A stretch of 64,000 nt of DNA from Escherichia phage UGJNEcP1. Where the stretch lies: sequence record OV754623, one strand, 5' to 3'. The position numbers and the translations under genes were made by a program. The notes beneath the pieces are model-generated. The model was not told the DNA's origin. It searched no databases and was given only the letters and a program-made list of their open reading frames with translations. Positions 1 through 64,000 of the stretch are shown in pieces (within the stretch, counting starts at the first letter, position 1; the number at the start of each line of letters is the position of its first letter).

Positions 1-104
1 CTAACTTCAGAATCTTTGATGCTCTGGCGTTGCAATCTCATTTTATTCTCCTCTTCACTTTTATTTGATAGGGCTACTATAACATAGCCCTATCTGATTG
101 TACA

Positions 105-509
105 CTACTTTTTAAAAGTTTTTTGCAAAAGTTTGATGATTTCGTCGACGTTGGTTTCATCTACGATACAATGGATTTTTGTTACACCTAAAGTTATACC
201 TTCGTTAGTAGGTTGAGGCTTTTCTAAAGTTACCTCAGTAAAGTACTCAATAAAGTATTTGAACTCGTCAGGATAAATCTCAAAATAAGTTTCAATTTCA
301 CCACCGGCAGAGCATACAGTACCATCTTCCATAGTTACACTTACTACGTTTGACGTATCGCTATCATAATCAGGTTCCATTCCGTTTACAACAAAACTAG
401 GCCCGTGGAGTTCAATCAATTTTAACATCTTAGCGTTATTATGTGGTGCTTCTTGAACAAAGTCGTCTTTAAATAAAGGGTTAATGATATAAGATTTTCC
501 GATTTCCAT
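105..509 (-). CDS. hypothetical protein downstream of gene 32 (frd-region small ORF)
   Basis: 134-aa ORF with SD-like GAGGAAA upstream of ATG; position downstream of 32 as in T4; no recognisable motif. Confidence 0.5.
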   Translation of the reverse strand: MEIGKSYIINPLFKDDFVQEAPHNNAKMLKLIELHGPSFVVNGMEPDYDSDTSNVVSVTMEDGTVCSAGGEIETYFEIYPDEFKYFIEYFTEVTLEKPQPTNEGITLGVTKIHCIVDETNVDEIIKLLQKTFKK

Positions 510-538
510 TTTGATTTCCTCATGTTGTTGATAGGTCT

Positions 539-567
539 ATACTAACACATCCAGGGAAGAAGTAAAC
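539..567 (-). promoter_or_regulatory. T4 early-type sigma70 promoter (minus strand: GTTTAC, 17 nt, TAGTAT)
   Basis: plus-strand gtaaac at 562-567 and atacta at 539-544 with 17-nt spacer, just upstream of ORF 105..509. Confidence 0.45.
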
Positions 568-597
568 AACTTTTTCGGCAATTTACAGATACTCAAA

Positions 598-616
598 AGG
601 GAGACCGAAGTCTCCC
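598..616 (-). terminator. intrinsic terminator hairpin with UUCG tetraloop after gene 32
   Basis: minus strand reads GGGAGAC-UUCG-GUCUCCC followed by UUUUGAG, immediately 3' of gene 32 stop. Confidence 0.6.
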
Positions 617-622
617 GATTTA

Positions 623-1525
623 TTATAGACCAGCTAACAGGTCATCGAGGTCACCATCATCAGAGGATGAGGTAGAGCTCATGAAGTCATCTTCAGTTTT
701 TGCAGAACTAAAGGCTTCCATGTCTTTATCAAAATCGTCAAGGTCAGAAGCAACTTTATCTGCAACAGAAGCTGCGGCAGCTGCTGCACCGCCCAGAGCG
801 GCAGTACCAAGAACCTTAGCGAAAGATTCATTTAATTTTTCAAAGGATTTGAACTGGTCTTTAGCCGTCAAAGTGGTAAGGTCTACCATCTGGTCATATA
901 GTTCTTTCTGGAATGCTTCATCATTAATACGAGGAATTTCAGATTGACCCAAGAATTTAGATTCGTCATAGTTGCTAAAACCAGAAACCTGCTTAGCTTT
1001 CAGAACGAAGTTAGCACCTTCAAATGGACAAGTAACATCAACTGGAGTTTCACCCATTTCGGTATCAACTGCAATCATTGCATTGATTTTGTCCCAAATC
1101 TTTTTACCGAAACGATATTTAAATACTTTACCTTCGTTATCTGGAGCTTGAGGGTCTTTAACAACCAGAATATTAGCCCAATAAGAAGTTTTACGTTTCA
1201 GTTGAGAATATTCAGTTTTGTTGGTATTGTACAGGTCATTTTTAATAATGTACTGACATACAGGACAAGAGTCGTAATCCCCATGTGTAGAAGAGCAATT
1301 TTCAATATACCATTTACCATTTTTCTTGAAACCGTGGTTAACAAGAATTGCAAATGGTAGTGCATCATCAGTTTTTGCTGGCAAGAAACGAATTACCGCT
1401 TGACCATTACCTGATGCATCTAGCTTCAGCTTCCATTCGCCTTTATCTTCTGAAGAGAAACCTTTGTTACCGTTCAGTTTAGCCATTTGAGCAGCGAGGT
1501 CAGCAGTAGATTTACGTTTAAACAT
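623..1525 (-). CDS. 32: single-stranded DNA-binding protein gp32
   Basis: 300 aa; N-terminus MFKRKSTA...[27 protein letters not shown] matches T4 gp32 as I recall it; acidic Ser/Asp-rich C-terminal tail. Confidence 0.95.
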
Positions 1526-1612
1526 TATATTTACCTTTATTTAGATTATTTAATTTATTTACAGTTGGTTGCTACGACACTTATACCTCGTAGCTGGTAT
1601 GTTTTATTTATA
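1526..1612 (-). promoter_or_regulatory. gene 32 leader: AU-rich (U)UAAA repeat operator, hairpin/pseudoknot candidate, and a late-promoter motif
   Basis: minus strand upstream of the AUG reads TAAATAAATTAAATAATCTAAATAAAGG; hairpin GCTACGA-loop-TCGTAGC at 1571-1594; TATAAATA on minus strand at 1605-1612. Confidence 0.5.
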
Positions 1613-1641
1613 AAGTAATTTTAACACGCAAGAAATAAAGC

Positions 1642-2295
1642 TTAATACTTACATGATTTGATTGTTTCTATGAACAATTTCTTAGCAGCATTTCCATCGA
1701 TTTGAAGTATTTTTCGATATGCCTTTAATTTGGTAGAATAATTTTGCCAGACTAAATTGTCGGTAAGTTCGTCATGCTTATCTATAATATTCAAGAATGA
1801 ATCTAACAACAAGAAGGTTTCAAATGAAATTATATTGCTTTGTAGCAATTTAAATATGTAGCTCGACTGAACTTTATTATTATAATCAAATATCTCTTGA
1901 AGCGCACTAACTTCCACTTTCTTACTGAAATAGTAGATGTTACGTACGTCTTCAGCAAACGTCTCCTTGGCTTGTTTGAGACGTCCAATGTATTCCCTAT
2001 AGAAAACTAATGCATCAGCGTCTGATATCTCACCAATCCATGCGTCTTGGTTAGCAACTAAGTTGCTTATGAATATCAAGGTGAGTTCCTTCAATTTATA
2101 TTTCTCTGCTAGTTTTTCAAAGAAATATTTATCTCGGCGTTTTTGATACGCATTATCCGAAACACGCATGCACCAGTTATATTTGATTACGTCATACCGA
2201 CCACCAAAATGGTTTTTGCACATCAAGTATAGTTTATATACTGATTTTCCATTAATATAACGTTCTCCATCAGGAGGCATGCGTATTTTAATCAT
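1642..2295 (-). CDS. 59: helicase loader gp59
   Basis: 217 aa, same length as T4 gp59; position between 33-side and 32. Confidence 0.85.
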   Translation of the reverse strand: MIKIRMPPDGERYINGKSVYKLYLMCKNHFGGRYDVIKYNWCMRVSDNAYQKRRDKYFFEKLAEKYKLKELTLIFISNLVANQDAWIGEISDADALVFYREYIGRLKQAKETFAEDVRNIYYFSKKVEVSALQEIFDYNNKVQSSYIFKLLQSNIISFETFLLLDSFLNIIDKHDELTDNLVWQNYSTKLKAYRKILQIDGNAAKKLFIETIKSCKY

Positions 2296-2971
2296 ATTTC
2301 CATCCGGGCCATTTTGAAGATTTAAGTCTATATGTAACTAAAGACGCAGAAATATTAAAAACATTTGAAACTTCTTTACACGAGGCGTATTTTATACCAT
2401 CAATAGTTATAGGTTTTTGTTTTTTAATAGTCCTTTCTCTAGAATGTGGTTTTGAATTTGCTATTCTAAGAGCTTCTTTAGTGGAATCAGGCATCGCCTT
2501 ATTCGTTTTTCTCCCTTTTCGGACTTTACTCAAGGCCAATTTGTGAGCTTCAGATAGTTTCTTACCCTTATTAGGGGACGGTATTTTTCTTTCTAGTCTT
2601 GTTTTAGATACTTTAGCCTTAGTCTCTTCAGATCTAGGTTTACCTAATTTAGAAAGTGAAATGGCCCTTTTAGCTTCATCACTTTGTTTTTTGCCAGGAC
2701 CACCTTTACCACCGGGAACTAAGTTATAAGTATCATCTCGCAAAACAAAATCTTCATTAACCAATTCTGCTTCTTTTTTATAGGCGTCCTTGTCATTATC
2801 ATATTCATAAAGAATTTCGGTATAAAAATTTTTTAGTCCATATTTAGCTTTGGCCGCTAATATAGCGCGGCCTGATCCAATATACCAATCTTTCTCTTTA
2901 TGTTTTTTATGTACGCCTATATAAATTTTACCATTTATTTTATTGGTAGTTTTATACACAACGTATTTCAT
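2288..2971 (-). CDS. GIY-YIG homing endonuclease (Seg-like free-standing HEG)
   Basis: N-terminal YVVYKTTNKINGKIYIGV GIY-YIG motif; Lys/Arg-rich C-terminal DNA-binding region with NUMOD-like repeats; 8-nt overlap with 59 and 4-nt overlap with 33. Confidence 0.8.
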   Translation of the reverse strand: MKYVVYKTTNKINGKIYIGVHKKHKEKDWYIGSGRAILAAKAKYGLKNFYTEILYEYDNDKDAYKKEAELVNEDFVLRDDTYNLVPGGKGGPGKKQSDEAKRAISLSKLGKPRSEETKAKVSKTRLERKIPSPNKGKKLSEAHKLALSKVRKGRKTNKAMPDSTKEALRIANSKPHSRERTIKKQKPITIDGIKYASCKEVSNVFNISASLVTYRLKSSKWPGWKYD

Positions 2972-3306
2972 AATAAGAAATCTAACGTATTAGTTTTTTC
3001 ACCACGAGCAACTGATGGGCGAAGCATGTTTTCGTCAATTGCTTCGCTTGTAATTTTTTCAACAATTCCTGTAGGAATAAATTTAGCAAATTGTGTTTCT
3101 GGAATAGAATTTTCTTCCAAGAAAGCAGTTGTTGCTTCTAAATAAGACATACCAAATTGTTCAACCATGGATTCAATAATGAATCCGTTTTCTTGCCGGT
3201 CAAGCAATTTAGCGATATCATCTTTATCGTGTTTTACTGCTAATTCTTGTTCAGATAAACCGGCCTCATCAACCGGTTTAATATCACTTAGTGAAAACTG
3301 TGTCAT
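2968..3306 (-). CDS. 33: late transcription co-activator gp33
   Basis: 112 aa; MTQFSL...ENGFIIE...EATTAFLEENSIPETQFAKFIP matches T4 gp33 as recalled. Confidence 0.9.
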   Translation of the reverse strand: MTQFSLSDIKPVDEAGLSEQELAVKHDKDDIAKLLDRQENGFIIESMVEQFGMSYLEATTAFLEENSIPETQFAKFIPTGIVEKITSEAIDENMLRPSVARGEKTNTLDFLL

Positions 3307-3553
3307 AAAGCTCGACTACCTCTTCGTTTTCAGCTTCAAATTGGTCACGAGCATCTTTATGATAAAGAGCTAACAAACGATTAAACATTTTTCCATCAAC
3401 GCCAAGCTCTTCTTTAGCACGAGTACGAATGTCTTTAATCAGTTCATTATAACCAGAAATTTTAAGTTTGTTATCGGAAGCTTCCTTGACTAGTTTAGCC
3501 AGTTCTTCACCATGCACATCTTGATTAAATTCAACTGCTTCTTTCTTAGCCAT
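3284..3553 (-). CDS. dsbA: late-transcription dsDNA-binding protein DsbA
   Basis: ORF 3284..3571; likely start at internal MAKKE giving about 89 aa as in T4 DsbA; synteny between 33 and rnh. Confidence 0.75.
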   Translation of the reverse strand: MAKKEAVEFNQDVHGEELAKLVKEASDNKLKISGYNELIKDIRTRAKEELGVDGKMFNRLLALYHKDARDQFEAENEEVVELYDTVFTK

Positions 3554-3560
3554 GTTTACC

Positions 3561-4478
3561 TCAGAATTCATTAATTACACTTGTTAATTTAGAAAGACCA
3601 GATTTTACAAAATATGAATAAATCTTGCCTTTAGGTTGTTGTTTATATGAGTTATAATACTCTATAATGGTTGAAGCAATATTATCAGGGATATAATCAA
3701 AATCAATGAGAACCAAATTTTCTTGATACCGTTTATATTCTTCTGCACTTAATAATACTTCAGCTTGAGAACGGTCGTTAGCAATTGCTTCAATAATTGA
3801 TGTTTTCATGCTCGGAGTTCGTTCACCTTCAACTCGAGTAAACCAGAAGTCACCACGAACTCGAACAGATGCGACACCATCCTTACGGTCACCTTTAAGA
3901 ATTTTAGTCATGCAATCAATTTCAGCAGAACCATTCTTAATTTTAACCCATTTTTTCTGTGGTGGCGACCACTGTTTAACGTTAGGATATTTGTGTAATT
4001 GTGTAAAGTCACCATCTGATGCAACAATACATACCTTATGTCCAGCTAATGACAAATATTTGGTTAATACACCAATATGGTCATCCGCTTCATACTTGTC
4101 AATATCCATTACAACGTATGGCATGTATTTCTTAATCTCATCAACAACTTGATGGAGTGCAGTAAAATATCCTTCCCAATCCCACTTTGAAGCTTCACGA
4201 TCGGTTTTACGATTTTTCTTGTAATAGTAAGCAAAGTCACGTCGCCAATAACCTGAAGTAGCATTATCCATACACAATACAAATTTTGTATAGCCTTGCT
4301 TACGGAACATCACTACGTTTTTACGAATTGAATTCAAGATTACATGGCGAACCATCGGAACAGTAATTTTATCGCCGTCTTCAAAGTTGTTTAATGCAGC
4401 TGCCAATGCAATGTTACTAAAGTCGGCAAGTGCAATACCTTCTTTGTAATCTTCATCCAACATCATTTCTAAATCCAT
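3561..4478 (-). CDS. rnh: RNase H (FEN-family 5'-3' exonuclease)
   Basis: 305 aa, same as T4 RNase H; synteny adjacent to gene 34. Confidence 0.9.
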   Translation of the reverse strand: MDLEMMLDEDYKEGIALADFSNIALAAALNNFEDGDKITVPMVRHVILNSIRKNVVMFRKQGYTKFVLCMDNATSGYWRRDFAYYYKKNRKTDREASKWDWEGYFTALHQVVDEIKKYMPYVVMDIDKYEADDHIGVLTKYLSLAGHKVCIVASDGDFTQLHKYPNVKQWSPPQKKWVKIKNGSAEIDCMTKILKGDRKDGVASVRVRGDFWFTRVEGERTPSMKTSIIEAIANDRSQAEVLLSAEEYKRYQENLVLIDFDYIPDNIASTIIEYYNSYKQQPKGKIYSYFVKSGLSKLTSVINEF

Positions 4479-4510
4479 ATGAACCTCTTGTTCAGTTAGT
4501 CAACTTGACT

Positions 4511-4540
4511 ATAGTAACACACTCATTTGAAAGCGTAAAC
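4511..4540 (-). promoter_or_regulatory. early-type promoter for rnh (minus strand)
   Basis: plus-strand gtaaac at 4535-4540 with TAnnnT -10 candidate about 18 nt away, upstream of rnh start. Confidence 0.35.
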
Positions 4541-4543
4541 TGG

Positions 4544-4551
4544 TATAAATA
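4544..4551 (+). promoter_or_regulatory. T4 late promoter TATAAATA for gene 34
   Basis: exact TATAAATA about 30 nt upstream of gene 34 AUG. Confidence 0.7.
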
Positions 4552-4581
4552 AGTATTATTGAAACAATAAAGGAAAAACGA

Positions 4582-7500
4582 ATGGCCGACATCAAACGTA
4601 AGTTCAGAGCCGAAGACGGTCTGGACGCCGGTGGCGACAAGATTGTTAACGTAGCATTAGCCGACCGTACAGTAGGTACAGATGGCGTAAACGTTGACTT
4701 CCTGGTACAAGAAAACACCGTTCAAGTATATGATTCTACGCGTGGATATAACAAAGGATTTGTTGTTCTTTATGACAACCGTTTATATCAAGCAATAAAT
4801 GATATCGTGTCTCCTTCAGGGGCATTTAACCTTTTACAATGGCGTGCAGTTCGTACCGATGCACAATGGATAACTGTCGCTTCTGGGACTTATCAACTTT
4901 CTTCAGGTGAATCTATTTCGGTTAACACTGGTGCTGGCAATGATATGGTTTTCACATTGCCAAATGCGCCGGTTGATGGTGATACTGTTGTTTTGGCTGA
5001 TATTGGTGGAAGAACCGGGACAGTTAAAGTACAGATTAACGCGTCTGTGCAGAGTATTTTAAACTTTAGAGGTGAACAAGTTCGTACAGTTTTAATGACG
5101 CGCCCACGTTCACAACTATTGTTTGTGTTTAGTAATCGCTTGTGGCAGATGTATATCATTGATTATGGTAAAGAATCAATCACTGTTACACCTGCGACAC
5201 CATATCAAGCACAAGCAAATGATTTTATCGTTCGTCGTTTTACTAGTGCAGCACCAATCAACATTACACTTCCACGTAATGCTAACAATGGCGATATAAT
5301 CACCCTAGTCGATTTAGATAAATTAAACCCACTGTATCATACAATTGTTAAAACATTTGATGATACAACGTCTATTGGTGAAGTCGGGACTCATATTGCC
5401 GAAGGCAGAAATGACTCTGACGCGTTTTTTGTTTTTGATGCTTCAAATAGTTTATGGCGTATATGGGAAGGCGACCAGAAATCGCGTCTTCGTATTATCC
5501 GTGCGGATTCAAATATTCGTCCAAATGAAGAAGTTCTTATTTTTGGCACAAATAACGCTACATCCGGAACTATTAATCTTACGCTGCCTACAGGAATTTT
5601 GAGTGGTGACACTGTTAAAATTTCAATGAACTACATGCGTAAAGGCCAAACAGTAAAAATTAAAGCTGCCGAAGGTGATACAATTGCTTCTTCTGTTGCA
5701 TTGCTTCAGTTCCCTAAACGTTCTGAATATCCACCTGATGCTCAATGGGTCTCTGTTACTGAACTAGAATTCAATGGCACTACTTCGTATGTTCCTGTAT
5801 TAGAATTAGCATATATTGAAGATACCGATTCCGACACTCATTATTGGGTTGTGCAACAGAATGTCCCTACGGTAGAACGTGTTGATGCTGGAACTGATGC
5901 TACACGAGCTCGTTTAGGTGTTATTGCTCTTGCTACTCAAGCGCAAGCAAATGTTGATTTAGAGAATACTCCAGCTAAAGAAGTGGCTATTACTCCTGAA
6001 ACGTTGGCAAATCGTACAGCAACTGAAGCTCGACGTGGTATCGCTAAAATTGCTACAACAGCACAAGTTAACCAGAATTCCACAGCAACATTTGTGGACG
6101 ATACTATTGTTACGCCTAAAAAACTAAATGAGCGTACAGCAACTGAAACTCGTCGTGGTCTTGCTGAAATTGCTACTCAGGCTGAAACCGATGCTGGTCT
6201 TGACGACACAACGATTATTACACCTAAGAAATTGCAGGCACGTCAGGGTTCTGAAACACTATCTGGTATAGTTAAATATGTATCAACTACTTCTGCTACT
6301 CCTGCTGAAACTCGTGGGGCAGCAGGCACTAACGTTTATAATAAAACCGTAAATAATTTAACTATTTCCCCTAAAGCCCTTGACCAATATAAAGCAACTT
6401 ATGCTCAACAAGGTGCAGTAATTTTAGCTGTTGATAGTGAAGTAATTGCTGGACAATCTCAAGCAGGTTATTCTCACGCTGTAGTAACTCCTGAAACACT
6501 ACATAAGAAAACTTCTACTGATGGACGTATTGGTTTAATTGAAATTGCTACGCAAGCAGAAACTAATACTGGGACTGATTATACACGTGCAGTAACGCCT
6601 AAGACGTTAAATGATAGGAAAGCTACGGAAGGAATATCCGGCATAGCCGAACTTGCTACGCAAGTTGAATTTGATACTGGAACTGATGATACTCGTATCT
6701 CGACTCCACTGAAAATTAAAACTCATTTTGATTCTTCTGACCGTACCAGTGTTAATTCTGATTCCGGACTTATTGAAGAAGGAACCTTGTGGAACCATTA
6801 TACTCTTGATATTTCTAAAGCAAATGAAACACAACGTGGTACACTTCGCGTAGCGACCCAGGCAGAATCTAATGCAGGAACTTTAGATGATGTTCTTATT
6901 ACTCCTAAAAAGCTTTTAGGGACTAAGTCCACTGAAACGTCTGAAGGCGTAATTAAGGTTGCTACTCGGGCTGAAACTGTAACAGGAACTTCTGCTAATA
7001 CTGCTGTATCTCCTAAGAATTTAAAATGGATTGTCCAGAACGAACCAACATGGGCTGCTACTACGGCAATTCGCGGATTCGTTAAAACTTCATCCGGTTC
7101 TATTACATTTGTTGGTAATGATACAGTTGGTTCAACACAACCTTTAGAATCATATGAGAAAAATAGCTATGCAGTATCACCATATGAATTAAACCGTGTA
7201 CTTGCTAACTATTTACCATTAAAAGCAAAAGCTGCTGACGCAAATTTATTAGATGGCCTAGATTCATCTCAGTTCATTCGTAGGGACATTGCACAGACGG
7301 TTAATGGTTCACTAACCTTAACCCAACAAACGAATCTGAGTGGCCCTCTTGTATCATCTAGTACCGCTACGTTTGGTGGATCAGTTTCGGCAAATAGTAC
7401 ATTAACTATTTCTAATACTGGAACGGCAACTCGTCTGATTTTTGAAAAAGGACCTCAGACTGGAACTAACCCAGTACAGACGATGACTATCAGAGTTTGG

Positions 7501-8457
7501 GGAAATCAGTTTGGTGGTGGTTCAGATACAACACGTTCTACCGTATTTGAAGTTGGCGATGAAACGTCTAATCACTTTTATTCTCAACGTAATAAAGCTG
7601 GTAATATAACGTTTAGCATTAATGGTACTGTAATGCCAATAAATGTTAACGCTTCGGGTTCATTGAATGCGAATGGCGTAGCAACATTTGGTAGTTCAGT
7701 TACTGCTAATGGCGAATTCATCAGCAAGTCTGCAAATGCTTTCAGAGCAATAAACGGTGATTACGGATTCTTTATTCGTAATGATGCTGCTAATACCTAT
7801 TTTATGCTCACTGCATCTGGTGATCAGACTGGCGGATTTAATGGATTACGTCCTTTGGCTATTAATAATGCATCTGGTCAAGTAACGATTGGTGAAAGCT
7901 TAATCATTGCCAAAGGTGCTACTATAAATTCAGGTGGTTTAACTGTTAACTCGAGAATTCGTTCTCAGGGTTCTAAAACTGCTGATTTATACACTCGTGC
8001 TCCTACTGCTGATACAGTCGGGTTCTGGTCAGTTGACATTAACGATTCAGCCACTTATAACCAATTCCCGGGTTATTTTAAAATGGTTGAAAAAACTAAT
8101 GAAGTGTCTGGACTTCCGTACTTAGAACGTGGTGAAGAAGTTAAATCCCCTGGTACTTTGACTCAGTTTGGTAATACGCTTGATTCTCTTTACCAAGATT
8201 GGATTACTTATCCAACGACACCGGAAGCGCGTACCACTCGCTGGACTCGTACATGGCAGAAAACTAAAAATTCTTGGTCAAGTTTTGTTCAGGTATTTGA
8301 TGGTGGAAACCCTCCTCAACCTTCTGATATTGGTGCTTTACCTTCTGATAATGCAACAATCGGAAACTTGACAATAAGGGATTTCTTAAGGATTGGTAAC
8401 GTCCGCATTATTCCAGACCCTGTGAATAAATCTGTTAAATTCGAGTGGATTGAATAA
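4582..8457 (+). CDS. 34: long tail fibre proximal subunit gp34
   Basis: 1291 aa (T4 gp34 about 1289 aa); internal repeats of a TPKKL/ATQAET motif; late promoter upstream; first gene of the 34-38 operon. Confidence 0.95.
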   Translation: MADIKRKFRAEDGLDAGGDKIVNVALADRTVGTDGVNVDFLVQENTVQVYDSTRGYNKGFVVLYDNRLYQAINDIVSPSGAFNLLQWRAVRTDAQWITVASGTYQLSSGESISVNTGAGNDMVFTLPNAPVDGDTVVLADIGGRTGTVKVQINASVQSILNFRGEQVRTVLMTRPRSQLLFVFSNRLWQMYIIDYGKESITVTPATPYQAQANDFIVRRFTSAAPINITLPRNANNGDIITLVDLDKLNPLYHTIVKTFDDTTSIGEVGTHIAEGRNDSDAFFVFDASNSLWRIWEGDQKSRLRIIRADSNIRPNEEVLIFGTNNATSGTINLTLPTGILSGDTVKISMNYMRKGQTVKIKAAEGDTIASSVALLQFPKRSEYPPDAQWVSVTELEFNGTTSYVPVLELAYIEDTDSDTHYWVVQQNVPTVERVDAGTDATRARLGVIALATQAQANVDLENTPAKEVAITPETLANRTATEARRGIAKIATTAQVNQNSTATFVDDTIVTPKKLNERTATETRRGLAEIATQAETDAGLDDTTIITPKKLQARQGSETLSGIVKYVSTTSATPAETRGAAGTNVYNKTVNNLTISPKALDQYKATYAQQGAVILAVDSEVIAGQSQAGYSHAVVTPETLHKKTSTDGRIGLIEIATQAETNTGTDYTRAVTPKTLNDRKATEGISGIAELATQVEFDTGTDDTRISTPLKIKTHFDSSDRTSVNSDSGLIEEGTLWNHYTLDISKANETQRGTLRVATQAESNAGTLDDVLITPKKLLGTKSTETSEGVIKVATRAETVTGTSANTAVSPKNLKWIVQNEPTWAATTAIRGFVKTSSGSITFVGNDTVGSTQPLESYEKNSYAVSPYELNRVLANYLPLKAKAADANLLDGLDSSQFIRRDIAQTVNGSLTLTQQTNLSGPLVSSSTATFGGSVSANSTLTISNTGTATRLIFEKGPQTGTNPVQTMTIRVWGNQFGGGSDTTRSTVFEVGDETSNHFYSQRNKAGNITFSINGTVMPINVNASGSLNANGVATFGSSVTANGEFISKSANAFRAINGDYGFFIRNDAANTYFMLTASGDQTGGFNGLRPLAINNASGQVTIGESLIIAKGATINSGGLTVNSRIRSQGSKTADLYTRAPTADTVGFWSVDINDSATYNQFPGYFKMVEKTNEVSGLPYLERGEEVKSPGTLTQFGNTLDSLYQDWITYPTTPEARTTRWTRTWQKTKNSWSSFVQVFDGGNPPQPSDIGALPSDNATIGNLTIRDFLRIGNVRIIPDPVNKSVKFEWIE

Positions 8458-8465
8458 GAGGTATT

Positions 8466-9593
8466 ATGGAAAAATTTATGGCTAAGTTTGGACAAGGATA
8501 CGTCCAAACGCCATTTTTATCGGAAAGCAATTCAGTACGATTTAAATTAAGCATAGCGGGCTCTTGCCCGCTATCAACATCTCCTGCTTATATTAAGTTC
8601 CAGGATAATCCACTTGGGTCTCAGGTTTTTTCCGTTGGATTAAACGTTCGTGTAATAAACCCTACAACAGGTACAGTAGTTGAATCTAAGACATATAATT
8701 TCTCTACTGAAAACGACACCACGTCAAGTGCATTTGTTACTTTCATGGACACATATGCTTCAAATTTTATATTTGCTCTTGTTACTAACGCTAAAACAAA
8801 CTTTCCACCTGAAGTTCTTGCATGGTTTAATAAAGCCGGAAGTTCTGCTATTCCATTAGCTCAACAAGTTTTAAATATAGTGGACATTTCTTATTCGGCA
8901 TTTTATATTTCTGGTAAGAATGCTATAGCACTAGAACATATTAAGTATAGTAATAAGAAAACTTCAACCGACTATAGTACACCACTTGATGTTGTGTATG
9001 ACACAATCGATGATATCGGTGCTACCGGCTTCCCTAGTCGTACGTATGAATCGTCAGACACATTTTTATCTGCCATTGGAGGTACTAATAATGAAATTAA
9101 AAGGATGCCTACAACATCCCTTATTACACCTCTCGCTGGGTATAAATTGAAGCCTGGAGATTTCCTTTATATGAAATTCCAACTAATGGCTGATGCCGAT
9201 TTGTTAGCACAAGGGACGACACGACTTTCTATTCGTTTCTTTAAATCTCCTTCTACTTCACCTATTTCATTTAAGGATACAAACTTTGATGGGGCTGCAG
9301 GTGAATGGAAGATATATGAAGACTACATAGAAATTCCTGCTGGTGCTGACGGGTTCACGATTTATTGTTATCGTACAGCTCCAGTCGGGCAAGGTGGATT
9401 AAGAAACGTTATATTCACTGAAGTATCATGTAATGGAAGCGTTTCAAAACCTGCCGAGTTTGGTATAAATGGTATTCGTGTAAATTATGTTTCAGAATCT
9501 TTAAGTGCCCCAGACATAATGACATTACCTACTCAATCTTCAACTGATACTGGTAAGGTATTTGGACAAGAATTTAAAGAAGCATCAGAATAA
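8466..9593 (+). CDS. 35: long tail fibre hinge connector gp35
   Basis: 375 aa (T4 gp35 372 aa); synteny. Confidence 0.85.
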   Translation: MEKFMAKFGQGYVQTPFLSESNSVRFKLSIAGSCPLSTSPAYIKFQDNPLGSQVFSVGLNVRVINPTTGTVVESKTYNFSTENDTTSSAFVTFMDTYASNFIFALVTNAKTNFPPEVLAWFNKAGSSAIPLAQQVLNIVDISYSAFYISGKNAIALEHIKYSNKKTSTDYSTPLDVVYDTIDDIGATGFPSRTYESSDTFLSAIGGTNNEIKRMPTTSLITPLAGYKLKPGDFLYMKFQLMADADLLAQGTTRLSIRFFKSPSTSPISFKDTNFDGAAGEWKIYEDYIEIPAGADGFTIYCYRTAPVGQGGLRNVIFTEVSCNGSVSKPAEFGINGIRVNYVSESLSAPDIMTLPTQSSTDTGKVFGQEFKEASE

Positions 9594-9598
9594 ATTTA

Positions 9599-9616
9599 GG
9601 GAGACTTCGGTCTCCC
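9599..9616 (+). terminator. hairpin with UUCG tetraloop plus U-tract after gene 35
   Basis: GGGAGAC-UUCG-GUCUCCC followed by AUUUUUG on plus strand. Confidence 0.55.
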
Positions 9617-9623
9617 ATTTTTG

Positions 9624-9631
9624 TATAAATA
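9624..9631 (+). promoter_or_regulatory. T4 late promoter TATAAATA for gene 36
   Basis: exact TATAAATA 25 nt upstream of gene 36 AUG, preceded by the hairpin. Confidence 0.7.
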
Positions 9632-9655
9632 TGGTATACATATAAGGAGACAACT

Positions 9656-10321
9656 ATGGCCGATTTAAAAGCTGGTAGTACAACTGGCGGTGCTGTTATA
9701 TGGCATCAAGGTAATTTCCCTTTAATGCCGGCAGGTGATGACGTCCTGTATAAAACGTTTAAACTCTATTCAGAATATAATAAGCCACAAGCGGCTGATA
9801 ACGATTTCGTTTCTAAAGCTAATGGTGGTACGTATGCCGCTCGAGTAACATTTAATAATGGTGTGCAAGTACCTTATGCCGTAAATAACACAAATCAAAG
9901 TGGTATTTATCCTGGCAATGGCGATGCTGCTACTTTTGATACAGCAAATATTGATATTGTTTCATGGTATGGCATTGGTTTTAAATCATCACAAGGATCT
10001 GCAGGTAGAACTGTTGTTGTTAACACTCGTACTGGTGATATCAGCACTAAAGGTGGTATTTATGCAACTGGTCCTGTCCGTTCTAACGCTACTGCTCCTA
10101 TAGCAGCGAATGACCTTACTAGAAAGGACTATGTTGACGGACGAATAAATATTGTTACGGATAACGCAAATTCCCGTGTATTGCGTAAAGGCGATACCAT
10201 GACTGGTACTTTAACAGCACCAAACTTTTTCTCACAGAATCCGGCGTCTGAGGCTAATCATGTTCCTCGTTTCGACCAGATTGTAATTAAAGATTCTGTT
10301 CAAGATTTCGGCTATTATTAA
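9656..10321 (+). CDS. 36: long tail fibre distal connector gp36
   Basis: 221 aa, same as T4 gp36; SD AAGGAG upstream. Confidence 0.9.
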
Positions 10322-10329
10322 GAGGACTT

Positions 10330-13300
10330 ATGGCTACATTAAAACAGATACAATTTAAAAGAAGCAAAGTGGCAGGAGTTAATCCTACTGCAGCACAATT
10401 AGCCGAAGGCGAATTAGCGATAAACTTAAAAGATCGAACTCTTTTTACTAAAGATGACCTCGGTAATATTATTAGCCTAGGCTTTGCTAAGGGTGGGGAT
10501 ATTAACGGTAATGTAACTCAAACTGGCGATTATTTACAAAACGGCACGTATAATCTCAATGGAAATCAGTTTGTTTATGCAGGAAAATACATTGAATTTT
10601 TACCTAAAACCACTGGAAATGGCGCTTGGGCTAACCAACATTCGAATAAAGCCCCTATCTTTACAGATTTAAGTTCAACTACTTCTGTTTCAGAATACCA
10701 TCCACTGATTAAACAACGCTATAAAGATGGAACTTTTTCTGCTGGTACATTAGTAAACGAAGGTAGTTTTAAATTCCATTATATTGATGAAACCGGGACT
10801 TCAAAATACTGGACTTTTAATCGAAACGGTAATTTTCAAGTTGATTCCGGAAGTTTATTAGTATCTAATGGATATTTAGTTACTCAAAGTAATATTGAAA
10901 CTAAAGCTGGTTCTTTAATTGGTCCTAAAGTTATTACCAAAAATATCAATGTGAGCACTAAATCTTGGGACACTAATATTGATACTGCATATGATTTAGT
11001 TTCATTACCGACTTGGCAGTATACTCCAACCGAAACAGATTTGGATACTAATGGTATAAACTACCTTCGTAAATTCCGCGGACATGTTTCTTCTGCTATT
11101 TTCCATGAAGTTGCTGATGCTCGTTCAGGTAAACCACAGAATATTTCGTATTGGACAGGACGTAATGCTGAAGTTTATCAATGGTCTTATACCACAGATG
11201 GGCGTATGTCTGTTGCTAATTCGATAGGTATAGGTCTTGCTGATGTTGGTGACCAAGGACGTTATCCATTGGTTTCGTTTGGTAAAGGTATTGCAATTGG
11301 TGACAATGATACTGGTATTAAATGGGTTCGTGACGGGGTTATCGATTTAGTTGCGAATGGTATTTCTGCCGGCACTATTCTTAATAACGGTATTAACAGT
11401 ACTAAAAAATTGATGGTTGGTTATAGTCGAGATTCTGGTTCTACTTGGGATTACCCAAATAACAACCAAGCAATGTTTACTGCGCGTACCGATGTTGATG
11501 GTAATAATAACGGTGACGGTCAGACTCATATCGGTTATAGTAGCAATGCCAAGATGTATCACTATTTCCGTGGCACTGGTCGTATGTCCGTTAGTATGGG
11601 TGATGGGCTTCTTGTTGAGCCTGGCATTTTAGATATTAAAACCAGTTCAAATAGGGTTGCTATTAGAGCAGATGGTACATTTGACTCAACCCAACGTATT
11701 TCAATGCGTACTGGGTTATTTTTATCAGGTGATGACAATACCAATGCTTTGACATTTAAAGCGCCTACAGGCGTTGACGGGACAAAAACCATTAACTGGG
11801 ATGCAGGTACTCGTAATGGTCAGAATAAAAATACTGTAACCATTAAAGCATGGGGTAACTCATTTAACGCTGAAAAGGGTAATAGAGAAACTGTATTTGA
11901 AGTATCAGATTCACAAGGTTATTATTTTTATGCTCAACGTACCAACCCGGCTTCTGGTGAAACAGTAGGTCCTGTTAACTTTAAATTTAACGGAACTGTC
12001 GAAACAGGCCATATCATAGGCCTTGGTAATATAAGTGCCTCCGGTACAGGTTCTTTTGGTGGCAATGTTACCATGACTAATGGCCTGTTTGTCCAAGGTG
12101 GTTCTTCTATTACAGGCCAAGTTAAAATTGGTGGAACAGCTGATGCATTAAGAATTTGGAATGCTGAATACGGTGCTATTTTCCGTCGTTCTGAAGATAA
12201 GCTTTATATTATTCCAACCCCGCAGAATGCTGGCGAATCAGGTGGTATTTCTAATTTACGTCCGTTCTATATTACATTAAGTACCGGTAAAGTTTCTATG
12301 GACCATGATGTAGATATCGGTGGTGGAATATTTAAAGTAGAAACTAGTGGAACAACAGCAGGGAAACGTATTACAGTTAATGCGGCGTCAGATGCTATTA
12401 GAATAAATGCCCCAACGCAAGAGTCTTCTAACTTTATTCAAGGACGTAAAGCAGATGTTACAAAATGGTATTTAGGTATTGGCGATGGCGGCAACGTCGT
12501 TCGTATGCATAGTTACACCTATTCACATGGTATTGCACTGAATTCTGATACTGTCGATATTACTAAACCATTAAAAGTTGGTAATGCTCAATTCGGTACT
12601 GATGGTAATATCACTGGTGGTTCTGGTAATTTTGCTAACTTGAATACCACAATAAATAACCTTAAGACAGATATTGTCTCAAGTTATCCAATTGGTGCTC
12701 CGATTCCTTGGCCTACTGATACACCTCCTGAAGGTTATGCCATAATGGAAGGCCAGACGTTTGATACTGACTTGTATCCTAAGTTAGCTGCGGTGTATCC
12801 TTCCGGCGCTCTGCCTGATATGCGCGGTCAAACTATCAAGGGTAAACCATCCGGGCGTGCTGTATTAAGTACAGAAGCAGACGGTGTTAAGTCACATAGC
12901 CATAGTGCAAGTGCGTCAAGCACGGATTTAGGTACTAAGACCACTTCTAGTTTTGATTACGGTAGCAAAACGACTTCAAGCTTTGATTATGGTACTAAAA
13001 CCAGTAATACTACTGGTAACCATAACCATACAGTGAGTGGTAATACTAGTGCCGCTGGTAATCACCAGCACTCACAGACAGGCCCAAGAGGACCTAGTAA
13101 CCAACCGACCGGGATATTTCCTAATGGGGCTACTCTAATTAGTGGGACTCAGGTTATTAGTTTTGGCCTAAGCAACGGTATCGTGCCTGGTACAAGCCAA
13201 TATATTGCAAAGTCGTCAACAGAAGGTAACCATACCCATAGTTGGTCAGGAACTACTAGCGCTACTGGTAACCATGCCCATACGGTAGGTATTGGTGCTC

Positions 13301-13443
13301 ATACCCATTCGGTAGGTATTGGTGCTCATTCTCATACTGTTGCAATTGGTTCCCATGGGCATACAATAACTGTAAATGCCACAGGAAATACAGAAAACAC
13401 TGTTAAAAACGTTGCTTTTAACTATATCGTTCGTTTAGCATAA
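10330..13443 (+). CDS. 37: long tail fibre distal subunit gp37 with His-x-His tip motifs
   Basis: 1037 aa (T4 gp37 1026 aa); C-terminal GNHTHSWSG...[23 protein letters not shown] HxH repeats. Confidence 0.95.
12931..13002 (+). repeat. tandem 30-nt direct repeat within gene 37 encoding (T)KTTSSFDYG twice
   Basis: actaagaccacttctagttttgattacggt followed by agcaaaacgacttcaagctttgattatggt; peptide [25 protein letters not shown]. Confidence 0.7.
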
Positions 13444-13449
13444 GGAGAA

Positions 13450-13463
13450 GGGACTTCGGTCCC
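13450..13463 (+). promoter_or_regulatory. UUCG-tetraloop hairpin between the gene 38 Shine-Dalgarno and AUG (also a possible gene 37 terminator)
   Basis: AAGGAG at 13442-13447, hairpin GGGAC-UUCG-GUCCC, then UUUUUAUAAU-AUG at 13474. Confidence 0.55.
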
Positions 13464-13473
13464 TTTTTATAAT

Positions 13474-14025
13474 ATGAAACTCTATCACTATTATTTTGAC
13501 ACTAAAGAATTTTACAAAGAAGAAAATTATAAACCATTAAAAGGCGTAGGATTTCCGGCTCATTCGACACCAAAAAAACCTTTAGACCCTAAAGAAGGCT
13601 ATGCTGTTATATTTGACGAACGCGAGCAAGAATGGGTATATGTTGAAGACCATCGTGGAAAAACAGTATGGACTTATGATAAGCAAAAAATTGTTATTGA
13701 CACTCCAGGTGCTCTTCAAAATGTTACTACAGAAGAACCTGGTGAATTTGACATTTGGACCGACGACGGGTGGAAGGAAGATGAAGCATATAAACGCGTA
13801 GTTCAACGTGATAAGAAAATTCATGAACTCTATAAATTATTCAGTGTTTTAAGTTCTCTTATTGACGCAGAGGTTGCTAATAGAGAAGAAAAACGAAAAT
13901 TTAAAGAGCTCAAAAAATTCTTTGCCCTTTTAGAAAAACATGAACATCTTGGCGGCGAATTCCCTAAATTCCCTGACCTTGAAAAAAAATCTATTGTCAA
14001 AGCGATTATAAATATCTTTAAGTAA
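13474..14025 (+). CDS. 38: tail fibre assembly protein gp38 (T4-type, short form)
   Basis: 183 aa as T4 gp38; no glycine-rich T2-type adhesin segments; synteny after 37. Confidence 0.85.
   Translation: MKLYHYYFDTKEFYKEENYKPLKGVGFPAHSTPKKPLDPKEGYAVIFDEREQEWVYVEDHRGKTVWTYDKQKIVIDTPGALQNVTTEEPGEFDIWTDDGWKEDEAYKRVVQRDKKIHELYKLFSVLSSLIDAEVANREEKRKFKELKKFFALLEKHEHLGGEFPKFPDLEKKSIVKAIINIFK
14007..14014 (+). promoter_or_regulatory. T4 late promoter TATAAATA for holin gene t
   Basis: exact TATAAATA inside the 3' end of gene 38, about 20 nt upstream of t AUG. Confidence 0.65.
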
Positions 14026-14034
14026 GGAGGTATT

Positions 14035-14697
14035 ATGGCAACACCAAAAGTGTCATTTTCGCCTAGTGATATTCTATTTGGGTTGCTAGATCGTATTTTC
14101 AAAGATAACGCTACTGGAAAGGTTTTAATGTCCCGAGTAGCGGTAATTATTCTTTTGTTCCTAATGGCACTAATATGGTACAAAGGAAGTATTTTGCTGG
14201 ATTATTATGTAAGAGCTAAGTATGATACTTATACTGAAATAATCCAAAAAGAACGAGCTTTACGTTTTGAATCTGCGGCTCTAGAACAACTGCAAATAGT
14301 TCATATCTCATCTGGTGCAGATTTTAGTGCTGTGTATTCTTTCAGACCTAAAAACTTAAATTATTTTGTCGACCTTATAGCTTATGAAGGCAAACTACCT
14401 AGCACAATTTCTGAAAAGTCGCTTGGTGGATTCCCGGTGGATAAAACGGCTAATGAATATATAATTCATTTAAGTGGCCGTCATTTCTCATCTAAATCAG
14501 AATTTGCATTTTTGCCTACAAAATCTAAGACTGCCGAACTTTCTTATATGTATAGTTGTCCATACTTTAATTTGGATAACATCTATGCTGGAACTGTGGC
14601 GATGTATTGGTATAAGGGGAATAATAATATACTTGAGGAAGATCGCTTAGCGGCTATATGCAACCAAGCGATCCGAATACTAGGAAGGGCTAAATAA
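14035..14697 (+). CDS. t: holin T
   Basis: 220 aa; KDNATGKVL.SRVAV and FESAALEQLQIVHISSGADFSAVYSFRPKNLNYFVD match T4 holin as recalled; single N-terminal TM segment. Confidence 0.95.
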   Translation: MATPKVSFSPSDILFGLLDRIFKDNATGKVLMSRVAVIILLFLMALIWYKGSILLDYYVRAKYDTYTEIIQKERALRFESAALEQLQIVHISSGADFSAVYSFRPKNLNYFVDLIAYEGKLPSTISEKSLGGFPVDKTANEYIIHLSGRHFSSKSEFAFLPTKSKTAELSYMYSCPYFNLDNIYAGTVAMYWYKGNNNILEEDRLAAICNQAIRILGRAK

Positions 14698-14970
14698 TTA
14701 GTTGTTAGAATACATCGCTAAATGACGATAAATATTTTCAAAACCTTCATTGAATTCACTAATCAGTGTTTTCTTTTCTTCGGCAGTTAAATTTGTAATT
14801 AGTTTTCTAAAAGAATTCTGATTTAGCTGCCGACCATCTTTTTTAATTCCAATCTCATTCAAGAATCCGATGAAACTTGCTCGGTCTTCAACAATATCTT
14901 CCCTAGAGAATTTAATCAAAATAGAAGCAATAGTAATAATTTCACGTACAATTTCAATATCTTTATTCAT
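14698..14970 (-). CDS. asiA: anti-sigma70 factor AsiA
   Basis: 90 aa; VREIIT.ASILIKFSREDIVE...FLNEIG matches T4 AsiA as recalled. Confidence 0.95.
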   Translation of the reverse strand: MNKDIEIVREIITIASILIKFSREDIVEDRASFIGFLNEIGIKKDGRQLNQNSFRKLITNLTAEEKKTLISEFNEGFENIYRHLAMYSNN

Positions 14971-15016
14971 AACGTTTTATTCATTCTACTTAGTTGATAT
15001 GGATATAGTACCATTA

Positions 15017-15232
15017 TCAGTGTTGATTGTAAACAGCTTTTTCTACGCTTTTAACGTAATTGACGTAGTCTTCCTGTTCGTACGAGTGTAAGGCTAAGAA
15101 CAGAGCTAATAGTTCATTATAGACTAAAGCCTCACGCTCGCGTTCGGCCTCTACTACGTTCTGAAGATTATGGCTCATACCGTTCCTTATAACTATCAAT
15201 ATAGTCCTGTATGTCGAAGAATGACATTTCAT
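15017..15232 (-). CDS. hypothetical small early protein
   Basis: 71-aa ORF in the asiA-motA interval; no motif recognised. Confidence 0.35.
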   Translation of the reverse strand: MKCHSSTYRTILIVIRNGMSHNLQNVVEAEREREALVYNELLALFLALHSYEQEDYVNYVKSVEKAVYNQH

Positions 15233-15467
15233 ATTCTAGGGCATTAAGAGCCCGTTCTTCAGTATAGTCAGAACCAAAGACGATAGTGATTTCACCAGGC
15301 TTCATGTGATTGAAATCAACACTAAAAGGAATACGAGAACATACTTCGTCTGCCATATCTGCAACAACACTACGATACACTTCTCGGTTAACCTGATAAA
15401 GCTCTGCAAGTTCTTCGCATCGAATAACAAGTTCAGTGGCAGGATTTTCTTTGATTTTAGTAAGCAT
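15168..15467 (-). CDS. hypothetical early protein
   Basis: ORF 15168..15554; internal Met at MLTKIKE is the more likely start; acidic. Confidence 0.4.
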   Translation of the reverse strand: MLTKIKENPATELVIRCEELAELYQVNREVYRSVVADMADEVCSRIPFSVDFNHMKPGEITIVFGSDYTEERALNALEYEMSFFDIQDYIDSYKERYEP

Positions 15468-15550
15468 AGTCTTTACCCTTATGTTTTTGTTTGCGTTTAG
15501 ATTGAAGTTCTGATTTCTTCTTGTCCTTATGGACAGAAGCCTTATTGAAA

Positions 15551-15769
15551 TCATGTTTTGCTACAAGATTGTTCATAATGATTTATAACCTCATTTAAGC
15601 ATTTATCGGTAAAAGAAAACTTTTTAGCCACAGAACATTCGATAATGTGCTCTTTCAAATCTTTAGAGTCGGTATATCCCATCTCAGTAATAAAGTGGCG
15701 AATTAAAGCTTTATTCTTATCATTGACAGAATTAAAATAATCTGCTTTAGAATCAATTATTCTCATCAT
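15551..15769 (-). CDS. hypothetical early protein
   Basis: 72-aa ORF, stop/start overlap with neighbour. Confidence 0.4.
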   Translation of the reverse strand: MMRIIDSKADYFNSVNDKNKALIRHFITEMGYTDSKDLKEHIIECSVAKKFSFTDKCLNEVINHYEQSCSKT

Positions 15770-16034
15770 CTAATTTCCTTAATTGATATTGCAACGAGCT
15801 AATAATTTCTTCATTCATTTTAATATACATGTCACACAAGAAAGATTTTAACCCGTCACGAATAATTGCTAACTTATCACCTTTACATAAATTGACCAAA
15901 TAAGGATGATCTAAAGCATCCCAACCAGGCTGATTAGCATACATACCATAGTTTTCTTCCATCATATGATTAAGACGTTTGATATCTTGGATACGTGTTT
16001 CAATAGCATCTTTCTGGAGTTGTTTAATATTCAT
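15753..16034 (-). CDS. hypothetical early protein in the arn region
   Basis: 93 aa; T4 arn (about 92 aa) lies between asiA and motA, but identity cannot be confirmed from sequence alone. Confidence 0.4.
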   Translation of the reverse strand: MNIKQLQKDAIETRIQDIKRLNHMMEENYGMYANQPGWDALDHPYLVNLCKGDKLAIIRDGLKSFLCDMYIKMNEEIISSLQYQLRKLDDENN

Positions 16035-16495
16035 TAATAAAGGTCCTCTGAATAAAGTTCTTTCTCACTTCCGCCACGTTCAATACGTACCTGTCCAGCA
16101 TATGTTGCAATAATCATTGCTTCTTCACGAGTCCAGTAATTAGAGTATTGGTCGATAAAGCCTTGGTCGTCACCACAAACTTGTTGCGAGACTAATTGAG
16201 GACCAACTATATCAAGTACTTCAGCCATATCTTTAGAGTAATGACGAACTCCAGGAATAACCAGAGTTCCACCGCTCTTCAATTTAAACCTATTAGCTGC
16301 ACATACTATAACACGTTGAACTTTTTGGTCATTATTCCAATAGCATGTTTGCCAACAGATTTCAGGAACTTCATTCATTATATCATCAGCAGAATAATTA
16401 TAACCGTAGGACTGGAATTTTTCTGCTAGACTTTCAGGAGTCTCACGAGACAAGGCCAAATCTAATAGCTCTAAACGTTCTTTAAATGATTTCAT
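16034..16495 (-). CDS. hypothetical early protein
   Basis: 153-aa ORF, tight packing with neighbours. Confidence 0.45.
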
Positions 16496-16836
16496 TTAAA
16501 CCATTCCTTAATACGTTGCCAAATAGATTTTTGTGCTTGTTTATTTACACCAATCGAACGAATAACTGGTTGTGACTGCTGATATTCTTTATAATCTTCT
16601 TTATAGATTTCGTAAGCTGCATCAACAAATGAACTGATCGCTGCCATGTAGTTTTTACGAAGACCACCAGGAGCTACTCCATTAGGGAATTCGGAATTTT
16701 CGCGAATAATTAAATATAACCCAGCTTTAACCTTTACAATTGTCCCTAAATAAGCCCCGTGGTACCAAATATCCCATCCTTCCTGAGTAGGTTCTGCACA
16801 TTTACGAAGTTCGTTAATAATATTCAGCTTATTCAT
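16492..16836 (-). CDS. hypothetical early protein
   Basis: 114-aa ORF with ATGA-type overlap to the downstream gene. Confidence 0.45.
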
Positions 16837-16846
16837 TATGTATTCC

Positions 16847-17479
16847 TCACAGTACGTTAGTTACAAGAGTAATGATTTCTTTGGACACATTAGGGAAGTC
16901 AATGTAAGTATATTTACCACCGATCTTAATCTTAACATCATTTTCAAGAGAAGTAAACAGCTTTGATTCAGTTTCTGACATGTTGTATGCAAAGATTCTA
17001 AGAGCGCCATCTCGTCGAATTTCAATTTGGCGAATGCCTAGAACTCGTTTAGCGAATCGAACTTCTAAGTTACTACGGTTTTCACCAATTTCTTTAACTT
17101 CAACTTTATCTTTAATATTTTCAAAAACAAAGTTTGCTAATTCATGCATTTCAGGAGTAACTCCACGTGCTTTTCTAGTGTTACGTTTCTGAAGAAGTTC
17201 TGGAGCATTTTCTTGGGCAAAGAGGTCTGCAGCTTTTTGGATAATATCCATTGCTTCGCCTGTTGCTATAAGTCCATCACCAGATTTTTCGACTAAACCT
17301 TTCTTAATCAATACACCAATGTTAGAGTTAACAACCGATGCATTGTATTCAGCTTCCAGAGCTTCACGGACATTAGCAGCAGTGGTGAAGTTGTTCTTAA
17401 TGATATAAACCATTATTGCAGCAGTTTTTTCATTCAGAGCGTTTTCAGAAGCTTTGATGATGTAAGTAACTTTAGACAT
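16847..17479 (-). CDS. motA: middle-transcription activator MotA
   Basis: ORF 16847..17539; likely start at MSKVTYIIKAS as in T4 MotA; NSNIGVLIKKGLVEKSGDGLI matches T4 MotA as recalled. Confidence 0.9.
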   Translation of the reverse strand: MSKVTYIIKASENALNEKTAAIMVYIIKNNFTTAANVREALEAEYNASVVNSNIGVLIKKGLVEKSGDGLIATGEAMDIIQKAADLFAQENAPELLQKRNTRKARGVTPEMHELANFVFENIKDKVEVKEIGENRSNLEVRFAKRVLGIRQIEIRRDGALRIFAYNMSETESKLFTSLENDVKIKIGGKYTYIDFPNVSKEIITLVTNVL

Positions 17480-17518
17480 TTTATTTCTCCAATTTGGTTG
17501 TTTTGTTTTGATATGTCT

Positions 17519-17547
17519 ATAATACCATGTTTGAAGCAAAAGTAAAC
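17519..17547 (-). promoter_or_regulatory. early promoter for motA (GTTTAC, 17 nt, TATTAT)
   Basis: minus strand GTTTACTTTTGCTTCAAACATGGTATTAT, then GGAG SD and AUG. Confidence 0.55.
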
Positions 17548-17584
17548 TTTATTTTGGGCTCTTTTTCAAAAGCCCTGGTAAAAT

Positions 17585-17800
17585 TTACAAACTCATTTCT
17601 TTAATAAGGCTAATAAGTTTTGCCTTTTTAGAACGAAGCTTTTCTAAATGATGCCCATTTGAACCGCGAACCACTAAAGAATTGATTTCAACTTCTAAGA
17701 AATTTAATTCTTCAACAAGTGCTTTACGGAGAGCATTCATACCAGGTTTAACTTTACCGAAACGAGTAGTTGTGTTTTGAGTTAATTTCATTTTAGACAT
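17585..17800 (-). CDS. hypothetical small basic protein (motA.1 position)
   Basis: 71 aa; begins MSK as MotA does and shares the same promoter/leader sequence. Confidence 0.5.
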   Translation of the reverse strand: MSKMKLTQNTTTRFGKVKPGMNALRKALVEELNFLEVEINSLVVRGSNGHHLEKLRSKKAKLISLIKEMSL

Positions 17801-17839
17801 TTTATTTCTCCAATTTGGCTGTTTTGTTTTGATAGGTTT

Positions 17840-17868
17840 ATAATATCATGTTTGAAGCAAAAGTAAAC
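17840..17868 (-). promoter_or_regulatory. early promoter, near-identical copy of the motA promoter
   Basis: minus strand GTTTACTTTTGCTTCAAACATGATATTAT; about 73 nt near-identical to 17470-17545. Confidence 0.55.
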
Positions 17869-17896
17869 TGTTTTCGTGAGAAAAAAATGCACAAAA

Positions 17897-17912
17897 GGGA
17901 GCTTCGGCTCCC
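17897..17912 (-). terminator. hairpin terminator after gene 52
   Basis: GGGAGC-loop-GCUCCC followed on the minus strand by UUUUGUGCAUUUUUUU. Confidence 0.5.
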
Positions 17913-17988
17913 TAATCATGTTTGTCTAACCAATACAGCCAAATCACTAGTGCAGCTATTGCACCGAGAAATCCTAAGGCTAGGGCAC

Positions 17989-19314
17989 TCAAAGTGCCTC
18001 CAAGTCTTTAGTGTACTCTGTCACAACATCAGTAGACTTCCAATACTCGTTTTCTTCTTTCTTAGCTTTAGCTTCTTCTGCTAGTTTACGTGCTTCGTCG
18101 GAAGTGATATGGAAGATGTTAAGACCTACCAGTTTATCGACATGTTCTTTATACATTTCGATTTGTGCTAGCTCTTCAGTCAAAGCTTTACGAGTCTTGC
18201 CTTGAATCACAATTTCACCGGCAATAACTTTTTTGATGAAGTGTGCCTTAGCAAAAGCAAGTTTAAATGCTTTTTCAGATTCAAGGATTTTGTTGTCAAT
18301 ACGTTTCTGAACGTAAGTCTTACGGACTTCAACAAAATCTTTGATTAAGTCCACTACGTTATCGTAGACCGCTAATTTACCCTTTTCATTAATCACTGTG
18401 ATGTTTTGTGAACGACGTTCGATGAGACTAAAATCTTTCATGATTTTTTCGTGACGTAGCTCTTCATCATCAGGAAGCGAGTACTCTTTACGGAACTTCA
18501 CCTTAAACCCAAAGCCGTGTTCACCACAATCATCTTCCCATGAGATTAGACCTTTGTCTTCCAACGGGTCAAGAACCTTACTCACATACGTTTCACGGTC
18601 GAATTTATATGGGATTTCAGTTATCTGCATTTGAGTGCGAGATGTGAACTTATATGTTCCGTGAATCTCATAACGCCCATCAACTTCATGTACTTCACCA
18701 CGGAATTCCGGGAATTCAACTTTTGGCTTAGTGACATTTTTACCTTGAAGAGCTTGTAATACAGCCTTTTTAACTGATTTAAAACTATGAGGCAGAATAT
18801 TTGTTGCGTAACCGGTTGCAATACCAGAGACGCCATTCAAAAGAACTGTCGGAATAATAGGAAGATAGAATTTTGGTGGAACGTGTTCTTTATCTTCATG
18901 AGCTGGAGCGTATTCAGTATCTTTATAGACATTATAGAAATTTTTACTTACACGAGCAAAAATATAACGAGATGCTGCAGCTTTTTGGACTGTTCTAGAA
19001 CCAAAGTTGCCCTGGCCGTCTAACAGTGGATAGTTGTTGTTCCATGTGTTAGCCATCAATGCACCTGCATCTTGTGCAGAAGATTCGCCATGATGATAAC
19101 CTAAATCTGCAACACCTCCTGCAATTGACGCAAGTTTATGAAATTTTTCTTTATTACCACGAGCCAAATCTAATGCCCGATGAACAACAAAACGTTGAAC
19201 CGGCTTAAATCCATCAATCATGTTTGGGATTGCACGGTTTTCAACGGTGTACATCGCATATGCTAAGGCTTCGTTATCAATAATACTTTTTAGATTACGA
19301 GAATTCAATTGCAT
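17989..19314 (-). CDS. 52: DNA topoisomerase II medium subunit gp52 (GyrA-like)
   Basis: 441 aa (T4 gp52 442 aa); GyrA-like N-terminal region with DGFKPVQRFVVHRALDL and active-site Tyr region. Confidence 0.9.
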   Translation of the reverse strand: MQLNSRNLKSIIDNEALAYAMYTVENRAIPNMIDGFKPVQRFVVHRALDLARGNKEKFHKLASIAGGVADLGYHHGESSAQDAGALMANTWNNNYPLLDGQGNFGSRTVQKAAASRYIFARVSKNFYNVYKDTEYAPAHEDKEHVPPKFYLPIIPTVLLNGVSGIATGYATNILPHSFKSVKKAVLQALQGKNVTKPKVEFPEFRGEVHEVDGRYEIHGTYKFTSRTQMQITEIPYKFDRETYVSKVLDPLEDKGLISWEDDCGEHGFGFKVKFRKEYSLPDDEELRHEKIMKDFSLIERRSQNITVINEKGKLAVYDNVVDLIKDFVEVRKTYVQKRIDNKILESEKAFKLAFAKAHFIKKVIAGEIVIQGKTRKALTEELAQIEMYKEHVDKLVGLNIFHITSDEARKLAEEAKAKKEENEYWKSTDVVTEYTKDLEAL

Positions 19315-19318
19315 ATTT

Positions 19319-19459
19319 TCACCATATTAATGAACGAATAACCATTATAACATCTGAAATGAAAAGCACTACTTGGATTAGTCCAAACATCACACCATAA
19401 TACAGAACCGTAAGCAACAACAAGAGCCCGAAGGCTCCTGCTAAGATTTTCTTAATCAT
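19319..19459 (-). CDS. small hydrophobic protein (52.1 position)
   Basis: 46-aa ORF below the 60-aa track cutoff: MIKKILAGAFGLLLLLTVLYYG...; overlaps neighbours out of frame. Confidence 0.3.
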   Translation of the reverse strand: MIKKILAGAFGLLLLLTVLYYGVMFGLIQVVLFISDVIMVIRSLIW

Positions 19460-19604
19460 TACTCGCCTTTAACACGTTAAGAAGAGCTAAGACCGCTAAG
19501 GTGCCTTGTGATACGGCTTGTTGAAATACTGTTGTTTCGCCTGTAACTAAAGTGTTAACGAATAAAAACAACCAACACAGCAATGCAATAATCCATGATA
19601 CCAT
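19452..19604 (-). CDS. small membrane protein (ac position)
   Basis: 50-aa ORF MVSWIIALLCWLFLFVNTLVTGETT...; position of T4 ac between ndd and 52; below track cutoff. Confidence 0.35.
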   Translation of the reverse strand: MVSWIIALLCWLFLFVNTLVTGETTVFQQAVSQGTLAVLALLNVLKASND

Positions 19605-19656
19605 TTTAATTACCTCAAAAATAAATTAAAGGACTATTAAGCTAGGCCCGTATAAA

Positions 19657-20103
19657 TTAGTAACTCTGCAGAATGAATTTGAAATTATCTGCCAGAAGAC
19701 GGTTCATTTCAGTGAGTGTTTGATATTCTGATGTATGATTGCGAGTGAATGCCAGAGCCAATTGTCCTTTACCATAACCAGTAGTCAGGGGTTTCATGTT
19801 CTTAGCTGCAACAAAGATTACATCATATTCAATATTGTTAGTGCCCATAGTACGGGCTAGTTGTGAACGGCCTTGACGAATGTGAGAAAGAATTGCATCC
19901 AACCCTTGTTTAGAACGTTGACGTCCTACAAAGAATCGTGCTGCTACTTGTCGCCAATCAGATGAACCTTTAACAAAGAAGTAAAAACCTTCACGAGAAC
20001 GAAACTCTTTAGAAACTTCAGAACCGTATTCACCATTACGAACTACTGCAACAACTTCACCGCCAACTGCCAGAAGGTCTTTACGAGTTAAATATTTGGA
20101 CAT
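19657..20103 (-). CDS. ndd: nucleoid disruption protein Ndd
   Basis: 148 aa; [13 protein letters not shown]...[14 protein letters not shown]...[38 protein letters not shown] matches T4 Ndd as recalled. Confidence 0.85.
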
Positions 20104-20179
20104 GCTAATTTCCTCAATTGATTAATGTTTTTGTAATCCATGAGAGCATTATACTCTGCTCTCAAGAGTTTGTACAATT

Positions 20180-20380
20180 TTATTCGGCCATATCAGAACG
20201 TTCAAAAAGCTCTTCAACAGTTAAACATTCAGTGTCATCCTCAATAAAGAATCGAGTCCAACACGTTGGGGCGATACAGTTATGAGTTTGTCCGGCGATA
20301 GAAGCTACACGAATAAGCTGCTGACCGTTATTCAGAACAAATTTTTCACCAATTTCAACATCTTTAAAAAGCTTAGCCAT
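20180..20380 (-). CDS. hypothetical small protein
   Basis: 66-aa ORF in the ndd-denB interval. Confidence 0.4.
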   Translation of the reverse strand: MAKLFKDVEIGEKFVLNNGQQLIRVASIAGQTHNCIAPTCWTRFFIEDDTECLTVEELFERSDMAE

Positions 20381-20630
20381 TTTGTGTTCCTCATGTTTCA
20401 GTAGGACTACTATACCATAATCCTACCTTGTTGTAAACAATTAAATTACATTAAAATATGTTAAAGCCAACCATGTTCCTGTGAACGAACACGCAATGTA
20501 AAAACCCGTATCGCAAATTGTTCTTAGTACAATAAGAAGTGCATTTTTCATAAGTACCTCAATGCAATTGAAAATATTATACAAATCATAGGGATACTAA
20601 GCAACCATATTCCGATCCACATTTTAGAGC

Positions 20631-20894
20631 TCATAGCTCAACTTCCGCCAGTTCCATATATCCTTTGTTGATAGTCTCTTTAAGGTCTTTAGAAAGAATG
20701 ACATTAAAATGGTCGTTCATATGTCCGTTAACTAAACGAGTTATTTCGGCTTCAGATGACATATAAGGCACGTCTGAGTCCCAATGAGATAGTCCCAAAT
20801 GGGTATAAATCATCCCTTCGTCATCTGCAGTGTTGTACATTGAAACAAATTCGCCTGTTACTTTATGTTTTGCGTAGAAAAATTTAAATTTCAT
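20631..20894 (-). CDS. hypothetical small protein
   Basis: 87-aa ORF with an early promoter upstream. Confidence 0.45.
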   Translation of the reverse strand: MKFKFFYAKHKVTGEFVSMYNTADDEGMIYTHLGLSHWDSDVPYMSSEAEITRLVNGHMNDHFNVILSKDLKETINKGYMELAEVEL

Positions 20895-20920
20895 AATGTT
20901 ATCCTCTTTTAGATAGGACT

Positions 20921-20950
20921 ACTATAACATAGTCCTACTTAGTTGTAAAC
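20921..20950 (-). promoter_or_regulatory. early promoter with a palindrome spanning the -10 element
   Basis: minus strand GTTTAC-AACTAAGTAGGACTATGTTATAGTAGTCCTA; inverted repeat taggacta/tagtccta around the -10. Confidence 0.45.
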
Positions 20951-20962
20951 ACTTTTATGAAA

Positions 20963-21520
20963 TTAAAGATGAAGATACCACCCGTTGTAGTTGCTCTTGC
21001 GGACGATTTTCTTTAGGTCTTCATGGTCTCCCACAAACTTTATAGAATAAGAGAAGACGTCAGGTGAGGTTTCTTTGACATCTAATATAATAATGCAATC
21101 TGCGACTCGATGATTCAAGAAGGGCCCTATATTGATTCCATTACCACCCGGATAATCACCGCTGTATCCTGTGGTAACCGAAATCCATTTAGAATCTATC
21201 TGATGGGTCTTTACTTCTACGCGTAGACCACAGTACTTAGGATGAGCTAAAACGTCCCACGCATACGTGTACGGGTCTTCTACGTCTTCAATACCTTTAT
21301 TAACATATCCGTCTAGCCAATTTGCTACTACGTACTCTGCAAAGACCGCAACCTTACAACGTCGAACTACATCTTCTTTGTTTTGGTCAGGATTTTGGCT
21401 CAGGGAATACCGAGCAGTGTCAGCAATCTTCACCTTCATTTCACTAGTCAAAAACTCATTCGACAGGATAAATGTCGGAAGATTCTTCAGTCTCAACAGT
21501 CCCAAGTTCGTCTTTACCAT
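20963..21520 (-). CDS. denB: endonuclease IV (DenB) candidate
   Basis: ORF 20963..21583; start at internal MVK gives 185 aa, the T4 DenB length; synteny between ndd and rIIB; sequence identity not verified. Confidence 0.5.
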   Translation of the reverse strand: MVKTNLGLLRLKNLPTFILSNEFLTSEMKVKIADTARYSLSQNPDQNKEDVVRRCKVAVFAEYVVANWLDGYVNKGIEDVEDPYTYAWDVLAHPKYCGLRVEVKTHQIDSKWISVTTGYSGDYPGGNGINIGPFLNHRVADCIIILDVKETSPDVFSYSIKFVGDHEDLKKIVRKSNYNGWYLHL

Positions 21521-21743
21521 AGATACCTCTGATGTGTAGTTCGCCAAAATAAATGCGGTCACCTTCTTCAAGATATTCAGCATCTACAGATGGAATTTCA
21601 ATAACAACTTCGTCGCATTCTAACCAGCCGTAGTGTGCATCACCAGGATGTTTTACCAATTTAGCACAATAAACTGATTTACACTTATGATGACCACGAA
21701 GATTAGCAATTTTGGATTCTGATACGTCAAATGGATGAATCAT
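21456..21743 (-). CDS. hypothetical protein between rIIB and denB
   Basis: 95-aa ORF with several Cys/His; overlaps the N-terminus of the denB ORF. Confidence 0.4.
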   Translation of the reverse strand: MIHPFDVSESKIANLRGHHKCKSVYCAKLVKHPGDAHYGWLECDEVVIEIPSVDAEYLEEGDRIYFGELHIRGIYGKDELGTVETEESSDIYPVE

Positions 21744-21763
21744 AATTACCCCTAAAGAAAAAA

Positions 21764-21779
21764 GGGGACCGAAGTCCCC
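21764..21779 (-). terminator. UUCG-tetraloop hairpin terminator after rIIB
   Basis: minus strand GGGGAC-UUCG-GUCCCC followed by UUUUUUCUUUAG. Confidence 0.6.
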
Positions 21780-21784
21780 AATTA

Positions 21785-22732
21785 TTATTCTGCAAATAAT
21801 TCAGTAACGTCTGAAATTACTTCATAACGACATGTACGCATCTTAGCATCACCATAGTCAACTGGGATGGATACAACATCACGTGGATGAACTTTAACCT
21901 TAACAACTTTATCTGAGCTAGAACCAAAGTAACGAATATATGATTTAGCACAAACGTGGAGACCGCGAGAACAGGTTTGTGTATCATCGTCGTTAACTCG
22001 AGTACGAGGCATTGAAACAACTTTACCAGGCGAGTTATCAAATGTGCCACTATAGCAATCTAAATAGTCTTTACGAACTACTTTCCATGCATAGAAATAC
22101 CCATCTTCAGTGATTTCAATATCGTTTGCAACCAAGAAGTCGAATAAACGTTGTACAGCTTTTTCGCTTGGGTTTTCTAACAGGTTTTCAAGGAATGGCA
22201 GATAGAATTTAAAGTCTTCACCTTTTTCCATGGAATCAATAATACGGTTAACCAGCCCTGAACGAATCTCTATACCTTGATAAAATAAACTACCACCTTC
22301 AATAGTAACATTACCGTCAACAAACTTACTAATAGCTTTCTTGATGTTAATAAGTTCGACAGCTTTACTAAGGTTTCCTGCGACCAAATTAGCTTTAATT
22401 TCTTCAAAATTTGCATGACTTGATGGGGTCGCATTGTATGCTACGCGTCCTTCAATGATTGAAATAAATTTAGATGACGCGTTCCATATGATTTCAGGAC
22501 GATGTCCGCCGATAATAGGTTCATCATTTTCTGGAACTTCTTCGATTACATAAGAGGCATCGTTTGCTTCAGGGACAACGCCTTCAGCTTTAAAATTCTT
22601 AACAATCTTACGAAGAGTATCTGTTGAAATGTCGAAGTAATCGGCAATTTCTTTACGAGTCCATTTGCCTGATTCAACCAGGCCGTAAGCTTCTAACTGT
22701 TCTTCTTGGGACAAGCATTTGATATTGTACAT
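21785..22732 (-). CDS. rIIB: rIIB protein
   Basis: 315 aa; MYNIKCL..., IIWNAS.KFISI, GGSLFYQ.IE.RSGLV.RI.DSMEKGE.F.FY.PFLENLLENPS.KAV.RLFDFLVANDIEITEDGYFYAWKVVR match T4 rIIB as recalled. Confidence 0.95.
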   Translation of the reverse strand: MYNIKCLSQEEQLEAYGLVESGKWTRKEIADYFDISTDTLRKIVKNFKAEGVVPEANDASYVIEEVPENDEPIIGGHRPEIIWNASSKFISIIEGRVAYNATPSSHANFEEIKANLVAGNLSKAVELINIKKAISKFVDGNVTIEGGSLFYQGIEIRSGLVNRIIDSMEKGEDFKFYLPFLENLLENPSEKAVQRLFDFLVANDIEITEDGYFYAWKVVRKDYLDCYSGTFDNSPGKVVSMPRTRVNDDDTQTCSRGLHVCAKSYIRYFGSSSDKVVKVKVHPRDVVSIPVDYGDAKMRTCRYEVISDVTELFAE

Positions 22733-22741
22733 AATGTTTCC

Positions 22742-24955
22742 TTATTTGGCCGCTTCCACGGCCTTCATGAATTTAACGATTTGAGCGACCTGTTCTTTTG
22801 AAAGAGTACCACGTCGTCCCATGTATTCTGACACAATATGATAATTGGTTTCAAATTCAATAACCATTTTATCATCATTATCGTAAGCATTATCTTTAAG
22901 CTTATCGAAAATTTTAGCACACAATTCTAACTTCCTGTTCAGGTCTGTATTAGTAGCACCTGCGAATCGATTCCATCCCCAGCGATTATTTACTGTTGAG
23001 AGTTTTGCAAAGTCTTTACTGATTTCTTTGTTCTTAGAGCTAAAATACTTACTAAGGAAGTTAAGCTCTTCATTACGAGTAATATGATTCAAATAAGGCT
23101 GTGCTCTACGACTTGGTGATACATACTCATCATAATCTACTTTATCGATTAGCATAATATAGTCATTAATTGATTTTTCAAACAAACATTCTACTTCACC
23201 AAGTTTACGAACTTTCTTAGCAATCTGTGGGCGAACTACAGTGAACTCTTTAATACCTGACAAATCGGCAATACGAGTCAAGAAATTAGAATCATAGTTC
23301 AACCAACCTTTATCTGCGTCAAGACATTCAGCGTTAGAACGATTACGAATTACAACATAACCTTGAATCTCATCAGCTTTACCGGCCGGAATAAAGAGAT
23401 CTTCTGATACCCAAACATCGTTTTCATTCTTAAAGAACCGATGAGCACTCGGCGATTTAGGACGAGGCTGCGATGAACGTTCTTTAACTTCAATCCACGG
23501 TTTAACTAATGCAAGAATTTCAGATGTCTTATAAAATTTAAGGCTATCACCAGCGAAAATAACCTTTAATCGTTCCAGAAGTTTCATTGCAACTTCATCT
23601 TCCGGGTTAATGAATAATACGCTACTACCCCATCCGGAAGGAACCTTATCAACGAGTGTTGATGCATCGGTGGAAGTCAAAGCATCGTTCAGAGCACGCA
23701 TCATTGGTACGCGGCCTTTCACATCGTCAATAACGATATCAATATGCTTACGACTAATACCTAGCAGGCTATTAATTGAAATAGTTGCAGACGAGCTTCC
23801 GCTTTCACGAATACGACGAAGTCGTGGGTCTGAAACGATATCATATACAACGCCAAGGTTGCACCATTCAGGTCCCATTTTAAAACGTTTGTACAACTCA
23901 GAATAAGTTAGTTGTTCTTTAGAGTATTTCAGTGATTCAATATTAGAACCGGCTTTTTCCATATATTTACGAGCAGAGTAACCAAGAGAATCGATTTCAC
24001 GGAATACATGACGTGGATATTCACAATCAATCCATTTCTTAGAATCTTCAGCAAATAATTTTGCATCGATTTCTGCAACACGTTTATGGATATTTGCTAC
24101 TGTACGTTTATCAAATGACAATGCTTCACGAGACGGGGCTACATCTAGTTCACCCATAGGGAATTTAATATAAGCTGTAGTGCATCGCGTCATCATCCAT
24201 GTTTGTTCTTTAATAACACTTCCGATTGGATATACAATACCGCCATAAACAGCCATGATATTACCACGTTCACCCCATGGAGCTTCCTTGGCCAAATATA
24301 CATCGTCAAATTCAGGAAAGTATTTAATATCTTTAACACCGCGAACTTCTGCAATATCACCTAGAGGACGCATAACATATGCAATTTCAGATGCGAACTT
24401 TTCAAAATCTTCTGGGTTAACAGGTACAACTACTTCTACACCCGTACGGTCATCAGGACCCATCTTATCTACAAAGGTTGGCTTAATCTGTGGACCACTG
24501 TCATCTTGGTAGATTACGTAACCACGAACTTCACCGTTGTGATAAGACGTAAGGTTAAACGTATCAGTATATGCTAGCGGAGCTTTAGAGCCGAGTCCGA
24601 ATCCACCAATGAAATCGTTACTCGATGTTTTAGTTGAAGCAAAATATGAGTTATAGATTCCTGGCTCTTCGTCATTACCTCGAATGGTGAAATCACTCAT
24701 ACCAGGACCAAAGTCTCGAACTACAAAACGTGGGTCTAAACGACCTGGTGCCTGAACAATAAACTTATCAGTGCAACCATTAAGAATTTGTCCATCGATA
24801 CAGTTTGTGATTAATTCACGTACACAAGCCAATTCTTTGTTTGTATAAAGGTCATTAGACAAAATCTTATAAACTTTGCTATTGCCTTGAATAGTAAATG
24901 CTGTGCTCTTACCGCCTGAACCAATAATCGTTTCTTTAGCCGTTTCAATAATCAT
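22742..24955 (-). CDS. rIIA: rIIA protein
   Basis: 737 aa (T4 rIIA 725 aa); synteny directly upstream of rIIB. Confidence 0.95.
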   Translation of the reverse strand: MIIETAKETIIGSGGKSTAFTIQGNSKVYKILSNDLYTNKELACVRELITNCIDGQILNGCTDKFIVQAPGRLDPRFVVRDFGPGMSDFTIRGNDEEPGIYNSYFASTKTSSNDFIGGFGLGSKAPLAYTDTFNLTSYHNGEVRGYVIYQDDSGPQIKPTFVDKMGPDDRTGVEVVVPVNPEDFEKFASEIAYVMRPLGDIAEVRGVKDIKYFPEFDDVYLAKEAPWGERGNIMAVYGGIVYPIGSVIKEQTWMMTRCTTAYIKFPMGELDVAPSREALSFDKRTVANIHKRVAEIDAKLFAEDSKKWIDCEYPRHVFREIDSLGYSARKYMEKAGSNIESLKYSKEQLTYSELYKRFKMGPEWCNLGVVYDIVSDPRLRRIRESGSSSATISINSLLGISRKHIDIVIDDVKGRVPMMRALNDALTSTDASTLVDKVPSGWGSSVLFINPEDEVAMKLLERLKVIFAGDSLKFYKTSEILALVKPWIEVKERSSQPRPKSPSAHRFFKNENDVWVSEDLFIPAGKADEIQGYVVIRNRSNAECLDADKGWLNYDSNFLTRIADLSGIKEFTVVRPQIAKKVRKLGEVECLFEKSINDYIMLIDKVDYDEYVSPSRRAQPYLNHITRNEELNFLSKYFSSKNKEISKDFAKLSTVNNRWGWNRFAGATNTDLNRKLELCAKIFDKLKDNAYDNDDKMVIEFETNYHIVSEYMGRRGTLSKEQVAQIVKFMKAVEAAK

Positions 24956-24967
24956 ATTTTTCTCTCA

Positions 24968-25168
24968 TCACAAGTTACGTTTAAAAATTTCTGCCACTTC
25001 GAGAAGTTCTTCTTTAGTAGCTGTATCGGTTTGTATTTTATATCGAATTTCTTTAAAGCGTTCTTTAAAGGACTCTGCTGACTCGATATCAAAAAATCTT
25101 TGGATAAGCCGGAATTCCCGGAGCACTGCTTTATCAAAAAGTTCCAAGTCCACGTTATATGTTCTCAT
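24968..25168 (-). CDS. hypothetical small protein (rIIA.1 position)
   Basis: 66-aa ORF immediately upstream of rIIA. Confidence 0.5.
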   Translation of the reverse strand: MRTYNVDLELFDKAVLREFRLIQRFFDIESAESFKERFKEIRYKIQTDTATKEELLEVAEIFKRNL

Positions 25169-25260
25169 AATATTCTCTTCAGTAGATTCCTAGGGCACTA
25201 TTACTAAAGACCATATAATCTATCATCTTATGTGTAATAGTGCCTCAGGCTATTCAGGAT

Positions 25261-26361
25261 TTACGCTGTGAAGATTTTATCCCACATCGCAACAACTGCA
25301 TCTCGGTTATACTTCTTCCATACTGCTTCAGCACGTTTAACTCGAGCTTCGTATGTGTCAGTGAATTCTAATACAGCTTTTGTGTAAAGCGCAACTACTT
25401 CTTTCTTAGGAGTAGAGGAATCAATTTCTACACGCACAGTATCTGGGTCGTATTCGAATGTCGCATGAGGATAATCCTTAAAAACTAACTGGATTACAGG
25501 GACACCTTTAGAGATGGCTTCAATAGAACTATTCTCTACAGTACCTGTGTCAGGACACGTATTAATAAGTGCTTTAGCTGTTTTAAGACGTTCCATAATT
25601 TCACTGTGTGGAGCATCAATAATAACAGGATATTTAGCTGGTGGCGCCCATTTGCTTGGACAGTATCCTGCACCATTTTCGCCTAGTGCTTTAATCGCTT
25701 CAAGAGCAACATCAGTACGACGCATTTTAGTGTCATAACGTTGTGCACTAATAATCAGATCCGTCGCCGGAAGAACTTCTGGCTTTTCAGTCAAACAAAT
25801 AACCGGATAATCTTCGGCTTCAAACAACGGATTTGCTCGCCAATAATCATAATCAATTTTGTCAGTCAGACCTGAAGTCATATAACAATATTTGCGTTCA
25901 AATTCACGGAAGGCTTTAGTAGGAGCATAACTCTTACCACCATTCTTATGAATTTGAATAGTCTGGTCCCAAATTTGAACAATGCCACGAGATACCGGTT
26001 CAAATGGTGTTGCCATAAAATTCTTATGAACTTTAGAGAGACCTGCGTCTTTAATTGCCTGAACGGTTAGTTTAGTCGGTTCCATAGTAACAACAAAATC
26101 GTATTCATGGATGCCGGCTAGTTCAACAATCTTACGAGCCATAGTATAACTCATACCTAGACTGAATTTAGTCAGATGACCAACAGGATGATGATTAACT
26201 TTCCAATCACCAAATGTGTCATTATCAAAACCGATATAATCAATATCAGCACCGATGGACACAAGATATTTCAACACGTTCAAATGAACCGCTTCAAGAC
26301 CACCTTGTACACGGTCAGGATTAAATGGGACTGCACGAGATGGGATAAACATAACTTTCAT
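25261..26361 (-). CDS. putative GT4-like GT-B glycosyltransferase; candidate DNA sugar transferase
   Basis: 366 aa; N-terminal RVQGGLEAVHLNVLKYLVSIG resembles the GT4 GG.E..V..L...L...G motif; C-terminal TGTVENSSIEAISKGVPVIQ resembles the GT4 EGFG...EAMA.G.PVI donor-binding motif. Confidence 0.65.
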   Translation of the reverse strand: MKVMFIPSRAVPFNPDRVQGGLEAVHLNVLKYLVSIGADIDYIGFDNDTFGDWKVNHHPVGHLTKFSLGMSYTMARKIVELAGIHEYDFVVTMEPTKLTVQAIKDAGLSKVHKNFMATPFEPVSRGIVQIWDQTIQIHKNGGKSYAPTKAFREFERKYCYMTSGLTDKIDYDYWRANPLFEAEDYPVICLTEKPEVLPATDLIISAQRYDTKMRRTDVALEAIKALGENGAGYCPSKWAPPAKYPVIIDAPHSEIMERLKTAKALINTCPDTGTVENSSIEAISKGVPVIQLVFKDYPHATFEYDPDTVRVEIDSSTPKKEVVALYTKAVLEFTDTYEARVKRAEAVWKKYNRDAVVAMWDKIFTA

Positions 26362-26387
26362 AATTAAGCCTTATTAAAATTAAAATG

Positions 26388-26405
26388 AAGCTCCCGAAGG
26401 AGCTT
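26388..26405 (-). terminator. UUCG-tetraloop hairpin at the 3' end of gene 39
   Basis: minus strand AAGCUCC-UUCG-GGAGCUU overlapping the gene 39 stop. Confidence 0.4.
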
Positions 26406-28221
26406 AGGACATCCATTCTTTACGAAGTTCTGAATCATCACCCATCAACATTTCAAAGAGTTCTTTCCAATTTTCAGGAAGTTTAACTACGTCGTACACA
26501 GGGTTCTGAATCATTTCACGATATTCTGACTTTTCAAGGGAGCCTAATCCCTTGATGTATCTAATACTATGCTTAGGCAGTGTATCTTTAACTTCTTCAT
26601 ACTCAGCTACAGTATAAAACCATTTTTGAGTTTTGCCAATTTGTGCAATAATTACAGGCGTTTTAACAAAACGAATACGTCCTTGTTCAAACAATTCAGG
26701 CCAATTACTAAAGAAAGCAAGCAAAGCCGGATAGATACTTCCAAGACCGTCGTGATCTGCATCGGTCATAATTGCAATATTACGATAGTTCGTATTCTCT
26801 GCCTTTTCACCAAGAATAAGACCTGTGATAGCACAGATATCGAAGAGCTCTTTGTTCTTCATCATATCGGCATATGACATACCCCAGCTATTCATCACCT
26901 TACCACGTAATGGGAATCCACCGTGTAGTTCACGGTCACGAACATCAATGAGATAACCAATTGCCGAATCACCTTCTGTTAAAAACAATGTTGTATCTGC
27001 ATCTTTACCGCATTGGTTAGCTTTAATATGCTTATGAACCTTAGCTTTAGTTGCCTTTTTAGCTGCTTTAGTTTCTGCAGCCTTTTCTGCCGCCAATTTA
27101 CGAGCTAATGCTGCTTCAACAATAGGCATAATCAAGGCTTCGTTTTTAAGAAGTGCCTGAGCAATTTTCTTAGCATCTAATTGGATATGATTACGAATAT
27201 CACCGTACGTTGACGTTAAACGCTCTTTAGTCTGAGAATCAAAACGCATGTTGCTCATGTCTCTAATAAACATCAACATTGTGAGACATTCTTTAACACG
27301 AGCTTTAGTGACTTCAATACCCTTATATTTCTTTTTAATACCTGGCAAAAGATGTTCACAGATATCATCCATTACACATTCAACATGATGACCACCATTT
27401 TTAGTATGGATGTTATTCACATAAGTTAAATGACGGAAGCCATCTGGTGATGTTGTGAATGCTATAGAAACTTTATCATTTTCTTGAATGATGTTATCTT
27501 CACCAAATTGTTTAGCAAATCGTTTAAAATTACCATCAACCTTTTTACCATTAAATGTGAACTTGATATCAGGATAAACGACTGCCAATGTTTGAAGTCG
27601 GTCTAAAGTAATATCTAAATAAATTTGAGATAAATTGTGCTCTTCAAACGAAGAGAAATCAGGAGTGAAGATTACTTTAGTGCCTTTACCTTTAGATTTC
27701 TTAGAAGACCATGATTTGTTTTCCATTCCATTTGAACAGTTAACAGTGATTTCATTTTCGCCATCTGACGTAATGCCTGTAAACAACGTAGAGAAGATAT
27801 TAGTTAAACTACTCCCGACGCCATTCATACCACCAGTCTTGCGTTCAGAGTCATCACCAAAGTTACCACCGGCCTTTGGAATAGTCCAGGCTGCTACAGG
27901 CCCAGGAATTTGTTCACCTGTTTGGTCGGTAACTAAACCTTGAGGAATACCACGTCCGTTATCTTCCACCGAAACTTGATTATTTTTAATTTGCACATCA
28001 ATTTTATTTGCAAACTTAAATGATGTACGAATAGCTTCATCAACCGAGTTGTCAATAATCTCATCGATTAATTTAACCAGACCAGGAACATATTCAACTT
28101 GTTGATATTTACCAAACAAAAAACGCTCATGTGCTTCTTTAGCTGAAGAACCAATATACATACCACTGCGTTTCTTAATATGTTCTACATCCGACAATAC
28201 CTTAATTTCATTTTTAATCAT
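26404..28221 (-). CDS. 39: DNA topoisomerase II large subunit gp39, unsplit (GyrB-like, includes the T4 gene 60 portion)
   Basis: 605 aa single ORF with GHKL ATPase and TOPRIM regions; T4 splits this into 39 and 60. Confidence 0.9.
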   Translation of the reverse strand: MIKNEIKVLSDVEHIKKRSGMYIGSSAKEAHERFLFGKYQQVEYVPGLVKLIDEIIDNSVDEAIRTSFKFANKIDVQIKNNQVSVEDNGRGIPQGLVTDQTGEQIPGPVAAWTIPKAGGNFGDDSERKTGGMNGVGSSLTNIFSTLFTGITSDGENEITVNCSNGMENKSWSSKKSKGKGTKVIFTPDFSSFEEHNLSQIYLDITLDRLQTLAVVYPDIKFTFNGKKVDGNFKRFAKQFGEDNIIQENDKVSIAFTTSPDGFRHLTYVNNIHTKNGGHHVECVMDDICEHLLPGIKKKYKGIEVTKARVKECLTMLMFIRDMSNMRFDSQTKERLTSTYGDIRNHIQLDAKKIAQALLKNEALIMPIVEAALARKLAAEKAAETKAAKKATKAKVHKHIKANQCGKDADTTLFLTEGDSAIGYLIDVRDRELHGGFPLRGKVMNSWGMSYADMMKNKELFDICAITGLILGEKAENTNYRNIAIMTDADHDGLGSIYPALLAFFSNWPELFEQGRIRFVKTPVIIAQIGKTQKWFYTVAEYEEVKDTLPKHSIRYIKGLGSLEKSEYREMIQNPVYDVVKLPENWKELFEMLMGDDSELRKEWMS

Positions 28222-28271
28222 GTTGTCTCCTCGTTATGAAGGTATTCTATCATCCGAAATCTAAAGCAAAA

Positions 28272-28285
28272 AGGGCCGAAGCCCT
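28272..28285 (-). terminator. UUCG-tetraloop hairpin terminator
   Basis: minus strand AGGGC-UUCG-GCCCU followed by UUUUUGCUUUAG. Confidence 0.5.
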
Positions 28286-28728
28286 TATTTAAATTTAATT
28301 TTCTGAAGTGCATCAATTGCAGCTAAACGCCCTTGTTCACTTTTAACTGTAATGACCACATCGCCTGATACGATCACCGAACCATCAACAAATTCTATAG
28401 AGCCTTTTTTGAAATCGACAGCTGTATCTGGTTCCGGAACTTCTTCAAAGAATTTAAATTCTGCACCATAAATCAGAATATCACCTTGCATACTAATGAT
28501 TGTACGTCTAGGTCCATCGGTTTCAGCGGCAATCATTGAAACACCATAACCAATCATCTCTTCTACAATAAAATCTCTTGATAATAAAACTGTATGCAGA
28601 GTAGTGTTAAGACGTTTACCAGTTGTATTAAGAATTCTCAAGAAATTATCTTCTTGACCTTTGATAATACGATATTTCTTACCAACTTCAAAACCTTTAA
28701 AACCTTTAAAAGCCGTATTAAAAGCCAT
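28285..28728 (-). CDS. hypothetical protein (goF/39.x region)
   Basis: 147-aa ORF; no motif recognised. Confidence 0.45.
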   Translation of the reverse strand: MAFNTAFKGFKGFEVGKKYRIIKGQEDNFLRILNTTGKRLNTTLHTVLLSRDFIVEEMIGYGVSMIAAETDGPRRTIISMQGDILIYGAEFKFFEEVPEPDTAVDFKKGSIEFVDGSVIVSGDVVITVKSEQGRLAAIDALQKIKFK

Positions 28729-28730
28729 AA

Positions 28731-28910
28731 TTAACCCTTCTTAAGTAAGTCGTAAAAACCACCGTTCACATGTTTAGGAGCAGAAACCCGACGAGTAGAC
28801 AGACGATGACATTCAGGGCAAACATCGTTTTCTCGTTCAGAAATCCTTTTAATTTTTTCATATTCATGACCACAATCTTCAGATTGACATTTATAGTCGT
28901 ATAACGGCAT
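28731..28910 (-). CDS. FmdB-family zinc-ribbon protein
   Basis: 59-aa [24 protein letters not shown]...CPECH matching the FmdB zinc-ribbon pattern; TAATG overlap with upstream ORF; below track cutoff. Confidence 0.5.
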   Translation of the reverse strand: MPLYDYKCQSEDCGHEYEKIKRISERENDVCPECHRLSTRRVSAPKHVNGGFYDLLKKG

Positions 28911-29341
28911 TATTGTTCCTTAAAATGTGCTTTCAACATTTGATACAAAGACCATGCCTGGTCGTTATTTTCGATAGTAATCGTCATCACAGGAAATTCA
29001 GACAATTCGTCAAGTTCATCAGAATCTTGCTCTTCAGACGCTTGATATGGATTTCCAACTTCGTCAAAGAACTCTGCTTCATTCGTGGAGAGCCAGATAA
29101 AGTTTTCATCAAGGATATCACCGCCTGTTGCGTATCCAACCGTGCCAGTAGATGTTAAAATTTTAGTAGGACGTCCGAGATGGTCAACATCTAATACTTT
29201 AAATGGTTCCATGCCAAGACGTCGTGCATAAATCCCATTATCAGTGTGGTCTTTAATAAACTCTTCTTGGGCACGTTTATCTATAAATTGATACCATGAG
29301 TTAACGCGGAATTTATTAGCCATTAGTAAGTTTCCTTCCAA
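28910..29341 (-). CDS. hypothetical acidic protein
   Basis: 143-aa ORF with acidic C-terminal stretch. Confidence 0.45.
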
Positions 29342-29595
29342 TAAGTTGTACCATTTTCAGTGATTTCACGGAAGATACCATAGATAGGCATTTCATCGCC
29401 GAGTTTTTCGTAAACGTAAACCACTTCGGTGTAGCATAAAAATTCAGTCCAGTTTTTCTGTACAACAACTAAATCAGGATTAAACAGAACATCTTCAAAC
29501 TCATCGATGTTTGAATCGGTAGTTACGTTTTTAATGATTTGACGTTTCATAATATTCTCCTCTTGTTTTGATAGGTCTATAGTATCATAGACCAT
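29323..29595 (-). CDS. hypothetical small protein
   Basis: 90-aa ORF, possibly starting at internal MKRQ. Confidence 0.4.
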
Positions 29596-29607
29596 AGTTG
29601 TTGTACA

Positions 29608-30132
29608 TCATTTTAGCAAAATAAAATCAACTTGTTCTGCCAATGAACGTCTGAACATTAATTGACAACTTCCAAGGATGAAATCAGGTGCTTCATAGAC
29701 CGCGATGTAGTATCCTTTAGCTTTCAAGAGTTCAACATCCACCTGGTCATCAAACCATGCATAGACCGCGTCAACACTTTCAAATCCAAAATAGAACTCT
29801 TGAGCCCAATCTTCGCTCAATTCAAATGTGTGCTCAATTCTATGGTATCTTAAGGTATTTTGTTCAAGGAGTTTGTCTTCATTTACTGTAGGACGATTAG
29901 GGACATTATAGTTGTCGCCATGATGGTAGAAGTTACCTGAGAGTATTCCATGCTTATCAAGGAACTCCCATGTTTCTTCAGAGTTGTCGGTGCCCGACCA
30001 ACCGTATGGCGAACGAGGTTCTTTATTCCAAGAGGTTTCCCAAATTCTGACGGCTTTACCGTCTTCAATAGCAATTCCTGGTAATGATTCACGTTGAGTA
30101 CAAAAACTACGTTCTACTCGGTAAACTAACAT
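29608..30132 (-). CDS. hypothetical protein
   Basis: 174-aa ORF with an early promoter upstream. Confidence 0.5.
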   Translation of the reverse strand: MLVYRVERSFCTQRESLPGIAIEDGKAVRIWETSWNKEPRSPYGWSGTDNSEETWEFLDKHGILSGNFYHHGDNYNVPNRPTVNEDKLLEQNTLRYHRIEHTFELSEDWAQEFYFGFESVDAVYAWFDDQVDVELLKAKGYYIAVYEAPDFILGSCQLMFRRSLAEQVDFILLK

Positions 30133-30158
30133 ATTATTCTCCTCTGGTTGATATGGTT

Positions 30159-30187
30159 ATAATATCAAAACCAGAGGAGAAGTAAAC
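30159..30187 (-). promoter_or_regulatory. early promoter flanked by an inverted repeat
   Basis: plus gtaaac 30182-30187 and ataata 30159-30164; arms cctctggtt/aaccagagg flank the -10 region. Confidence 0.45.
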
Positions 30188-30191
30188 AACT

Positions 30192-30611
30192 TTATGCAAA
30201 AGATGCTGGACAATATTTTTTGATTTGGAACTCAGGAACTACCATGAACTGACCAGCAAAAACAATGTTATAAAGCTTGACGCCATCTTCAACCCATTGG
30301 TCACTGATGAACCCAGCGACTTGATTCGTTGTCCACGGTGTTCCGTCTGTCGCAGAGGCAATGGTGAACTTGTGGTCTTTTACAACTAAAACCGATCTGC
30401 ACAGTTTCCATTTGAACGCTTTTTCTTCCGGTTCAATGAATTGGCTTTTAACGTAACCAATGTTACCATCGGCGTCACGAACTTTAATTTCGTTACGTCC
30501 AAAAACAGGATCACTCACATAAAGAACTTCAACCAACTTCCCGGCAACTTTAGAGCGAGAAGCATCCGATACGTGTACATAATCACCAATAGAGAGATTT
30601 GCAATATTCAT
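30192..30611 (-). CDS. paralog A of a three-member tandem family (shared C-terminal DQW.EDG domain)
   Basis: 139 aa; C-terminus GFISDQWVEDGVKLYNIVFAGQFMVVPE shared with the two upstream ORFs. Confidence 0.6.
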   Translation of the reverse strand: MNIANLSIGDYVHVSDASRSKVAGKLVEVLYVSDPVFGRNEIKVRDADGNIGYVKSQFIEPEEKAFKWKLCRSVLVVKDHKFTIASATDGTPWTTNQVAGFISDQWVEDGVKLYNIVFAGQFMVVPEFQIKKYCPASFA

Positions 30612-30620
30612 AATAATTCC

Positions 30621-31085
30621 TTAAGCTTTACGAGGAGACACATAGCGAGTGATTTCAGATTCTTCAACAACTCGGAAGTCACCTAAGAATACAATATTGT
30701 ATAGCTTTTTACCATCTTCAACCCATTGGTCGCTGATGAAGCCGCACATAGTATCAGTTTTGCTTGGATAACCGTATTCGTCGATGTAATCAAATTCTTT
30801 ATCGGTTATAAATTCAACGCCTTTGCAAAGGGCCCATTTGAACTGTGTAGTAGGCTCAACGATATCGCTTGAAGCAAATTGGACTCGTATATGTTTTTCC
30901 AGGAATTTAGGACTTACGTAAGCATACTGGGCATCTTGTCCGCCAAAACTCGGGATGATTCGAACTTTAACTTCTTTAACACGTCCCATGCCGTTAGTAC
31001 GAAGCCCTGCTACTTCAACCAGACGACCTGCAGCTTTAGAACGAGAAGCAGGAGATACACGAAGGATTTCACCAATAGTAATCAT
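30621..31085 (-). CDS. paralog B of the tandem family
   Basis: ORF 30621..31148; likely start at MITIGEIL; N-terminus parallels paralog A and C-terminus GFISDQWVEDGKKLYNIVFLGDFRVV. Confidence 0.6.
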   Translation of the reverse strand: MITIGEILRVSPASRSKAAGRLVEVAGLRTNGMGRVKEVKVRIIPSFGGQDAQYAYVSPKFLEKHIRVQFASSDIVEPTTQFKWALCKGVEFITDKEFDYIDEYGYPSKTDTMCGFISDQWVEDGKKLYNIVFLGDFRVVEESEITRYVSPRKA

Positions 31086-31115
31086 AATTTCTCTCTCTTT
31101 GTTTAAATTGAATTC

Positions 31116-31144
31116 ACTATACTCCATCCATCCTTGGATGTACA
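31116..31144 (-). promoter_or_regulatory. early-type promoter in front of paralog B
   Basis: minus strand TGTACA-TCCAAGGATGGATGGAG-TATAGT; spacer nearly identical to the promoter in front of paralog C. Confidence 0.4.
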
Positions 31145-31147
31145 ACA

Positions 31148-31642
31148 TTAATTAAGGATATTAACCACAGCACTACGTGGAACAACACTAAAATCACCAG
31201 CATGAACAACGTTAATAAGTTCAACACCATCTTCAATCCACTGGTCAGTTACCCATCCACTCACTGGACCTGCGAACGGACGTCGAATTGAAACGGCTTT
31301 ACACAACAAATCAGTAGGCTCAATAGGCTTAATCAGAGTACCGTACATACAAGCGATGTCCATATCAAAGTGGAGACCATCTTTAACAGGTGCTTCTTCA
31401 ATCAACAGTTCAAAGTCTGTGCTTGGAAGGGCGGTAGTAGAAATTGTACCGTATGAATTTTTAATTTCTAAGAATAACCAAGGGCCTTCAGCTTGTTTGA
31501 TGAAGTTAACAATAGTGAAACTATTACCTTGAGTGGCACCTAAAATTTCACAAAACTTTTCATAAGCTCGCACTGAAGCACCGTACCAATTGATTTGTTT
31601 TTCGTCTTTCAGGATGTAAGTAGCCGTAGTATTGATATTCAT
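31148..31642 (-). CDS. paralog C of the tandem family
   Basis: 164 aa; distinct N-terminus but shared C-terminal GWVTDQWIEDGVELINVVHAGDFSVVPR. Confidence 0.6.
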   Translation of the reverse strand: MNINTTATYILKDEKQINWYGASVRAYEKFCEILGATQGNSFTIVNFIKQAEGPWLFLEIKNSYGTISTTALPSTDFELLIEEAPVKDGLHFDMDIACMYGTLIKPIEPTDLLCKAVSIRRPFAGPVSGWVTDQWIEDGVELINVVHAGDFSVVPRSAVVNILN

Positions 31643-31673
31643 AATGTTTTTCCTGTTTGGTTAAGATAGAAAG

Positions 31674-31703
31674 ATTATACTCCAACCATCCTTGGTTGTA
31701 AAC
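31674..31703 (-). promoter_or_regulatory. early promoter in front of paralog C
   Basis: minus strand GTTTAC-AACCAAGGATGGTTGGAG-TATAAT. Confidence 0.5.
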
Positions 31704-31707
31704 TGTT

Positions 31708-32385
31708 TTATCGCTGTTTTACACTTAACGGGTCAGGATTCTCAGGGACATCTTCAAGGCCAAGCGCATAACGCTGGGCATATTTTAACATCAAAATATC
31801 TTTAGCACAATCATGAATACTATCATGGGCAACGAATCCTTTTAGCGTACCCATCGGTAATGGACACATACTTAATCCTCGTGTCAACGAGTAAGCTTCG
31901 ATTGCCGTACGAATATCACGTTGAGCCCAGAATTTAACAGGTTCTAATTTATCAGTATCAATATCTGGTTCAAGAACACCTTCATCACGATAGAGGTCAC
32001 GAATCAAATCGACCAAGATTGGGAAGTCAAAGCTCATACCACGACACCACATCTGTGATTTCCATTGGTCAACTTTATTAGCTCGACAATAATCTAAAAA
32101 GATTTTAATGCCTTCAAGCGTAGTGACATCGTCTTCAGACGGAGCCAAGTTTTTACGTGCTTCAGCCGATTGTTCTTTCCACCATTTCATAGTTGATTTA
32201 GCGAAAACTCGCTTCCCTTTCTGAGAAGCTAAATTAAATTTAATTCGCTTACCTCGTTGAACAAGTTCTTCGAATGATTCAACAACTTCAGGGTCGGAAT
32301 TATATGCAATAACCGCAAGGTCAATAACGGCCGCTTTTGATGTATTGCCGAATGTTTCAAAATCTATAATAACATCAGTGCTCAT
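31708..32385 (-). CDS. dexA: exonuclease A (DEDDh 3'-5' exonuclease)
   Basis: 225 aa (T4 DexA 227 aa); IIDFETFG Exo I motif and C-terminal H..D motif; synteny next to dda. Confidence 0.8.
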   Translation of the reverse strand: MSTDVIIDFETFGNTSKAAVIDLAVIAYNSDPEVVESFEELVQRGKRIKFNLASQKGKRVFAKSTMKWWKEQSAEARKNLAPSEDDVTTLEGIKIFLDYCRANKVDQWKSQMWCRGMSFDFPILVDLIRDLYRDEGVLEPDIDTDKLEPVKFWAQRDIRTAIEAYSLTRGLSMCPLPMGTLKGFVAHDSIHDCAKDILMLKYAQRYALGLEDVPENPDPLSVKQR

Positions 32386-32394
32386 AATTTTCTC

Positions 32395-33708
32395 TCAAAT
32401 AAAATGGACGTCAAACCGACCACGAGTTGTGCCGACATACAATAACTGTTTAGCTAATTCTGAATCGGCATAATGGATACACGGTGTATAAACAAAGGCC
32501 GTGTCAACAGACATACCCTGGGCCTTATGGAAGGTTGATACAGGTAGTGCCTTCACCTTAGTGAACATACGTTTAGCATCCCAGAATTCGCTCCATGGAG
32601 CTTTACCACCTTTATTCCAGAATTTGTATGTTTCTGCGGTCTTAGCCAAAAACAAATTGAATTTATAAAGCTCTTCTTCAGAAGAAATAACCTTTATATC
32701 TTCGCGGATGTATTCTTCATCATCCCCATATGTTTCTACTGTAAGATTCCAGTATCGTATCATATATTCGCCTGAAACACCACGTGCTTTAACGAATGTA
32801 GACGTTTCTACAGCATCTCGAATACGAACGAATTGCCCGTTATTGAAAAGCATTTCAGTCATATTTTTGCCATCTAGCTTGTACGTCTTAGTAAATGGCT
32901 CTTGTAGAACAATGACTTCGTCTTTAATAAATGGTTTTTCTGTTTCAAGAAGTTTTCGGCGAATAATTGAATTTAACTTGTCCACCGACTTATTTGTGAA
33001 TGCCATCATTCGATTTTCGAAAAGGTCTTCAGGAGTTTTAACGACGTTAAAATAGTTCATCATATACGATTTAAGGTCTGTATATCCATGAACACCGTGT
33101 CCATCAACTACTTTATCGTAAATCCATTTGCCATTACGAATATCAGTCGCAACATCAATAATTGGTGCATTGCTACGTTTAACTTCTGTAAGGTTGCATT
33201 GCACGAAGTCTTTGTGAGTGAAGAAAGGACTTAGATACGCAGTTGATTCGCCTGGGTCTACCGGACGAATCTGGCATCGGTCGCCGATTCCAATTACTGT
33301 ACACCATTTAGGGATACTAGCTAACATTATTTTAAACAGAGAACGGTCGCACATTGACGCTTCATCAAATAACAGTACACGACACAAGGCTAAGTCGGGA
33401 ACCTTTTTCTGTTCAAACAATACGTTTTCTTCGTATGTAGTTGGGTTGATTTTAAGAATGCTATGAATAGTCGATGCTTCTTGACCCGCAAGTTTGCTTA
33501 GAACCTTTTTAGCAGCATGTGTAGGGGCTGCTAAAATAATACCTGATTCTCCAGAAGAAATAAGGGCTTCAACGATGAATCTAGTAAGGGTTGTTTTACC
33601 TGTACCAGCAGGTCCATTAATAGTTACATGATGTTTCTTTTCTTTAATAGCTTTCATAACAACGTTGAAGGCGTTTTTCTGGCCTTCAGTCAAATCATCA
33701 AATGTCAT
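32395..33708 (-). CDS. dda: Dda DNA helicase (SF1B)
   Basis: 437 aa; MTFDDLTEGQKNAFN.VMKAIKEKKHHVTINGPAGTGKTT and downstream motifs match T4 Dda as recalled. Confidence 0.95.
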   Translation of the reverse strand: MTFDDLTEGQKNAFNVVMKAIKEKKHHVTINGPAGTGKTTLTRFIVEALISSGESGIILAAPTHAAKKVLSKLAGQEASTIHSILKINPTTYEENVLFEQKKVPDLALCRVLLFDEASMCDRSLFKIMLASIPKWCTVIGIGDRCQIRPVDPGESTAYLSPFFTHKDFVQCNLTEVKRSNAPIIDVATDIRNGKWIYDKVVDGHGVHGYTDLKSYMMNYFNVVKTPEDLFENRMMAFTNKSVDKLNSIIRRKLLETEKPFIKDEVIVLQEPFTKTYKLDGKNMTEMLFNNGQFVRIRDAVETSTFVKARGVSGEYMIRYWNLTVETYGDDEEYIREDIKVISSEEELYKFNLFLAKTAETYKFWNKGGKAPWSEFWDAKRMFTKVKALPVSTFHKAQGMSVDTAFVYTPCIHYADSELAKQLLYVGTTRGRFDVHFI

Positions 33709-34016
33709 CGTAAAGTCCCTGCAATTGGAATACTAACAATACGGCCTGTGTCCAGAATTCGTTGATACAATCTTTGCGTCTCCGCATCTAGTTTAACGTG
33801 TTTCATTTCAAGCTTATTAAACCAGAACTTACGCGGAGTTTCGACCATTCTTAGAGCTCCCATTTTTAAATCTGTTTTATACTGTGTTTTCAAAGTATCG
33901 AAAACTTTATCTGCAATATCCTTTCTAAAAAATACTGCAGGACGATGCTCATCAAGTGGAACCGGGACAGTAAATCCTTCCATATCTCGATAAACTATTG
34001 CATATACATAAACCAT
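33705..34016 (-). CDS. hypothetical protein (dda.1 position)
   Basis: 103-aa ORF with ATGA overlap with dda. Confidence 0.5.
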   Translation of the reverse strand: MVYVYAIVYRDMEGFTVPVPLDEHRPAVFFRKDIADKVFDTLKTQYKTDLKMGALRMVETPRKFWFNKLEMKHVKLDAETQRLYQRILDTGRIVSIPIAGTLR

Positions 34017-34018
34017 AA

Positions 34019-34765
34019 TTAACCTTTAATCAGTTGGAATAATGATGCGCTAAGTGGTAAGCCACGTTTCAATTTTAATTTACCAATGAAACCAATCTTT
34101 TCAAAACGTTGCAGACCTTGGATAACTTTATCATATGTATCGAAAAGCGATTCAGCGTCAGTTAATTTAGTTTTAGTTTTCCAGTCAGAGCCTTTAAGAA
34201 GAACGTTGAGTTTAGTAAGTTCATGGCCTTCTGCTTGATGTGAGCCGTTAATGCGTGCTTTCAAAGCAACAATTCTAAGTTTAGATTCGTTAGATAAAGG
34301 TTGATTTTTCATCATGTTCGCCATATGCTTAACACGATTTTCACGTTTTGCTCGGATTTTTAAAATAGTACCATAAACCTTTTTAATTTGGGCCCATTTC
34401 TTCTCGTCGAGATTAAGTTTCTCTACTTTACGAACAGAAGGATTAGCGATACGTCTTGCAATAGCATCACGTTTCTCAATAAGTTCTTCTAATGTTAAAT
34501 CAGAACGAGCCGTGTTATATTTTTTCTTAACTGGGATAACATTACCTTTAATGTAGCCTATATCATTATTAAAACGTTCTAAGGATAATTTCTCACCTTC
34601 AACAGAGTTATTGAAAGATTCACCTGAGTAAGCGCAGACCTTTTGATCAAGAATGTTTTTAAGGTAATTAAAGTCTAAGTTAAAATCCTTAGAGCGTCTC
34701 TTCGCAGAAGCTCTGGTGTGGTCAAGACGACGATTGATTTTGTTAATTTTATTATTTGATAACAT
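34019..34765 (-). CDS. hypothetical basic protein (srd position)
   Basis: 248 aa, Lys/Arg-rich; T4 srd (about 250 aa) occupies this slot; identity unverified. Confidence 0.5.
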   Translation of the reverse strand: MLSNNKINKINRRLDHTRASAKRRSKDFNLDFNYLKNILDQKVCAYSGESFNNSVEGEKLSLERFNNDIGYIKGNVIPVKKKYNTARSDLTLEELIEKRDAIARRIANPSVRKVEKLNLDEKKWAQIKKVYGTILKIRAKRENRVKHMANMMKNQPLSNESKLRIVALKARINGSHQAEGHELTKLNVLLKGSDWKTKTKLTDAESLFDTYDKVIQGLQRFEKIGFIGKLKLKRGLPLSASLFQLIKG

Positions 34766-34918
34766 AATATTTTCCTCTGTCTTACGGACGTTAAGGTCAT
34801 TTAGCTGATAAGCTTATAATATCATGCCCTCAGGTAGTGTACACTCTTTTTTCATGAAATGCTTTAATTTTTTATGTGTTATAATGGTTCTGAGTTCCAT
34901 CCGGTTATTCCAATTCAG

Positions 34919-35527
34919 TCAGTAACTGACAATAGACAGATTCCAGATTGTATAACGTCCATCCTGAATAATAGAATCTACACACAGTGTAGTCCCTATA
35001 GGGAGCATAAATTCACATTCGTCAGATATAAGTCTAGCATTAGACCGTCTTGTCGCTTCAGGGAAAGCTCCATTGAACTCACAAGATGGCGCAGCCAGAA
35101 TCATGTTAAGCATATGTTCACGGAAGTTGAAAGCAAATGGTGCATCTTTGATGCAGAACATATTAAATGTTCCGTAAAAATTATACGAAGCAAAGTTACG
35201 TGCTACACCGAACACTGGGCTGAAGCTCATTACTCTGTCAAATTTAATAATACTACCAATGCCTTTATCATCGAGTGTGGCCATAGTTTTCTTAGAGATT
35301 CCACGATACATTGTCTCAGGAACAGAAGACGTCCAATTTCTACGAACGATTGAACTTAACTCCTGTTGAATACAGTCTGGCTTGTTTTCCATACACTGCC
35401 AAAGGACACTTTGTTCAATGTCGCTGAATTGACTATCAATTTCGTACTGCAATACATCTTGATATTCGGGGTTTTGAGCACGACGAACCATTTCTTCAAT
35501 TTCACACTCGTTATACGGCATAAACAT
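34919..35527 (-). CDS. modA: ADP-ribosyltransferase, ModA/ModB family
   Basis: 202 aa; R-S-E-type ART motif candidates MYRGI, FSPVF, SDECEF; tandem with a paralog; T4 modA/modB lie after srd. Confidence 0.6.
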   Translation of the reverse strand: MFMPYNECEIEEMVRRAQNPEYQDVLQYEIDSQFSDIEQSVLWQCMENKPDCIQQELSSIVRRNWTSSVPETMYRGISKKTMATLDDKGIGSIIKFDRVMSFSPVFGVARNFASYNFYGTFNMFCIKDAPFAFNFREHMLNMILAAPSCEFNGAFPEATRRSNARLISDECEFMLPIGTTLCVDSIIQDGRYTIWNLSIVSY

Positions 35528-35584
35528 TTTGGTTTCTCCTGTGGTTGATAAAGGTATAGTATCATCATCGGAAGAGTTTGTACA

Positions 35585-36166
35585 CTAAAAATTCAACATT
35601 TTCAAATGAATGATTTTGTATAATCGAGATAAAGGGTCATACTCTAACTCTTCGATTTCCACAATCTCAAATCTAGAGATACTTGAAACCATGTACTCTT
35701 GTTCAGATTCAATCATATCTAGGACATCAACACGTGTTTCTTCCATAACATGCTTAGGGTTCTTTCCGGCGAGTACAATATTAACCATGTTTTGGTAGTA
35801 ATCAAAAATGAATGGAGCATTCCTGAGACTAAGAATAGTGTACGTCTGATATTCCCATCTCCCAGAGAATTGACGAGCTGTACTGAAATCAGTTGTGAAC
35901 GATGTTACTCGTCCAGGAGACCAATGGCATCCAACAGAAAGAAGTGAAAGACGTTCTACTTCTTCTGGAGTTACACCACGGTAAAGTTCTACTGGTACTG
36001 TAGAAGTCATATGCTTACGAACAAGATGGTCTAATTCATAGTGGAAATCCGGGTCTTCCTTAGAATCGGTGCAAGCCCAGAGAATGTTTTGTTCTTGGCG
36101 GGTGAATTTGTTATCAATAAGATTTGTTAGGTATTCACGTTCTTGAAGTTCAGATTGACATGTCAT
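35585..36166 (-). CDS. modB: ADP-ribosyltransferase, ModA/ModB family (second paralog)
   Basis: ORF 35585..36199; LYRGV, FSTA, ESEQEY motif candidates; paralogous to the adjacent ORF. Confidence 0.6.
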   Translation of the reverse strand: MTCQSELQEREYLTNLIDNKFTRQEQNILWACTDSKEDPDFHYELDHLVRKHMTSTVPVELYRGVTPEEVERLSLLSVGCHWSPGRVTSFTTDFSTARQFSGRWEYQTYTILSLRNAPFIFDYYQNMVNIVLAGKNPKHVMEETRVDVLDMIESEQEYMVSSISRFEIVEIEELEYDPLSRLYKIIHLKMLNF

Positions 36167-36383
36167 GATAGACCTCCATTTAAAGATAAAGCCTATCATA
36201 ACACGAGAGGAGGGAATGTAAACTACTTTTTAAGCTTTCCTACTAAAGGACCATCAGGACCAGGTTGTTCTAACATGAATAACGATGCTTTAAAAAGCAA
36301 TGTCAACCCTTTCACCATTCGATACCATGTCTCAAAGTCTTTTTCCTTAATTTCTAGTAAGAATTTCTCTTTAAATTTCTCTT

Positions 36384-36572
36384 TCATTTCCAAGGACTCC
36401 ATGGTGGAGGGTCGTCATAATAAGATGCAAGGTCTTTCAGGGCTTCAACAGGTAAACTAAAGCCATGACGCTGTATAATACTATCTAGTTCATCAACAAG
36501 TTCACTACGATGCACTTTAGGAGCCTCAACTTCAGGCTCGTCAAACATACTCATAAGGTCCATATTATTCAC
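36384..36572 (-). CDS. hypothetical small acidic protein
   Basis: 62-aa ORF. Confidence 0.4.
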   Translation of the reverse strand: MNNMDLMSMFDEPEVEAPKVHRSELVDELDSIIQRHGFSLPVEALKDLASYYDDPPPWSPWK

Positions 36573-37029
36573 CTAAATAAAAACTAGGCTGCTCGGAGAA
36601 TGTTTCTAGCGCTACACCTTTTGTCTTAAAAAATTTCCAAATAGCTCGTTGCAAATGGATTAAATCTGCTAATGATGTAATAAAGTATTTTTTGGCAAAA
36701 TATTTATGGTCTCGCTTTTCAAACAAGTCTAAACGCTTTTCAGGATTCACATAAACGGCATTTTCCGTAGATTCATAACCTAAGTCCTTTATGCCTTCTT
36801 CAAGACTAAACGGAGAATTTTTAGAACGAGTAATAGCTCCAACTCGCTCTACACGAATTTTGTAACCTTTAGGAATCTGCAATTTGCAGAATTCTTCTAC
36901 GATATATTGCGGATTATTTAGACTTTTGTTAATGAGAATAGCTATTTCTAGTGGAGTCTTATCTTCCACTGGTATATGTTTAAATGACTTGGCTTCAAGC
37001 AAATACATTTTAAATAACATAGCATCCAT
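36565..37029 (-). CDS. hypothetical protein
   Basis: 154-aa ORF, overlapping start/stop with neighbours. Confidence 0.5.
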   Translation of the reverse strand: MDAMLFKMYLLEAKSFKHIPVEDKTPLEIAILINKSLNNPQYIVEEFCKLQIPKGYKIRVERVGAITRSKNSPFSLEEGIKDLGYESTENAVYVNPEKRLDLFEKRDHKYFAKKYFITSLADLIHLQRAIWKFFKTKGVALETFSEQPSFYLGE

Positions 37030-37208
37030 TATAATTTCCTCGATGGTTCACCCATATAAAGTTTTACAATACGTTCGCCTTCATCTTCGACGAGCTTTTC
37101 TTCATGTTTCTGGAATTCTTTAGCCATATTCTCTTCAAGAACATCCAGCCAATCTTCTGGACCGACACCATCGTCCCAGCTTTTAAACCATTTAACTATC
37201 TTGTTCAT
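37029..37208 (-). CDS. hypothetical small protein
   Basis: 59-aa ORF MNKIVKWFKSWDDGVGPEDW...; TAATG overlap with downstream gene; below track cutoff. Confidence 0.4.
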   Translation of the reverse strand: MNKIVKWFKSWDDGVGPEDWLDVLEENMAKEFQKHEEKLVEDEGERIVKLYMGEPSRKL

Positions 37209-37393
37209 TCGCAGCTCCCTGAGCTTGAATCACAATCAGAATAACTTGACCCAGAATCACCAGACCAAGACGATACATATGAATGATTATAACTTGAAGA
37301 GTTTGAAGCAGACTTAGGACGAATAACTTCTTCCATCATTCCGTCACCGATATATTCCCAACTTTTTTCGTGTGTATCAGGAATAGGCATCAT
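37205..37393 (-). CDS. hypothetical small protein with Ser/Tyr-rich tail
   Basis: ORF 37205..37516 trimmed to internal MMPIP start to avoid overlap; C-terminus SSYNHSYVSSWSGDSGSSYSDCDSSSGSCE. Confidence 0.3.
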   Translation of the reverse strand: MMPIPDTHEKSWEYIGDGMMEEVIRPKSASNSSSYNHSYVSSWSGDSGSSYSDCDSSSGSCE

Positions 37394-37406
37394 ACCTTCG
37401 CCTGGT

Positions 37407-37634
37407 TTAACAGCAAACAACTTCTTCAGTATCGTAAGCATTAATTGTTCCTCGAACAAAACGAACACCACCATTATCCCAGCGGATTTCGGCATTAAAT
37501 TTGACGTCTTCACCATCCATCATGAATGAGTGTACGACTACATCATCGTAATATCCAAGACCGTATTTCAACGAAACTTCTTGAGCAATCAAAGCACCTA
37601 ATGTGTTATTAGGTTTAATCCAACGATTTAACAT
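37407..37634 (-). CDS. hypothetical small protein
   Basis: ORF 37407..37703, likely start at internal MLNRW. Confidence 0.35.
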   Translation of the reverse strand: MLNRWIKPNNTLGALIAQEVSLKYGLGYYDDVVVHSFMMDGEDVKFNAEIRWDNGGVRFVRGTINAYDTEEVVCC

Positions 37635-37712
37635 ATTGTTCTCCTCTTGAGTAAGTAAGAATATCTTAACACAGTTTTTAGCGGTTGTAAACTGTAGAAA
37701 CAAAAAAAAAAA

Positions 37713-37730
37713 GGAATCCCGAAGGATTCC
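37713..37730 (-). terminator. UUCG-tetraloop hairpin terminator after soc
   Basis: minus strand GGAAUCC-UUCG-GGAUUCC followed by a run of 11 U. Confidence 0.7.
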
Positions 37731-37738
37731 TAAATTAT

Positions 37739-37975
37739 TTAACCACTTACTGGTGTAGGGGTAAACATTGCAGCGTTCTTAGTTTTCCAGTCAGCTGCAT
37801 CAGAAACTACAGTAGAATAAGCTGCCTTTTCAGAAGGAAAGGTCTGATAATGAGAATCTGCAATCCGATGTTCGTTTGAATAAATCTCAAACGGTACAGA
37901 AACTTCCATACCTTTAACTTCTTTGCCTTCACCAGCCGGACGTGTAAAGGTTTTGATATTAACGTAACCACCCAT
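37739..37975 (-). CDS. soc: small outer capsid protein Soc
   Basis: 78 aa; GYVNIKTF and HYQTFPSEKAAYSTV match T4 Soc as recalled. Confidence 0.85.
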   Translation of the reverse strand: MGGYVNIKTFTRPAGEGKEVKGMEVSVPFEIYSNEHRIADSHYQTFPSEKAAYSTVVSDAADWKTKNAAMFTPTPVSG

Positions 37976-38020
37976 AATTAACTCCTTTGTTGTTTAATTA
38001 CAGGTGTATTTATAACTTAA

Positions 38021-38557
38021 TCAGTAACCATTATCCTGACGTTCAAAGTTGTGTTGGTTTTTCAAGTAGTAAAGTTTAAAGATTTCTTCTGCAGTGAGTC
38101 CAAGACCCTGGAACATATTCAGAACAAAGTGGAGGATATCAATCATTTCAAATTTAATTTCAAGCTGGTCTTCAGGAGACAGTTCATCGATACGACGATT
38201 TCGATATTCAGCATGTTGTGCTTTCCAAGGCTTCCATACAGAGCTAGCGGCTTTTTCACCATTGCTCATACCACCGAGTGAAGTCAGCAGTTCACGGAAT
38301 TCATCATCAATATAATCTTTCTGATTACGCAGCCAATCAACAACATCACCAGCAGTGGCCAATTCATCAGGATGTTTGTTATGTTCAGGCTTGTCATTTG
38401 CCAGACGAACCTGTAAAGATTTCTGCATATCAAGCATTACCTGCAGTGGGTCTTTATCTTCGTGAATCAGAGCATTAAAATAAGCTTCTTCCGCTTTATC
38501 AACACCAGAAATAAGTTGTGAACATTCGTTAAAGTGTGCCATTATTTTTCCTTTCAA
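38021..38557 (-). CDS. 56: dCTPase/dUTPase gp56 candidate (all-alpha NTP pyrophosphatase)
   Basis: 178 aa (T4 gp56 171 aa); acidic E..E....E..D-like pattern; synteny between soc and 61. Confidence 0.55.
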   Translation of the reverse strand: MKGKIMAHFNECSQLISGVDKAEEAYFNALIHEDKDPLQVMLDMQKSLQVRLANDKPEHNKHPDELATAGDVVDWLRNQKDYIDDEFRELLTSLGGMSNGEKAASSVWKPWKAQHAEYRNRRIDELSPEDQLEIKFEMIDILHFVLNMFQGLGLTAEEIFKLYYLKNQHNFERQDNGY

Positions 38558-38630
38558 TTCAGTATAAGAGAGTTAATTTTAACATTAATTTTATAAAGCG
38601 TAATAAATAATAGGTAACTAAGGAGATATT

Positions 38631-38828
38631 ATGTTTAAACTTCCATCGTTAATCAACGCTATTAAAGGCAATAAAAAGAAAACTGCTATCGCTGCAATAG
38701 TTGTAGGTGGCATTATTTCATGGAACTTCGGGATTGCACCATTGTTAGTTGCCCATGGTATTATAGTTCCTTCTGTTCCATTGGATACTGTAGTTGATTT
38801 GGCCTTTGCTATTATAGGGCTTGTTTAA
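38631..38828 (+). CDS. hypothetical small membrane protein on the plus strand
   Basis: 65 aa, two hydrophobic segments; AAGGAG SD 7 nt upstream of AUG; opposite orientation to its neighbours. Confidence 0.35.
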   Translation: MFKLPSLINAIKGNKKKTAIAAIVVGGIISWNFGIAPLLVAHGIIVPSVPLDTVVDLAFAIIGLV

Positions 38829-39847
38829 ATCTTCGAATAACGAGATAATCTCATTTTAGCATGCAACCCACTTGAAATATTCTGTTTCATATATTCTAAA
38901 ATTTCTTGTGGTGTTGCATTTTCTTTCATTACCATATCATTCACATCCTTTGATCTCCACGGAGCTCGGTCCCAGAACATGACACGTTCGCCTGCATCAA
39001 CTAATCGCTTCATGCGAGCTATAGTATCCGGATGCCTAGGTTCATTATCCATTACCCATACCCGACGTTCTTTAAATGGTACCACATCTAAATCTATTGA
39101 GCCGCCTGTAATAGCGATTGCATTGGGTATGAATAAACTATCAATAGGGCCTTCCATTACCCAGACGTCTCCTTCCTTAACACGTTCAACACCATAAATT
39201 TTTGTTGCAGACTCAAACGCTTTAATAGTGATATATTTCTGAGGAGCATCTTTACGAAGTGCACGTCCTTGGAATGACTCGGCCTTACCATCTTTATTAA
39301 AAATAGGAATCACTAAACGTGGTTCGGGAATCTCTTTCTTGTACGTACCAGGTTGAATCTTGTTGACCAATTTAGGCCATTCTAATGTGAACCATAATCT
39401 GTTCCATGATTCTTTAGGAATACACCGAGACTTGACATATTTCACAATAGGATGCTCTTCAGGCAACTTGTCCAGACGAGAACAAGACGGCAAAGAATTT
39501 ATAGTCTTTTTCTCCGGTTCTGGTTTATGTTCAGGAACCTTTTCAATTTTTGGTTCCATTCTAGCTTTTTCTTTACGAACTTCCATTAGATATTCGCGAT
39601 AAAGCTCTTCATCATACTCTTTTAAGTATCCAGAAATTGTATTATGGTATTGACAGTTATAGCAATGTACATTACCAGGAGTACCGCCATAATACCATCC
39701 GCGAGCTTTCATTGCATCTGTCTGGGAGTCGCCACAAACTGGACAACGAAACGTTAATTTAAATGTGCTTGAATTATTGATTTGTCTAAAACGAGGGAGG
39801 TGAGAAAACGCACGATAAGCAAATTCATTATCTATCCATTCAGCCAT
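38825..39847 (-). CDS. 61: DNA primase gp61
   Basis: 340 aa (T4 gp61 342 aa); N-terminal zinc ribbon CPVCGDS...CYNC and TOPRIM-like region. Confidence 0.9.
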   Translation of the reverse strand: MAEWIDNEFAYRAFSHLPRFRQINNSSTFKLTFRCPVCGDSQTDAMKARGWYYGGTPGNVHCYNCQYHNTISGYLKEYDEELYREYLMEVRKEKARMEPKIEKVPEHKPEPEKKTINSLPSCSRLDKLPEEHPIVKYVKSRCIPKESWNRLWFTLEWPKLVNKIQPGTYKKEIPEPRLVIPIFNKDGKAESFQGRALRKDAPQKYITIKAFESATKIYGVERVKEGDVWVMEGPIDSLFIPNAIAITGGSIDLDVVPFKERRVWVMDNEPRHPDTIARMKRLVDAGERVMFWDRAPWRSKDVNDMVMKENATPQEILEYMKQNISSGLHAKMRLSRYSKI

Positions 39848-39886
39848 AGTATTCTCCAGAGGCCTTAAATTAATAAGGCCATCATA

Positions 39887-40381
39887 TCACAACTTATTAA
39901 TATTTACTTTAATTCGCTTTCTTTTCTTGGAAGGAATTTGTTCTGGACCTTTATTTACGACTGCACCTGAAGTAGTTCCTGATGCAATAGCTTGAGGACT
40001 GCCACCTGAATCACCAGCAACCATATCCTCAAATAAAGGGAGTTCTTTAAATATTTCTTTCTGTTGTTCTTCCGTAATGTTATAGCGTGAAGCTACAGCA
40101 CTCCAGGCAGACATCATTGAGGCCATTCCATTAAGACCTGGAACAGTGCTCATCATTCGCTTCATTGAACGAACTGAAGCATGAAAAGGTGTATAAGCCG
40201 CTTTCTCTTCAGGAGTGGAAGGGCGTTTAAGAACACTTCCACGTTCATCGATGATTTTGGCTTCATACGCTTTCCATTCGGTAAAAGGTTTTTGCATTAG
40301 TCGAATAAACTTATATGCGTAAACAGAATCTATTGCAGTGTTAATAATACCCATAGGTACCTCCTGAGTATATTTAATCAA
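39887..40381 (-). CDS. hypothetical protein (61.1 position)
   Basis: 164-aa ORF. Confidence 0.5.
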   Translation of the reverse strand: MIKYTQEVPMGIINTAIDSVYAYKFIRLMQKPFTEWKAYEAKIIDERGSVLKRPSTPEEKAAYTPFHASVRSMKRMMSTVPGLNGMASMMSAWSAVASRYNITEEQQKEIFKELPLFEDMVAGDSGGSPQAIASGTTSGAVVNKGPEQIPSKKRKRIKVNINKL

Positions 40382-40571
40382 TTACAAAGATTGCTTTGTC
40401 ACCATTTATATCTGTGACTTCATATGTAGTGCCTTCATACTGTGGAATATTCCAAATTACACCATCATTAGCTTTTACGCTAATATGGCATTGGTGTTTT
40501 GAAACAACTTCATAATCTTCAAAACTTGTAAAAACACTAATTTTAGAACCAGTGCAAATTGCAGTAGTCAT
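40374..40571 (-). CDS. hypothetical small protein
   Basis: 65-aa ORF with overlapping start/stop. Confidence 0.4.
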   Translation of the reverse strand: MTTAICTGSKISVFTSFEDYEVVSKHQCHISVKANDGVIWNIPQYEGTTYEVTDINGDKAIFVID

Positions 40572-40572
40572 T

Positions 40573-41232
40573 TTAACCTCGATTCATAAATGCATTAAAT
40601 ATTTGGTCATCAACAGAAATTTCTAATTCGACTTCAATTGCTTCAGCCTTTTCTTCAGGCGGTAATTCGTATCCACACACTACAATTTTTTCATCGATAT
40701 CAAAATATACAGAAGCAATATGATTAATGTTATTTTCAGTTAAGTCCAAATCAACATCAACATCTTTTTGACCTTCACTTAAAGGATAACTAATACGGGT
40801 TATTTTATTATCTTTAACAAAGAGTCCGCCAACATACTCTGTACTACGTTTGAAGTTTACACGTTTCCGAATTGAAAGATATGATGCATCTTTACCGTGA
40901 GCTCGGCTCATAGGACATAATGAATAGCTAGAATAAGAGATGTCAAATCCTACACCTTCAATATGAGCCAACGTATCATGATTAAACCAATTATAATCAT
41001 ATGCCAAATCCATTATATTGTAATATGTGAAAGGCACAGGATTAACATCATATGTTGTACCTTTAAAATCCGCCCATGCAACGATTTCGTTATCTTTAAC
41101 AATTACAAAAATTACACCAATATGGTATCCATTATTATTTTCATTCGGCGTTATATTATAACATTGTGCATTAGGAAATTTACCATATTTAAATGGCGCA
41201 TTTTTGTGCATATAATAAATCATATTATTCAC
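40573..41232 (-). CDS. hypothetical protein (61.2 position)
   Basis: 219-aa ORF. Confidence 0.5.
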   Translation of the reverse strand: MNNMIYYMHKNAPFKYGKFPNAQCYNITPNENNNGYHIGVIFVIVKDNEIVAWADFKGTTYDVNPVPFTYYNIMDLAYDYNWFNHDTLAHIEGVGFDISYSSYSLCPMSRAHGKDASYLSIRKRVNFKRSTEYVGGLFVKDNKITRISYPLSEGQKDVDVDLDLTENNINHIASVYFDIDEKIVVCGYELPPEEKAEAIEVELEISVDDQIFNAFMNRG

Positions 41233-41518
41233 CTGTGATTTCGGTTACGATATCTTTGTTATCGAAATTAGGGTCACAATACAAAACATAGTTGTACTGC
41301 ATGATACCGCCAGACTTAAGTTGTTCAACAACTTTATTAACCATATTAGGACGGTCTCGTTTAGTGATGTTCATGATATCAGAGAAGATTTGTTGTTCAA
41401 CATCTTCTTGATTTGCAGTCATTGACCACTCACAGAGGTCTTTATCATAACCTGCCGTAACTGGAGCCGGTGCACATGATACTGCAAGTAAGATTGCTGC
41501 CAATGATAACTTTTTCAT
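41225..41518 (-). CDS. sp: Spackle (Sp), periplasmic superinfection-exclusion protein
   Basis: 97 aa with signal peptide; GYDKDLCEWSMTA, IMNI.KRDRP, QLKSGG.MQYNYVLYCD match T4 Sp as recalled. Confidence 0.8.
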   Translation of the reverse strand: MKKLSLAAILLAVSCAPAPVTAGYDKDLCEWSMTANQEDVEQQIFSDIMNITKRDRPNMVNKVVEQLKSGGIMQYNYVLYCDPNFDNKDIVTEITGE

Positions 41519-41581
41519 TTTAACTCCTTAGTTGATTTGATAGGACTACTATACTATAGTCCATCTATAATGTAAACAAGT

Positions 41582-41830
41582 TTATTCTTTTTCGCGAATA
41601 ATAATTACTTGTTGAGGCTGCTGAGCAGATTTCTTTTCGGCAACGATAGACCAAATTAAAGTTCCAATCCAACCAACCATCGTCCAGTTAAAGAGTAAAG
41701 ATACAAAGAAGATTGCTGCTGTGCTTTTTGTGCCACGAATAAGTGCGATTACCCAAGGCAACATGTAAATGATGATTGAACCAATACCTGCGATTAAAAC
41801 TGCTACTGAACTAGCCACGAATAATTCCAT
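41582..41830 (-). CDS. small inner-membrane protein (two TM segments), immunity-like candidate
   Basis: 82 aa, two hydrophobic helices; adjacent to sp; function unverified. Confidence 0.45.
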   Translation of the reverse strand: MELFVASSVAVLIAGIGSIIIYMLPWVIALIRGTKSTAAIFFVSLLFNWTMVGWIGTLIWSIVAEKKSAQQPQQVIIIREKE

Positions 41831-41891
41831 GATAATTTCCTCTTGATTTGTTATGTTTATAGTATCTTATTTTAACTTTGGTGTAAACCAA

Positions 41892-42260
41892 TTAATTAAA
41901 TTTGTTTAAACGTTCAATACACTGGACGTAGTTATTCGCGATTTGTTTCTGGGTAGGCTCTTTACCAGTTGTTTCAACATAGCGAATGAATGCGATTTCA
42001 GTAGCCTGTAAGCAATGTTCTTTAACGCGTTGTTCCTTTGACAATGCTACAGTATCAGAGTCACGATAACGTTGAGCATGAGCGTCAGCTTGAATCATTC
42101 GATTACCTACAGTAACCGGGTCTTCCACTTCAACTTTAGGTTGTTCATATTGTTTAACATTCGGATTGTAAATCAGTTGGCCAACGTTATTAGGGATAAA
42201 GCCATGAGCACCACATCCGGTTAATCCGAATACCATTGCTAAAGCGATTAATTTTTTCAT
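41892..42260 (-). CDS. putative lipoprotein
   Basis: 122 aa; signal peptide with lipobox LTGC. Confidence 0.55.
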   Translation of the reverse strand: MKKLIALAMVFGLTGCGAHGFIPNNVGQLIYNPNVKQYEQPKVEVEDPVTVGNRMIQADAHAQRYRDSDTVALSKEQRVKEHCLQATEIAFIRYVETTGKEPTQKQIANNYVQCIERLNKFN

Positions 42261-42320
42261 TTCAATTTCCTCTGTAGTTGATAGAAAGATAGTAACACAG
42301 TATGTGGTGCTTGTAAACAG

Positions 42321-42578
42321 CTATTTTAAACTTTTGCGAAATTTGCGTTTTTCTTGACGAATCTGTCGTTTAGTCGGACGTACAGCAAATTTAACGAAGT
42401 CCACTTTGCCGTGTGGAAACTTTTCAGATGCTTCACAATCCATCATTAGTTCCCATCCTTCCAAAATAAGAGCTTTCCATTGGGTAGTTGATGCAAATTC
42501 GTATGTTGATGGTTTAAACACAGTTGAATACATATTAACCTCTGAAGTCTGCTTCAAAAACTTTCTCATCATTAACAA
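42321..42578 (-). CDS. hypothetical small basic protein
   Basis: 85-aa ORF. Confidence 0.4.
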   Translation of the reverse strand: MLMMRKFLKQTSEVNMYSTVFKPSTYEFASTTQWKALILEGWELMMDCEASEKFPHGKVDFVKFAVRPTKRQIRQEKRKFRKSLK

Positions 42579-42726
42579 ATGCTTTAACTAATGCATTGTT
42601 CACTTCAGCAAGTTGTACCGCAACCCACTCGATTTCTTCGCGATCACCTGATAACATGATATCTTTAGTGAACATCTCACCGCTTTTAAACCAACCGATA
42701 AAAGTAACTTTAGTTAATTTGCTCAT
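42535..42726 (-). CDS. dmd: Dmd antitoxin (inhibitor of RnlA/LsoA-type toxins)
   Basis: ORF 42535..42747; start at internal MSKLTKV gives about 63 aa; V.F.GWFK...MFTK.I and AEVN.ALVKAF..D.KV.E.D.RG match T4 Dmd as recalled. Confidence 0.75.
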   Translation of the reverse strand: MSKLTKVTFIGWFKSGEMFTKDIMLSGDREEIEWVAVQLAEVNNALVKAFVNDEKVFEADFRG

Positions 42727-43040
42727 ATTTCCTCGCAAAATGCCCATTCAGCGTGATAAACTGTAGCGCCTTTAGTATCATTCATTTGAACTACATCTAC
42801 CGGAGAAATTACTCGATAGAGACGTGGTTCACCTCCATAAGAGCGTGCTGCTCGTCCTGCATAAATCTTTGCTAAACCGATATCTTCGGTAAAGAATACA
42901 CGATCCAAGTTTTTCTTACGTCCTGTTTCAGACAGAACTCCTGTTTCTTCAGGAGGACAAAGCATGTTTTCGATGTTAGCTGAACTACTTGAACCGTGAT
43001 AAAAAATCTTAAATTCTGCTTTACAATCGATGGTTTTCAT
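42723..43040 (-). CDS. hypothetical protein
   Basis: 105-aa ORF. Confidence 0.45.
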   Translation of the reverse strand: MKTIDCKAEFKIFYHGSSSSANIENMLCPPEETGVLSETGRKKNLDRVFFTEDIGLAKIYAGRAARSYGGEPRLYRVISPVDVVQMNDTKGATVYHAEWAFCEEI

Positions 43041-43095
43041 TTTGTTCTCCAGTAGTTGATAGGTCTATAATAACACAACTACTGGAGAAGTAAAC

Positions 43096-43470
43096 TTAAA
43101 AACGTAATTTAGATATATCTGCGTTGATTTCGTTTTGGTTTGCGTCGTATGCAATTAAACGAACCGCTTTAGATGGGTCATTCAATGCATAGAAATGATG
43201 GAACATTGCTCGAACGATATCACCATTTACGAGTTCTACCTGGATAGGAGAACCTTTTTCGAGTTGGAAATGTTCATAAGCTTTGATGGTTCGTAGATAA
43301 TCAAGTTTTTGATTTCCAGCTCCAACTATTTGTACGATACGTTTGCCCATGTTTTCCATACGAGATACAATAGTTTTAGGAGCAAGAATAACGTAGGTTG
43401 CCAGCGGAGAAACTACTTCAACAGTTGTGTTTTCGGTGATTGCAGTAAAAATTGCTTGAGACATATTCAT
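43096..43470 (-). CDS. hypothetical protein
   Basis: 124-aa ORF downstream of gene 41 with a promoter-like sequence upstream. Confidence 0.5.
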   Translation of the reverse strand: MNMSQAIFTAITENTTVEVVSPLATYVILAPKTIVSRMENMGKRIVQIVGAGNQKLDYLRTIKAYEHFQLEKGSPIQVELVNGDIVRAMFHHFYALNDPSKAVRLIAYDANQNEINADISKLRF

Positions 43471-43535
43471 AATGTTTTCCTCTTGGTTTGTGTAAGTGCA
43501 TCATATCATGCCTAGAGGAAGATGTAAACCCCGAA

Positions 43536-43553
43536 AGGAGACCGAAGTCTCCT
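43536..43553 (-). terminator. tetraloop hairpin after gene 41
   Basis: AGGAGAC-loop-GUCUCCU; U-tract on the plus side, GTTTAC promoter element follows on the minus side. Confidence 0.4.
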
Positions 43554-43558
43554 TTTTA

Positions 43559-45001
43559 TTAAAATTTTAACTCATTGGCTAAGCTATCTAGGTCAGCACG
43601 TGTTGCTTTGGCTTTACCTACGCGTTCCGTACGATTCACCTCTGCCTGACGCATCTGAGCACCTGCGTTTTCATTTACTGTGTTAGGTGTGTTCATGCCT
43701 TCTTGCTCAATCTCAATCCATTTCTGGTTGCCTTTACGTACACCCATCAGGAATTTATTCCACTTATTCTTATCACCATAACGTGATTTGATTTGTTTGA
43801 TAAGTTGTTGTTCGGCTTGTGCAAGTTCTTCGGTTTCAATTACAGCCAACATGAAATCTGCCGTTGCTGGTAAACCTGCTGATTCTGCGATATCACTCAT
43901 GTTCATGTCTGAAGCATCCCATGCTGCACGTCCTACTTGAGCTGCAGTCCATAGAACTGTTTCAGATTCTACTGCTAATGCACGAAGTTCTTCTGCGATA
44001 GCTTTAACTAATGTGTAGCTATTTTCAGTGTAAACTCTGATACGACAAGACCCACAAATACCTAAGTAATCAACCATGATTACAGATGGCACAAAGTTCT
44101 TCTTAAGTTTTAACTCATTAAGCAATGCACGGAATGTATTAGCATTAGCTCCACCAGTAGGATACTGTTTAACTACTAAACGTCCTAATGTGGATTTTGA
44201 ACGCCATTTTTCCATCTTGGCTTTATATTCAGCATAAGATACGTTACCATCATCGATATCATCGAGTGATACGTCAAGCATGTTTGCATCTATACGCTTA
44301 GCACAAACTTCTTCAGCCATTTCCATGGAAATATAAAGAACATTATGTCCTGTTTGAAGATAATCTGCAGCAAGTGAACAAAGGCCTAAAGATTTACCAA
44401 CGTTAACACCTGCCATTAAAACGTTTAGTGTACCAGTTTCAGCACCGCCTTTGGTGATTTTATTCAAAATGTTTAATTTGAACGGGACCTTACGTGCTTT
44501 GTTCAGATAAGAAAGCCAGCGTGCTTCGTAGTCTTCCATCCAGTCATGTCCAACATAACTATCGAACGAAATTGAAAGTGCTTGACGCATAATATCAGGA
44601 ATAGCTCCTACATCAGGCATTTTCTTGTTACGTTGTTCTGGAGGTAGTTCAGCATTAGACTGAATCTCAATGATTTTGGACGTAGCATTATACATCGCTT
44701 TTTGCTGGACATATTTCTCAGTTTCTTTAACCAACCATTCGTGGTCTTCAGGAGTATCAGCCAATTTTTCAATTAGGTCTGAAGTTCCTTTATATTCGGC
44801 TTCAGTTAAAGAACTGTTATCTAAAGCCACCTTTAATGCATTGATAGATGGCATTGCATTATATTCGTTAACGTGGCTCTTTATAATTTTAAAGACATTT
44901 TTTGCCGGTCCACGCTCAAAGTAATCAGAATCCATATAAGGCCAGACCTTAGAAAAATAAGCCTGGTCATATACTAGATGAGACAAAATAATTTCTACCA
45001 C
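43559..45001 (-). CDS. 41: replicative DNA helicase gp41 (DnaB-like)
   Basis: 480 aa (T4 gp41 475 aa); Walker A GVNVGKS and DnaB-family C-terminal domain. Confidence 0.95.
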   Translation of the reverse strand: MVEIILSHLVYDQAYFSKVWPYMDSDYFERGPAKNVFKIIKSHVNEYNAMPSINALKVALDNSSLTEAEYKGTSDLIEKLADTPEDHEWLVKETEKYVQQKAMYNATSKIIEIQSNAELPPEQRNKKMPDVGAIPDIMRQALSISFDSYVGHDWMEDYEARWLSYLNKARKVPFKLNILNKITKGGAETGTLNVLMAGVNVGKSLGLCSLAADYLQTGHNVLYISMEMAEEVCAKRIDANMLDVSLDDIDDGNVSYAEYKAKMEKWRSKSTLGRLVVKQYPTGGANANTFRALLNELKLKKNFVPSVIMVDYLGICGSCRIRVYTENSYTLVKAIAEELRALAVESETVLWTAAQVGRAAWDASDMNMSDIAESAGLPATADFMLAVIETEELAQAEQQLIKQIKSRYGDKNKWNKFLMGVRKGNQKWIEIEQEGMNTPNTVNENAGAQMRQAEVNRTERVGKAKATRADLDSLANELKF

Positions 45002-45010
45002 GATAACTCC

Positions 45011-45373
45011 TTAAAAGAATTTAAATTTTTTCTTGGCCCGTTCATTAAAAGCTTGTTGTACTTGCATTGTAACACATTTTTCAACATGTGGTGCAAGTTC
45101 TGCTTTTCTGTCCTGGTCAAGAACTGCAAAGTCCATTACGATTTTACCATCAACCCAGTCTAGTTTTGTAATATAGACTATATGATGGGAACCATCTTCA
45201 AGTGTAATCAGAATCTCTTGAATGACATTTTCCATTGCTGAACGGATAATTTTAAGAGATTCATTAAACACTCGTTCTTTGCGAATGTCTTCCCCTTCCG
45301 AAGAAGGGGATTCATCAACGATTTCTAGATTTAAATCATCGAGATTATTCATCGAAATCTTCCATTTCGTCAA
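45011..45373 (-). CDS. 40: gp40 candidate (head vertex assembly chaperone)
   Basis: 120 aa (T4 gp40 114 aa); synteny between 41 and uvsX. Confidence 0.55.
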   Translation of the reverse strand: MTKWKISMNNLDDLNLEIVDESPSSEGEDIRKERVFNESLKIIRSAMENVIQEILITLEDGSHHIVYITKLDWVDGKIVMDFAVLDQDRKAELAPHVEKCVTMQVQQAFNERAKKKFKFF

Positions 45374-46517
45374 GGTCGTTTTCTATATCTGCTGCAGACG
45401 GAGCATCAGAAGTTTTAACCGGAACTTTAGTTGTTGCTTTGCAATTAATAAGGTCATTAACAGCGTCATCAACTTCTTTAATAGAAGAGATAGCACCTAG
45501 TTTATATTTAGTTTCAATTGCATCTCGGAAAGGTTTGTGTTTAAACAAAGGTCCCCAGAATTCTACACAATCAGTAGCTTTAGCACGCCATGATTTTTCT
45601 TCACGAATCATTTCACCTGTTTCTTCGTCAAGGAATTCGCGAGCATACCAACCGGCTTTAGGCTTAACTACAAAACCAATTTCAGTTGCCATTTCTAACA
45701 AGCCACTGAATGGGTCAATACCGCCATCAAAATTAACCGTGATTGGGAAAGTAGATTTTTCTTTAACGGTGCGAGATTTTTCTGCTTTCAACGTGAAGTC
45801 ATAACCGGTCAATTCTGTACCTTCTTTAACCTGACGTTTAGAGATAAAAAATACCGTGTTGGCAGAATAAAGAATACCTGTACCACCGCCCATAATCTCT
45901 TTAGGATACAATCCGCCAATTTCCATTGCGGTATGGTTGATTGCAACACATGGAATATCTTTAATAGTCAGATAAGGAGTCACAATACGGAACAGAGATT
46001 TAAGTGCCTTAGCACGAGACATATCACCTACAACTTTCTCGTTCAACGCATCTTCGGTTTCTTTCTTAGATGCAGTATTACCGATTGAATCGATAAAGAT
46101 AATAACTTTATCACCGCGTTCAATCGCGTCAAGCTGATTAGTCATATCAACTTTAAGTTGTTCGACTGACTGAATTGGTGTATGAACTACACGGTCTAAA
46201 TCAACACCCATTGAACGAAAATAAGATTCTGAAGCACCAAATTCTGAATCATAGAACAAACAAATTGCATCTTTATATTTCTTCATATATGCTGCAACCA
46301 TAGTTAGTCCAAACAACGTTTTAAAGTGTTTAGAAGGAGCAGCAAAAATAGTCAAGCCTGATTGCAATCCTGCATTCAGAGCACCACCTAATGCAATATT
46401 CAACATCGGAATACGAGTAGGGACTTCATCACGATTATTAAACAGCTTAGACTTAGTCAAGTCTGCAGTCATTTTAGAAGTAGAAGCTTTAATCAGACGA
46501 GATTTTAAATCAGACAT
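45345..46517 (-). CDS. uvsX: UvsX recombinase (RecA-like)
   Basis: 390 aa (T4 UvsX 391 aa); RecA-fold Walker A region and acidic C-terminus. Confidence 0.95.
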   Translation of the reverse strand: MSDLKSRLIKASTSKMTADLTKSKLFNNRDEVPTRIPMLNIALGGALNAGLQSGLTIFAAPSKHFKTLFGLTMVAAYMKKYKDAICLFYDSEFGASESYFRSMGVDLDRVVHTPIQSVEQLKVDMTNQLDAIERGDKVIIFIDSIGNTASKKETEDALNEKVVGDMSRAKALKSLFRIVTPYLTIKDIPCVAINHTAMEIGGLYPKEIMGGGTGILYSANTVFFISKRQVKEGTELTGYDFTLKAEKSRTVKEKSTFPITVNFDGGIDPFSGLLEMATEIGFVVKPKAGWYAREFLDEETGEMIREEKSWRAKATDCVEFWGPLFKHKPFRDAIETKYKLGAISSIKEVDDAVNDLINCKATTKVPVKTSDAPSAADIENDLDEMEDFDE

Positions 46518-46615
46518 TGTATTTTTCCATAGGCATCATTATATTTTACTCATGTTTAAAAGATAAGATGATTATATACTAAGAGTTATACAGCATTTAA
46601 AACTTTAAATGGCTC

Positions 46616-47164
46616 TTAACGAGCCCATTTAATGATTTCTGTAATCAAATTATTACGTTCGCTTGCATTAAATCCTATAACTTTGTTAGAACCATCATGA
46701 TTAAGTAATTGATACGTTTGGATTTTGTTATGAATTGCAAACTCTTCAAAATGTGAAATGACTGTATTAAAACCGAATGAAGACAAAGTAATAAGGTCGT
46801 CTTCAAAACTTTCAGTCATTTCGTTACGTGTTAAAATAATTGTGAACACATCATGGTTTTGGCAAAGACGAACATAATCCTGTTCATAAACGTCAAGAAC
46901 CGAGTCCGCATCTTGTCGAATACGTCCATAAACCCAGTTACTAATATATCCACGGTCTAATAGATAAATCTTAGTAGGGTCTAAATAATTCAACATCGTT
47001 TCGAAACAGCCAACTTCATTTCGAGACTTAACATCGAAACGCCCATCAACTGTTCGTTTAGGGAAATCAATCTTTACATATCTTTCACTAATTTCCATTA
47101 TATCATTAATGAAAGTTGTTTTACCAGCATTATCCGGCCCGTCTACTAAAATAATTTTAGCCAT
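46616..47164 (-). CDS. P-loop kinase (thymidylate/deoxynucleoside-kinase-like fold)
   Basis: 182 aa; Walker A GPDNAGKTT and downstream LLDRGY (DR motif); occupies part of the T4 beta-gt slot. Confidence 0.6.
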   Translation of the reverse strand: MAKIILVDGPDNAGKTTFINDIMEISERYVKIDFPKRTVDGRFDVKSRNEVGCFETMLNYLDPTKIYLLDRGYISNWVYGRIRQDADSVLDVYEQDYVRLCQNHDVFTIILTRNEMTESFEDDLITLSSFGFNTVISHFEEFAIHNKIQTYQLLNHDGSNKVIGFNASERNNLITEIIKWAR

Positions 47165-47165
47165 T

Positions 47166-48065
47166 TTATTCCTCGATTACGACATCTTCGTATTTAGGTA
47201 TATTATACGGTGAAGAAATTAAAGCATTAAAGTAGATGAACTCACCAAGACCTGGATGGAATACTTCTTCAGGATTTTCGAAATATTGAATCTTCGGACG
47301 TCCTTTAAGAATTTGATAGTACTCAGTTTTAGTTGGATTAAAAATTCGAATCAGCGCTTCTTCAGGATACTTATTTCTGTCGAAACTATTATTTGGATCA
47401 GTTATATAAAGCGGTTGACCTAATTGAATTGCGCATTCAACCACTTGTTCAAAACGATAGCATGGGTCACTAATTCGAAATGGATGAAAAATACCATCTA
47501 GATGAATAGGAGCCAAATCACCTACAAGACGCTGCATGACGGAAGGACGTATAACTTTCTGCGTTACGATAATCTTATTACCATCTGCACCTGCGTTAAC
47601 CAGCACTTCTTTTTGACGTTCATTCAACATAGTAGTTTGAAGTGAACGATTAACAGACAACATGTCGGTTTTTAAGAATTCATCAATATAAAAACGTGGT
47701 TTATTAGGGTCTGCAGTGATATTGAAATTGAATTCTACATCAAAAGCGCCGTCATATCCAGTGATATCTGTGATTAGAAAATCACAATCATAATAAGCAA
47801 TTAATGAATCAACCACAAATTCATTTTCAGACCAAAAATATTTACGAGTGTTATACGCGTTATCTTTATACCATAATGGAACAAACTTAAATTCTGGGAA
47901 AAGACGTTCACATTCTTTAATATCAGATGCATTACGTGGATATGTAATCACATCACCCGGATTAGCACGGTGCAAATGAAGTTGGAAGTTGCCATCCTTA
48001 AGGATAGCATACTGTCCAGTTTCATAAGACCGCATACTCAAGATAGGTACGCGGAAAATAGCCAT
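47166..48065 (-). CDS. hypothetical protein in the beta-gt slot (candidate transferase)
   Basis: 299 aa; no confident motif; positional replacement of T4 beta-glucosyltransferase; stop/start abutting neighbours. Confidence 0.5.
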   Translation of the reverse strand: MAIFRVPILSMRSYETGQYAILKDGNFQLHLHRANPGDVITYPRNASDIKECERLFPEFKFVPLWYKDNAYNTRKYFWSENEFVVDSLIAYYDCDFLITDITGYDGAFDVEFNFNITADPNKPRFYIDEFLKTDMLSVNRSLQTTMLNERQKEVLVNAGADGNKIIVTQKVIRPSVMQRLVGDLAPIHLDGIFHPFRISDPCYRFEQVVECAIQLGQPLYITDPNNSFDRNKYPEEALIRIFNPTKTEYYQILKGRPKIQYFENPEEVFHPGLGEFIYFNALISSPYNIPKYEDVVIEE

Positions 48066-48781
48066 TAGTCAAGGAATCCTTTAACATAATCAAAATCACG
48101 TTCAAACACATGGGCACTTACCATGGTATGAGTATAATCACCAACTTCTACACCACATTCGTTAGCGATATAATGAAGTAATTTTCCTTGGAGATAAAAA
48201 TCCAACTGCATAACAACAGCACAGTTCTGGGAACGCATATGACAGTGGGTATAAAGCTTACCATCACGAATATAATAAGTCACTGAGTCAGTACATGGAT
48301 ATTCAAGCGTTTCGTCCGAATCAAGCAAAGCCTGATCAGAACTTTCTAGAATTTGGAACACAACTCTTCGGGAGTTAGGCTTCTCTTTAAGTTCTTTTAG
48401 AAGAGCTGGTAATTGAGCCGCAATGCGAGGGCCATAGAAAGTGTTGAAGTTCGCCGGCAAAACATCTGATTTTGGTTTAGAAATAAATTTAGCGACATTA
48501 GGATATGCCTTAAACGCTTCTTCTGCGTTGGTACCACCAGAAATCATAAACTTCCAGAAGTCTTCGGCATATTCATAAGAGATGCGGTTAATACGTGGGT
48601 CGGTCATTTTGAATGATGATGGAGTGTCAACAACCACTGTCATAGACCCAATTTCATTACAACGTCCAATACGAGAATCAGTTACGAATTCCGGGTTTTC
48701 TAAAATTTCACGATTGACTGCTTTAAATGCGGCTTGAAAATCTGCGGCTTTGATATATTTCATTGTGTTATGTTTTCCCAT
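48065..48781 (-). CDS. 42: thymidylate-synthase-fold pyrimidine C5-modifying enzyme, probable dCMP hydroxymethylase gp42
   Basis: 238 aa; YPCTDSVTYYIRDGKLYTHCHMRSQN has the catalytic-Cys and R/S motifs of the TS/dCMP-hydroxymethylase fold; synteny. Confidence 0.65.
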   Translation of the reverse strand: MGKHNTMKYIKAADFQAAFKAVNREILENPEFVTDSRIGRCNEIGSMTVVVDTPSSFKMTDPRINRISYEYAEDFWKFMISGGTNAEEAFKAYPNVAKFISKPKSDVLPANFNTFYGPRIAAQLPALLKELKEKPNSRRVVFQILESSDQALLDSDETLEYPCTDSVTYYIRDGKLYTHCHMRSQNCAVVMQLDFYLQGKLLHYIANECGVEVGDYTHTMVSAHVFERDFDYVKGFLD

Positions 48782-48823
48782 GTTTACCTCAATACAATTT
48801 ATTATATACTCAATTCGTAAAGC

Positions 48824-49063
48824 TTATTTGAATTTCTTGACAATGTTGATATAACGTAAAGCTTCAGCATCGATACTTCCAAGAACACTATGAAGAAATG
48901 CATCAGCGTAATATTCTAGTTGAACAGGTTCTTTAATCACTTTAGCCGCTTTAGTTTCAAACAGGCCCATCAGGGCCTTTTTAAGAATTTGTTCGTTAGT
49001 GTTCAGTTTAATAGTCAAAATCTCTTCGTTAAGTTGGTGGTTAAAAGTTTTTCTAGAAATCAT
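48824..49063 (-). CDS. hypothetical small protein
   Basis: 79-aa ORF with ATGA-type overlap with the upstream gene. Confidence 0.45.
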   Translation of the reverse strand: MISRKTFNHQLNEEILTIKLNTNEQILKKALMGLFETKAAKVIKEPVQLEYYADAFLHSVLGSIDAEALRYINIVKKFK

Positions 49064-50220
49064 TCCGGGTACCTCAAAGCGTCATCAGAGTTAGTTATAT
49101 CAATAATAGATATAGAGTTTTCTGCTAACCCGTTTTTAGATAATTGACGTTTATAATATCTTTCACAATATGTACACGTCGTCCCGCAGATTTCATTAGC
49201 ACAATCGAAATCTGGATGTCTGAACCACCTTTTTTCTAAAAAGCCATCTAACAAAGAGGTTTCAATATTTACTGTATGTGAAAACTCAGTTTCGTTTTCA
49301 AGAGTGAAAATAGTCTCTAAAGGCTTCCACAGTTCTAACAAATTACCTTCAAACTTTTCAGAAGCGTATGCTTCAAGAACTTTCAAAATGTAGTCTGTGC
49401 TACCTGTACGTCCTGAAACTTTGAATTGAGTGATACCAATATCATTATAAAGTTTCAAATCTTGAGGACGAACAAAACGAGTTCTCAACCAGTTAAATGG
49501 GTCTGTATCACGAGCTTTAATACAGTGCTGCATAGGATATCCGTTTAAGGATTTAGCATCATCGGCTGTAACATCAGTACTATGGAAAATATAGCAAGAG
49601 TCACGATAGCTACAATGTGTTGTATACCCTTTACCAGCATTAGAACAGAACTCATTTACAAGAACTTCAAATATTATATTGTTCTTATTGCAAAACTCTG
49701 CTGCACGCTTCAGGAAAGAAACTGAACGGTTCTTATGAATTCCACAGCAGACCTTTTTGATATTATATTGGTCATGCAAGTATTTGATTTGAGTTACAGC
49801 ATCGACATGTAGAATTGTTGAAACTTCAATCTCAATGTCTTTATTGACTTCACGAACAATTTCCATAACAACAGGGTTAGCGATAGTAATACGCCATACG
49901 CCTATTGACCAAAGATACTGAACATAATCCTGAATAGCTTTCTTCTTCCACTCAACTAGTTCTCTTTTTGAACCAGGATTTATCGTGTTGAGTGTATAGT
50001 TAAAGCAAATACCTAATTCGTTACAACGTTTAACGTAATCTTCTAACATCTTTTTGTCAACGTCAGGAAGCCTAAAATCAGGTCTGGCTGCTACAAAAGC
50101 CATTTCTCTTGTAGAGCCGTATACTTCATTTATCAAGCTATTAGGATAAGTTTTATTGAGCTCTACGATTTTATCAAGAAGAGCTAAATCAAAATTCGTT
50201 CCGATTTTAAAAGTATTCAT
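49060..50220 (-). CDS. U32-family (collagenase-like / Fe-S hydroxylase-like) enzyme candidate
   Basis: 386 aa; NYTLNTIN and VLVNEFCSNAGKGYTTHCSY resemble U32 TIM-barrel motifs (partial match to the E.F..G..C....G.C..S signature); C-terminal C-x4-C-x3-C-x2-C cluster. Confidence 0.45.
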   Translation of the reverse strand: MNTFKIGTNFDLALLDKIVELNKTYPNSLINEVYGSTREMAFVAARPDFRLPDVDKKMLEDYVKRCNELGICFNYTLNTINPGSKRELVEWKKKAIQDYVQYLWSIGVWRITIANPVVMEIVREVNKDIEIEVSTILHVDAVTQIKYLHDQYNIKKVCCGIHKNRSVSFLKRAAEFCNKNNIIFEVLVNEFCSNAGKGYTTHCSYRDSCYIFHSTDVTADDAKSLNGYPMQHCIKARDTDPFNWLRTRFVRPQDLKLYNDIGITQFKVSGRTGSTDYILKVLEAYASEKFEGNLLELWKPLETIFTLENETEFSHTVNIETSLLDGFLEKRWFRHPDFDCANEICGTTCTYCERYYKRQLSKNGLAENSISIIDITNSDDALRYPE

Positions 50221-50274
50221 TTTTTACATCTCGCGTTAATTGATGCGATGGTTTTTTTGCAGGTCTTACTTAAA

Positions 50275-50679
50275 TTATTGTAGATTCGGTTTATATGATT
50301 TAAATGTTTCGAATTCGCCTTTATTCATAAGAGCTTTGAATTCGTCAGGACGCATAGCTTTGTCGTCGATAATCCAATCATATACTGGTTTATGTGTTAG
50401 CAAATTATGGTACTTCAAGCCAATGTTTGCCAAGTTCTGAATCAGACTTGGGAGAATGTCAATTGCTATACGACCAGGACCTACTGACTTCATACCGCGA
50501 GCAGTGTAAAGCGTTATGGTATGCCCTGCATCATACAGGGCATTAATGGCAGACACCATTTCGACGTCTGGTTTGAAGTTCACGTAATCACGATTGTTAT
50601 TCCACTCTGTTATACAATCATCGACATCAAAACAAAGATTAAGCATGTTTTCTACACGGTGCATTAGATTCGTTCCCAT
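50275..50679 (-). CDS. HAD-superfamily phosphatase-like protein
   Basis: 134 aa; LCFDVDDCIT (DxD motif I), TLYTARG (motif II), IIDDK (motif IV). Confidence 0.55.
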   Translation of the reverse strand: MGTNLMHRVENMLNLCFDVDDCITEWNNNRDYVNFKPDVEMVSAINALYDAGHTITLYTARGMKSVGPGRIAIDILPSLIQNLANIGLKYHNLLTHKPVYDWIIDDKAMRPDEFKALMNKGEFETFKSYKPNLQ

Positions 50680-52349
50680 TGATGAGTGATATCGCCACCG
50701 ATTGGACGATAAGAAACACCAGTTTCTTTATCAGTTAGTACCCATTTACCAGGATTTTTTGTAATCAGAGTAGCCGTTACAGGCTCTGCTACGTCATAAC
50801 TAATAGAGCCGTCTTGAAGTACACGGCCCATGTTACGTAATTGCTTAGTCAGAAGTTCCATACCTTTATAATATGCGGCTACCGCTTTAAGTGGATTATT
50901 CTTGAAATAACCACCTAATGCAATCCAGATAATTGCCACCGCCAAATGATGATACTCGTTAAACGAACTCATCTTTCCATATTTGTAAATTAATGGATTG
51001 ATGTTAATAGTCACATTACAAGTTGTTTCATCAATAGTAAACTGTCCCCAGGTCGGATTAGCATTGAATTCATCATAACCTGAAACAGCATAAAGCACTT
51101 TAGCTTCATCGTACAATTTTGGCCCGTAAATCTTGGTTTCGCCAAAATATCCACGAGGGTCGATAAACTTGACTTCGCCGTTATCAGTAATCATAGTATT
51201 ACTGAAGTTCGGGTCACCGTGAATAACAGAGTACTGTCCCTGAGAACGGTTATGATAACGAATAAGGTGTTCTAAAGCTTGTTTCAGCATTGGCTTCAGA
51301 CGTCCAATCTTAGTGTAGTTCACGTGTGTGATTTTACCAAATGAATCAATCAATGGTTGAATGCTTTCACAACGATCAATAACTTTCGTATAGAATTCTT
51401 TAGTGAAATCACGACGAACAGTTTCAGGACTTACAAAATAAGTGTCTGTGCTGAATTTCAGTGCATCTAAAATTGCATCAACAATTTGTGGACGAGCAAG
51501 ACTTGATTTGGATTTAATATATTCAAATGCCGGCTTACCTTTAATGCGTTCCATTTCAAAGTTATTTTCATTAACAGAAACTAACTGAGGAACTGAATCT
51601 GATTTCACTTTAAGATACCATGAAATCTCATCTTTCTGAAGAGCTCGGCCCTGTTCGGTTAATGCGAATTTAGTTACAGTTTCTTCACCAATTTCAACTG
51701 CATTAAAACTACGATTAAGTTCACGAACTTCATGAGCCTTTTCAAGTTTAGGCATATCACCTAAATCAATTAGATTCATAAGCTCTGATTTATTGAATGC
51801 ACTCCCGTAAAGGAATTCTACAAAATCACGTCCTTTGCAATATTCGTGAATTTCCTCATCAGTAGAACCCATGTAGAATTCCCAGTCTTTGAACTGATAA
51901 ATTCCTACAACATTACCACCTGTTGAACCTACGTTAGTGATATTTTCACCGTCGAAATTATATCGACATTCGTCACCCTTAACATAGATTGCGTTAACAT
52001 TCCAAGACCATGAACCAAAATCAGGAATAATATCACACCAGTTAACAATTACGTTATGGCCGTCTAAATCTTTGTGTAATTTAGCAAGAGCATAAGCAGA
52101 ACCATACGCTTCATCAACTGTACGAATAGTCACATTGAACCCTTCTTGCTCACAATAAGCTCGAACAGTTTCAGCAAATTTTGAATGAACTACTACAATA
52201 ATTTCATCTGCGCCAAGGTCAGAATAAATTGTATACAAATTGCTCAGAATAGTGTCTTGTTTATAGTTAACAAGCACCTTAGGAATATGATGCGTTATTG
52301 GATACAAACGAGTTGCCAGTCCAGCACCAAGAATAACAGCTTTTTTCAT
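50664..52349 (-). CDS. bifunctional sugar-1-phosphate nucleotidyltransferase / APH-like sugar kinase
   Basis: 561 aa; N-terminal MKKAVILGAGLATRLYPITHHIPKVLV (nucleotidyltransferase G-loop); C-terminal VIHGDPNFSNTMI...FIDPRGYFGE (HGD...N and ID motifs of the aminoglycoside/choline-kinase fold). Confidence 0.75.
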   Translation of the reverse strand: MKKAVILGAGLATRLYPITHHIPKVLVNYKQDTILSNLYTIYSDLGADEIIVVVHSKFAETVRAYCEQEGFNVTIRTVDEAYGSAYALAKLHKDLDGHNVIVNWCDIIPDFGSWSWNVNAIYVKGDECRYNFDGENITNVGSTGGNVVGIYQFKDWEFYMGSTDEEIHEYCKGRDFVEFLYGSAFNKSELMNLIDLGDMPKLEKAHEVRELNRSFNAVEIGEETVTKFALTEQGRALQKDEISWYLKVKSDSVPQLVSVNENNFEMERIKGKPAFEYIKSKSSLARPQIVDAILDALKFSTDTYFVSPETVRRDFTKEFYTKVIDRCESIQPLIDSFGKITHVNYTKIGRLKPMLKQALEHLIRYHNRSQGQYSVIHGDPNFSNTMITDNGEVKFIDPRGYFGETKIYGPKLYDEAKVLYAVSGYDEFNANPTWGQFTIDETTCNVTININPLIYKYGKMSSFNEYHHLAVAIIWIALGGYFKNNPLKAVAAYYKGMELLTKQLRNMGRVLQDGSISYDVAEPVTATLITKNPGKWVLTDKETGVSYRPIGGDITHQWERI

Positions 52350-52390
52350 GTTGAAGTCCTCATTGGTAAGTAGGAGTATTGTACACTATT

Positions 52391-52534
52391 CTAGTTAAAG
52401 CATTCATACTTTGCTTGTAGTCCAATCATAATCCATCCGATTATAAGAGTCGGAATCATTACCGGAGCCGTTAAGCTCCAGTAGATAGTCATGACAAGCA
52501 TCAATAGTAAAAGTCCTATTGTTATTGCTTTCAT
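52391..52534 (-). CDS. small hydrophobic peptide
   Basis: 47-aa ORF MKAITIGLLLLMLVMTIYWSL...; ATGA overlap with the SIS gene stop; below track cutoff. Confidence 0.3.
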   Translation of the reverse strand: MKAITIGLLLLMLVMTIYWSLTAPVMIPTLIIGWIMIGLQAKYECFN

Positions 52535-53166
52535 TGTTCGCCTCGTAACATGGCACCTAGTGCACCGCCTGGATGGAACTTAAGGAAGTCATTAGAGGTA
52601 AATCCACGTTCAGACGAAAGGTTGATAGCAAACGTATCGATAAGCGCTAACAACAATGTAGTGGACATAGTCGGAGCCAGAGAATTCTCATCAACCTCTA
52701 CCGCGATGCCTGTACAGAAAGAGTAATCAAAAAGGGCTTCATTTTCTTGCGGAATGTCTGGGTTACAATGCAACAGAATCTGTTTGACGTTCGGTCGAAT
52801 CATTTTAAGATGCTTAGCCACGCCTATCATTTCTTCAGTTTTACCAGAACGACTAATATGAATCAACACATCATTAGGCGCAATGAATCCTGCGTCACCG
52901 TGAGAATAATGTCCAGTGTTCAAGTACATACTCGGGATACCGAGTGAAGCAAATGTCTCAGAAGCTTTAGTTGCAATATTAGCATTCTTACCAACACCTG
53001 TAATAATTACTCGGCTTTCATAATTACTAAGTCCAGGGCGTCGAAGAGTTTCTAGAATAGCATTATAACGAGCAGGGTTTTGACTAATTACTTTGGCCAT
53101 AGCGGCCAAAGAAGAAGCTTGTTTTATGATTGCGTCAATAGCGATAGTAATAGGAGTAGTTTTCAT
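52531..53166 (-). CDS. SIS-domain sugar-phosphate isomerase (arabinose-5-phosphate isomerase / GmhA-like)
   Basis: 211 aa; ITGVGKNANIA and HISRSGKTEE are canonical SIS phosphosugar-binding motifs; no CBS domains. Confidence 0.75.
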   Translation of the reverse strand: MKTTPITIAIDAIIKQASSLAAMAKVISQNPARYNAILETLRRPGLSNYESRVIITGVGKNANIATKASETFASLGIPSMYLNTGHYSHGDAGFIAPNDVLIHISRSGKTEEMIGVAKHLKMIRPNVKQILLHCNPDIPQENEALFDYSFCTGIAVEVDENSLAPTMSTTLLLALIDTFAINLSSERGFTSNDFLKFHPGGALGAMLRGEQ

Positions 53167-53206
53167 ATTTCTCTCATTTAATTAGTTTACCGTCCATGGC
53201 ATTATA

Positions 53207-55918
53207 TCAAAAATCGAACATATCGAACAGAGATGCTTTCTTCTCGTAATCGAGTTTCGCTGCTGATGTGAATCCTTCAAGTGGTTTAATAAATGTCTTC
53301 TCAAGGAGAACAGTGTAGTCCATCCAATGAAGTACGTCGTCTTTAATTAAATCTGTGATTTCCGTACCAGAAGGCCATGCGATACATTTATCACCGAATG
53401 GGTTTCCATCACGTAAAGGCAGAACGTATACCTTTTCGCCTTCTACAACTTGTGGAGCATCAATATTACCTTTGATAGCTCGGTTATATGTCAGAATTCC
53501 ACGAATATGGAACGGGCATTTAGGTCCTGGATATCCACCTACATCATATTTAGCAATGTTATTCGCAGAAGATACCGACGCGATGCTAATATAATTCAAT
53601 TGACGGAATTCTTTTTCAAACTCTTTAAAATATTCTTGTAATGATTCTTCACCTTCTTGAAGCATACGACGAATACATTCTTTAAGAGCTTTCTGTACTG
53701 CTTTAGGAGTCGAAGATTTCTGAGTCTCTAGACCCATGATTTTGAGTTTAGGCTCAGCGTAACGAGTACCTTCCATATCCCACACGTTTAATGCATAACG
53801 TTTCTTACCAGTCCAGAATCCACCAATACCTTTAGAACCGAGCGGAGGTCCAGCGATAGCTTCTCGGTCCATGAACATTAAGTGTTGTTTATTGTTCATG
53901 TATTCACACATTTCACGGAAACCTTTATCAATAGCTGGTTCCATACGTTCACGTGCAAACTTATCTAAGAAGTCTACCCAATGGTTGGTATCACGGAATT
54001 TAGATTCACCAACCTTATCGATAATTTTATCAGCAGATACGTAAATAGAGTCTGTATCACCATAAAGAACGAAAGCTTCACCTTCTGTGCCACAAACTTC
54101 ATTCAGATATTCATTAACTTTACGTTCAATCCACTGTAAAGCCATTTGACCAAATGTTGTGATTGCAGTTGCATTACGCAAATCGTAATAACGGAACCAA
54201 ACGTTGCCAAGTGCACCATAAAGCGAGTTGATGAGCAATTTACGGTTAATCTGTGCAGTCATACCTGCAACTTCAGTACGTTGAGCTCTAAACAACATTT
54301 CATTAAGAGATTTAGCAGACAACTTTTTAATCTTTTCTTTAATCTCATCGCTGAAGTCGAAACGATAATCAACATCTAATGGTTCGTCAACAGAAAGATT
54401 AGGATTATGCAATGCCTCTTTAATTATTTCACCATTACGTTGAGCTGCAAGCATGTAACCTTTATGTTCTTTACGTTGATTAAAGACCTTAGTTATTTCA
54501 GTTGGAACTACACCATCACGGTCTTTATAATACATCATGCCGTTAGGAGAACAACTGTACACATCTGAAGGACGTTCAGCGATTGCGTTAATATAATCAT
54601 GCAATGGAGCTACTTTAAACGTTCCTGCTATTGTTTCCGGGCTAATATTCACTTGGCGAATAATACTTGGATACAGAGATGTAAGGTCGAAACTCATTAC
54701 ATATTTGTATCGATTTGGAATAGGTTCCTTAACAAAAGCACCCGGGTAAGGTTGAACTGGATGCGAACGACCTTGTGGAATCACCTTGTTTTGTTCTTTA
54801 AGGCTATTAAAAATAATAGCGTCCCAAGTTTTAATTGGACTGAACACAGATTGAATCTGAATTTTAGCATAATAACCCATGTCCAAACTCAAGTTGATGA
54901 ACTGACGCTTAGCATCAATTTGCAATACACGATACACGTCGATAATGTTATAAGAAATATATCGTTGGTGATTGCTTTCACGAAGCTTAGAAATAGGGCC
55001 GTCATATTTCAGTTTACCAACGTTCAATTCAAATTCTGAAATGTAATCCAGAGAATACGACGGTTGATTAGTAAAAGAGAATTTTTTGTAAAGGTCGATG
55101 TAATCAAGAACAGAGATACCGAACAATGTAATGATTTCACGAGAACCATACATGTTTTCGATAACTTTAACACGAGTTTTACGATGTGGTGATAAACGTT
55201 TCGCAGTAGATTCGCCAAAAATATTCTTGATTCGGTTATACACATATGGAATATCAAATGACTCAACGTTCCATCCGGTTAAAATGACAGGAGTTTTCTG
55301 TTGCCAGAAGTTGAGATATTCCATCAACAATTCTTTTTCGTTATCGAACGGCATATAAACGATTTTATCGATAATTTCAGATGGAACCTCATCACCACCT
55401 TGTTCTTGAAGCTTAGCAGCGATTTCAATAGACCATTCTTCTACATTACCGTATGGAGAATTCAATAGATCAAATACGTAGAACCTGTCGTCAATTGAGT
55501 CATAATGGGTGATAGCATCAATCGGATGTTTTGCTTGTGACGGCTCAGGGAACCCGTCCGGAGATGTTACTTCGATGTCGAAGTTAGCCACACGAATTTT
55601 TGTATGGTCGTATTTGATTTCATAGTTATAAGTGTCAGACAAATACGCCAATTTGAAATCGTCCATGCCAAGTGCTTCAAGTCCGATATCTTCCATGCGT
55701 TTAATCCATTGGGAGGCATCACGCATATTAGCGAACAACTTACGAGTACACGGCTTACCGTAGATATCGAAATATTTCGTAGCCTGACTTTCCGGACAAT
55801 GAGCAAACAGTGATGGTTTATATTCTACTTCACGAGTACGTTCACGGCCATTAGAATCGATGTAACGTTCAAAAATTGAATCACCAATCTGTTCAACCGT
55901 TAAGTAAAATTCTTTCAT
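53207..55918 (-). CDS. 43: DNA polymerase gp43 (family B)
   Basis: 903 aa; N-terminus MKEFYLTVEQIGDSIFERYIDSNGRERTRE matches RB69 gp43 as recalled; exonuclease FDIE and polymerase YGDTDS motifs. Confidence 0.97.
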   Translation of the reverse strand: MKEFYLTVEQIGDSIFERYIDSNGRERTREVEYKPSLFAHCPESQATKYFDIYGKPCTRKLFANMRDASQWIKRMEDIGLEALGMDDFKLAYLSDTYNYEIKYDHTKIRVANFDIEVTSPDGFPEPSQAKHPIDAITHYDSIDDRFYVFDLLNSPYGNVEEWSIEIAAKLQEQGGDEVPSEIIDKIVYMPFDNEKELLMEYLNFWQQKTPVILTGWNVESFDIPYVYNRIKNIFGESTAKRLSPHRKTRVKVIENMYGSREIITLFGISVLDYIDLYKKFSFTNQPSYSLDYISEFELNVGKLKYDGPISKLRESNHQRYISYNIIDVYRVLQIDAKRQFINLSLDMGYYAKIQIQSVFSPIKTWDAIIFNSLKEQNKVIPQGRSHPVQPYPGAFVKEPIPNRYKYVMSFDLTSLYPSIIRQVNISPETIAGTFKVAPLHDYINAIAERPSDVYSCSPNGMMYYKDRDGVVPTEITKVFNQRKEHKGYMLAAQRNGEIIKEALHNPNLSVDEPLDVDYRFDFSDEIKEKIKKLSAKSLNEMLFRAQRTEVAGMTAQINRKLLINSLYGALGNVWFRYYDLRNATAITTFGQMALQWIERKVNEYLNEVCGTEGEAFVLYGDTDSIYVSADKIIDKVGESKFRDTNHWVDFLDKFARERMEPAIDKGFREMCEYMNNKQHLMFMDREAIAGPPLGSKGIGGFWTGKKRYALNVWDMEGTRYAEPKLKIMGLETQKSSTPKAVQKALKECIRRMLQEGEESLQEYFKEFEKEFRQLNYISIASVSSANNIAKYDVGGYPGPKCPFHIRGILTYNRAIKGNIDAPQVVEGEKVYVLPLRDGNPFGDKCIAWPSGTEITDLIKDDVLHWMDYTVLLEKTFIKPLEGFTSAAKLDYEKKASLFDMFDF

Positions 55919-55978
55919 TTAATTTCCTTTAGACGAGTTATTGTCTTTTGTTTGTTGATGAACTTATTATACTCCAAA

Positions 55979-55994
55979 TGGGACCGAAGTCCCA
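55979..55994 (-). terminator. UUCG-tetraloop hairpin between regA and gene 43
   Basis: minus strand UGGGAC-UUCG-GUCCCA followed by UUUGGAG and a TATAAT element. Confidence 0.45.
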
Positions 55995-55999
55995 TTGCT

Positions 56000-56368
56000 T
56001 TAATTACCAATTGTATATTTTGCTTTCAAAGTCCAGTCATCTTTCTGTTTAAAAGAGATAACACGGAAGTTATTAGTCAGGCCAAACAGATCTTCACGAG
56101 CAGAGTCTTCAATAACAATCAAGCCCCAGTCTTCAAGCAACTGAGCAATCGAATCACGTCGCTGATAGTCTTCACCATCAATATCAACCTGACGTCCGTC
56201 CATACGCAGCATTTCTTTAAAGTGGACGATGTAGTATTTACCTTGCTTTTGGAGGATATGACAGGACTGATAAAGGACTTTATCCTTGTTATTAGCGATG
56301 CCCATACGGGTCAGAGTCTCTTTGACTTTCAGAAAATCTTCGGGGTTCTTCAATTTAATTTCGATCAT
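56000..56368 (-). CDS. regA: translational repressor RegA
   Basis: ORF 56000..56377, start at MIEIKL gives 122 aa; PEDFLKVKETLTRMGIANNKDKVLYQSCHILQK matches T4 RegA as recalled. Confidence 0.9.
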   Translation of the reverse strand: MIEIKLKNPEDFLKVKETLTRMGIANNKDKVLYQSCHILQKQGKYYIVHFKEMLRMDGRQVDIDGEDYQRRDSIAQLLEDWGLIVIEDSAREDLFGLTNNFRVISFKQKDDWTLKAKYTIGN

Positions 56369-56370
56369 TT

Positions 56371-56934
56371 TTACCATTCCAATGCTAATTTTTTAAATTG
56401 TTTTTGTTCTTTCACATTTTTTGTAACTTCTTTGAGAAACTCATCAGTGACCATGGCCTTCAGTTCTTTAAGGACTATTGGCAACTTGTTATTTTTTTCA
56501 AGGAGCCGCTTATACTCGGTAGCATCATTCATGTTGATTGTGTAATGTTTCATCAACAGTTTGATAACTAGTAACTCTGAAGTGTCTTCGACTAGTTTAG
56601 CCCATTTAGAGAATCGACGACCACGCGGAATTGCCGCCATCATATAGTTGAAGTGCGCTTCATCACTTAATTCAGAACCGACTAAGTTCATCATGTAAAC
56701 AGCTGGCATACATTCTGGGAACTGGGATAATGAGTTCTCAACCATAAATTTTGAGTAGTCGACCTGAGCAATTGACATAGGTTTCTTTTCATTAATAGCA
56801 TTAATGATTTTAAAGAATTCGTTCTCAGGTTTTTCTTTAAACATGTCAGCGCATTTTTGAATCGCATCAGCGTCGTTAGACTTCCATGCGATTTGGTGCT
56901 CGTTAAGTTGGACGTCATCATCAAATAAGTTCAT
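56371..56934 (-). CDS. 62: clamp loader small subunit gp62
   Basis: 187 aa as T4 gp62; synteny. Confidence 0.85.
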
Positions 56935-56935
56935 A

Positions 56936-57898
56936 TTATTTCCAAGTCAATTCACAAGTCAATTGAAGAAGCATATACATAACATGTAATTCAATATTAC
57001 TAGCTAGTCCATGAAACTTATTATTTTCACCTGCAATTTCATAAAGCGAAATAATACTTTTACCAGGTGCAACTTGGTCATAACATTCTGAAACTAATTT
57101 ATCGATGAACCATGAATAATCTGCAGCGTATTTTGGAGCTAATGCACGAAGTTGTTTGATATCTTTGTTCTTCATTGCTTCGATAACATCAGAGACTGTG
57201 CCACGGTCATTAGTTACGATAGACAGAATACCTGCATCAAGAACACCTTTAGACGAGTACTGGTCTAATTGACCAATTGTACGACGAAAGTCCGGGAAGT
57301 TCTTTTTAACAAGAGCTGCAACAACTTTCATATCAGCGATTTCAATATTTTCGTTCTTACAGATTTCAACCATACGATGAATCATTTTCTTCATCATTGA
57401 GATTTTATCTTCTTCGGTTGGACGTCCGAATTCGATAACTCGACAACGACTACGTAACGGTTCGATAATTCCATCGATGTTGTTGGCAGTAATAATAATA
57501 GAACAGTTACTAGAGAATTCTTCCATGAATGTACGAAGGTGTCGTTGTGATTCAGCAAGGCCACTACGGTCAAATTCATCGATAACGATAACTTTCGGCT
57601 TGCCTTCCATTGAGACTGAACGAGCAAATGCAGTTAACGGACCACGCACAAAATCAATCTTACAATCAGAACCGTTGACGAACATCATTTCGGCATTGAT
57701 ATCATTACATAATGCTTTTGCTACGGTTGTTTTACCGGTACCAGGAGATGGAGAGTGTAAAATAATATGAGGAAGTTTTCCTTTAGATACTAAAGACTTG
57801 AATGTTTCATGGTCATACGCAGGCAGAATACATTCGTCAATGGAAGAAGGACGATATTTCTGTTCTAGAATGTGTTCTTTGGAATTGATAGTAATCAT
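56936..57898 (-). CDS. 44: clamp loader large subunit gp44 (AAA+)
   Basis: 320 aa; Walker [11 protein letters not shown], Walker B VIVIDEFD. Confidence 0.92.
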
Positions 57899-57973
57899 GT
57901 AATTTTCCTCATTATCATTAAACTGGAGGATTTCTCCTCCATAATCGTATCACAATAAATGTAAAGCTTTGAC

Positions 57974-58660
57974 TTAGAAGTCGTGAGTAGAATCGGCTTC
58001 CATCGCAATAACATAACTTACTTGAGAGCTTTCAAACTTGGCTGCAACTTTATCACCAGCTCCCCACAACATTACTTTATAGTTACCTGGCTGGATTTTC
58101 ATATTAGCCATATTGATTACGAAGTTAAAGTTGTTAGAACCATCATAATCGGTAAGAGTTAAAGAATACTTAGGACGAGTTAGTCCAGAATCTTCAACTT
58201 TATTATAGCCATTGATAACAATTTTACCATCTTTATTTGTAATAGCAATTGTATCAATCTGAAGACCACGTGAAACTCGAAGCAATTGTTGAAGGTCTTC
58301 AGCTTTAATTTCAGTAATCACAGAAGCCACTGGGAATTGAATTGGCTTATTAGGAAAAACAATAGTGCTCTTGTCAGCGGCAGGCCAATAAACTGTGGAA
58401 CGTGTATCTGCAATTTTAATATTGCCATCGGTGTGCATTGAAATTTCAGCATCATCAGACACTAGACTCAAAATGCTTAAGAAGCTATTCAAATCATAAA
58501 GTGCTACGTCAAAATCAATTTCATCAGAGATATTTGCTTCCGCATAAGTGGTGCCATTAACTGCACGAGTCATAATAAATTTACCTTGACTCAGCAGAAT
58601 GCCAGAGTTAATAGAGGCAAAGTTTTTCAGAATAGCGATAGTATCTTTAGACAGTTTCAT
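57974..58660 (-). CDS. 45: sliding clamp gp45
   Basis: ORF 57974..58675, start at MKLSKD gives 228 aa as T4 gp45; synteny. Confidence 0.88.
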   Translation of the reverse strand: MKLSKDTIAILKNFASINSGILLSQGKFIMTRAVNGTTYAEANISDEIDFDVALYDLNSFLSILSLVSDDAEISMHTDGNIKIADTRSTVYWPAADKSTIVFPNKPIQFPVASVITEIKAEDLQQLLRVSRGLQIDTIAITNKDGKIVINGYNKVEDSGLTRPKYSLTLTDYDGSNNFNFVINMANMKIQPGNYKVMLWGAGDKVAAKFESSQVSYVIAMEADSTHDF

Positions 58661-58702
58661 TTTATTTCCTTTCAAGACAATTCAAAGTTTATAACAAATT
58701 TA

Positions 58703-59119
58703 TTATGCAGCAACCATCTGCTTTTTAATAGCTTCAGGCAGTGATTCAATATATTCTGGAATTTTAGAAGCAACAATTTCGCCAGCTGCAATTAGTTGTT
58801 CGTCGGCATCAACACAATAGAAATCTTCCAGACGCTCAGAACCGTCTTTATCAAGAACGATTTTTCCGCCGGCTTCAATAGAATCTTTATAGTGCTTACG
58901 CATCAGATGAATCCACATATCAGATACATCGTTATCAATAAAACCATAAATCATAAAACGAGTTTCTTGTGGCAAAGATTGGAGTTTTTTAGCACTTGCG
59001 TCATCACAATGCAGGACCCATGCTTTACGAACACGATTATGGTTATGTGGGTTAGCGTCAGTACGGATAGAAGTAACTTTCAGATCAGCAGCAGTGAAAC
59101 CTTTAGCAGTAGTAAACAT
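58703..59119 (-). CDS. rpbA: RNA polymerase-binding protein RpbA candidate
   Basis: 138 aa; synteny between 45 and 46. Confidence 0.55.
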   Translation of the reverse strand: MFTTAKGFTAADLKVTSIRTDANPHNHNRVRKAWVLHCDDASAKKLQSLPQETRFMIYGFIDNDVSDMWIHLMRKHYKDSIEAGGKIVLDKDGSERLEDFYCVDADEQLIAAGEIVASKIPEYIESLPEAIKKQMVAA

Positions 59120-59131
59120 ATTATTTCTCTC

Positions 59132-59332
59132 TTATTCGTAGAAGTCGGTAACTGTCCATGCGGAATTGCGATTAGACATTATTTTATTATACTCATCTTT
59201 AAAAGCAGATTTGAGCATTTGTTCAGTAACAATATGTTCTTCACCTGAAAACGTATTGGTCAAAACATATTTTTTAATTTCAGGGACAACGAGAAGATGT
59301 TGGCCAGTTGAATACTCCATGTTGTTCTCCAT
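59132..59332 (-). CDS. hypothetical small protein (45.2 position)
   Basis: 66-aa ORF. Confidence 0.45.
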   Translation of the reverse strand: MENNMEYSTGQHLLVVPEIKKYVLTNTFSGEEHIVTEQMLKSAFKDEYNKIMSNRNSAWTVTDFYE

Positions 59333-59374
59333 TTAATTTGATGTGGTCATTATAACCACATCGTGTTAAAGCGT

Positions 59375-61063
59375 TTATGAAACAGTCATTACAGTAAATC
59401 GTCCAACTTTGCTCATTTGAAGATGTTGTCCATAACGTTGAGGGTCATGGTCTCGATGAGAGATAATGAACACATTAGTATTTTGTAAACTTCCAAGAAT
59501 GGTATCTATAGCCTTAACAGCCTCAGAATCGACAGCCCCGTCAAAAACCTCATCAAGAATCAGAGTGTTGATTTTAACGCCAGAGACCTTTTCAGCAATA
59601 TCTCGCCATGTAAACAACAATGCGATATCGATACGTGCCTTTTCACCTTGACTAAATGAAGCGTAACTAAAATCTTCACGACCACGTGATTTTATAGATT
59701 CATTGAATTCTTCGTCAATAGAAAACACGTAATCAGCTTCCATGATTTTAAGATAATGGTTAATCTGCTTGTTAAACAGAGGCACATATTTTTTAATGAT
59801 AGCACCTTTAATACCAGAATCTTTTAACATATCTGTGATAATACCACGATGGTATTTTTCAAGAACGATATCCGATTTTGTCTTAATGATTTTATCAAGT
59901 TCTTTTTGAAGCAAAGCTATCTCATCAGCATGGTCGATAAATTCTGCTGAGGCTTGCTCTATTGCAGCTTTAACTTTCTTAGCTTTATCAATAGTGGCAA
60001 TCATTGCTTGTTTCTTGGTACGAATATCAGATGCAAGGTCCTGTTTAGTCTTAACATTAGCTCTATATTCGTCCACTAGGACACTCAGATTATCTCTGTG
60101 ACATGTAAGTTGCTCGAATGAGTGATTACATTCGTGAAGCTTATCGGTAATCTTAGAGACAATAGGATCACCCTGGTGCAACTGTGATGCACAAGTAGGA
60201 CATGTACCGCCATCGTGATACATCTTAATAACTTTGTTATATGAGTCAATTTTAGATTTAATCAAGAACGCTTCTTGTCCTATCTTGTTGAATGCCTCAG
60301 TAGGGTCCTCATCAAGAACGATATTAAGTAGTCGCTCATTAGCTTCTTCGATTTCTGCTTTTAATGAACGAGCTTCTTTGGCTAGGTCGTCATACATATT
60401 CTGTAGACGCGCTACATTATCACCAGATAATTTCTTTTGACGTTCGATATTCTCGTTATAAATCTTAATTTGTTGGATAATACCATCTTTCTTGGCATCG
60501 AGAACTTGTCCCTGGGAATTAAGTTCTCGAACTTGAGCCTTATTGATTTTATCCATTTCAGCGAGTGTGCCGACTTCTAAAAGGTCTTCGACAAGTTTTC
60601 TACGAGCAGGGGTGCTAAGAGCCATGAAAGGGGTATACCCTGCCGTCCCAAGCACAACGATTTGTTTAAAAGACGCGTATGACATTCCGATGCTACGTTC
60701 AAATTCTTCTTGGAAGTCACGACTGCTGGCAGATTCATCAAGACGAACACCGTCAACGGAGATTTCGAAAATATTGGGCTTTTGGCCGCGTTTAATGAAG
60801 TATTTTTTACCATCGAATTCCATCCAAAGCTCAACTAAGAGCTCTTTCTTGTTCGTGCTATTAATGATTTGTCCTTTCTTAACATCACGAAATGGTTTAC
60901 CGAAAAGTCCGAAAGTAATGGCTTCTAACATCGTAGATTTACCGCCGCCGTTTTTTCCAGTGATTAATGTCTTTTGGACTTTATCTAATTGGATATCAAT
61001 AGGATTCCCACCTACCGACATGATGTTTTGATAACGAACACGATTTAATTTAAATGATTTCAT
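59375..61063 (-). CDS. 46: recombination nuclease ATPase subunit gp46 (Rad50/SbcC-like)
   Basis: 562 aa; Walker A GKNGGGKST, coiled-coil middle with CPTC zinc hook, C-terminal signature/Walker B LILDEVFD. Confidence 0.93.
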   Translation of the reverse strand: MKSFKLNRVRYQNIMSVGGNPIDIQLDKVQKTLITGKNGGGKSTMLEAITFGLFGKPFRDVKKGQIINSTNKKELLVELWMEFDGKKYFIKRGQKPNIFEISVDGVRLDESASSRDFQEEFERSIGMSYASFKQIVVLGTAGYTPFMALSTPARRKLVEDLLEVGTLAEMDKINKAQVRELNSQGQVLDAKKDGIIQQIKIYNENIERQKKLSGDNVARLQNMYDDLAKEARSLKAEIEEANERLLNIVLDEDPTEAFNKIGQEAFLIKSKIDSYNKVIKMYHDGGTCPTCASQLHQGDPIVSKITDKLHECNHSFEQLTCHRDNLSVLVDEYRANVKTKQDLASDIRTKKQAMIATIDKAKKVKAAIEQASAEFIDHADEIALLQKELDKIIKTKSDIVLEKYHRGIITDMLKDSGIKGAIIKKYVPLFNKQINHYLKIMEADYVFSIDEEFNESIKSRGREDFSYASFSQGEKARIDIALLFTWRDIAEKVSGVKINTLILDEVFDGAVDSEAVKAIDTILGSLQNTNVFIISHRDHDPQRYGQHLQMSKVGRFTVMTVS

Positions 61064-61314
61064 ATGTATTCTCTTCGAATGAAGTCCTCTACATATTTTA
61101 ACATGTCATCTCTATCAGCAAAATATTCATCTAGTTCTGCATACATGACAACACCTGGTGCGTACTCACAGGTAACATACATTGTTCCAAAGAAACGAGG
61201 AGTTGTCTCCTCGTAATTCTCAGTCCATTCAACGATACCAATATAACCGTCACCAATACTAAATTCGTGACGATGGATTTCATAATCAGTCTTCGTCATT
61301 ATACGCATCCTCAA
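61060..61314 (-). CDS. hypothetical small protein (46.1 position)
   Basis: 84-aa ORF with ATGA overlap. Confidence 0.5.
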   Translation of the reverse strand: MRMRIMTKTDYEIHRHEFSIGDGYIGIVEWTENYEETTPRFFGTMYVTCEYAPGVVMYAELDEYFADRDDMLKYVEDFIRREYI

Positions 61315-61543
61315 TACACGCTTCGGCCATTTTAAGAATAGAGCCAGGAGTATCGTTGTCCATTATATTAAAGCTAAATTCAATAGCCCAGTCAGTGCAG
61401 ACATGAACTGCTTTAACTTCATTGCCTTCAACGCGTAATGGCTCAATCCAATACTTGATAGTGTTCTCGAATCCATCATCATCTTTAACGTCCATTTCAA
61501 CTTCAAGCCTGAGTCCAGCATTGTTAAATTCATCTAAAGTCAT
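61286..61543 (-). CDS. hypothetical small protein (46.2 position)
   Basis: 85-aa acidic ORF. Confidence 0.5.
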   Translation of the reverse strand: MTLDEFNNAGLRLEVEMDVKDDDGFENTIKYWIEPLRVEGNEVKAVHVCTDWAIEFSFNIMDNDTPGSILKMAEACIEDAYNDED

Positions 61544-62559
61544 TGTGTTGCCTCAACATAAAGTTCGTTGGAATATTTGACCAGCGCTTCTCTGTCTTCA
61601 TCTGAGATATCCGGAATCGCGTCAATATATTCTTTAATGATATCTTGAAGCGATTTAATCTCGATTTCCTGGTCGTCATCAGATTCAACACTGTTATCAA
61701 CTTTAGAAACCATGCGAAGAGAGTGAACTACTTTTTCAAGTTCAGATTCAAACTTAGTCAACTCTGAATCAATTTCTGATACTATAACACGTACGGCTAG
61801 ATTAGTATAATCAGAATAATTGATTTTGCCTTTAAACGGATAAGTGATTCGTCGATGCCATGTTGTTTCATTAGGAATAAATTCCATACGTTCAACATCA
61901 GTGTCAAATACCCAGAATCCGCGAGGGTCGTTCTCATCACCTGCAGTAAGGGTCCATGGTGTCCCAATATATTTGACGTTAGCAGCTTCAGAGATTGTGT
62001 GGAAGTGGCCAGAACAGACTTGTTTATAGGTCTTTAAGAAATCAGGTTCAAGCCCATGAGACTTCATTCCTTTATAGAAATAAAAGCCATTCAGTTCCCA
62101 GTGCCCAACACAATACGCTGCGGAAGAAGTCTTGATGTGCTCTAAGATTTCACCTGTATTTTCTTCACACATCCATGGAACGATATCAATCAGACATCCA
62201 TCAAAATCTACAGTAGTTGGATGCTCATAAATAGTAAAGTTTTCAAATTGAGTTAACAATTCAGAAACAGTGTTAGGTGTTATTGTATTCTTAAACGCCA
62301 TGTCATGGTTTCCTACCGTGACATGAACGTGAATGCCTGCTTTAGAAATCATATCAACGATTTCACGATTGAATTCCATCGTACGATGTGTTATTGCTTT
62401 ACGGACGTCAAACCAATCACCGCACTGAATCCAAGTTTTAATCCCGTGTTTCTTAGAGTATTCAATTGCTTGACGAATACCATCACGTTGAATGTCTTGA
62501 ACCCATGGGTCGTCTTGTTTGACTCCGATATGGAAGTCGCCTAAGTACAAAATTTTCAT
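61540..62559 (-). CDS. 47: recombination nuclease gp47 (Mre11/SbcD-like)
   Basis: 339 aa as T4 gp47; phosphoesterase motifs LGDFH, GDWFD, GNHD, GHFH. Confidence 0.93.
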   Translation of the reverse strand: MKILYLGDFHIGVKQDDPWVQDIQRDGIRQAIEYSKKHGIKTWIQCGDWFDVRKAITHRTMEFNREIVDMISKAGIHVHVTVGNHDMAFKNTITPNTVSELLTQFENFTIYEHPTTVDFDGCLIDIVPWMCEENTGEILEHIKTSSAAYCVGHWELNGFYFYKGMKSHGLEPDFLKTYKQVCSGHFHTISEAANVKYIGTPWTLTAGDENDPRGFWVFDTDVERMEFIPNETTWHRRITYPFKGKINYSDYTNLAVRVIVSEIDSELTKFESELEKVVHSLRMVSKVDNSVESDDDQEIEIKSLQDIIKEYIDAIPDISDEDREALVKYSNELYVEATQ

Positions 62560-62610
62560 ATTATTTCCTCATTAGTTAATTCATTTTATCATCCGTTTAT
62601 AAAGCAAAAA

Positions 62611-62628
62611 AGGAACTCCGAAGAGTTC
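62611..62628 (-). terminator. UUCG-tetraloop hairpin terminator upstream of gene 47
   Basis: minus strand GGAACUC-UUCG-GAGUUCC followed by UUUUUUGC. Confidence 0.6.
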
Positions 62629-62841
62629 CTATCCACATAGTACACCATACAGAGGCTCATTTGAACTTTTAAATCGAATGGGCTTGTATGTAATAGTTCC
62701 TTCGGCTTTAGCTTTATCATAAGACTCTTTAAAACGTCTCATTCTTTCTGCTTTGCCTTTACGGATTTTATCGAAATTTTCAGAAGTCGGGATGTTCGTC
62801 ATGCATAAGCACCTCTCAGAAAATGCCTAAATCAATTTCTC

Positions 62842-63063
62842 TCATCGTTTCCACCATTTCTTAACTTGAAATGAATCGACCCACACGAGTTGTTTTGGGT
62901 CTGCCTTTACAATAGGCGGACAAATTTCTGTAATAGAACCGTCGTGATATTCCTTTTCAGAAATTTTAACACAAAGAGGACCTCCCAATTTAAGGGTGAA
63001 CCCTGCGTTCAGCTTCAGACGTTTAAACTTTGTTTGAACTAGCGCCATTAATGATGTCCTCAA
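62842..63063 (-). CDS. hypothetical small protein
   Basis: 73-aa ORF in the 47-55 interval. Confidence 0.4.
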   Translation of the reverse strand: MRTSLMALVQTKFKRLKLNAGFTLKLGGPLCVKISEKEYHDGSITEICPPIVKADPKQLVWVDSFQVKKWWKR

Positions 63064-63346
63064 TAGCCTGACGAGTAGTAACCCACTGGATTTTAATTAA
63101 CTTGTCATTATATGGTTGTCGTAGAATATCCCGAGATTTCTTAATAGCATATTCGTAAGCTTCGAAGTTGTTTTGAATTGCTGCTTCTTGAGCGTGAGCA
63201 TAAAGACGGTTTAGTTCAAAACGATTCTTTTTAAGAATCTTTTCGGATTTTTTACGTGCTTCAGCTTCATTTTTCTTTTGGATTTCTTGTAGCATTTTAG
63301 CTACTGCATCTTCTGCTTCTTTATTTTCAATAATCTCGGTAGTCAT
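63023..63346 (-). CDS. hypothetical protein
   Basis: 107-aa Lys/Glu-rich ORF. Confidence 0.45.
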   Translation of the reverse strand: MTTEIIENKEAEDAVAKMLQEIQKKNEAEARKKSEKILKKNRFELNRLYAHAQEAAIQNNFEAYEYAIKKSRDILRQPYNDKLIKIQWVTTRQAIEDIINGASSNKV

Positions 63347-63347
63347 A

Positions 63348-63563
63348 TTATCTCATTAAATTAAAATAAAAACGTCCATCCTCTTCAATACAGAACTCAT
63401 ACTCAACCGGAGTCCCATTTATCGAAAATGACACGTCGTGTGGGTTCAAAGGGTCGATGTCAAAATTAATTTTAAATTCACGACCCAACAGTTTTACCAA
63501 ATAAGGGATTGCTTCGTCAAAAGGTTCTTCTAAGTAGTTAGAGATGTCAATTGTCGTCCTCAT
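63348..63563 (-). CDS. hypothetical small protein
   Basis: ORF 63348..63641, trimmed to internal MRTT start to limit overlap with gene 55. Confidence 0.4.
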
Positions 63564-64000
63564 ATAAAAAATCCAAACTAGGCGAATCGCTAACAACTTC
63601 CTTCTTTTCAGCCCCAGGAGCTTTATAAGCGGATTCTTCATAATGCGTCATTTTATCGTAGATGTCTTGAATAAACGTTTCATCTACCAACGCTACCATA
63701 TCATCGTCATGACTGTCGTAGACATTATGAACGAAGTAACTATATTTCTTTGCAACTTCCTTACGTTCTTTTTTGATACGTTGGACAAAAGCATTAAAAC
63801 AAGCTCGAGTTATGTATGCATGTGGGTTATTGTACTTAGTTTCGTCGAAATTATGAAGTCCCTTAATAGAGGCTTCAATCCCATCTGCAATCATCTCCTG
63901 CTTCCAAGACTGGGTATATCCTGAAAAGTTGAAACGTTTAGACAGGCCTTCGGCAATAAGCATAATTGCTAAACCGATGGTATCATTCTGACGAATAATT
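63547..64000 (-). CDS. 55: late sigma factor gp55 (N-terminus beyond window end)
   Basis: [41 protein letters not shown] and downstream sequence match T4 gp55 as recalled; ORF continues past position 64000. Confidence 0.9.

Follow-up and report, generated by a model that had tools for sequence, protein, structure and literature searches.

A predicted GT-B glycosyltransferase and a thymidylate-kinase-like protein between uvsX and the ThyA-family gene of an RB69-like coliphage belong to the arabinosyl-5-hydroxycytosine pathway

In phage T4, the interval between uvsX and gene 42 carries the beta-glucosyltransferase gene (uvsX - segA - b-gt - 42), as the first-pass annotation had stated, and the present locus raises the question of what the two genes that fill the same interval do in a Mosigvirus. 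The window analyzed here, a stretch of 64,000 nucleotides from Escherichia phage UGJNEcP1 (OV754623), encodes proteins identical to those of Escherichia phage UGJNEcP2, and its gene order is uvsX - kinase - 299-aa gene - ThyA homologue. The locus had been framed as the hmC pathway of T4 with the sugar exchanged. This frame does not hold: both genes belong to an already described pathway in which cytosine is replaced by arabinosylated 5-hydroxycytosine; a ThyA homologue that depends on flavin forms the base, and D-arabinofuranose is the sugar (PMC13326640). The finding itself is not new: papers from 2025-2026 describe the genes with their predicted roles, and Lee et al. (NAR 2026, PMC13326640) list them as "arabinosyltransferase 1" and "nucleotide kinase". 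No demonstration of the enzymatic activity of either protein was found in the accessible literature, from which He et al. (2026) and Mahler et al. (2025) may differ, and the first sugar transfer is the only step of the pathway found there to be neither demonstrated nor reconstituted.

The two open reading frames lie on the minus strand where the first-pass annotation had placed them (Table 1), and they are as tightly packed as it had described. A TAATG sequence at position 48065 makes the stop codon of the ThyA-homologue gene and the start codon of the 299-aa gene overlap by 1 nt, and a single base separates the stop codon of the latter from the ATG of the kinase gene, which is closely preceded by a GAGGA ribosome-binding site. 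The ThyA homologue and the transferase are translationally coupled. No terminator-like site was seen in a scan between the ThyA-homologue, transferase, and kinase genes, and promoter-like matches in the scan were at chance level (23 found versus 25.3 expected) and are uninformative. Both are genuine genes under selection. Homologues of the 299-aa protein form 137 clusters, and the transferase and the kinase have matches in 348 (by tblastn) and 343 phage records, respectively, among the 50,697 isolate-phage records searched.

Table 1. Positions in the window of the genes discussed in the text.
Feature	Position	Strand	Assignment or match
366-aa second glycosyltransferase (RB69 ORF003c/gp3 orthologue)	25261..26361	-	outside the cluster; PDB 9iqz
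182-aa P-loop NMP kinase, thymidylate-kinase superfamily	46616..47164	-	RB69 gp45 orthologue, PHROG 761
299-aa compact GT-B glycosyltransferase (predicted)	47166..48065	-	RB69 gp46:47 orthologue, PHROG 3891
238-aa ThyA homologue, 5-hydroxy-dCMP synthase (RB69 gp48)	48065..48781	-	PDB 9iqc/9ir2 match
79-aa protein	48824..49063	-	PHROG 8601; slot of chorismate mutase in related phages
386-aa U32-family protein (RB69 gp50)	49060..50220	-	Pfam Peptidase_U32, 7e-11
134-aa HAD-type phosphatase (RB69 gp51/AfhF-like)	50275..50679	-	PHROG 1238
561-aa bifunctional nucleotidyltransferase and kinase (RB69 gp52:53/AfhE-like)	50664..52349	-	Pfam NTP_transferase, 8.5e-10
211-aa SIS-domain arabinose-5-phosphate isomerase (RB69 gp55)	52531..53166	-	Pfam SIS, 1e-10

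The identity of the base is given by the gene upstream of the pair, which had been taken for gene 42. Its product is only 25% identical to T4 gp42 and matches PDB 9iqc/9ir2 (E 7.9e-161) with a handful of substitutions across 238 residues. It carries MRSQN where T4 has MRSND, corresponding to the D169N change published as the signature of 5-hydroxy-dCMP synthases, and this function has been demonstrated for RB69 gp48 (PMC13326640). The ThyA homologue is a flavin/O2-dependent 5-hydroxy-dCMP synthase and not a hydroxymethylase. Further upstream, the HAD-type phosphatase and the 561-aa protein, which has weak kinase-family matches in Pfam besides its nucleotidyltransferase domain, have roles in UDP-arabinofuranose synthesis (PMC13326640). 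UDP-arabinose pyrophosphorylase activity is reported for the HY126 counterpart of the 561-aa nucleotidyltransferase, and RB69p055 is annotated as an arabinose 5-phosphate isomerase. The U32-family protein has a weak UbiU match and a C-terminal C340-x4-C-x3-C-x2-C352 motif. An assignment of the 79-aa open reading frame as a diverged chorismate mutase is unsupported, as it has no Pfam match and no similarity to the CM_2 proteins of KLB31, Virsaitis27, and Thanatos-2. The 366-aa transferase encoded outside the cluster matches PDB 9iqz, "phage HY126 glycosyltransferase" (E 5.9e-249).

The hydroxylase, the transferase, and the kinase travel together. All three are present in 46 of the 48 informative IMG/VR loci that contain the transferase. 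The kinase gene comes right after the transferase gene in 33 of these 46, right before it in 2, and at some other place in the cluster in 11. Of 51 related loci, nearly all have the transferase gene immediately after a gene for a ThyA homologue of the 5hodCMP-synthase type, and the stop and start codons of transferase and kinase often overlap. In the isolate-phage records the kinase occurs almost only alongside the 299-aa transferase, and the counts per genus nearly coincide (Escherichia, 176 versus 176; Acinetobacter, 57 versus 57). Some loci have no AfhE or HAD gene within 6 kb (L030, L034, and L040-L042); in two others (L089 and L091), the ThyA homologue and a TMPK-like kinase lie instead beside an NAD-dependent sugar epimerase/dehydratase, and the published galactose/glucose system of RL38J1 likewise contains a kinase-transferase-ThyA trio. 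The kinase accompanies the transferase even in loci that lack the genes for arabinose activation or have others in their place, and so its link is to the modified base and not to the sugar.

The 299-aa protein is colinear with RB69p047 and RB69p046 (99% column identity); the RB69 record splits gp46:47 through one extra T, and the reading frame is intact in the window. It matches PHROG 3891 over residues 1-298 (E 3.6e-155). No match was obtained in Pfam, NCBIfam, or PDB with the protein alone or as a profile; a 40-sequence profile of the family matched no PDB glycosyltransferase, and neither Pfam Glycos_transf_1 and Glyco_trans_4 nor the canonical EX7E motif, which is replaced in the family by a conserved H270-P-G-x-x-E275, was found in it. 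The predicted structure (pLDDT 94.5, with the fold independently reproduced) is modeled as two Rossmann-like beta/alpha/beta domains and resembles solved GT-B enzymes, the nearest neighbors being sucrose-phosphate synthase (6kih), BshA (6n1x), MshA-type enzymes, and PimA (2gej), which take small phosphorylated or anionic acceptors. The invariant C-domain residues R197, K246, and H270-P-G...E275 probably occupy the nucleotide-sugar-binding position of GT-B enzymes. Prediction of the protein as a glycosyltransferase is therefore supported by its modeled fold. The fold by itself does not tell whether the mechanism is retaining; the gp3-type transferase is likewise GT4-like and yet is assigned a beta linkage. 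Orthology to T4 beta-gt is rejected, as there is no detectable relation in sequence or among the closest structures, in agreement with the first-pass view of the protein. Its pI is 5.05 (family median 5.1), as compared with 9.05 for T4 beta-gt and 6.3 for the gp3-type transferase, and this acidity weakly disfavors a DNA-binding enzyme. Charge is a suggestive but not a decisive guide to DNA binding, since the gp3-type transferase is not basic either.

The suggestion that the 299-aa protein is a second transferase is supported as to "transferase" and is probably wrong as to "second", a place taken by the gp3-type enzyme. The 299-aa type is the sole transferase that is syntenic in every lineage, including Thanatos, whose DNA is mono-arabinosylated (PMC13326640) and which keeps only this type, beside a ThyA homologue and the kinase. 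This distribution favors placing the protein first, next to the base, and it is predicted to be the first (alpha) arabinofuranosyltransferase acting on 5-hydroxycytosine.

The kinase is 98% identical to RB69 gp45 (RB69p045), and the Walker-A and DR motifs ascribed to it are present (G9-P-D-N-A-G-K15-T16 and D70-R71); it combines a thymidylate kinase (TMPK) fold with the P-loop GxxxxGK(S/T) and the DR motif. G9, K15, D70, R71, and Y79 are invariant in 25 relatives with identities down to 18%. Single-sequence searches against PDB and E. coli Tmk returned P-loop matches only, and homology to TMPKs is visible only with a broadened 25-sequence profile, in which it includes the FPxR, R-x-E, and DR(x)3S segments; these hold the NMP phosphate in TMPKs and are conserved in the kinase. 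It has no match to Pfam PF02223 at E<=0.1 and scores 16.9 bits against TIGR00041, over the P-loop only (cutoff 83.25); distant family members score 24-25 bits where the cutoff is 27. Asn12 occupies the position of the P-loop Arg of TMPKs. R113, at the start of the lid, is present in 20/20 relatives that lack the P-loop Arg and absent in 5/5 that have it, an exchange which in the alignment looks like the swap between type I and type II TMPKs and argues for an active enzyme, R113 presumably taking over the role of the missing Arg. T4 gp1-type dNMP kinases (1dek/1del) are not its closest structural relation. Action on a nucleotide or a sugar had been proposed for the kinase: the former agrees with the TMPK homology, and a sugar substrate is unlikely because of this homology, including the NMP-phosphate segments, and the association with base-modifying genes. 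Judged by the phyletic pattern, a 5-hydroxy-dC nucleotide is a likelier substrate than dTMP.

Taken together, these results make it fairly probable that the two genes of the interval are the closing members of a core cassette of three (5-hydroxy-dCMP synthase, glycosyltransferase, and kinase) for RB69-like arabinosyl-5-hydroxycytosine DNA hypermodification, operating in four steps. The ThyA homologue would hydroxylate dCMP to 5-hydroxy-dCMP, as shown for the RB69 orthologue. The 182-aa kinase would turn a modified pyrimidine mononucleotide, for which 5-hydroxy-dCMP is the likeliest candidate, into its diphosphate, and the modified nucleotide would enter the triphosphate pool and be incorporated instead of dC. 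This step would overlap with that of the T4-gp1-type dNMP kinase also carried by these phages, and the TMPK-like kinase seems redundant here because RB69 gp159, which is of the gp1 type, already converts 5hodCMP to 5hodCDP. The 299-aa GT-B enzyme would then move the first D-arabinofuranose onto the 5-hydroxyl of the base from UDP-Araf, supplied by the products of the AfhE-like, AfhF-like, and isomerase genes upstream. The resulting base-proximal sugar would be alpha-linked, with replicated DNA as the likeliest acceptor. Finally, the separate gp3-type transferase would add a second, beta-1,3-linked arabinose.

An earlier attachment of the sugar is rather unlikely, but would dispose of the apparent redundancy. 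The 299-aa transferase would arabinosylate free 5-hydroxy-dCMP, and the polymerase would incorporate a glycosylated dCTP analogue; the ThyA homologue, the transferase, and the kinase would together make Araf-5-O-dCDP and then the triphosphate, the second arabinose alone being added on DNA, and a TMPK-like kinase would exist because gp1-type and host kinases reject the bulky Araf-5-O-dCMP. This would account for a second dNMP-type kinase beside a gp1 homologue active on 5hodCMP and fits the near-obligate coupling of transferase and kinase, although the two are not adjacent in 11 of the 46 loci. The best structural neighbors, with their small acceptors, and the acidity of a family with invariant R12, K23, R33, and R74 in the N-terminal (acceptor) domain point the same way, but both charge and neighbor acceptors are weak indicators, because the DLP3 counterparts of the gp3-type transferase act on DNA. 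To our knowledge, all characterized phage DNA glycosylation, as by T4 alpha/beta-GT, works on polymerized DNA. The later arabinosyl steps do so as well, activity on DNA having been shown for DLP3 gp76+gp77, whereas individual DLP3 transferases, including the gp79 orthologue, did not arabinosylate 5hoC-DNA with UDP-Araf or UDP-Arap (PMC13326640). The latter result, reported as data not shown, may however reflect inactive protein, and Lee et al. state that they cannot distinguish addition of the first sugar to the mononucleotide from addition to DNA (PMC13326640). The same inactivity of the transferase alone could mean that the kinase is its non-catalytic activator, or that the kinase acts, by analogy with 5-hydroxymethyluracil DNA kinases, on the polymer or the 5-hydroxyl, but such a role is scarcely credible: the NMP-phosphate-holding segments of TMPKs are conserved, the invariant catalytic Lys and DR disfavor a purely structural role, and the glycosidic ether at O5 of the final modified base requires a free hydroxyl nucleophile. 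P-loop kinases of similar general type reportedly prime hypermodification at the DNA level in other phages.

It is quite unlikely that the 182-aa protein is an ordinary dTMP kinase that raises the dTTP supply with no specific link to cytosine modification. The TMPK fold and profile homology agree with such a role, as does the label "thymidylate kinase" in many GenBank records and PHROG 761, but the protein is not recognized by the curated TMPK models, the gene is almost confined to transferase carriers, and it is absent from the uvsX-42 interval of T4. T4-type phages handle dTMP through the gp1 kinase, so that this nucleotide is already covered (by gp159 in RB69). A role of the 299-aa protein as a UDP-pentose pyrophosphorylase, another enzyme installing the base-proximal sugar, is very improbable. 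It is suggested by the Thanatos orthologue TH1_063 (300 aa, beside the ThyA homologue), for which in vitro formation of UDP-xylose out of xylose-1-phosphate and UTP is reported (PMC12838424); the Thanatos-2 counterpart is a 47%-identical orthologue. The modeled GT-B fold, however, is unlike the nucleotidyltransferase fold of sugar-1-phosphate pyrophosphorylases, the cluster already includes a dedicated nucleotidyltransferase domain, and Thanatos would be left without any transferase; the TH1_063 result may stem from an E. coli UTP:sugar-1-P uridylyltransferase carried along in the purification.

The conserved hydroxylase-transferase-kinase cassette points to a minimal candidate gene set for the first sugar transfer in the arabinosyl-5-hydroxycytosine pathway, which shields therapeutic-type coliphages from restriction, CRISPR, and DNA-glycosylase defenses. 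Whether the acceptor is DNA or a nucleotide matters beyond this locus: attachment before replication, if true, would be the first nucleotide-level DNA glycosylation in a virus and would explain a dedicated kinase beside the transferase in almost every lineage. The assignments also bear on annotation. "dCMP hydroxymethylase" or "thymidylate synthase" would become 5-hydroxy-dCMP synthase in hundreds of Mosigvirus and related records, and "hypothetical protein" or "RNA polymerase binding protein" would become a predicted GT-B transferase, while "thymidylate kinase" currently sits on a cassette-specific kinase.

Among known systems, T4 beta-glucosyltransferase (GT63) occupies the same slot, from uvsX to the ThyA-family gene, and probably has in common with the 299-aa protein the GT-B fold class and a C5-oxygenated cytosine target. 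T4 alpha-glucosyltransferase (GT72) and the retaining bacterial GT4 enzymes (6kih, 6n1x, 2gej, and WaaG, 8b5s) are 7-13% identical to the protein, which is about 50-100 residues shorter than the alpha-glucosyltransferase and bacterial GT4 enzymes. No biological difference separates it from RB69 gp46:47 and Acinetobacter phage DLP3 gp79, whose function as arabinosyltransferase 1 is a structure-based prediction (Lee et al., NAR 2026, PMC13326640). The kinase falls below all curated family thresholds for TMPKs (yeast 1tmk and vaccinia 2v54, type I) and SPbeta YorR (2axp/3kb2), from which it differs in the Asn for the P-loop Arg, the putatively compensating Arg at 113, a short lid, and a Gly as third residue where TMPKs have DRY/H/F; its phyletic pattern is bound to 5-hydroxycytosine cassettes. 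The T4 gp1 dNMP kinase (RB69 gp159) is a functional analogue, in that both would move modified dCMP toward the triphosphate pool. RB69 gp45, DLP3 gp78, and Rhizobium phage RL38J1 gp214 are listed as "nucleotide kinase" with no substrate assigned (PMC13326640, Table 1), and to this description are added here the profile homology to type I TMPKs and SPbeta YorR, the P-loop-Arg/R113 swap, and a co-occurrence independent of the arabinose genes.

The interval that holds segA and b-gt between uvsX and 42 in T4 is occupied here by genes for a 182-aa kinase (RB69 gp45 orthologue) and a 299-aa protein (RB69 gp46:47 orthologue), as the first-pass annotation had noted, and the tight packing that it described is confirmed: the thymidylate-synthase (ThyA) homologue and the 299-aa gene are joined via TAATG, and one base separates the stop of the latter from the kinase ATG, which has a GAGGA ribosome-binding site. 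The gap between uvsX and the kinase ORF is 98 nt. No terminator-like site was found among the three genes, and promoter-like matches across them occur at chance level only. G+C content (46250-47500) drops to 0.31-0.34 over the kinase gene and the last (3′) half of the 299-aa gene, whereas uvsX and the ThyA gene have 0.37-0.40; this fits a horizontally acquired or exchanged cassette. The position of the kinase inside the cluster differs between genera. The region is 100% identical in Escherichia phage UGJNEcP2, in which both proteins are exactly matched; numerous genomes of Mosigvirus, among them Bas46, Bas47 and Shf125875, have it at 98-99% identity. RB69p045 shares 98% identity with the kinase, and RB69p047 plus RB69p046 are colinear with the 299-aa ORF; one extra T in the RB69 record NC_004928 (alignment column 545) splits the transferase gene, a sequencing error according to Lee et al. 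(PMC13326640).

Features of the window and of the compared loci
Feature	Coordinates	Strand	Remark
Second transferase, 366 aa	25261-26361	-	about 21 kb from the cluster
gp41 helicase	43559-45001	-	
gp40-like ORF		-	between gp41 helicase and uvsX
uvsX	45345-46517	-	
Kinase, 182 aa	46616-47164	-	
Transferase, 299 aa	47166-48065	-	
ThyA homologue, 238 aa	48065-48781	-	
79-aa ORF	48824-49063	-	PHROG 8601
U32-family protein, 386 aa	49060-50220	-	RB69 gp50
HAD-type protein, 134 aa		-	beyond U32
Nucleotidyltransferase+kinase protein, 561 aa		-	beyond U32
SIS-domain isomerase		-	beyond U32
Family-B DNA polymerase		-	beyond U32
L048	5466-8051		kinase-transferase pair adjoins U32 gene
L049	4301-6865		kinase-transferase pair adjoins U32 gene
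L089	7995-11744		ThyA homologue and TMPK-like kinase
L091	7959-12516		as L089, plus 286-aa protein
L100	3098-3998		RB69 split transferase gene
L101	2983-4394		U32-chorismate mutase
L102	2992-4502		U32-chorismate mutase
L103	5001-6391		U32-chorismate mutase

The flanking gene had been taken for 42, but this identification does not hold, because its product is only 25% identical to T4 gp42, matches PDB 9iqc/9ir2/9iqu (E 7.9e-161, a few substitutions in 238 residues) and carries MRSQN where T4 has MRSND, the published D169N signature. Its orthologue RB69 gp48 converts dCMP to 5-hydroxy-dCMP (5hodCMP) with oxygen from O2 and a bound flavin, and RB69 DNA contains beta-D-Araf-(1-3)-alpha-D-Araf-5-O-dC (Araf, arabinofuranose), not arabinosyl-hmC as first reported (PMC13326640). 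UDP-arabinofuranose is the product of upstream genes, of which the AfhE and AfhF types have been shown for orthologues, and the later arabinosylations, likewise shown for orthologues, act on DNA (PMC13326640). As judged from sequence, the pathway in the window is not that of T4. The 5hodCMP synthase is commonly labelled dCMP hydroxymethylase or thymidylate synthase in records. The 366-aa orthologue of RB69 ORF003c, which has no match in Pfam or NCBIfam, aligns with the "phage HY126 glycosyltransferase" of known structure (9iqz/9ir0, E 5.9e-249) and is the predicted second arabinosyltransferase of the pathway; addition of the second arabinose by this gp3-type enzyme was proposed by Lee et al. 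(PMC13326640).

The 299-aa protein has no sequence match in Pfam, NCBIfam or PDB, even with a 40-sequence profile. Its 137 homologue clusters share invariant motifs that include SMRS, KDGN, NFNIT, FPFRISD, TDPN, K..EYY and HPG..E, and its fold neighbours (scores in brackets) are sucrose-phosphate synthase 6kih (17.8), BshA (17.0), PimA (15.9), the HY126 gp3-type transferase (14.7) and T4 alpha-GT (13.4). The earlier suggestion of a second transferase is supported by the predicted fold as regards the transferase, but not as regards "second", since synteny and phage Thanatos point to the first: this type is the sole transferase syntenic in all lineages, and mono-arabinosylated Thanatos has only this type (47% identity). 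Because the fold neighbours are retaining enzymes and a distinct gene encodes the gp3-type enzyme, the 299-aa enzyme would be the first transferase, adding an alpha-linked Araf to O5. Identity with beta-gt was rejected on a negative beta-gt test. Public database entries name the family either as hypothetical or as an "RNA polymerase binding protein", the latter spuriously.

A broadened profile of 25 kinase sequences matched SPbeta YorR (6e-12), the fungal/yeast type-I TMPKs 5uiv and 1tmk (about 1e-11) and vaccinia TMPK (3.5e-8), with the P-loop, FPxR, R-x-E and DR...S...Y segments aligned. Residues G9, K15, D70, R71 and Y79 remain unchanged even in members with as little as 18% identity, and R113 is present in all members without a P-loop arginine and in none with one. 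This swap, which we take to resemble the type I and type II TMPK alternatives, argues at the sequence level for a working kinase enzyme. Because the protein falls below the curated TMPK family thresholds, it is assigned to the TMPK superfamily but is not called a thymidylate kinase. The reading as a general dTMP kinase of phages was rejected because occurrence tracks the transferase in phage records: of 50,697 records, 348 carry the transferase and 343 the kinase, and the breakdown by genus is nearly the same.

When 51 IMG/VR loci were fetched from the transferase as starting point, the transferase adjoined the ThyA homologue almost everywhere, and 46 of the 48 loci with downstream sequence also encoded the kinase (it follows the transferase directly in 33 and precedes it directly in two, and 11 have it elsewhere in the cluster). 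The trio is kept in metagenomic loci that are not T4-like and have complete flanks (L030, L034, L040-L042), none of which has an AfhE or HAD gene within 6 kb. The IMG/VR contigs L089 and L091 carry a ThyA homologue of the 5hodCMP-synthase type followed by an unknown 434-448-aa protein, a TMPK-like kinase and an NAD-dependent sugar epimerase/dehydratase, in that order; these cassettes probably make a different glycosylated 5-hydroxycytosine (5hoC) via a non-homologous transferase. Rhizobium phage RL38J1, which has hexoses on 5hoC, likewise shows the order kinase-transferase-ThyA (PMC13326640). Because the co-occurrence persists without arabinose genes and in this hexose system, the kinase tracks the modified base, not arabinose. 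Of the nucleotide or sugar intermediate first envisaged as its substrate, TMPK homology favors the nucleotide, and the linkage speaks against the sugar; the kinase would convert a modified dCMP to the diphosphate.

A nucleotide-level route, in which the transferase acts on 5hodCMP and a dedicated kinase then serves the bulky product, appears improbable but is kept alive by several observations. In vitro, single transferases of Acinetobacter phage DLP3 left 5hoC-DNA unmodified, 5hodCMP is already phosphorylated by the RB69 gp1-type kinase, and Lee et al. state that they cannot tell whether a mononucleotide or DNA accepts the first sugar (PMC13326640). Moreover, the Thanatos orthologue of the 299-aa protein was reported to be a UDP-xylose pyrophosphorylase (PMC12838424), and the family is acidic, with a pI of about 5.1 versus 9.05 for T4 beta-gt.

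Because the module was noticed as early as 2018 (PMC6024577) and its two genes were explicitly assigned in 2026 as "nucleotide kinase" and "arabinosyltransferase 1" (PMC13326640), the kinase/transferase finding is already known. The additions made here are incremental, namely an independent confirmation from structure, the negative result of the beta-gt test, TMPK homology at the sequence level, the arginine swap and a quantified co-occurrence of the kinase tied to base and not sugar. Two more papers, by He et al. in 2026 and Mahler et al. in 2025, reportedly deal with the arabinosyl-5-hydroxycytosine pathway.

The U32-family gene, two genes upstream, is perhaps worth more attention than the kinase/transferase pair. 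In the literature RB69 gp50 appears only as a "sugar or heterocycle reductase"; RNA cases of U32 hydroxylation are given in refs 65 and 66 of PMC13326640, and a U32-based oxygen-independent origin of 5-hydroxycytosine was not found in the searchable literature. Among phage records, 221 contain a homologue; the listed genera are those of Enterobacterales phages plus Shewanella phage Thanatos-2. Acinetobacter is not among the top U32 genera, yet the transferase is found in 57 Acinetobacter phage records, and U32 was absent within 6 kb from all five Acinetobacter-phage loci inspected. Besides internal cysteines, the protein has a C-terminal cluster (residues 340-352, C340-x4-C345-x3-C349-x2-C352) that looks like an iron-sulfur binding motif. 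A chorismate mutase directly follows the U32 gene in Kanagawavirus KLB31 (Klebsiella phage), Winklervirus Virsaitis27 (Erwinia phage) and Thanatos-2 (Pfam CM_2 bits 38.5, 44.6 and 32.8; cutoff 27). In the window this slot holds the 79-aa ORF, which overlaps the U32 gene end by 4 nt; CM_2 similarity was looked for in it and not found, and its N-terminus resembles the "INHxxNE" segment that starts the 114-aa chorismate mutase of Virsaitis27. In L048 and L049, the kinase-transferase pair adjoins the U32 gene in flanks without a ThyA homologue. The U32 enzymes RlhA, TrhP and UbiU/V are prephenate-dependent, O2-independent hydroxylases, and the RlhA product in rRNA is 5-hydroxycytidine. Because of this chemistry, together with the chorismate mutase and L048-L049 contexts, the phage U32 gene may provide an anaerobic, O2-independent route to 5-hydroxycytosine that complements the O2-dependent ThyA homologue.

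Follow-up and report, generated by a model that had tools for sequence, protein, structure and literature searches.

In phage T4, the place between uvsX and the DNA polymerase gene 43 is held by gene 42, whose product is a dCMP hydroxymethylase. What is the enzyme that Escherichia phage UGJNEcP1 carries at the same place, and which modified base does it make? A preliminary description of this locus raised the question for the ORF at 48065-48781, asking whether it encodes a hydroxymethylase or an enzyme with some other C5-transferase activity. The 64,000 nucleotides that we analysed (the window) belong to a Mosigvirus. They are ~99.97% identical to Escherichia phage UGJNEcP2, with few mismatches and a 13-nt offset before ~38 kb, and the 8-kb stretch around the ORF is 100% identical to UGJNEcP2 (OV877511.1, genus Mosigvirus) and 98% identical to phage RB69. 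As we show below, orthology makes it very probable that the ORF encodes a 5-hydroxy-dCMP synthase, in which flavin/O2 hydroxylation would replace folate one-carbon chemistry. The hydroxylase function of the RB69 gp48 type was already published in 2026 and is not a discovery of this work.

On the minus strand, the ORF extends from its ATG at 48781 to 48065, with a product of 238 aa. The ATG is preceded, at a distance of 5 nt, by a GAGG ribosome-binding site. At the other end, the TAA stop shares bases with the start codon of the gene that follows, Aat1 (TAATG), and the two genes are translationally coupled. The protein matches the Pfam model Thymidylat_synt (PF00303) with an E-value of 2.3e-15 and 56.9 bits (cut-off 24.3). 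We aligned it with E. coli ThyA (sequence verified against PDB), T4 gp42, two other hydroxymethylases and six relatives. C163 is the catalytic Cys of the thymidylate synthase (TS) family (ThyA C146), the phosphate-binding Arg pair R138/R139 corresponds to ThyA R126/R127 and R183-S184 to ThyA R166-S167; H224 is present too. A single-sequence AlphaFold model of the protein reached a pLDDT of 36 and was left unused; a solved structure exists for a 98% identical ortholog.

The ORF lies between uvsX and gene 43, an interval that holds segA, beta-gt, 42, imm and imm.1 in T4. None of its neighbours here has a counterpart in the T4 interval: downstream are a glycosyltransferase and a Tmk-like kinase, and upstream are a 79-aa ORF, a U32 protein, a HAD phosphatase, a kinase/nucleotidyltransferase and an arabinose-5-phosphate isomerase (Table 1). 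The preliminary description had recognized the catalytic Cys and Arg/Ser motifs of the TS fold, the gp42 position and the non-T4 genes on both flanks, and on all three counts it was right.

Table 1. Features of the window discussed in the text. Coordinates follow the numbering of the window and were verified by translation.
Feature	Position	Strand	Remarks
Probable 5-hydroxy-dCMP synthase (dCMP C5-hydroxylase), TS fold	48065..48781	-	Ortholog of RB69 gp48 / HY126 XAN60475 (PDB 9IQC); C163, E160, R183-S184-Q185-N186, D194; function from PMC13326640
Arabinosyltransferase 1 (Aat1), 299 aa, one intact ORF	47166..48065	-	98-99% to the split RB69 ORFs 46 and 47; role from PMC13326640
Thymidylate-kinase-like (Tmk-like) nucleotide kinase, putative	46616..47164	-	RB69 gp45 ortholog, 98% identity
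gp49, 79 aa	48824..49063	-	Homolog of a 74-aa ORF in Serratia phage 92A1
U32-family protein gp50	49060..50220	-	RB69 gp50 ortholog, 99.5% identity; 10 family-invariant Cys; hydroxylase role hypothetical
HAD-type phosphatase, UDP-arabinofuranose synthesis	50275..50679	-	RB69 gp51 / HY126 AfhF type; start ambiguous, 50679 or 50665
Bifunctional sugar kinase / nucleotidyltransferase, intact 561-aa ORF	50664..52349	-	RB69 gp52:53, HY126 AfhE type
Arabinose-5-phosphate isomerase, SIS domain	52531..53166	-	100% identical to RB69 gp55
Arabinosyltransferase 2 (Aat2)	25261..26361	-	RB69p003 ortholog, 99.5% identity; between rIIA and topoisomerase gene 39; role from PMC13326640
gp56-type dCTP pyrophosphatase (dCTPase)	38021..38542	-	Removes dCTP, supplies dCMP

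The genes around the ORF form a tight array on one strand with stops overlapping starts, and a scan of this cluster for consensus promoters and terminators found nothing above chance. AfhE, AfhF, the isomerase and Aat2 are also encoded, and all the RB69 pathway genes assigned in PMC13326640 are present at 94-100% identity. Both Aat1 and the kinase/nucleotidyltransferase are intact as single ORFs here, which supports the proposal in PMC13326640 that their splitting in the RB69 reference is a sequencing error.

Is the ORF a divergent yet functional T4-type dCMP hydroxymethylase, which would depend on folate, make 5hm-dCMP and lead to DNA with arabinosyl-hmC? The genomic place of gene 42, the shared fold and catalytic Cys, and a cytosine-selecting Asp common to both proteins (D194 in the window, T4 D179, equivalent to ThyA N177D) all speak for this, and the GenBank records of relatives carry the name 'deoxycytidylate 5-hydroxymethyltransferase'. 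The older RB69 literature is also said to have proposed ara-hmC. However, an alignment with T4 gp42 finds only 25% identity over 218 aa (E 3e-13, BLASTP); in the preliminary description, it was high identity along the full length, substrate-specifying residues included, that would have spoken against a different activity. The motifs differ too: the hydroxymethylases of T4, STP4-a and avDM1 read RSND, whereas the window protein and its whole clade in the alignment read RSQN. At the position of ThyA D169, the Asp kept by the T4-type enzymes is therefore Asn (N186) in the window protein. E160, C163 and D194 are in place in the protein and its clade, a result with which the pairwise HMMER and BLAST alignments are consistent. 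A PDB search with T4 gp42 retrieves the orthologous structure 9IQC only at E 3.8e-6, below several ThyA entries, and a T4 gp42 query against the UGJNEcP2 genome pieced together with the window found no homologue closer than this ORF. Together with the direct product assays described below, these results make a T4-type hydroxymethylase very unlikely.

The same genomes bear on whether the ORF is a second thymidylate synthase or another dUMP-modifying enzyme. It is labelled 'thymidylate synthase' in UGJNEcP2 and in PDB entries, and its best NCBIfam matches are TS models, though all are far below their cut-offs (e.g. 68 bits against 174, and 50 against 108, for TS equivalogs). That said, the uracil-selecting Asn177 is replaced by Asp, and a canonical td is already encoded outside the window in near-identical UGJNEcP2, its product sharing 46% identity with E. 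coli ThyA; this gene and our ORF are the only two TS-fold genes in UGJNEcP2 and the window combined. We give a second thymidylate synthase almost no credence.

The strongest evidence for a 5-hydroxy-dCMP synthase comes from close orthologs. The window protein is identical to RB69 gp48 (RB69ORF048c) at 235 of 238 residues and to the ortholog of phage HY126, whose sequence matches PDB 9IQC/9IR2 at 100%, at 233 of 238. The five differences from the crystallised HY126 enzyme are at residues 17, 31, 85, 87 and 107, and neither these nor the three differences from RB69 gp48 touch a signature position. Lee et al. (NAR 2026, PMC13326640) found 5-hydroxycytosine in RB69 DNA in mono- and poly-arabinosylated form, with an ether bond joining the sugar directly to C5. 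When E. coli expresses RB69 gp48 with the phage dNMP kinase, its DNA contains 5hodC, confirmed against an authentic standard, whereas T4 gp42 gives 5hmdC in the same assay (PMC13326640). Labelling with 18O2 gave a product heavier by 2 Da with RB69 gp48, so that the oxygen comes from O2; after purification the enzyme is yellow and gives off an FMN-like flavin, which is bound loosely, and the mechanism of the reaction is tentative (PMC13326640). As cited there, He et al. (Nat Chem Biol 2026) describe flavin in the HY126 crystal structure and an in vitro reconstitution.

A residue signature links these experiments to further enzymes. Asn at ThyA D169 is diagnostic of 5-hydroxy-dCMP synthases, together with N177D, which selects cytosine, and L143E; nine further homologs with D169N all made 5hodC (PMC13326640). 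The published signature is complete in the window protein: E160 (L143E), C163 (C146), N186 (D169N) and D194 (N177D). In IMG/VR, the 54 loci with the motif of this clade read MRSQN in 51 cases, MRSEN in one and RSPN in one, with one truncated, a tally that is not an independent test because the motif formed part of the scan pattern.

These data also bear on a further possibility, that the enzyme attaches some different group, one-carbon or otherwise, at C5 of dCMP, such as the methyl group of the 5-methyl-dC phages. Phage TS homologs have indeed diversified to several C5 products (general knowledge, and the introduction of PMC13326640). Against this stand the direct identification of the product for a 99% identical ortholog and the uniform 5hodC production of the D169N homologs, and we regard such a transfer as extremely improbable.

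We therefore return to the 5-hydroxy-dCMP synthase. The suggestion in the preliminary description that the base-modification step might differ from canonical hmC formation holds up, because the ortholog RB69 gp48 makes 5-hydroxy-dCMP and not 5-hydroxymethyl-dCMP. Its alternative of hydroxymethylase or other C5-transferase needs one qualification: the enzyme would not be a hydroxymethylase, and on the RB69 gp48 data it would not be a folate-dependent C5-transferase either, but a flavin/O2 hydroxylase. Thomas et al. 2018 reportedly described RB69 DNA as carrying arabosyl-hmC, not arabinosyl-5hoC. The 2026 papers supersede that report, though the two disagree.

The assignment has consequences for annotation. 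Public records of this gene name it 'thymidylate synthase', 'dCMP hydroxymethylase' or 'hypothetical protein', a widespread misannotation that is corrected here. It also implies that the DNA of Mosigvirus contains arabinosyl-5-hydroxycytosine and not glucosyl-hmC, which is relevant to phage therapy and to studies of restriction and defence.

How might arabinosylated DNA arise in this phage? The product 5hodC, the oxygen from 18O2, the flavin and the crystal structure were all shown in 98-99% identical orthologs, and we infer the whole pathway here by orthology. First, the gp56-type dCTPase would hydrolyse dCTP to dCMP. The synthase would then bind dCMP, with Asp194 selecting cytosine and Cys163, the conserved nucleophile of the TS family, in a presumably covalent role. 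With the loosely bound FMN-like flavin and O2, C5 itself would be hydroxylated, by a flavin chemistry that is again putative in its details. A gp1-type dNMP kinase, the gene for which is outside the window, would phosphorylate 5-hydroxy-dCMP, which would be incorporated instead of C at replication. Finally, Aat1 and Aat2 would arabinosylate the C5 hydroxyl on the DNA with UDP-arabinofuranose as donor, supplied by the isomerase, the AfhE-type kinase/pyrophosphorylase and the AfhF-type phosphatase encoded alongside.

This route would depend on O2, and a second gene of the cluster may be of interest in this respect. The protein gp50 is encoded two genes upstream of the hydroxylase ORF and is listed in PMC13326640 only as a possible 'sugar or heterocycle reductase'; U32, prephenate and chorismate are absent from that paper. 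Full-text literature searches pairing U32 or prephenate with these phages, the coverage of which stopped short of the text of He et al. 2026, found nothing. By domain match and predicted fold, gp50 belongs to the U32 family. It scores 42 bits against the Pfam model Peptidase_U32 (PF01136, cut-off 22.4), an alignment of 34 gp50-family sequences matches E. coli UbiU/UbiV/TrhP/RlhA with an hhalign probability of 96.2%, and among PDB entries the AlphaFold (AF2) model of gp50 (pLDDT 90.5) best matches the U32 protein 5D88. The relationship is detected by profile methods only, as pairwise BLASTP found no significant similarity between gp50 and UbiU or RlhA. Ten Cys are invariant across the gp50 family. 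C203, C209 and C233 align with the UbiU 4Fe-4S ligands C169, C176 and C232; opposite UbiU C193, the fourth ligand, the alignment has a gap, and C192 and other invariant Cys could substitute for it.

The characterized U32 proteins are O2-independent, prephenate-requiring hydroxylases (PMC5727448, PMC6599085, PMC10990095). RlhA makes 5-hydroxycytidine in 23S rRNA (PMC5727448), TrhP makes 5-hydroxyuridine in tRNA (PMC6599085), and UbiU/V act on ubiquinone precursors, taking the hydroxyl oxygen from prephenate (PMC10990095). We hypothesize that gp50 provides a second, O2-independent and prephenate-dependent route to the 5-hydroxypyrimidine handle (5-hydroxycytosine) beside gp48, a proposal drawn from sequence and genome context that we hold to be evenly poised between right and wrong. 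The candidate substrates are dCMP, dUMP or DNA. It is genomic linkage that suggests prephenate dependence: chorismate mutase and DAHP synthase are encoded in the same genomes or adjacent to the U32 gene.

Among phage records, the U32 gene occurs in 221, a DAHP synthase in 212, with a genus distribution that is almost that of U32, and a type II chorismate mutase (CM_2, E ~5e-10) in 51. In every locus examined, the chorismate mutase is flanked by the U32 gene on one side and the TS-like hydroxylase on the other, and UGJNEcP2 encodes an AroFGH-type DAHP synthase adjoining dCMP deaminase. In the window, the start of gp49 overlaps the stop of the U32 gene gp50. We considered whether gp49 is a diverged chorismate mutase and rejected this, as CM_2 does not match it at a threshold as loose as E 10 and BLASTP finds no similarity to phage chorismate mutases; judged by its sequence, gp49 is a separate conserved small ORF.

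An IMG/VR scan returned 47 U32 loci. In the T4-like ones a TS-like gene is next door in all cases (15/15). Some 30 others, on unrelated viral contigs, are devoid of TS-family genes over the 10 kb flanking U32 on either side, save for one canonical ThyA and one weak truncated match at a locus end; here U32 lies within nucleotide or DNA-glycosylation modules. An Aat1-like glycosyltransferase is close by in roughly two thirds of these U32-only loci, and in ~10 it is directly upstream of, or overlaps, the U32 gene. Genes for AfhE-like proteins, isomerase, dCMP deaminase and B. subtilis-type DAHP synthase are also frequent, and two loci have a TET-associated glycosyltransferase. No more than ~1 kb separates the B. 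subtilis-type DAHP synthase gene from U32, and three loci encode this synthase as a fusion with a chorismate mutase domain. Might these DAHP_synth_1 proteins instead be KDO-8-P synthases that use arabinose-5-P? We discarded this reading, since the DAHP synthase models match them at E 1e-36 to 1e-70 and the KDO8PS models at 1e-7 to 1e-18; the three fused chorismate mutase domains count against it as well.

U32 was not found in the loci of Acinetobacter phages and Pootjesviridae, the hosts of which are aerobes. It was also not found in Dhakavirus loci, and the complete genome of Dhakavirus IME341 has no U32, DAHP synthase, chorismate mutase, NrdD, NrdG or GrcA. Anaerobic ribonucleotide reductase is thus missing from it as well. 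UGJNEcP2 has U32, DAHP synthase, NrdD, NrdG and GrcA, and is without chorismate mutase. A strict rule that phages of facultative anaerobes carry both hydroxylases is contradicted by the Dhakaviruses, which infect E. coli and are without U32. As these also lack NrdD/NrdG/GrcA and DAHP synthase, the pattern becomes one of co-absence.

If gp50 is the proposed second hydroxylase, it would allow full replacement of cytosine during anaerobic growth in the gut, where the flavin/O2 enzyme cannot work. By analogy, the gp50/gp48 pair would parallel the anaerobic/aerobic pairs of E. coli, UbiU/V with UbiI/H/F and TrhP with TrhO. The phage genes for DAHP synthase and chorismate mutase would have an auxiliary function, to feed gp50. 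In many uncultivated phages that combine a U32 enzyme with an Aat1-like or TET-associated glycosyltransferase, U32 would be the sole hydroxylase of a DNA-glycosylation pathway. A rival reading is that gp50 is an RNA hydroxylase like TrhP or RlhA. It lacks the RNA-binding C-terminal extensions of these proteins, however, and its consistent neighbours are deoxynucleotide and DNA-glycosylation genes.

A hydroxylase role for gp50 in making the modified base would, if true, bring the U32 family into DNA metabolism for the first time. Such a role would account for the DAHP synthase in ~210 and the chorismate mutase in ~50 phage genome records, and reveal how phages keep up an O2-requiring DNA modification in anoxic habitats. 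It would also offer a new module of hydroxylase and glycosyltransferase for mining DNA hypermodifications in uncultivated, largely jumbo, phages.

How do the two proteins compare with known systems? The chemistry of RlhA and TrhP is C5 hydroxylation of cytidine and uridine, the same chemistry as the formation of 5-hydroxycytosine. Compared with RlhA, TrhP and UbiU/UbiV, gp50 has an extra invariant CX4CX3CX2C motif. For the hydroxylase ORF, the known 5-hydroxy-dCMP synthases are RB69 gp48, the HY126 enzyme (PDB 9IQC/9IR2/9IQU) and gp80 of Acinetobacter phage DLP3. The first two resemble the window protein in length, signature and gene neighbourhood at 98-99% identity, and only 3-5 conservative substitutions separate them from it.

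Compared with ThyA and the CMP hydroxymethylase MilA (PDB 5JNH/5B6D), the window protein shares the fold and the phosphate-binding Arg/Ser, with PDB sequence matches of E 1e-12 to 6e-11; it differs in substrate and cofactor and is without the C-terminal folate-closing tail. Among structures, MilA is reported as the nearest neighbour of RB69 gp48 (PMC13326640). T4 gp42 (PDB 1B49/1B5D/1B5E) has the TS fold, the catalytic Cys, the cytosine-selecting Asp and dCMP as substrate in common with the window enzyme, and further an acidic residue at the ThyA L143 position and the gene place between uvsX and gene 43. T4 gp42 uses methylene-tetrahydrofolate and water, whereas the window enzyme type uses flavin and O2. 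The product of the latter carries OH instead of the CH2OH of the T4 product, and the sugar is consequently ether-linked directly to the ring.

The family to which gp50 belongs, the pattern of its cysteines, its gene neighbours across phages and its phyletic distribution together suggest that it is an O2-independent, prephenate-dependent hydroxylase of the 5-hydroxycytosine pathway. No assigned function for this U32-family protein was found in the literature, which our search covered in part. Besides the U32-core cysteines, and separate from them, gp50 carries a family-invariant CX4CX3CX2C motif near its C terminus (C340, C345, C349 and C352, spanning residues 340-352); gp50 may therefore hold a second metal cluster. 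The last three of these cysteines lie in CGTTCTYC, which resembles the CX3CX2C motif of radical-SAM proteins.

The AroFGH-type DAHP synthase gene, present in 212 phage records, is spread over nearly the same genera as the U32 gene. A small type II chorismate mutase occurs in 51 phage records, from T4-like phages of Klebsiella, Serratia, Yersinia, Enterobacter, Edwardsiella, Erwinia, Shewanella and others, and in all loci inspected it is placed between the U32 gene and the thymidylate synthase (TS)-like hydroxylase. The Mosigviruses, the window included, do not carry this mutase.

Coordinates of the genes and loci discussed
Feature	Location	Strand	Remarks
gp45	window 46616-47164	-	thymidylate-kinase-like P-loop kinase; neighbour of the hydroxylase/Aat1 pair
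Aat1	window 47166-48065	-	299 aa, single ORF; split in the RB69 reference (ORFs 46/47)
gp49	window 48824-49063	-	79 aa, no Cys
gp50	window 49060-50220	-	U32 family; RB69 gp50 ortholog
Kinase/nucleotidyltransferase	window 50664-52349	-	561 aa, single ORF; split in the RB69 reference (ORFs 52/53)
AroFGH-type DAHP synthase (locus L025)	OV877511.1 26639-27631		outside the window; directly adjoins dCMP deaminase
Type II chorismate mutase	L015:5656-5901; L016:3704-3961		comparison loci
Aat1-like glycosyltransferase, U32, TET-associated glycosyltransferase (PF20691), in this order	L023:6028-9000; L050:9010-11979		uncultivated phages

The small protein gp49 may be a partner of the U32 protein. Its start overlaps the stop of the U32 gene as ATGA, 4 nt ahead of that stop, and the gene is conserved: it recurs in Serratia phage 92A1, and also in several T4-like loci from IMG/VR, with the U32 gene on one side and the chorismate mutase or the TS gene on the other. 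That Aat1 and the kinase/nucleotidyltransferase are each split in the RB69 reference fits with frameshift errors in that old sequence. The gp45 gene is kept beside the hydroxylase/Aat1 pair in nearly all loci, environmental ones too; this conservation contrasts with the assignment of 5hodCMP phosphorylation to a gp1-type dNMP kinase, separate from gp45 (PMC13326640).

Upstream of the hydroxylase start (window 48782-48830, minus strand) there is a TATAAT box with AAGCTTTA 5' of it. This element was not called in a sigma-70 scan; it is similar to a T4 MotA-box middle promoter, but the spacing is imperfect. Positions 1-38000 of the window differ from UGJNEcP2 (OV877511.1) by a handful of mismatches and two gaps, with a 13-nt coordinate offset upstream of ~38 kb. 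The window is thus not strictly identical to UGJNEcP2, and probably represents either a sister isolate or another version of the assembly.

The E. coli phage Dhakavirus IME341 (NC_055742.1; loci L129-L132) encodes the TS-like hydroxylase along with Aat1, AfhE and AfhF, and is without U32, DAHP synthase, arabinose-5-P isomerase, Aat2, NrdD, NrdG and GrcA. Given these absences, it may be restricted to aerobic replication, or reliant on host functions. In L023, the one of the two uncultivated-phage loci whose neighbouring genes were checked for Pfam domains, this check revealed neither a TET/JBP nor a TS-like gene. There, as in L050, U32 holds the position taken in other phages by a TET hydroxylase.

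Follow-up and report, generated by a model that had tools for sequence, protein, structure and literature searches.

A phage Peptidase_U32 subfamily paired with prephenate-making genes: a candidate oxygen-independent cytosine hydroxylase in RB69-type DNA modification

A subfamily of phage-encoded U32 proteins is recurrently paired with prephenate-making genes. This pairing is new here and, judged from comparative sequence analysis, suggests an oxygen-free route to 5-hydroxycytosine (5hoC). One member lies in the 64 kb stretch of DNA that was analysed (the window), the source of which is an RB69-like Mosigvirus. In RB69-type phages every cytosine is replaced by arabinosylated 5-hydroxycytosine, to escape restriction and CRISPR. 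These phages are candidates for phage therapy and inhabit the largely anoxic gut, and the sole hydroxylase that we know of for their pathway needs O2. We put at about even the chance that the U32 protein is a prephenate-dependent, O2-independent cytosine-C5 hydroxylase that sustains the modification in anoxia.

The gene (Table 1) lies on the minus strand exactly where a sequence-only reading of the window had placed it. That reading assigned the product to the U32 family from motif resemblance, and profile and fold searches now both back the assignment. The Pfam model PF01136 (Peptidase_U32) matches residues 94–286 with 42.2 bits (E = 7.3e-11), above its gathering score of 22.4; for scale, the same model gives UbiV, a validated hydroxylase, 38.3 bits. 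The AlphaFold2 (AF2) model (pLDDT 93.3, pTM 0.91) shows the alternation of strands and helices of a U32-type TIM barrel, and its top match in the PDB is the U32 protein Mk0906 (PDB entry 5d88; Foldseek E = 2.9e-7, TM 0.69 on the target), to our knowledge the only solved U32 structure. Profile–profile alignment with hhalign relates the phage protein to RlhA (probability 86%, E = 5e-6, 207 columns) and far less to TrhP (probability 19%), while sequence searches of the PDB, whether by the lone protein or by a 112-sequence profile, returned nothing real. The phage U32 is a genuine member of the Peptidase_U32 superfamily, and the concern that profile searches might fail to support membership falls away.

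Table 1. Features of the modification cluster in the window, with their coordinates
Feature	Coordinates	Strand	Basis
U32-family protein, 386 aa, ATG start, RB69p050 homologue	49060..50220	(-)	ORF, PF01136, PHROG 5757, AF2
YTLNT motif, residues 75-79	49984..49998	(-)	sequence read
Core Cys region, residues 158-233: invariant C158, C192, C203, C209, C233	49522..49749	(-)	alignment
C-terminal CX4CX3CX2C cluster CANEICGTTCTYC, residues 340-352 (C340, C345, C349, C352)	49165..49203	(-)	sequence read, alignment
79-aa ORF, RB69 ORF049c homologue, start overlaps U32 stop (ATGA)	48824..49063	(-)	ORF, homology
Thymidylate synthase (TS) homologue, O2/flavin-dependent 5-hydroxy-dCMP synthase, RB69 gp48 homologue, D169N + N177D	48065..48781	(-)	Pfam, PMC13326640
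DNA arabinosyltransferase 1, RB69 gp46:47 homologue, intact	47166..48065	(-)	homology, PMC13326640
P-loop thymidylate-kinase-like nucleotide kinase, RB69 gp45 homologue	46616..47164	(-)	homology, PMC13326640
HAD-type sugar-phosphate phosphatase, RB69 gp51 / AfhF homologue	50275..50679	(-)	homology, PMC13326640
Bifunctional nucleotidyltransferase/kinase, RB69 gp52:53 / AfhE homologue, intact	50664..52349	(-)	Pfam, PMC13326640
SIS-domain arabinose-5-phosphate isomerase, RB69 gp55 homologue	52531..53166	(-)	Pfam, PMC13326640

Within the superfamily, the phage protein belongs to a separate subfamily, which numbers at least 700 clusters when grouped at 50% identity. Its identity to the E. coli U32 proteins is 17–21%. 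The sole match among the NCBIfam equivalog models is to UbiU (NF047963), with 18.5 bits where the cutoff is 440, and TrhP is also far below; because of these low scores the protein is no orthologue of UbiU, TrhP, RlhA or any other characterised enzyme. A Pfam search found neither Peptidase_U32_C nor DUF3656, both of which occur among TrhP and RlhA. The architecture is thus that of the barrel only, as in UbiU/V, with no nucleic-acid-binding extension.

The motifs named in the sequence-only reading are all present. The YTLNT motif is found at residues 75–79, and its Asn78 does not vary within the subfamily and hardly varies when the E. coli U32 enzymes are added. The classical U32 signature reads E-x-F-x2-G-[SA]-[LIVM]-C-x4-G-x-C-x-[LIVM]-S, and the corresponding stretch of the window protein is E185-V-L-V-N-E-F-C192 ... 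T-H-C203-S-Y-R-D-S-C209-Y-I-F-H-S: both cysteines and the trailing Y/S are there, with a C-x5-C spacing and no glycine. Describing this as a partial match was accurate. Cys203 and Cys209 align with Cys169/Cys176 of UbiU, Cys170/Cys177 of TrhP and Cys169/Cys176 of RlhA, so that two of the four positions of the [4Fe–4S] site (Cys169, Cys176, Cys193 and Cys232 in UbiU) are kept, while the other two ligands sit in an insert that is missing from the phage subfamily. Cys158, Cys192 and Cys233 together with the four C-terminal cysteines could substitute for them. The cysteine set of UbiV differs too. In UbiU the C176A substitution abolishes both cluster binding and activity (PMC10990095).

The C-terminal four-cysteine cluster, likewise located as had been described, is invariant in 112 homologues and does not occur in E. 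coli UbiU, UbiV or TrhP, and is a candidate for a second Fe–S or Zn site. A radical SAM assignment was considered and rejected: CGTTCTYC fits CX3CX(aromatic)C, but a fourth cysteine precedes it, the site follows the barrel and there is no Radical_SAM match in Pfam (E <= 1). In all, nine cysteines are invariant in the 112 homologues, the Fe–S-aligned pair and seven more. Together with the genomic context they are a misfit for a protease, the function that the labels 'peptidase' and 'collagenase-like protease' in GenBank, PHROG and Pfam would imply. The label is historical, U32 'peptidases' have no established catalytic mechanism, and those E. coli members that have been characterised serve as hydroxylation factors (PMC5727448, PMC10990095). 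On the genomic context and the family literature we reject proteolysis as extremely improbable.

The gene immediately beyond the 79-aa ORF had been labelled gp42. Its product is not a dCMP hydroxymethylase: the TS homologue is 97.9% identical to the enzyme of HY126, which in Mosigvirus is homologous to RB69 gp48, and has the D169N + N177D signature, which marks experimentally shown O2/flavin-dependent 5-hydroxy-dCMP (5hodCMP) synthases (PMC13326640). The oxygen introduced by this TS-type hydroxylase comes from O2, as established by 18O2 labelling (PMC13326640), and the same paper cites an in vitro reconstitution. In the RB69-type pathway 5hodCMP then passes through a dNMP kinase (PMC13326640). 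The 79-aa ORF belongs to a fast-evolving, often truncated family that is homologous to the small ORF between U32 and chorismate mutase in TG1 and 92A1, and its AF2 model is weak (pLDDT 67, pTM 0.40). It was considered as a divergent AroQ chorismate mutase and rejected (no Pfam match at E <= 10, BLASTP E = 7, hhalign probability 0.1%). A scan of the cluster for promoters and terminators gave sites no more numerous than in shuffled sequence, and a search of the window for tRNA genes yielded none.

Outside the Mosigvirus lineage the phage U32 gene has a recurrent partner. An AroQ chorismate mutase adjoins it or is encoded within about 2 kb in at least 12 other Straboviridae host genera. The active site of this mutase is intact, and its residues Arg11, Arg28, Lys39, Glu52, Ser84 and Gln88 are invariant. 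The CM_2 match reaches the Pfam threshold in Entb_45, Klebsiella CP-p-KP-21072, PM2, TG1, Pm5461 and Thanatos-2, and in the last of these U32 and chorismate mutase are still adjacent though the pair has been relocated away from the TS gene. By tblastn this chorismate mutase is present in 51 phage records (none of them from Acinetobacter), and every genus that has it also carries U32. The linkage recurs in Erysipelotrichales and Romboutsia elements, the U32 homologues of which are 47–52% identical: in the former a chorismate mutase (68.1 bits) follows about 2 kb downstream of U32 and in the latter (51.7 bits) immediately downstream. In the metagenomic phage L011 a DAHP synthase is encoded directly downstream of U32 (E = 2.6e-70). 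The Mosigvirus lineage has no chorismate mutase of its own; a six-frame hmmsearch of the whole window for chorismate mutase returned only noise. Among the papers open to full-text search, none joins U32, prephenate, chorismate mutase and phage, and the U32 gene is not discussed in the Thanatos paper or in the 2018 RB69 paper.

Prephenate is the oxygen donor for UbiU/V (PMC10990095), and TrhP and RlhA require it (PMC10990095, PMC6599085, PMC5727448). The chorismate mutase could also serve some other prephenate-consuming reaction; CmoA-type Cx-SAM synthesis is known in phages (PMC12783734), and no CmoA is found in these U32/chorismate mutase clusters.

The sequence-only reading had compared the protein with the O2-independent U32 hydroxylases (RlhA, TrhP and UbiU/V) and suggested that it could act on the base or the sugar. 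Comparative genomics favours the base, because the U32 gene lies time and again near one for chorismate mutase or DAHP synthase, suppliers of prephenate that have no obvious role in pentose chemistry. Nor is U32 a core enzyme of the sugar pathway, since DLP3 and Dhakavirus make the same arabinosyl-5hoC with no U32 gene; the DNA of DLP3 has been shown to be modified (PMC13326640). An oxidoreductase of the arabinose branch, acting on a sugar or heterocycle and altering, for instance, the pentose or the nucleotide carrier, would nevertheless match the putative label 'Sugar or heterocycle reductase' that Lee et al. give RB69p050 (Table 1 of PMC13326640). It would also suit the position of the gene between those for sugar activation and base modification, and the occurrence of some homologues near the sugar-nucleotide enzymes RmlC, an RmlD-like protein, GLF and an NTase. 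We know of no sugar chemistry among U32 proteins, and consider such a role unlikely. The base half of the earlier proposal is the one that we carry forward, as a predicted function.

In the mechanism that we propose, the phage protein, a stand-alone U32 TIM-barrel enzyme that most likely has one or two iron–sulfur clusters, would hydroxylate C5 of cytosine in an O2-independent manner using oxygen from prephenate, like UbiU/V, TrhP and RlhA. The favoured substrate is a mononucleotide, dCMP, which would be converted to 5-hydroxy-dCMP, because there is no nucleic-acid-binding extension and the gene is always found among those of deoxynucleotide metabolism. The phage U32 would then do in anoxia what the adjacent O2/flavin-dependent 5hodCMP synthase does in air, so that arabinosylation would still have its 5-hydroxyl acceptor during replication in the anoxic gut. 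E. coli offers a parallel in its pairing of UbiI/H/F with UbiU/V and of TrhO with TrhP. The AroQ enzyme encoded beside U32 in most related phages would raise the supply of prephenate, and the Mosigvirus lineage, including the phage of the window, would depend on host PheA/TyrA.

The same chemistry could take place on the polymer, with cytosine hydroxylated in newly replicated phage DNA instead of as dCMP, in a TET/JBP-like role upstream of glycosyltransferases. RlhA, the closest characterised relative, does act on a polynucleotide, and in the metagenomic phage L018 the stop codon of U32 is overlapped by the gene of a TET-associated glycosyltransferase, which belongs to a DNA-acting family. The phage U32 has no nucleic-acid-binding extension such as those of TrhP and RlhA, most of the genes around it encode enzymes that act on mononucleotides (dCMP deaminase, kinases, NT5C and dNK), and the phage already sends 5hodCMP through its dNMP kinase (PMC13326640). 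We regard hydroxylation of the polymer as rather unlikely and keep dCMP as the preferred substrate.

The distribution of the gene bears on both the target and the role in anoxia. U32 is present in 221 phage records, with none from Acinetobacter, and the arabinosyltransferase in 348, of which 57 are from Acinetobacter; the U32/chorismate mutase cassette is missing from all 57 of these phages, which have the same arabinosylation pathway. This absence may reflect merely one or two evolutionary events. All eight matches to the subfamily in cellular genomes are in anaerobic lineages. The pathway occurs with no U32 in about 60 enterobacterial phages, Dhakavirus CLB_P2 among them, so the gene is not required even in facultative anaerobes. 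Where present, it is strongly maintained. No other protein of the modification cluster is as conserved as U32, which has cross-genus identities of 81–87% against 69–84% for the TS homologue, and comparison with HY126 gives 24 synonymous changes and one nonsynonymous change (dN/dS 0.01). The gene is under purifying selection.

Within the Straboviridae, U32 occurs only in genera with the 5hoC cluster, and elsewhere all seven distinct metagenomic contexts examined (L008, L009/L010, L011 and L017–L020) are nucleotide or DNA-metabolism modules, with dCMP deaminase, thymidylate kinase, NT5C, dNK and UDG among the neighbours. Such a setting is difficult to square with an RNA hydroxylase of the TrhP/RlhA kind that would adjust translation in infected cells by forming ho5U34 or ho5C2501 in host or phage tRNA or rRNA and have no part in DNA modification. 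Every characterised pyrimidine-hydroxylating U32 enzyme acts on RNA (PMC6599085, PMC5727448) and RlhA is the best profile match, but Peptidase_U32_C and DUF3656 are missing from the phage protein, E. coli itself has TrhP, TrhO and RlhA, and the window lacks tRNA genes; an RNA target is in our view improbable.

Some homologues occur in phages with no nearby TS-type 5hodCMP synthase, beside dCMP deaminase and dUTPase/DCD, and point to uracil-side chemistry in some lineages. They lend some weight to a different target, which might be a second, condition-specific base such as 5-hydroxy-dUMP, oxidation of a host metabolite or consumption of prephenate for host takeover. The restriction of the gene in Straboviridae to genera with the 5hoC cluster speaks against this, and in virion DNA of RB69 and DLP3 from aerobic growth only arabinosylated 5hoC replaces cytosine (PMC13326640). 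We see little likelihood in any of these other targets, and keep cytosine as the favoured base.

If this proposal is correct, prephenate-dependent U32 chemistry would account for continued modification in the anoxic gut, and the logic of aerobic/anaerobic enzyme pairs (NrdAB/NrdDG, UbiIHF/UbiUV, TrhO/TrhP) would extend to viral DNA hypermodification. Aerobic laboratory genetics would be predicted to miss the role of the U32 gene. Bacterial U32 enzymes are still without in vitro reconstitution (PMC10990095); the phage enzyme could become the first U32 hydroxylase to be reconstituted because its substrate would be a soluble nucleotide, and with a supplier of prephenate encoded next door it would make an unusually tractable system. 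A broader version, in which the subfamily is a general oxygen-free hydroxylase of DNA precursors or DNA bases in phages of strict anaerobes and gut coliphages alike, is more tentative, and we would put it somewhat below an even chance. In phages of strict anaerobes the step that leads into glycosylated hydroxypyrimidine DNA would fall to U32 instead of TET/JBP dioxygenases and flavin-dependent TS-type hydroxylases, and gut coliphages would use it as the anaerobic twin of an O2-dependent enzyme. The wider family points to hydroxylated and glycosylated bases still to be discovered in the DNA of strict-anaerobe phages.

Among known systems, the structural match to Mk0906, also reported by Lee et al. 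(PMC13326640), is the best for the phage protein; at 11% identity and with only 247 residues, Mk0906 gives no functional information. RlhA (YdcP), the E. coli 23S rRNA 5-hydroxycytidine C2501 synthase, belongs to the same Pfam family and is the best profile–profile match. It places a 5-hydroxyl on cytosine and needs prephenate and Fe–S biogenesis (PMC5727448). Its Cys169/Cys176 pair is conserved in the phage U32, and RlhA needs its extra C-terminal cysteines (PMC5727448), while those of the phage protein are invariant. The two differ in that RlhA, at 21% identity, is a 653-residue protein with DUF3656 and an rRNA substrate, whereas the phage protein is a 386-residue barrel with a distinct CX4CX3CX2C motif that lacks the Cys192/Cys196 insert of RlhA.

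UbiU and UbiV share with the phage protein the barrel-only architecture and, in UbiU, the aligned pair of [4Fe–4S] ligands, and they act on a small molecule. They are the anaerobic twin of O2/flavin monooxygenases (PMC10990095), the relationship that we propose for the phage U32 and the TS homologue. At 17% identity their profile scores are weak, and they form a heterodimer that acts with UbiT on a lipid, whereas the phage gene is single and its product has a second cysteine cluster of its own. TrhP (YegQ), the tRNA U34 C5-hydroxylase, is likewise a prephenate-dependent member of the U32 family and is redundant with the O2-dependent TrhO in facultative anaerobes (PMC6599085); it differs in its Peptidase_U32_C domain, its RNA substrate and its low hhalign probability. 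The TS-type synthase of RB69 (gp48) and HY126 makes 5hodCMP, the very product proposed for U32, from an adjoining gene in an operon-like cluster. Its fold, that of thymidylate synthase, is unrelated to the U32 barrel; it needs O2 and is experimentally validated, whereas the function of the U32 protein is predicted.

The gene represents a phage-borne branch of the U32 hydroxylase family, whose members probably work on DNA precursors. The features on which the sequence-only reading had relied are confirmed: a YTLNT motif is found at residues 75–79 of the U32 protein, a C-terminal four-cysteine cluster (CANEICGTTCTYC) at residues 340–352, and the match to the U32 Cys signature is indeed partial. 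Family membership, previously claimed from motif resemblance only, is borne out by Pfam, a fold search and hhalign. The protein scores 42.2 bits on PF01136 (gathering threshold 22.4), on which the validated hydroxylase UbiV scores 38.3 bits. A confident AlphaFold2 model built from 112 homologues (pLDDT 93.3, pTM 0.91) has the U32 protein Mk0906 (5d88) as its closest solved structure, and hhalign pairs 207 columns with Escherichia coli RlhA (probability 86%).

Aligning the protein with the four U32 proteins of E. coli places Cys203 and Cys209 on Cys169/Cys176 of UbiU, Cys170/Cys177 of TrhP and Cys169/Cys176 of RlhA. The C176A mutation in UbiU abolishes cluster binding and activity (PMC10990095). 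The other canonical ligands fall in an insert that is missing from this subfamily, and the non-canonical Cys motif counts against the proposed prephenate-dependent, O2-independent cytosine hydroxylase. Nine cysteines are invariant in the 112 homologues (46–87% identity): Cys158, Cys192, Cys203, Cys209, Cys233, Cys340, Cys345, Cys349 and Cys352. Past the TIM barrel, the invariant C-x4-C-G-x-T-C-x-Y-C includes a perfect radical-SAM-like CX3CX(aromatic)C preceded by a fourth cysteine. This motif is absent from E. coli UbiU, UbiV and TrhP. RlhA, too, has C-terminal cysteines, which are essential there.

The phage is a T4-like Mosigvirus. Region 46500–53300 matches Escherichia phage UGJNEcP2 at 100% identity and RB69 at 98.2%, and the U32 protein is 99.5% identical to RB69p050. 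Its gene belongs to a cluster of co-directional genes situated between uvsX and the DNA polymerase gene gp43. The intact arabinosyltransferase and nucleotidyltransferase/kinase ORFs agree with the view that sequencing errors account for the splitting of ORFs 46/47 and 52/53 in the RB69 reference (Lee et al., PMC13326640). U32 is the most conserved protein of the cluster (81–87% identity across genera, compared with 69–84% for the thymidylate synthase (TS) homologue and 49–68% for the arabinosyltransferase), and it differs from that of the Mosigvirus HY126 by 24 synonymous changes and one non-synonymous change. Outside the cluster, a 366-residue ORF is, judged by its position, probably the second DNA arabinosyltransferase (RB69 gp3); its 13 nt offset from OV877511-derived coordinates means that identity between the window and UGJNEcP2 does not hold from end to end. 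The MazG/dUTPase_2-like NTP pyrophosphohydrolase, an RB69p028 homologue, is the likely dCTPase, removing dCTP on behalf of the modified-base pathway.

Features of the window and of related sequences (L-numbers are metagenomic phage contigs unless stated)
Sequence	Feature	Coordinates	Strand	Remark
Window	366-aa ORF	25261-26361	-	close to rIIA, one small ORF intervening; no Pfam match
Window	MazG/dUTPase_2-like NTP pyrophosphohydrolase	38021-38542	-	
Window	nucleotide kinase	46616-47164	-	low-coordinate end of cluster
Window	arabinosyltransferase 1	47166-48065	-	single intact ORF, 299 aa
Window	thymidylate-synthase homologue	48065-48781	-	
Window	79-aa ORF	48824-49063	-	
Window	U32 gene	49060-50220	-	386 aa
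Window	C-terminal Cys motif	49165-49203	-	
Window	HAD phosphatase	50275-50679	-	
Window	nucleotidyltransferase/kinase	50664-52349	-	single intact ORF, 561 aa
Window	50-aa ORF	52404-52556	-	GTG start; between isomerase and nucleotidyltransferase; small ORFs annotated at the equivalent position in HY126, LC53, PM2, TG1
Window	arabinose-5-phosphate isomerase	52531-53166	-	
L008	radical-SAM gene	1-249		
L009	radical-SAM gene	12160-13185		
L019	radical-SAM gene	5980-7011		
L020	radical-SAM gene	5972-7000		
L009	second U32-like gene	13227-14360		weak TrhP match, E 0.004
L009	four-gene layout	5135-9098		
L031 (Phocaeicola faecalis isolate genome)	four-gene layout	3176-7089		
L018	glycosyltransferase/U32 cluster	5777-14179		
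L022 (Serratia phage LC53)	chorismate mutase	4884-5228		N-terminal extension, ~39 residues
L006 (Proteus phage Pm5461)	chorismate mutase	5399-5785		N-terminal extension, ~55 residues

The DNA of RB69 contains arabinosylated 5-hydroxycytosine rather than hydroxymethylcytosine; the TS homologue gp48 of this phage binds FMN and uses O2 to produce 5-hydroxy-dCMP. The evidence is 18O2 labelling, to which the authors add an in vitro reconstitution in HY126 (PMC13326640). In that paper RB69p050 is confined to one line of a table, labelled 'Sugar or heterocycle reductase' and given a 5d88 match. The TS homologue in the window shares 97.9% identity with the HY126 enzyme and carries the diagnostic D169N and N177D. 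The most economical reading, which we judge to be an even call, is that the phage U32 protein is a prephenate-dependent, O2-independent cytosine 5-hydroxylase. It would make the cytosine 5-hydroxyl when its O2-dependent TS neighbour cannot work.

UbiU/V have been shown to take their oxygen from prephenate (PMC10990095), and genetics shows that TrhP and RlhA require it as well (PMC6599085, PMC5727448). In Enterobacter phage Entb_45 the gene following U32 encodes an AroQ chorismate mutase (Pfam CM_2 40.9 bits, threshold 27; PDB entry 1ybz, E 3.5e-8). The mutase also adjoins or neighbours U32 in Klebsiella, Pectobacterium, Yersinia, Proteus and Shewanella phages, and in Shewanella phage Thanatos-2 the pair is relocated from the TS gene yet still adjacent. 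It occurs in 51 phage records (tblastn), every one from U32-carrying genera. An alignment to PheA of E. coli shows that Arg11, Arg28, Lys39, Glu52, Ser84 and Gln88, the EcCM active-site residues (1ECM structure), are retained in the phage mutases without exception. Far outside Straboviridae, U32 homologues with 47–52% identity have a CM_2 gene ∼2 kb downstream in an Erysipelotrichales bin (68.1 bits) and directly downstream in a Romboutsia bin (51.7 bits). A DAHP synthase follows U32 in contig L011 (E 2.6e-70, versus 3e-17 for KDO8P synthase). Against the hydroxylase reading counts the absence of a chorismate mutase from the 64 kb window. Among the papers searched, none ties a phage U32 gene to prephenate or chorismate mutase. 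The 79–85-residue phage mutases are devoid of the N-terminal extensions seen in LC53 and Pm5461.

The start of the 79-residue ORF overlaps the U32 stop codon (ATGA), and its translation is coupled to that of U32. Pfam, BLASTP and hhalign negatives rule it out as a chorismate mutase; its homologue in Yersinia TG1 and Serratia 92A1 is a second small ORF, placed between U32 and the mutase. The family is small, with a conserved motif YYADAFxHS...RHINV. Among Mosigviruses it evolves much faster than U32 (91–97% versus at least 99% identity), is often truncated to 47–58 residues and is frameshifted in HY126.

A library-wide search gave 1185 U32 clusters with a cutoff of E ≤ 1e-3, of which 720 remained when it was set to E ≤ 1e-10. 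Nucleotide or DNA-metabolism modules house U32 in all seven distinct metagenomic contexts examined (L008, L009/L010, L011, L017, L018, L019 and L020), with genes including dCMP deaminase, thymidylate kinase, NT5C, dNK, UDG, deoxyribosyltransferase and DNA polymerase III alpha. L018 carries a putative new hypermodification cluster with a DXD glycosyltransferase, U32, a TET-associated glycosyltransferase overlapping the U32 stop codon, dUTPase/DCD and UDP-galactopyranose mutase; it contains neither TET nor a TS homologue. A radical-SAM gene, often with SPASM, recurs in metagenomic phage contigs no more than a few kilobases from U32. In L019 and L020 the next gene encodes an unannotated ∼327-residue protein and lies directly upstream of U32; this may be a partner or maturase. 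The second, very divergent U32-like gene of L009 lies 4 kb from the first and adjoins radical-SAM/SPASM and nucleoside deoxyribosyltransferase-like genes. The layout GP88, kinase and/or methyltransferase, unannotated ∼265-residue protein, U32, common to L031 and L009, suggests a conserved module.

In the arabinosylation clusters of Acinetobacter phage DLP3 and Dhakavirus CLB_P2 the HAD phosphatase is followed by a kinase and/or TS gene with no U32, so the U32 cassette is separable. Of the 348 phage records that contain the arabinosyltransferase, 57 are from Acinetobacter phages; U32 is present in 221 records, none from Acinetobacter, a strict aerobe. All eight U32 matches in species-representative genomes lie in anaerobic lineages. 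Against the hydroxylase reading also count ∼60 enterobacterial phages that have the arabinosylation pathway but no U32 gene, and the few independent lineages behind this aerobe/anaerobe pattern. A gene for an anaerobic ribonucleotide reductase is likewise present in RB69-type phages (PMC13390438).

The earlier interpretation, an Fe–S enzyme that could act on the base or the sugar, is supported and sharpened into a hypothesis that is specific and cheap to test. A mononucleotide is the favoured substrate of the proposed hydroxylase because the protein, like UbiU/V, is barrel-only, without the additional domains that RNA-acting enzymes have. Its proposed pairing with the TS homologue would parallel those of TrhO with TrhP and of UbiIHF with UbiUV in the host.
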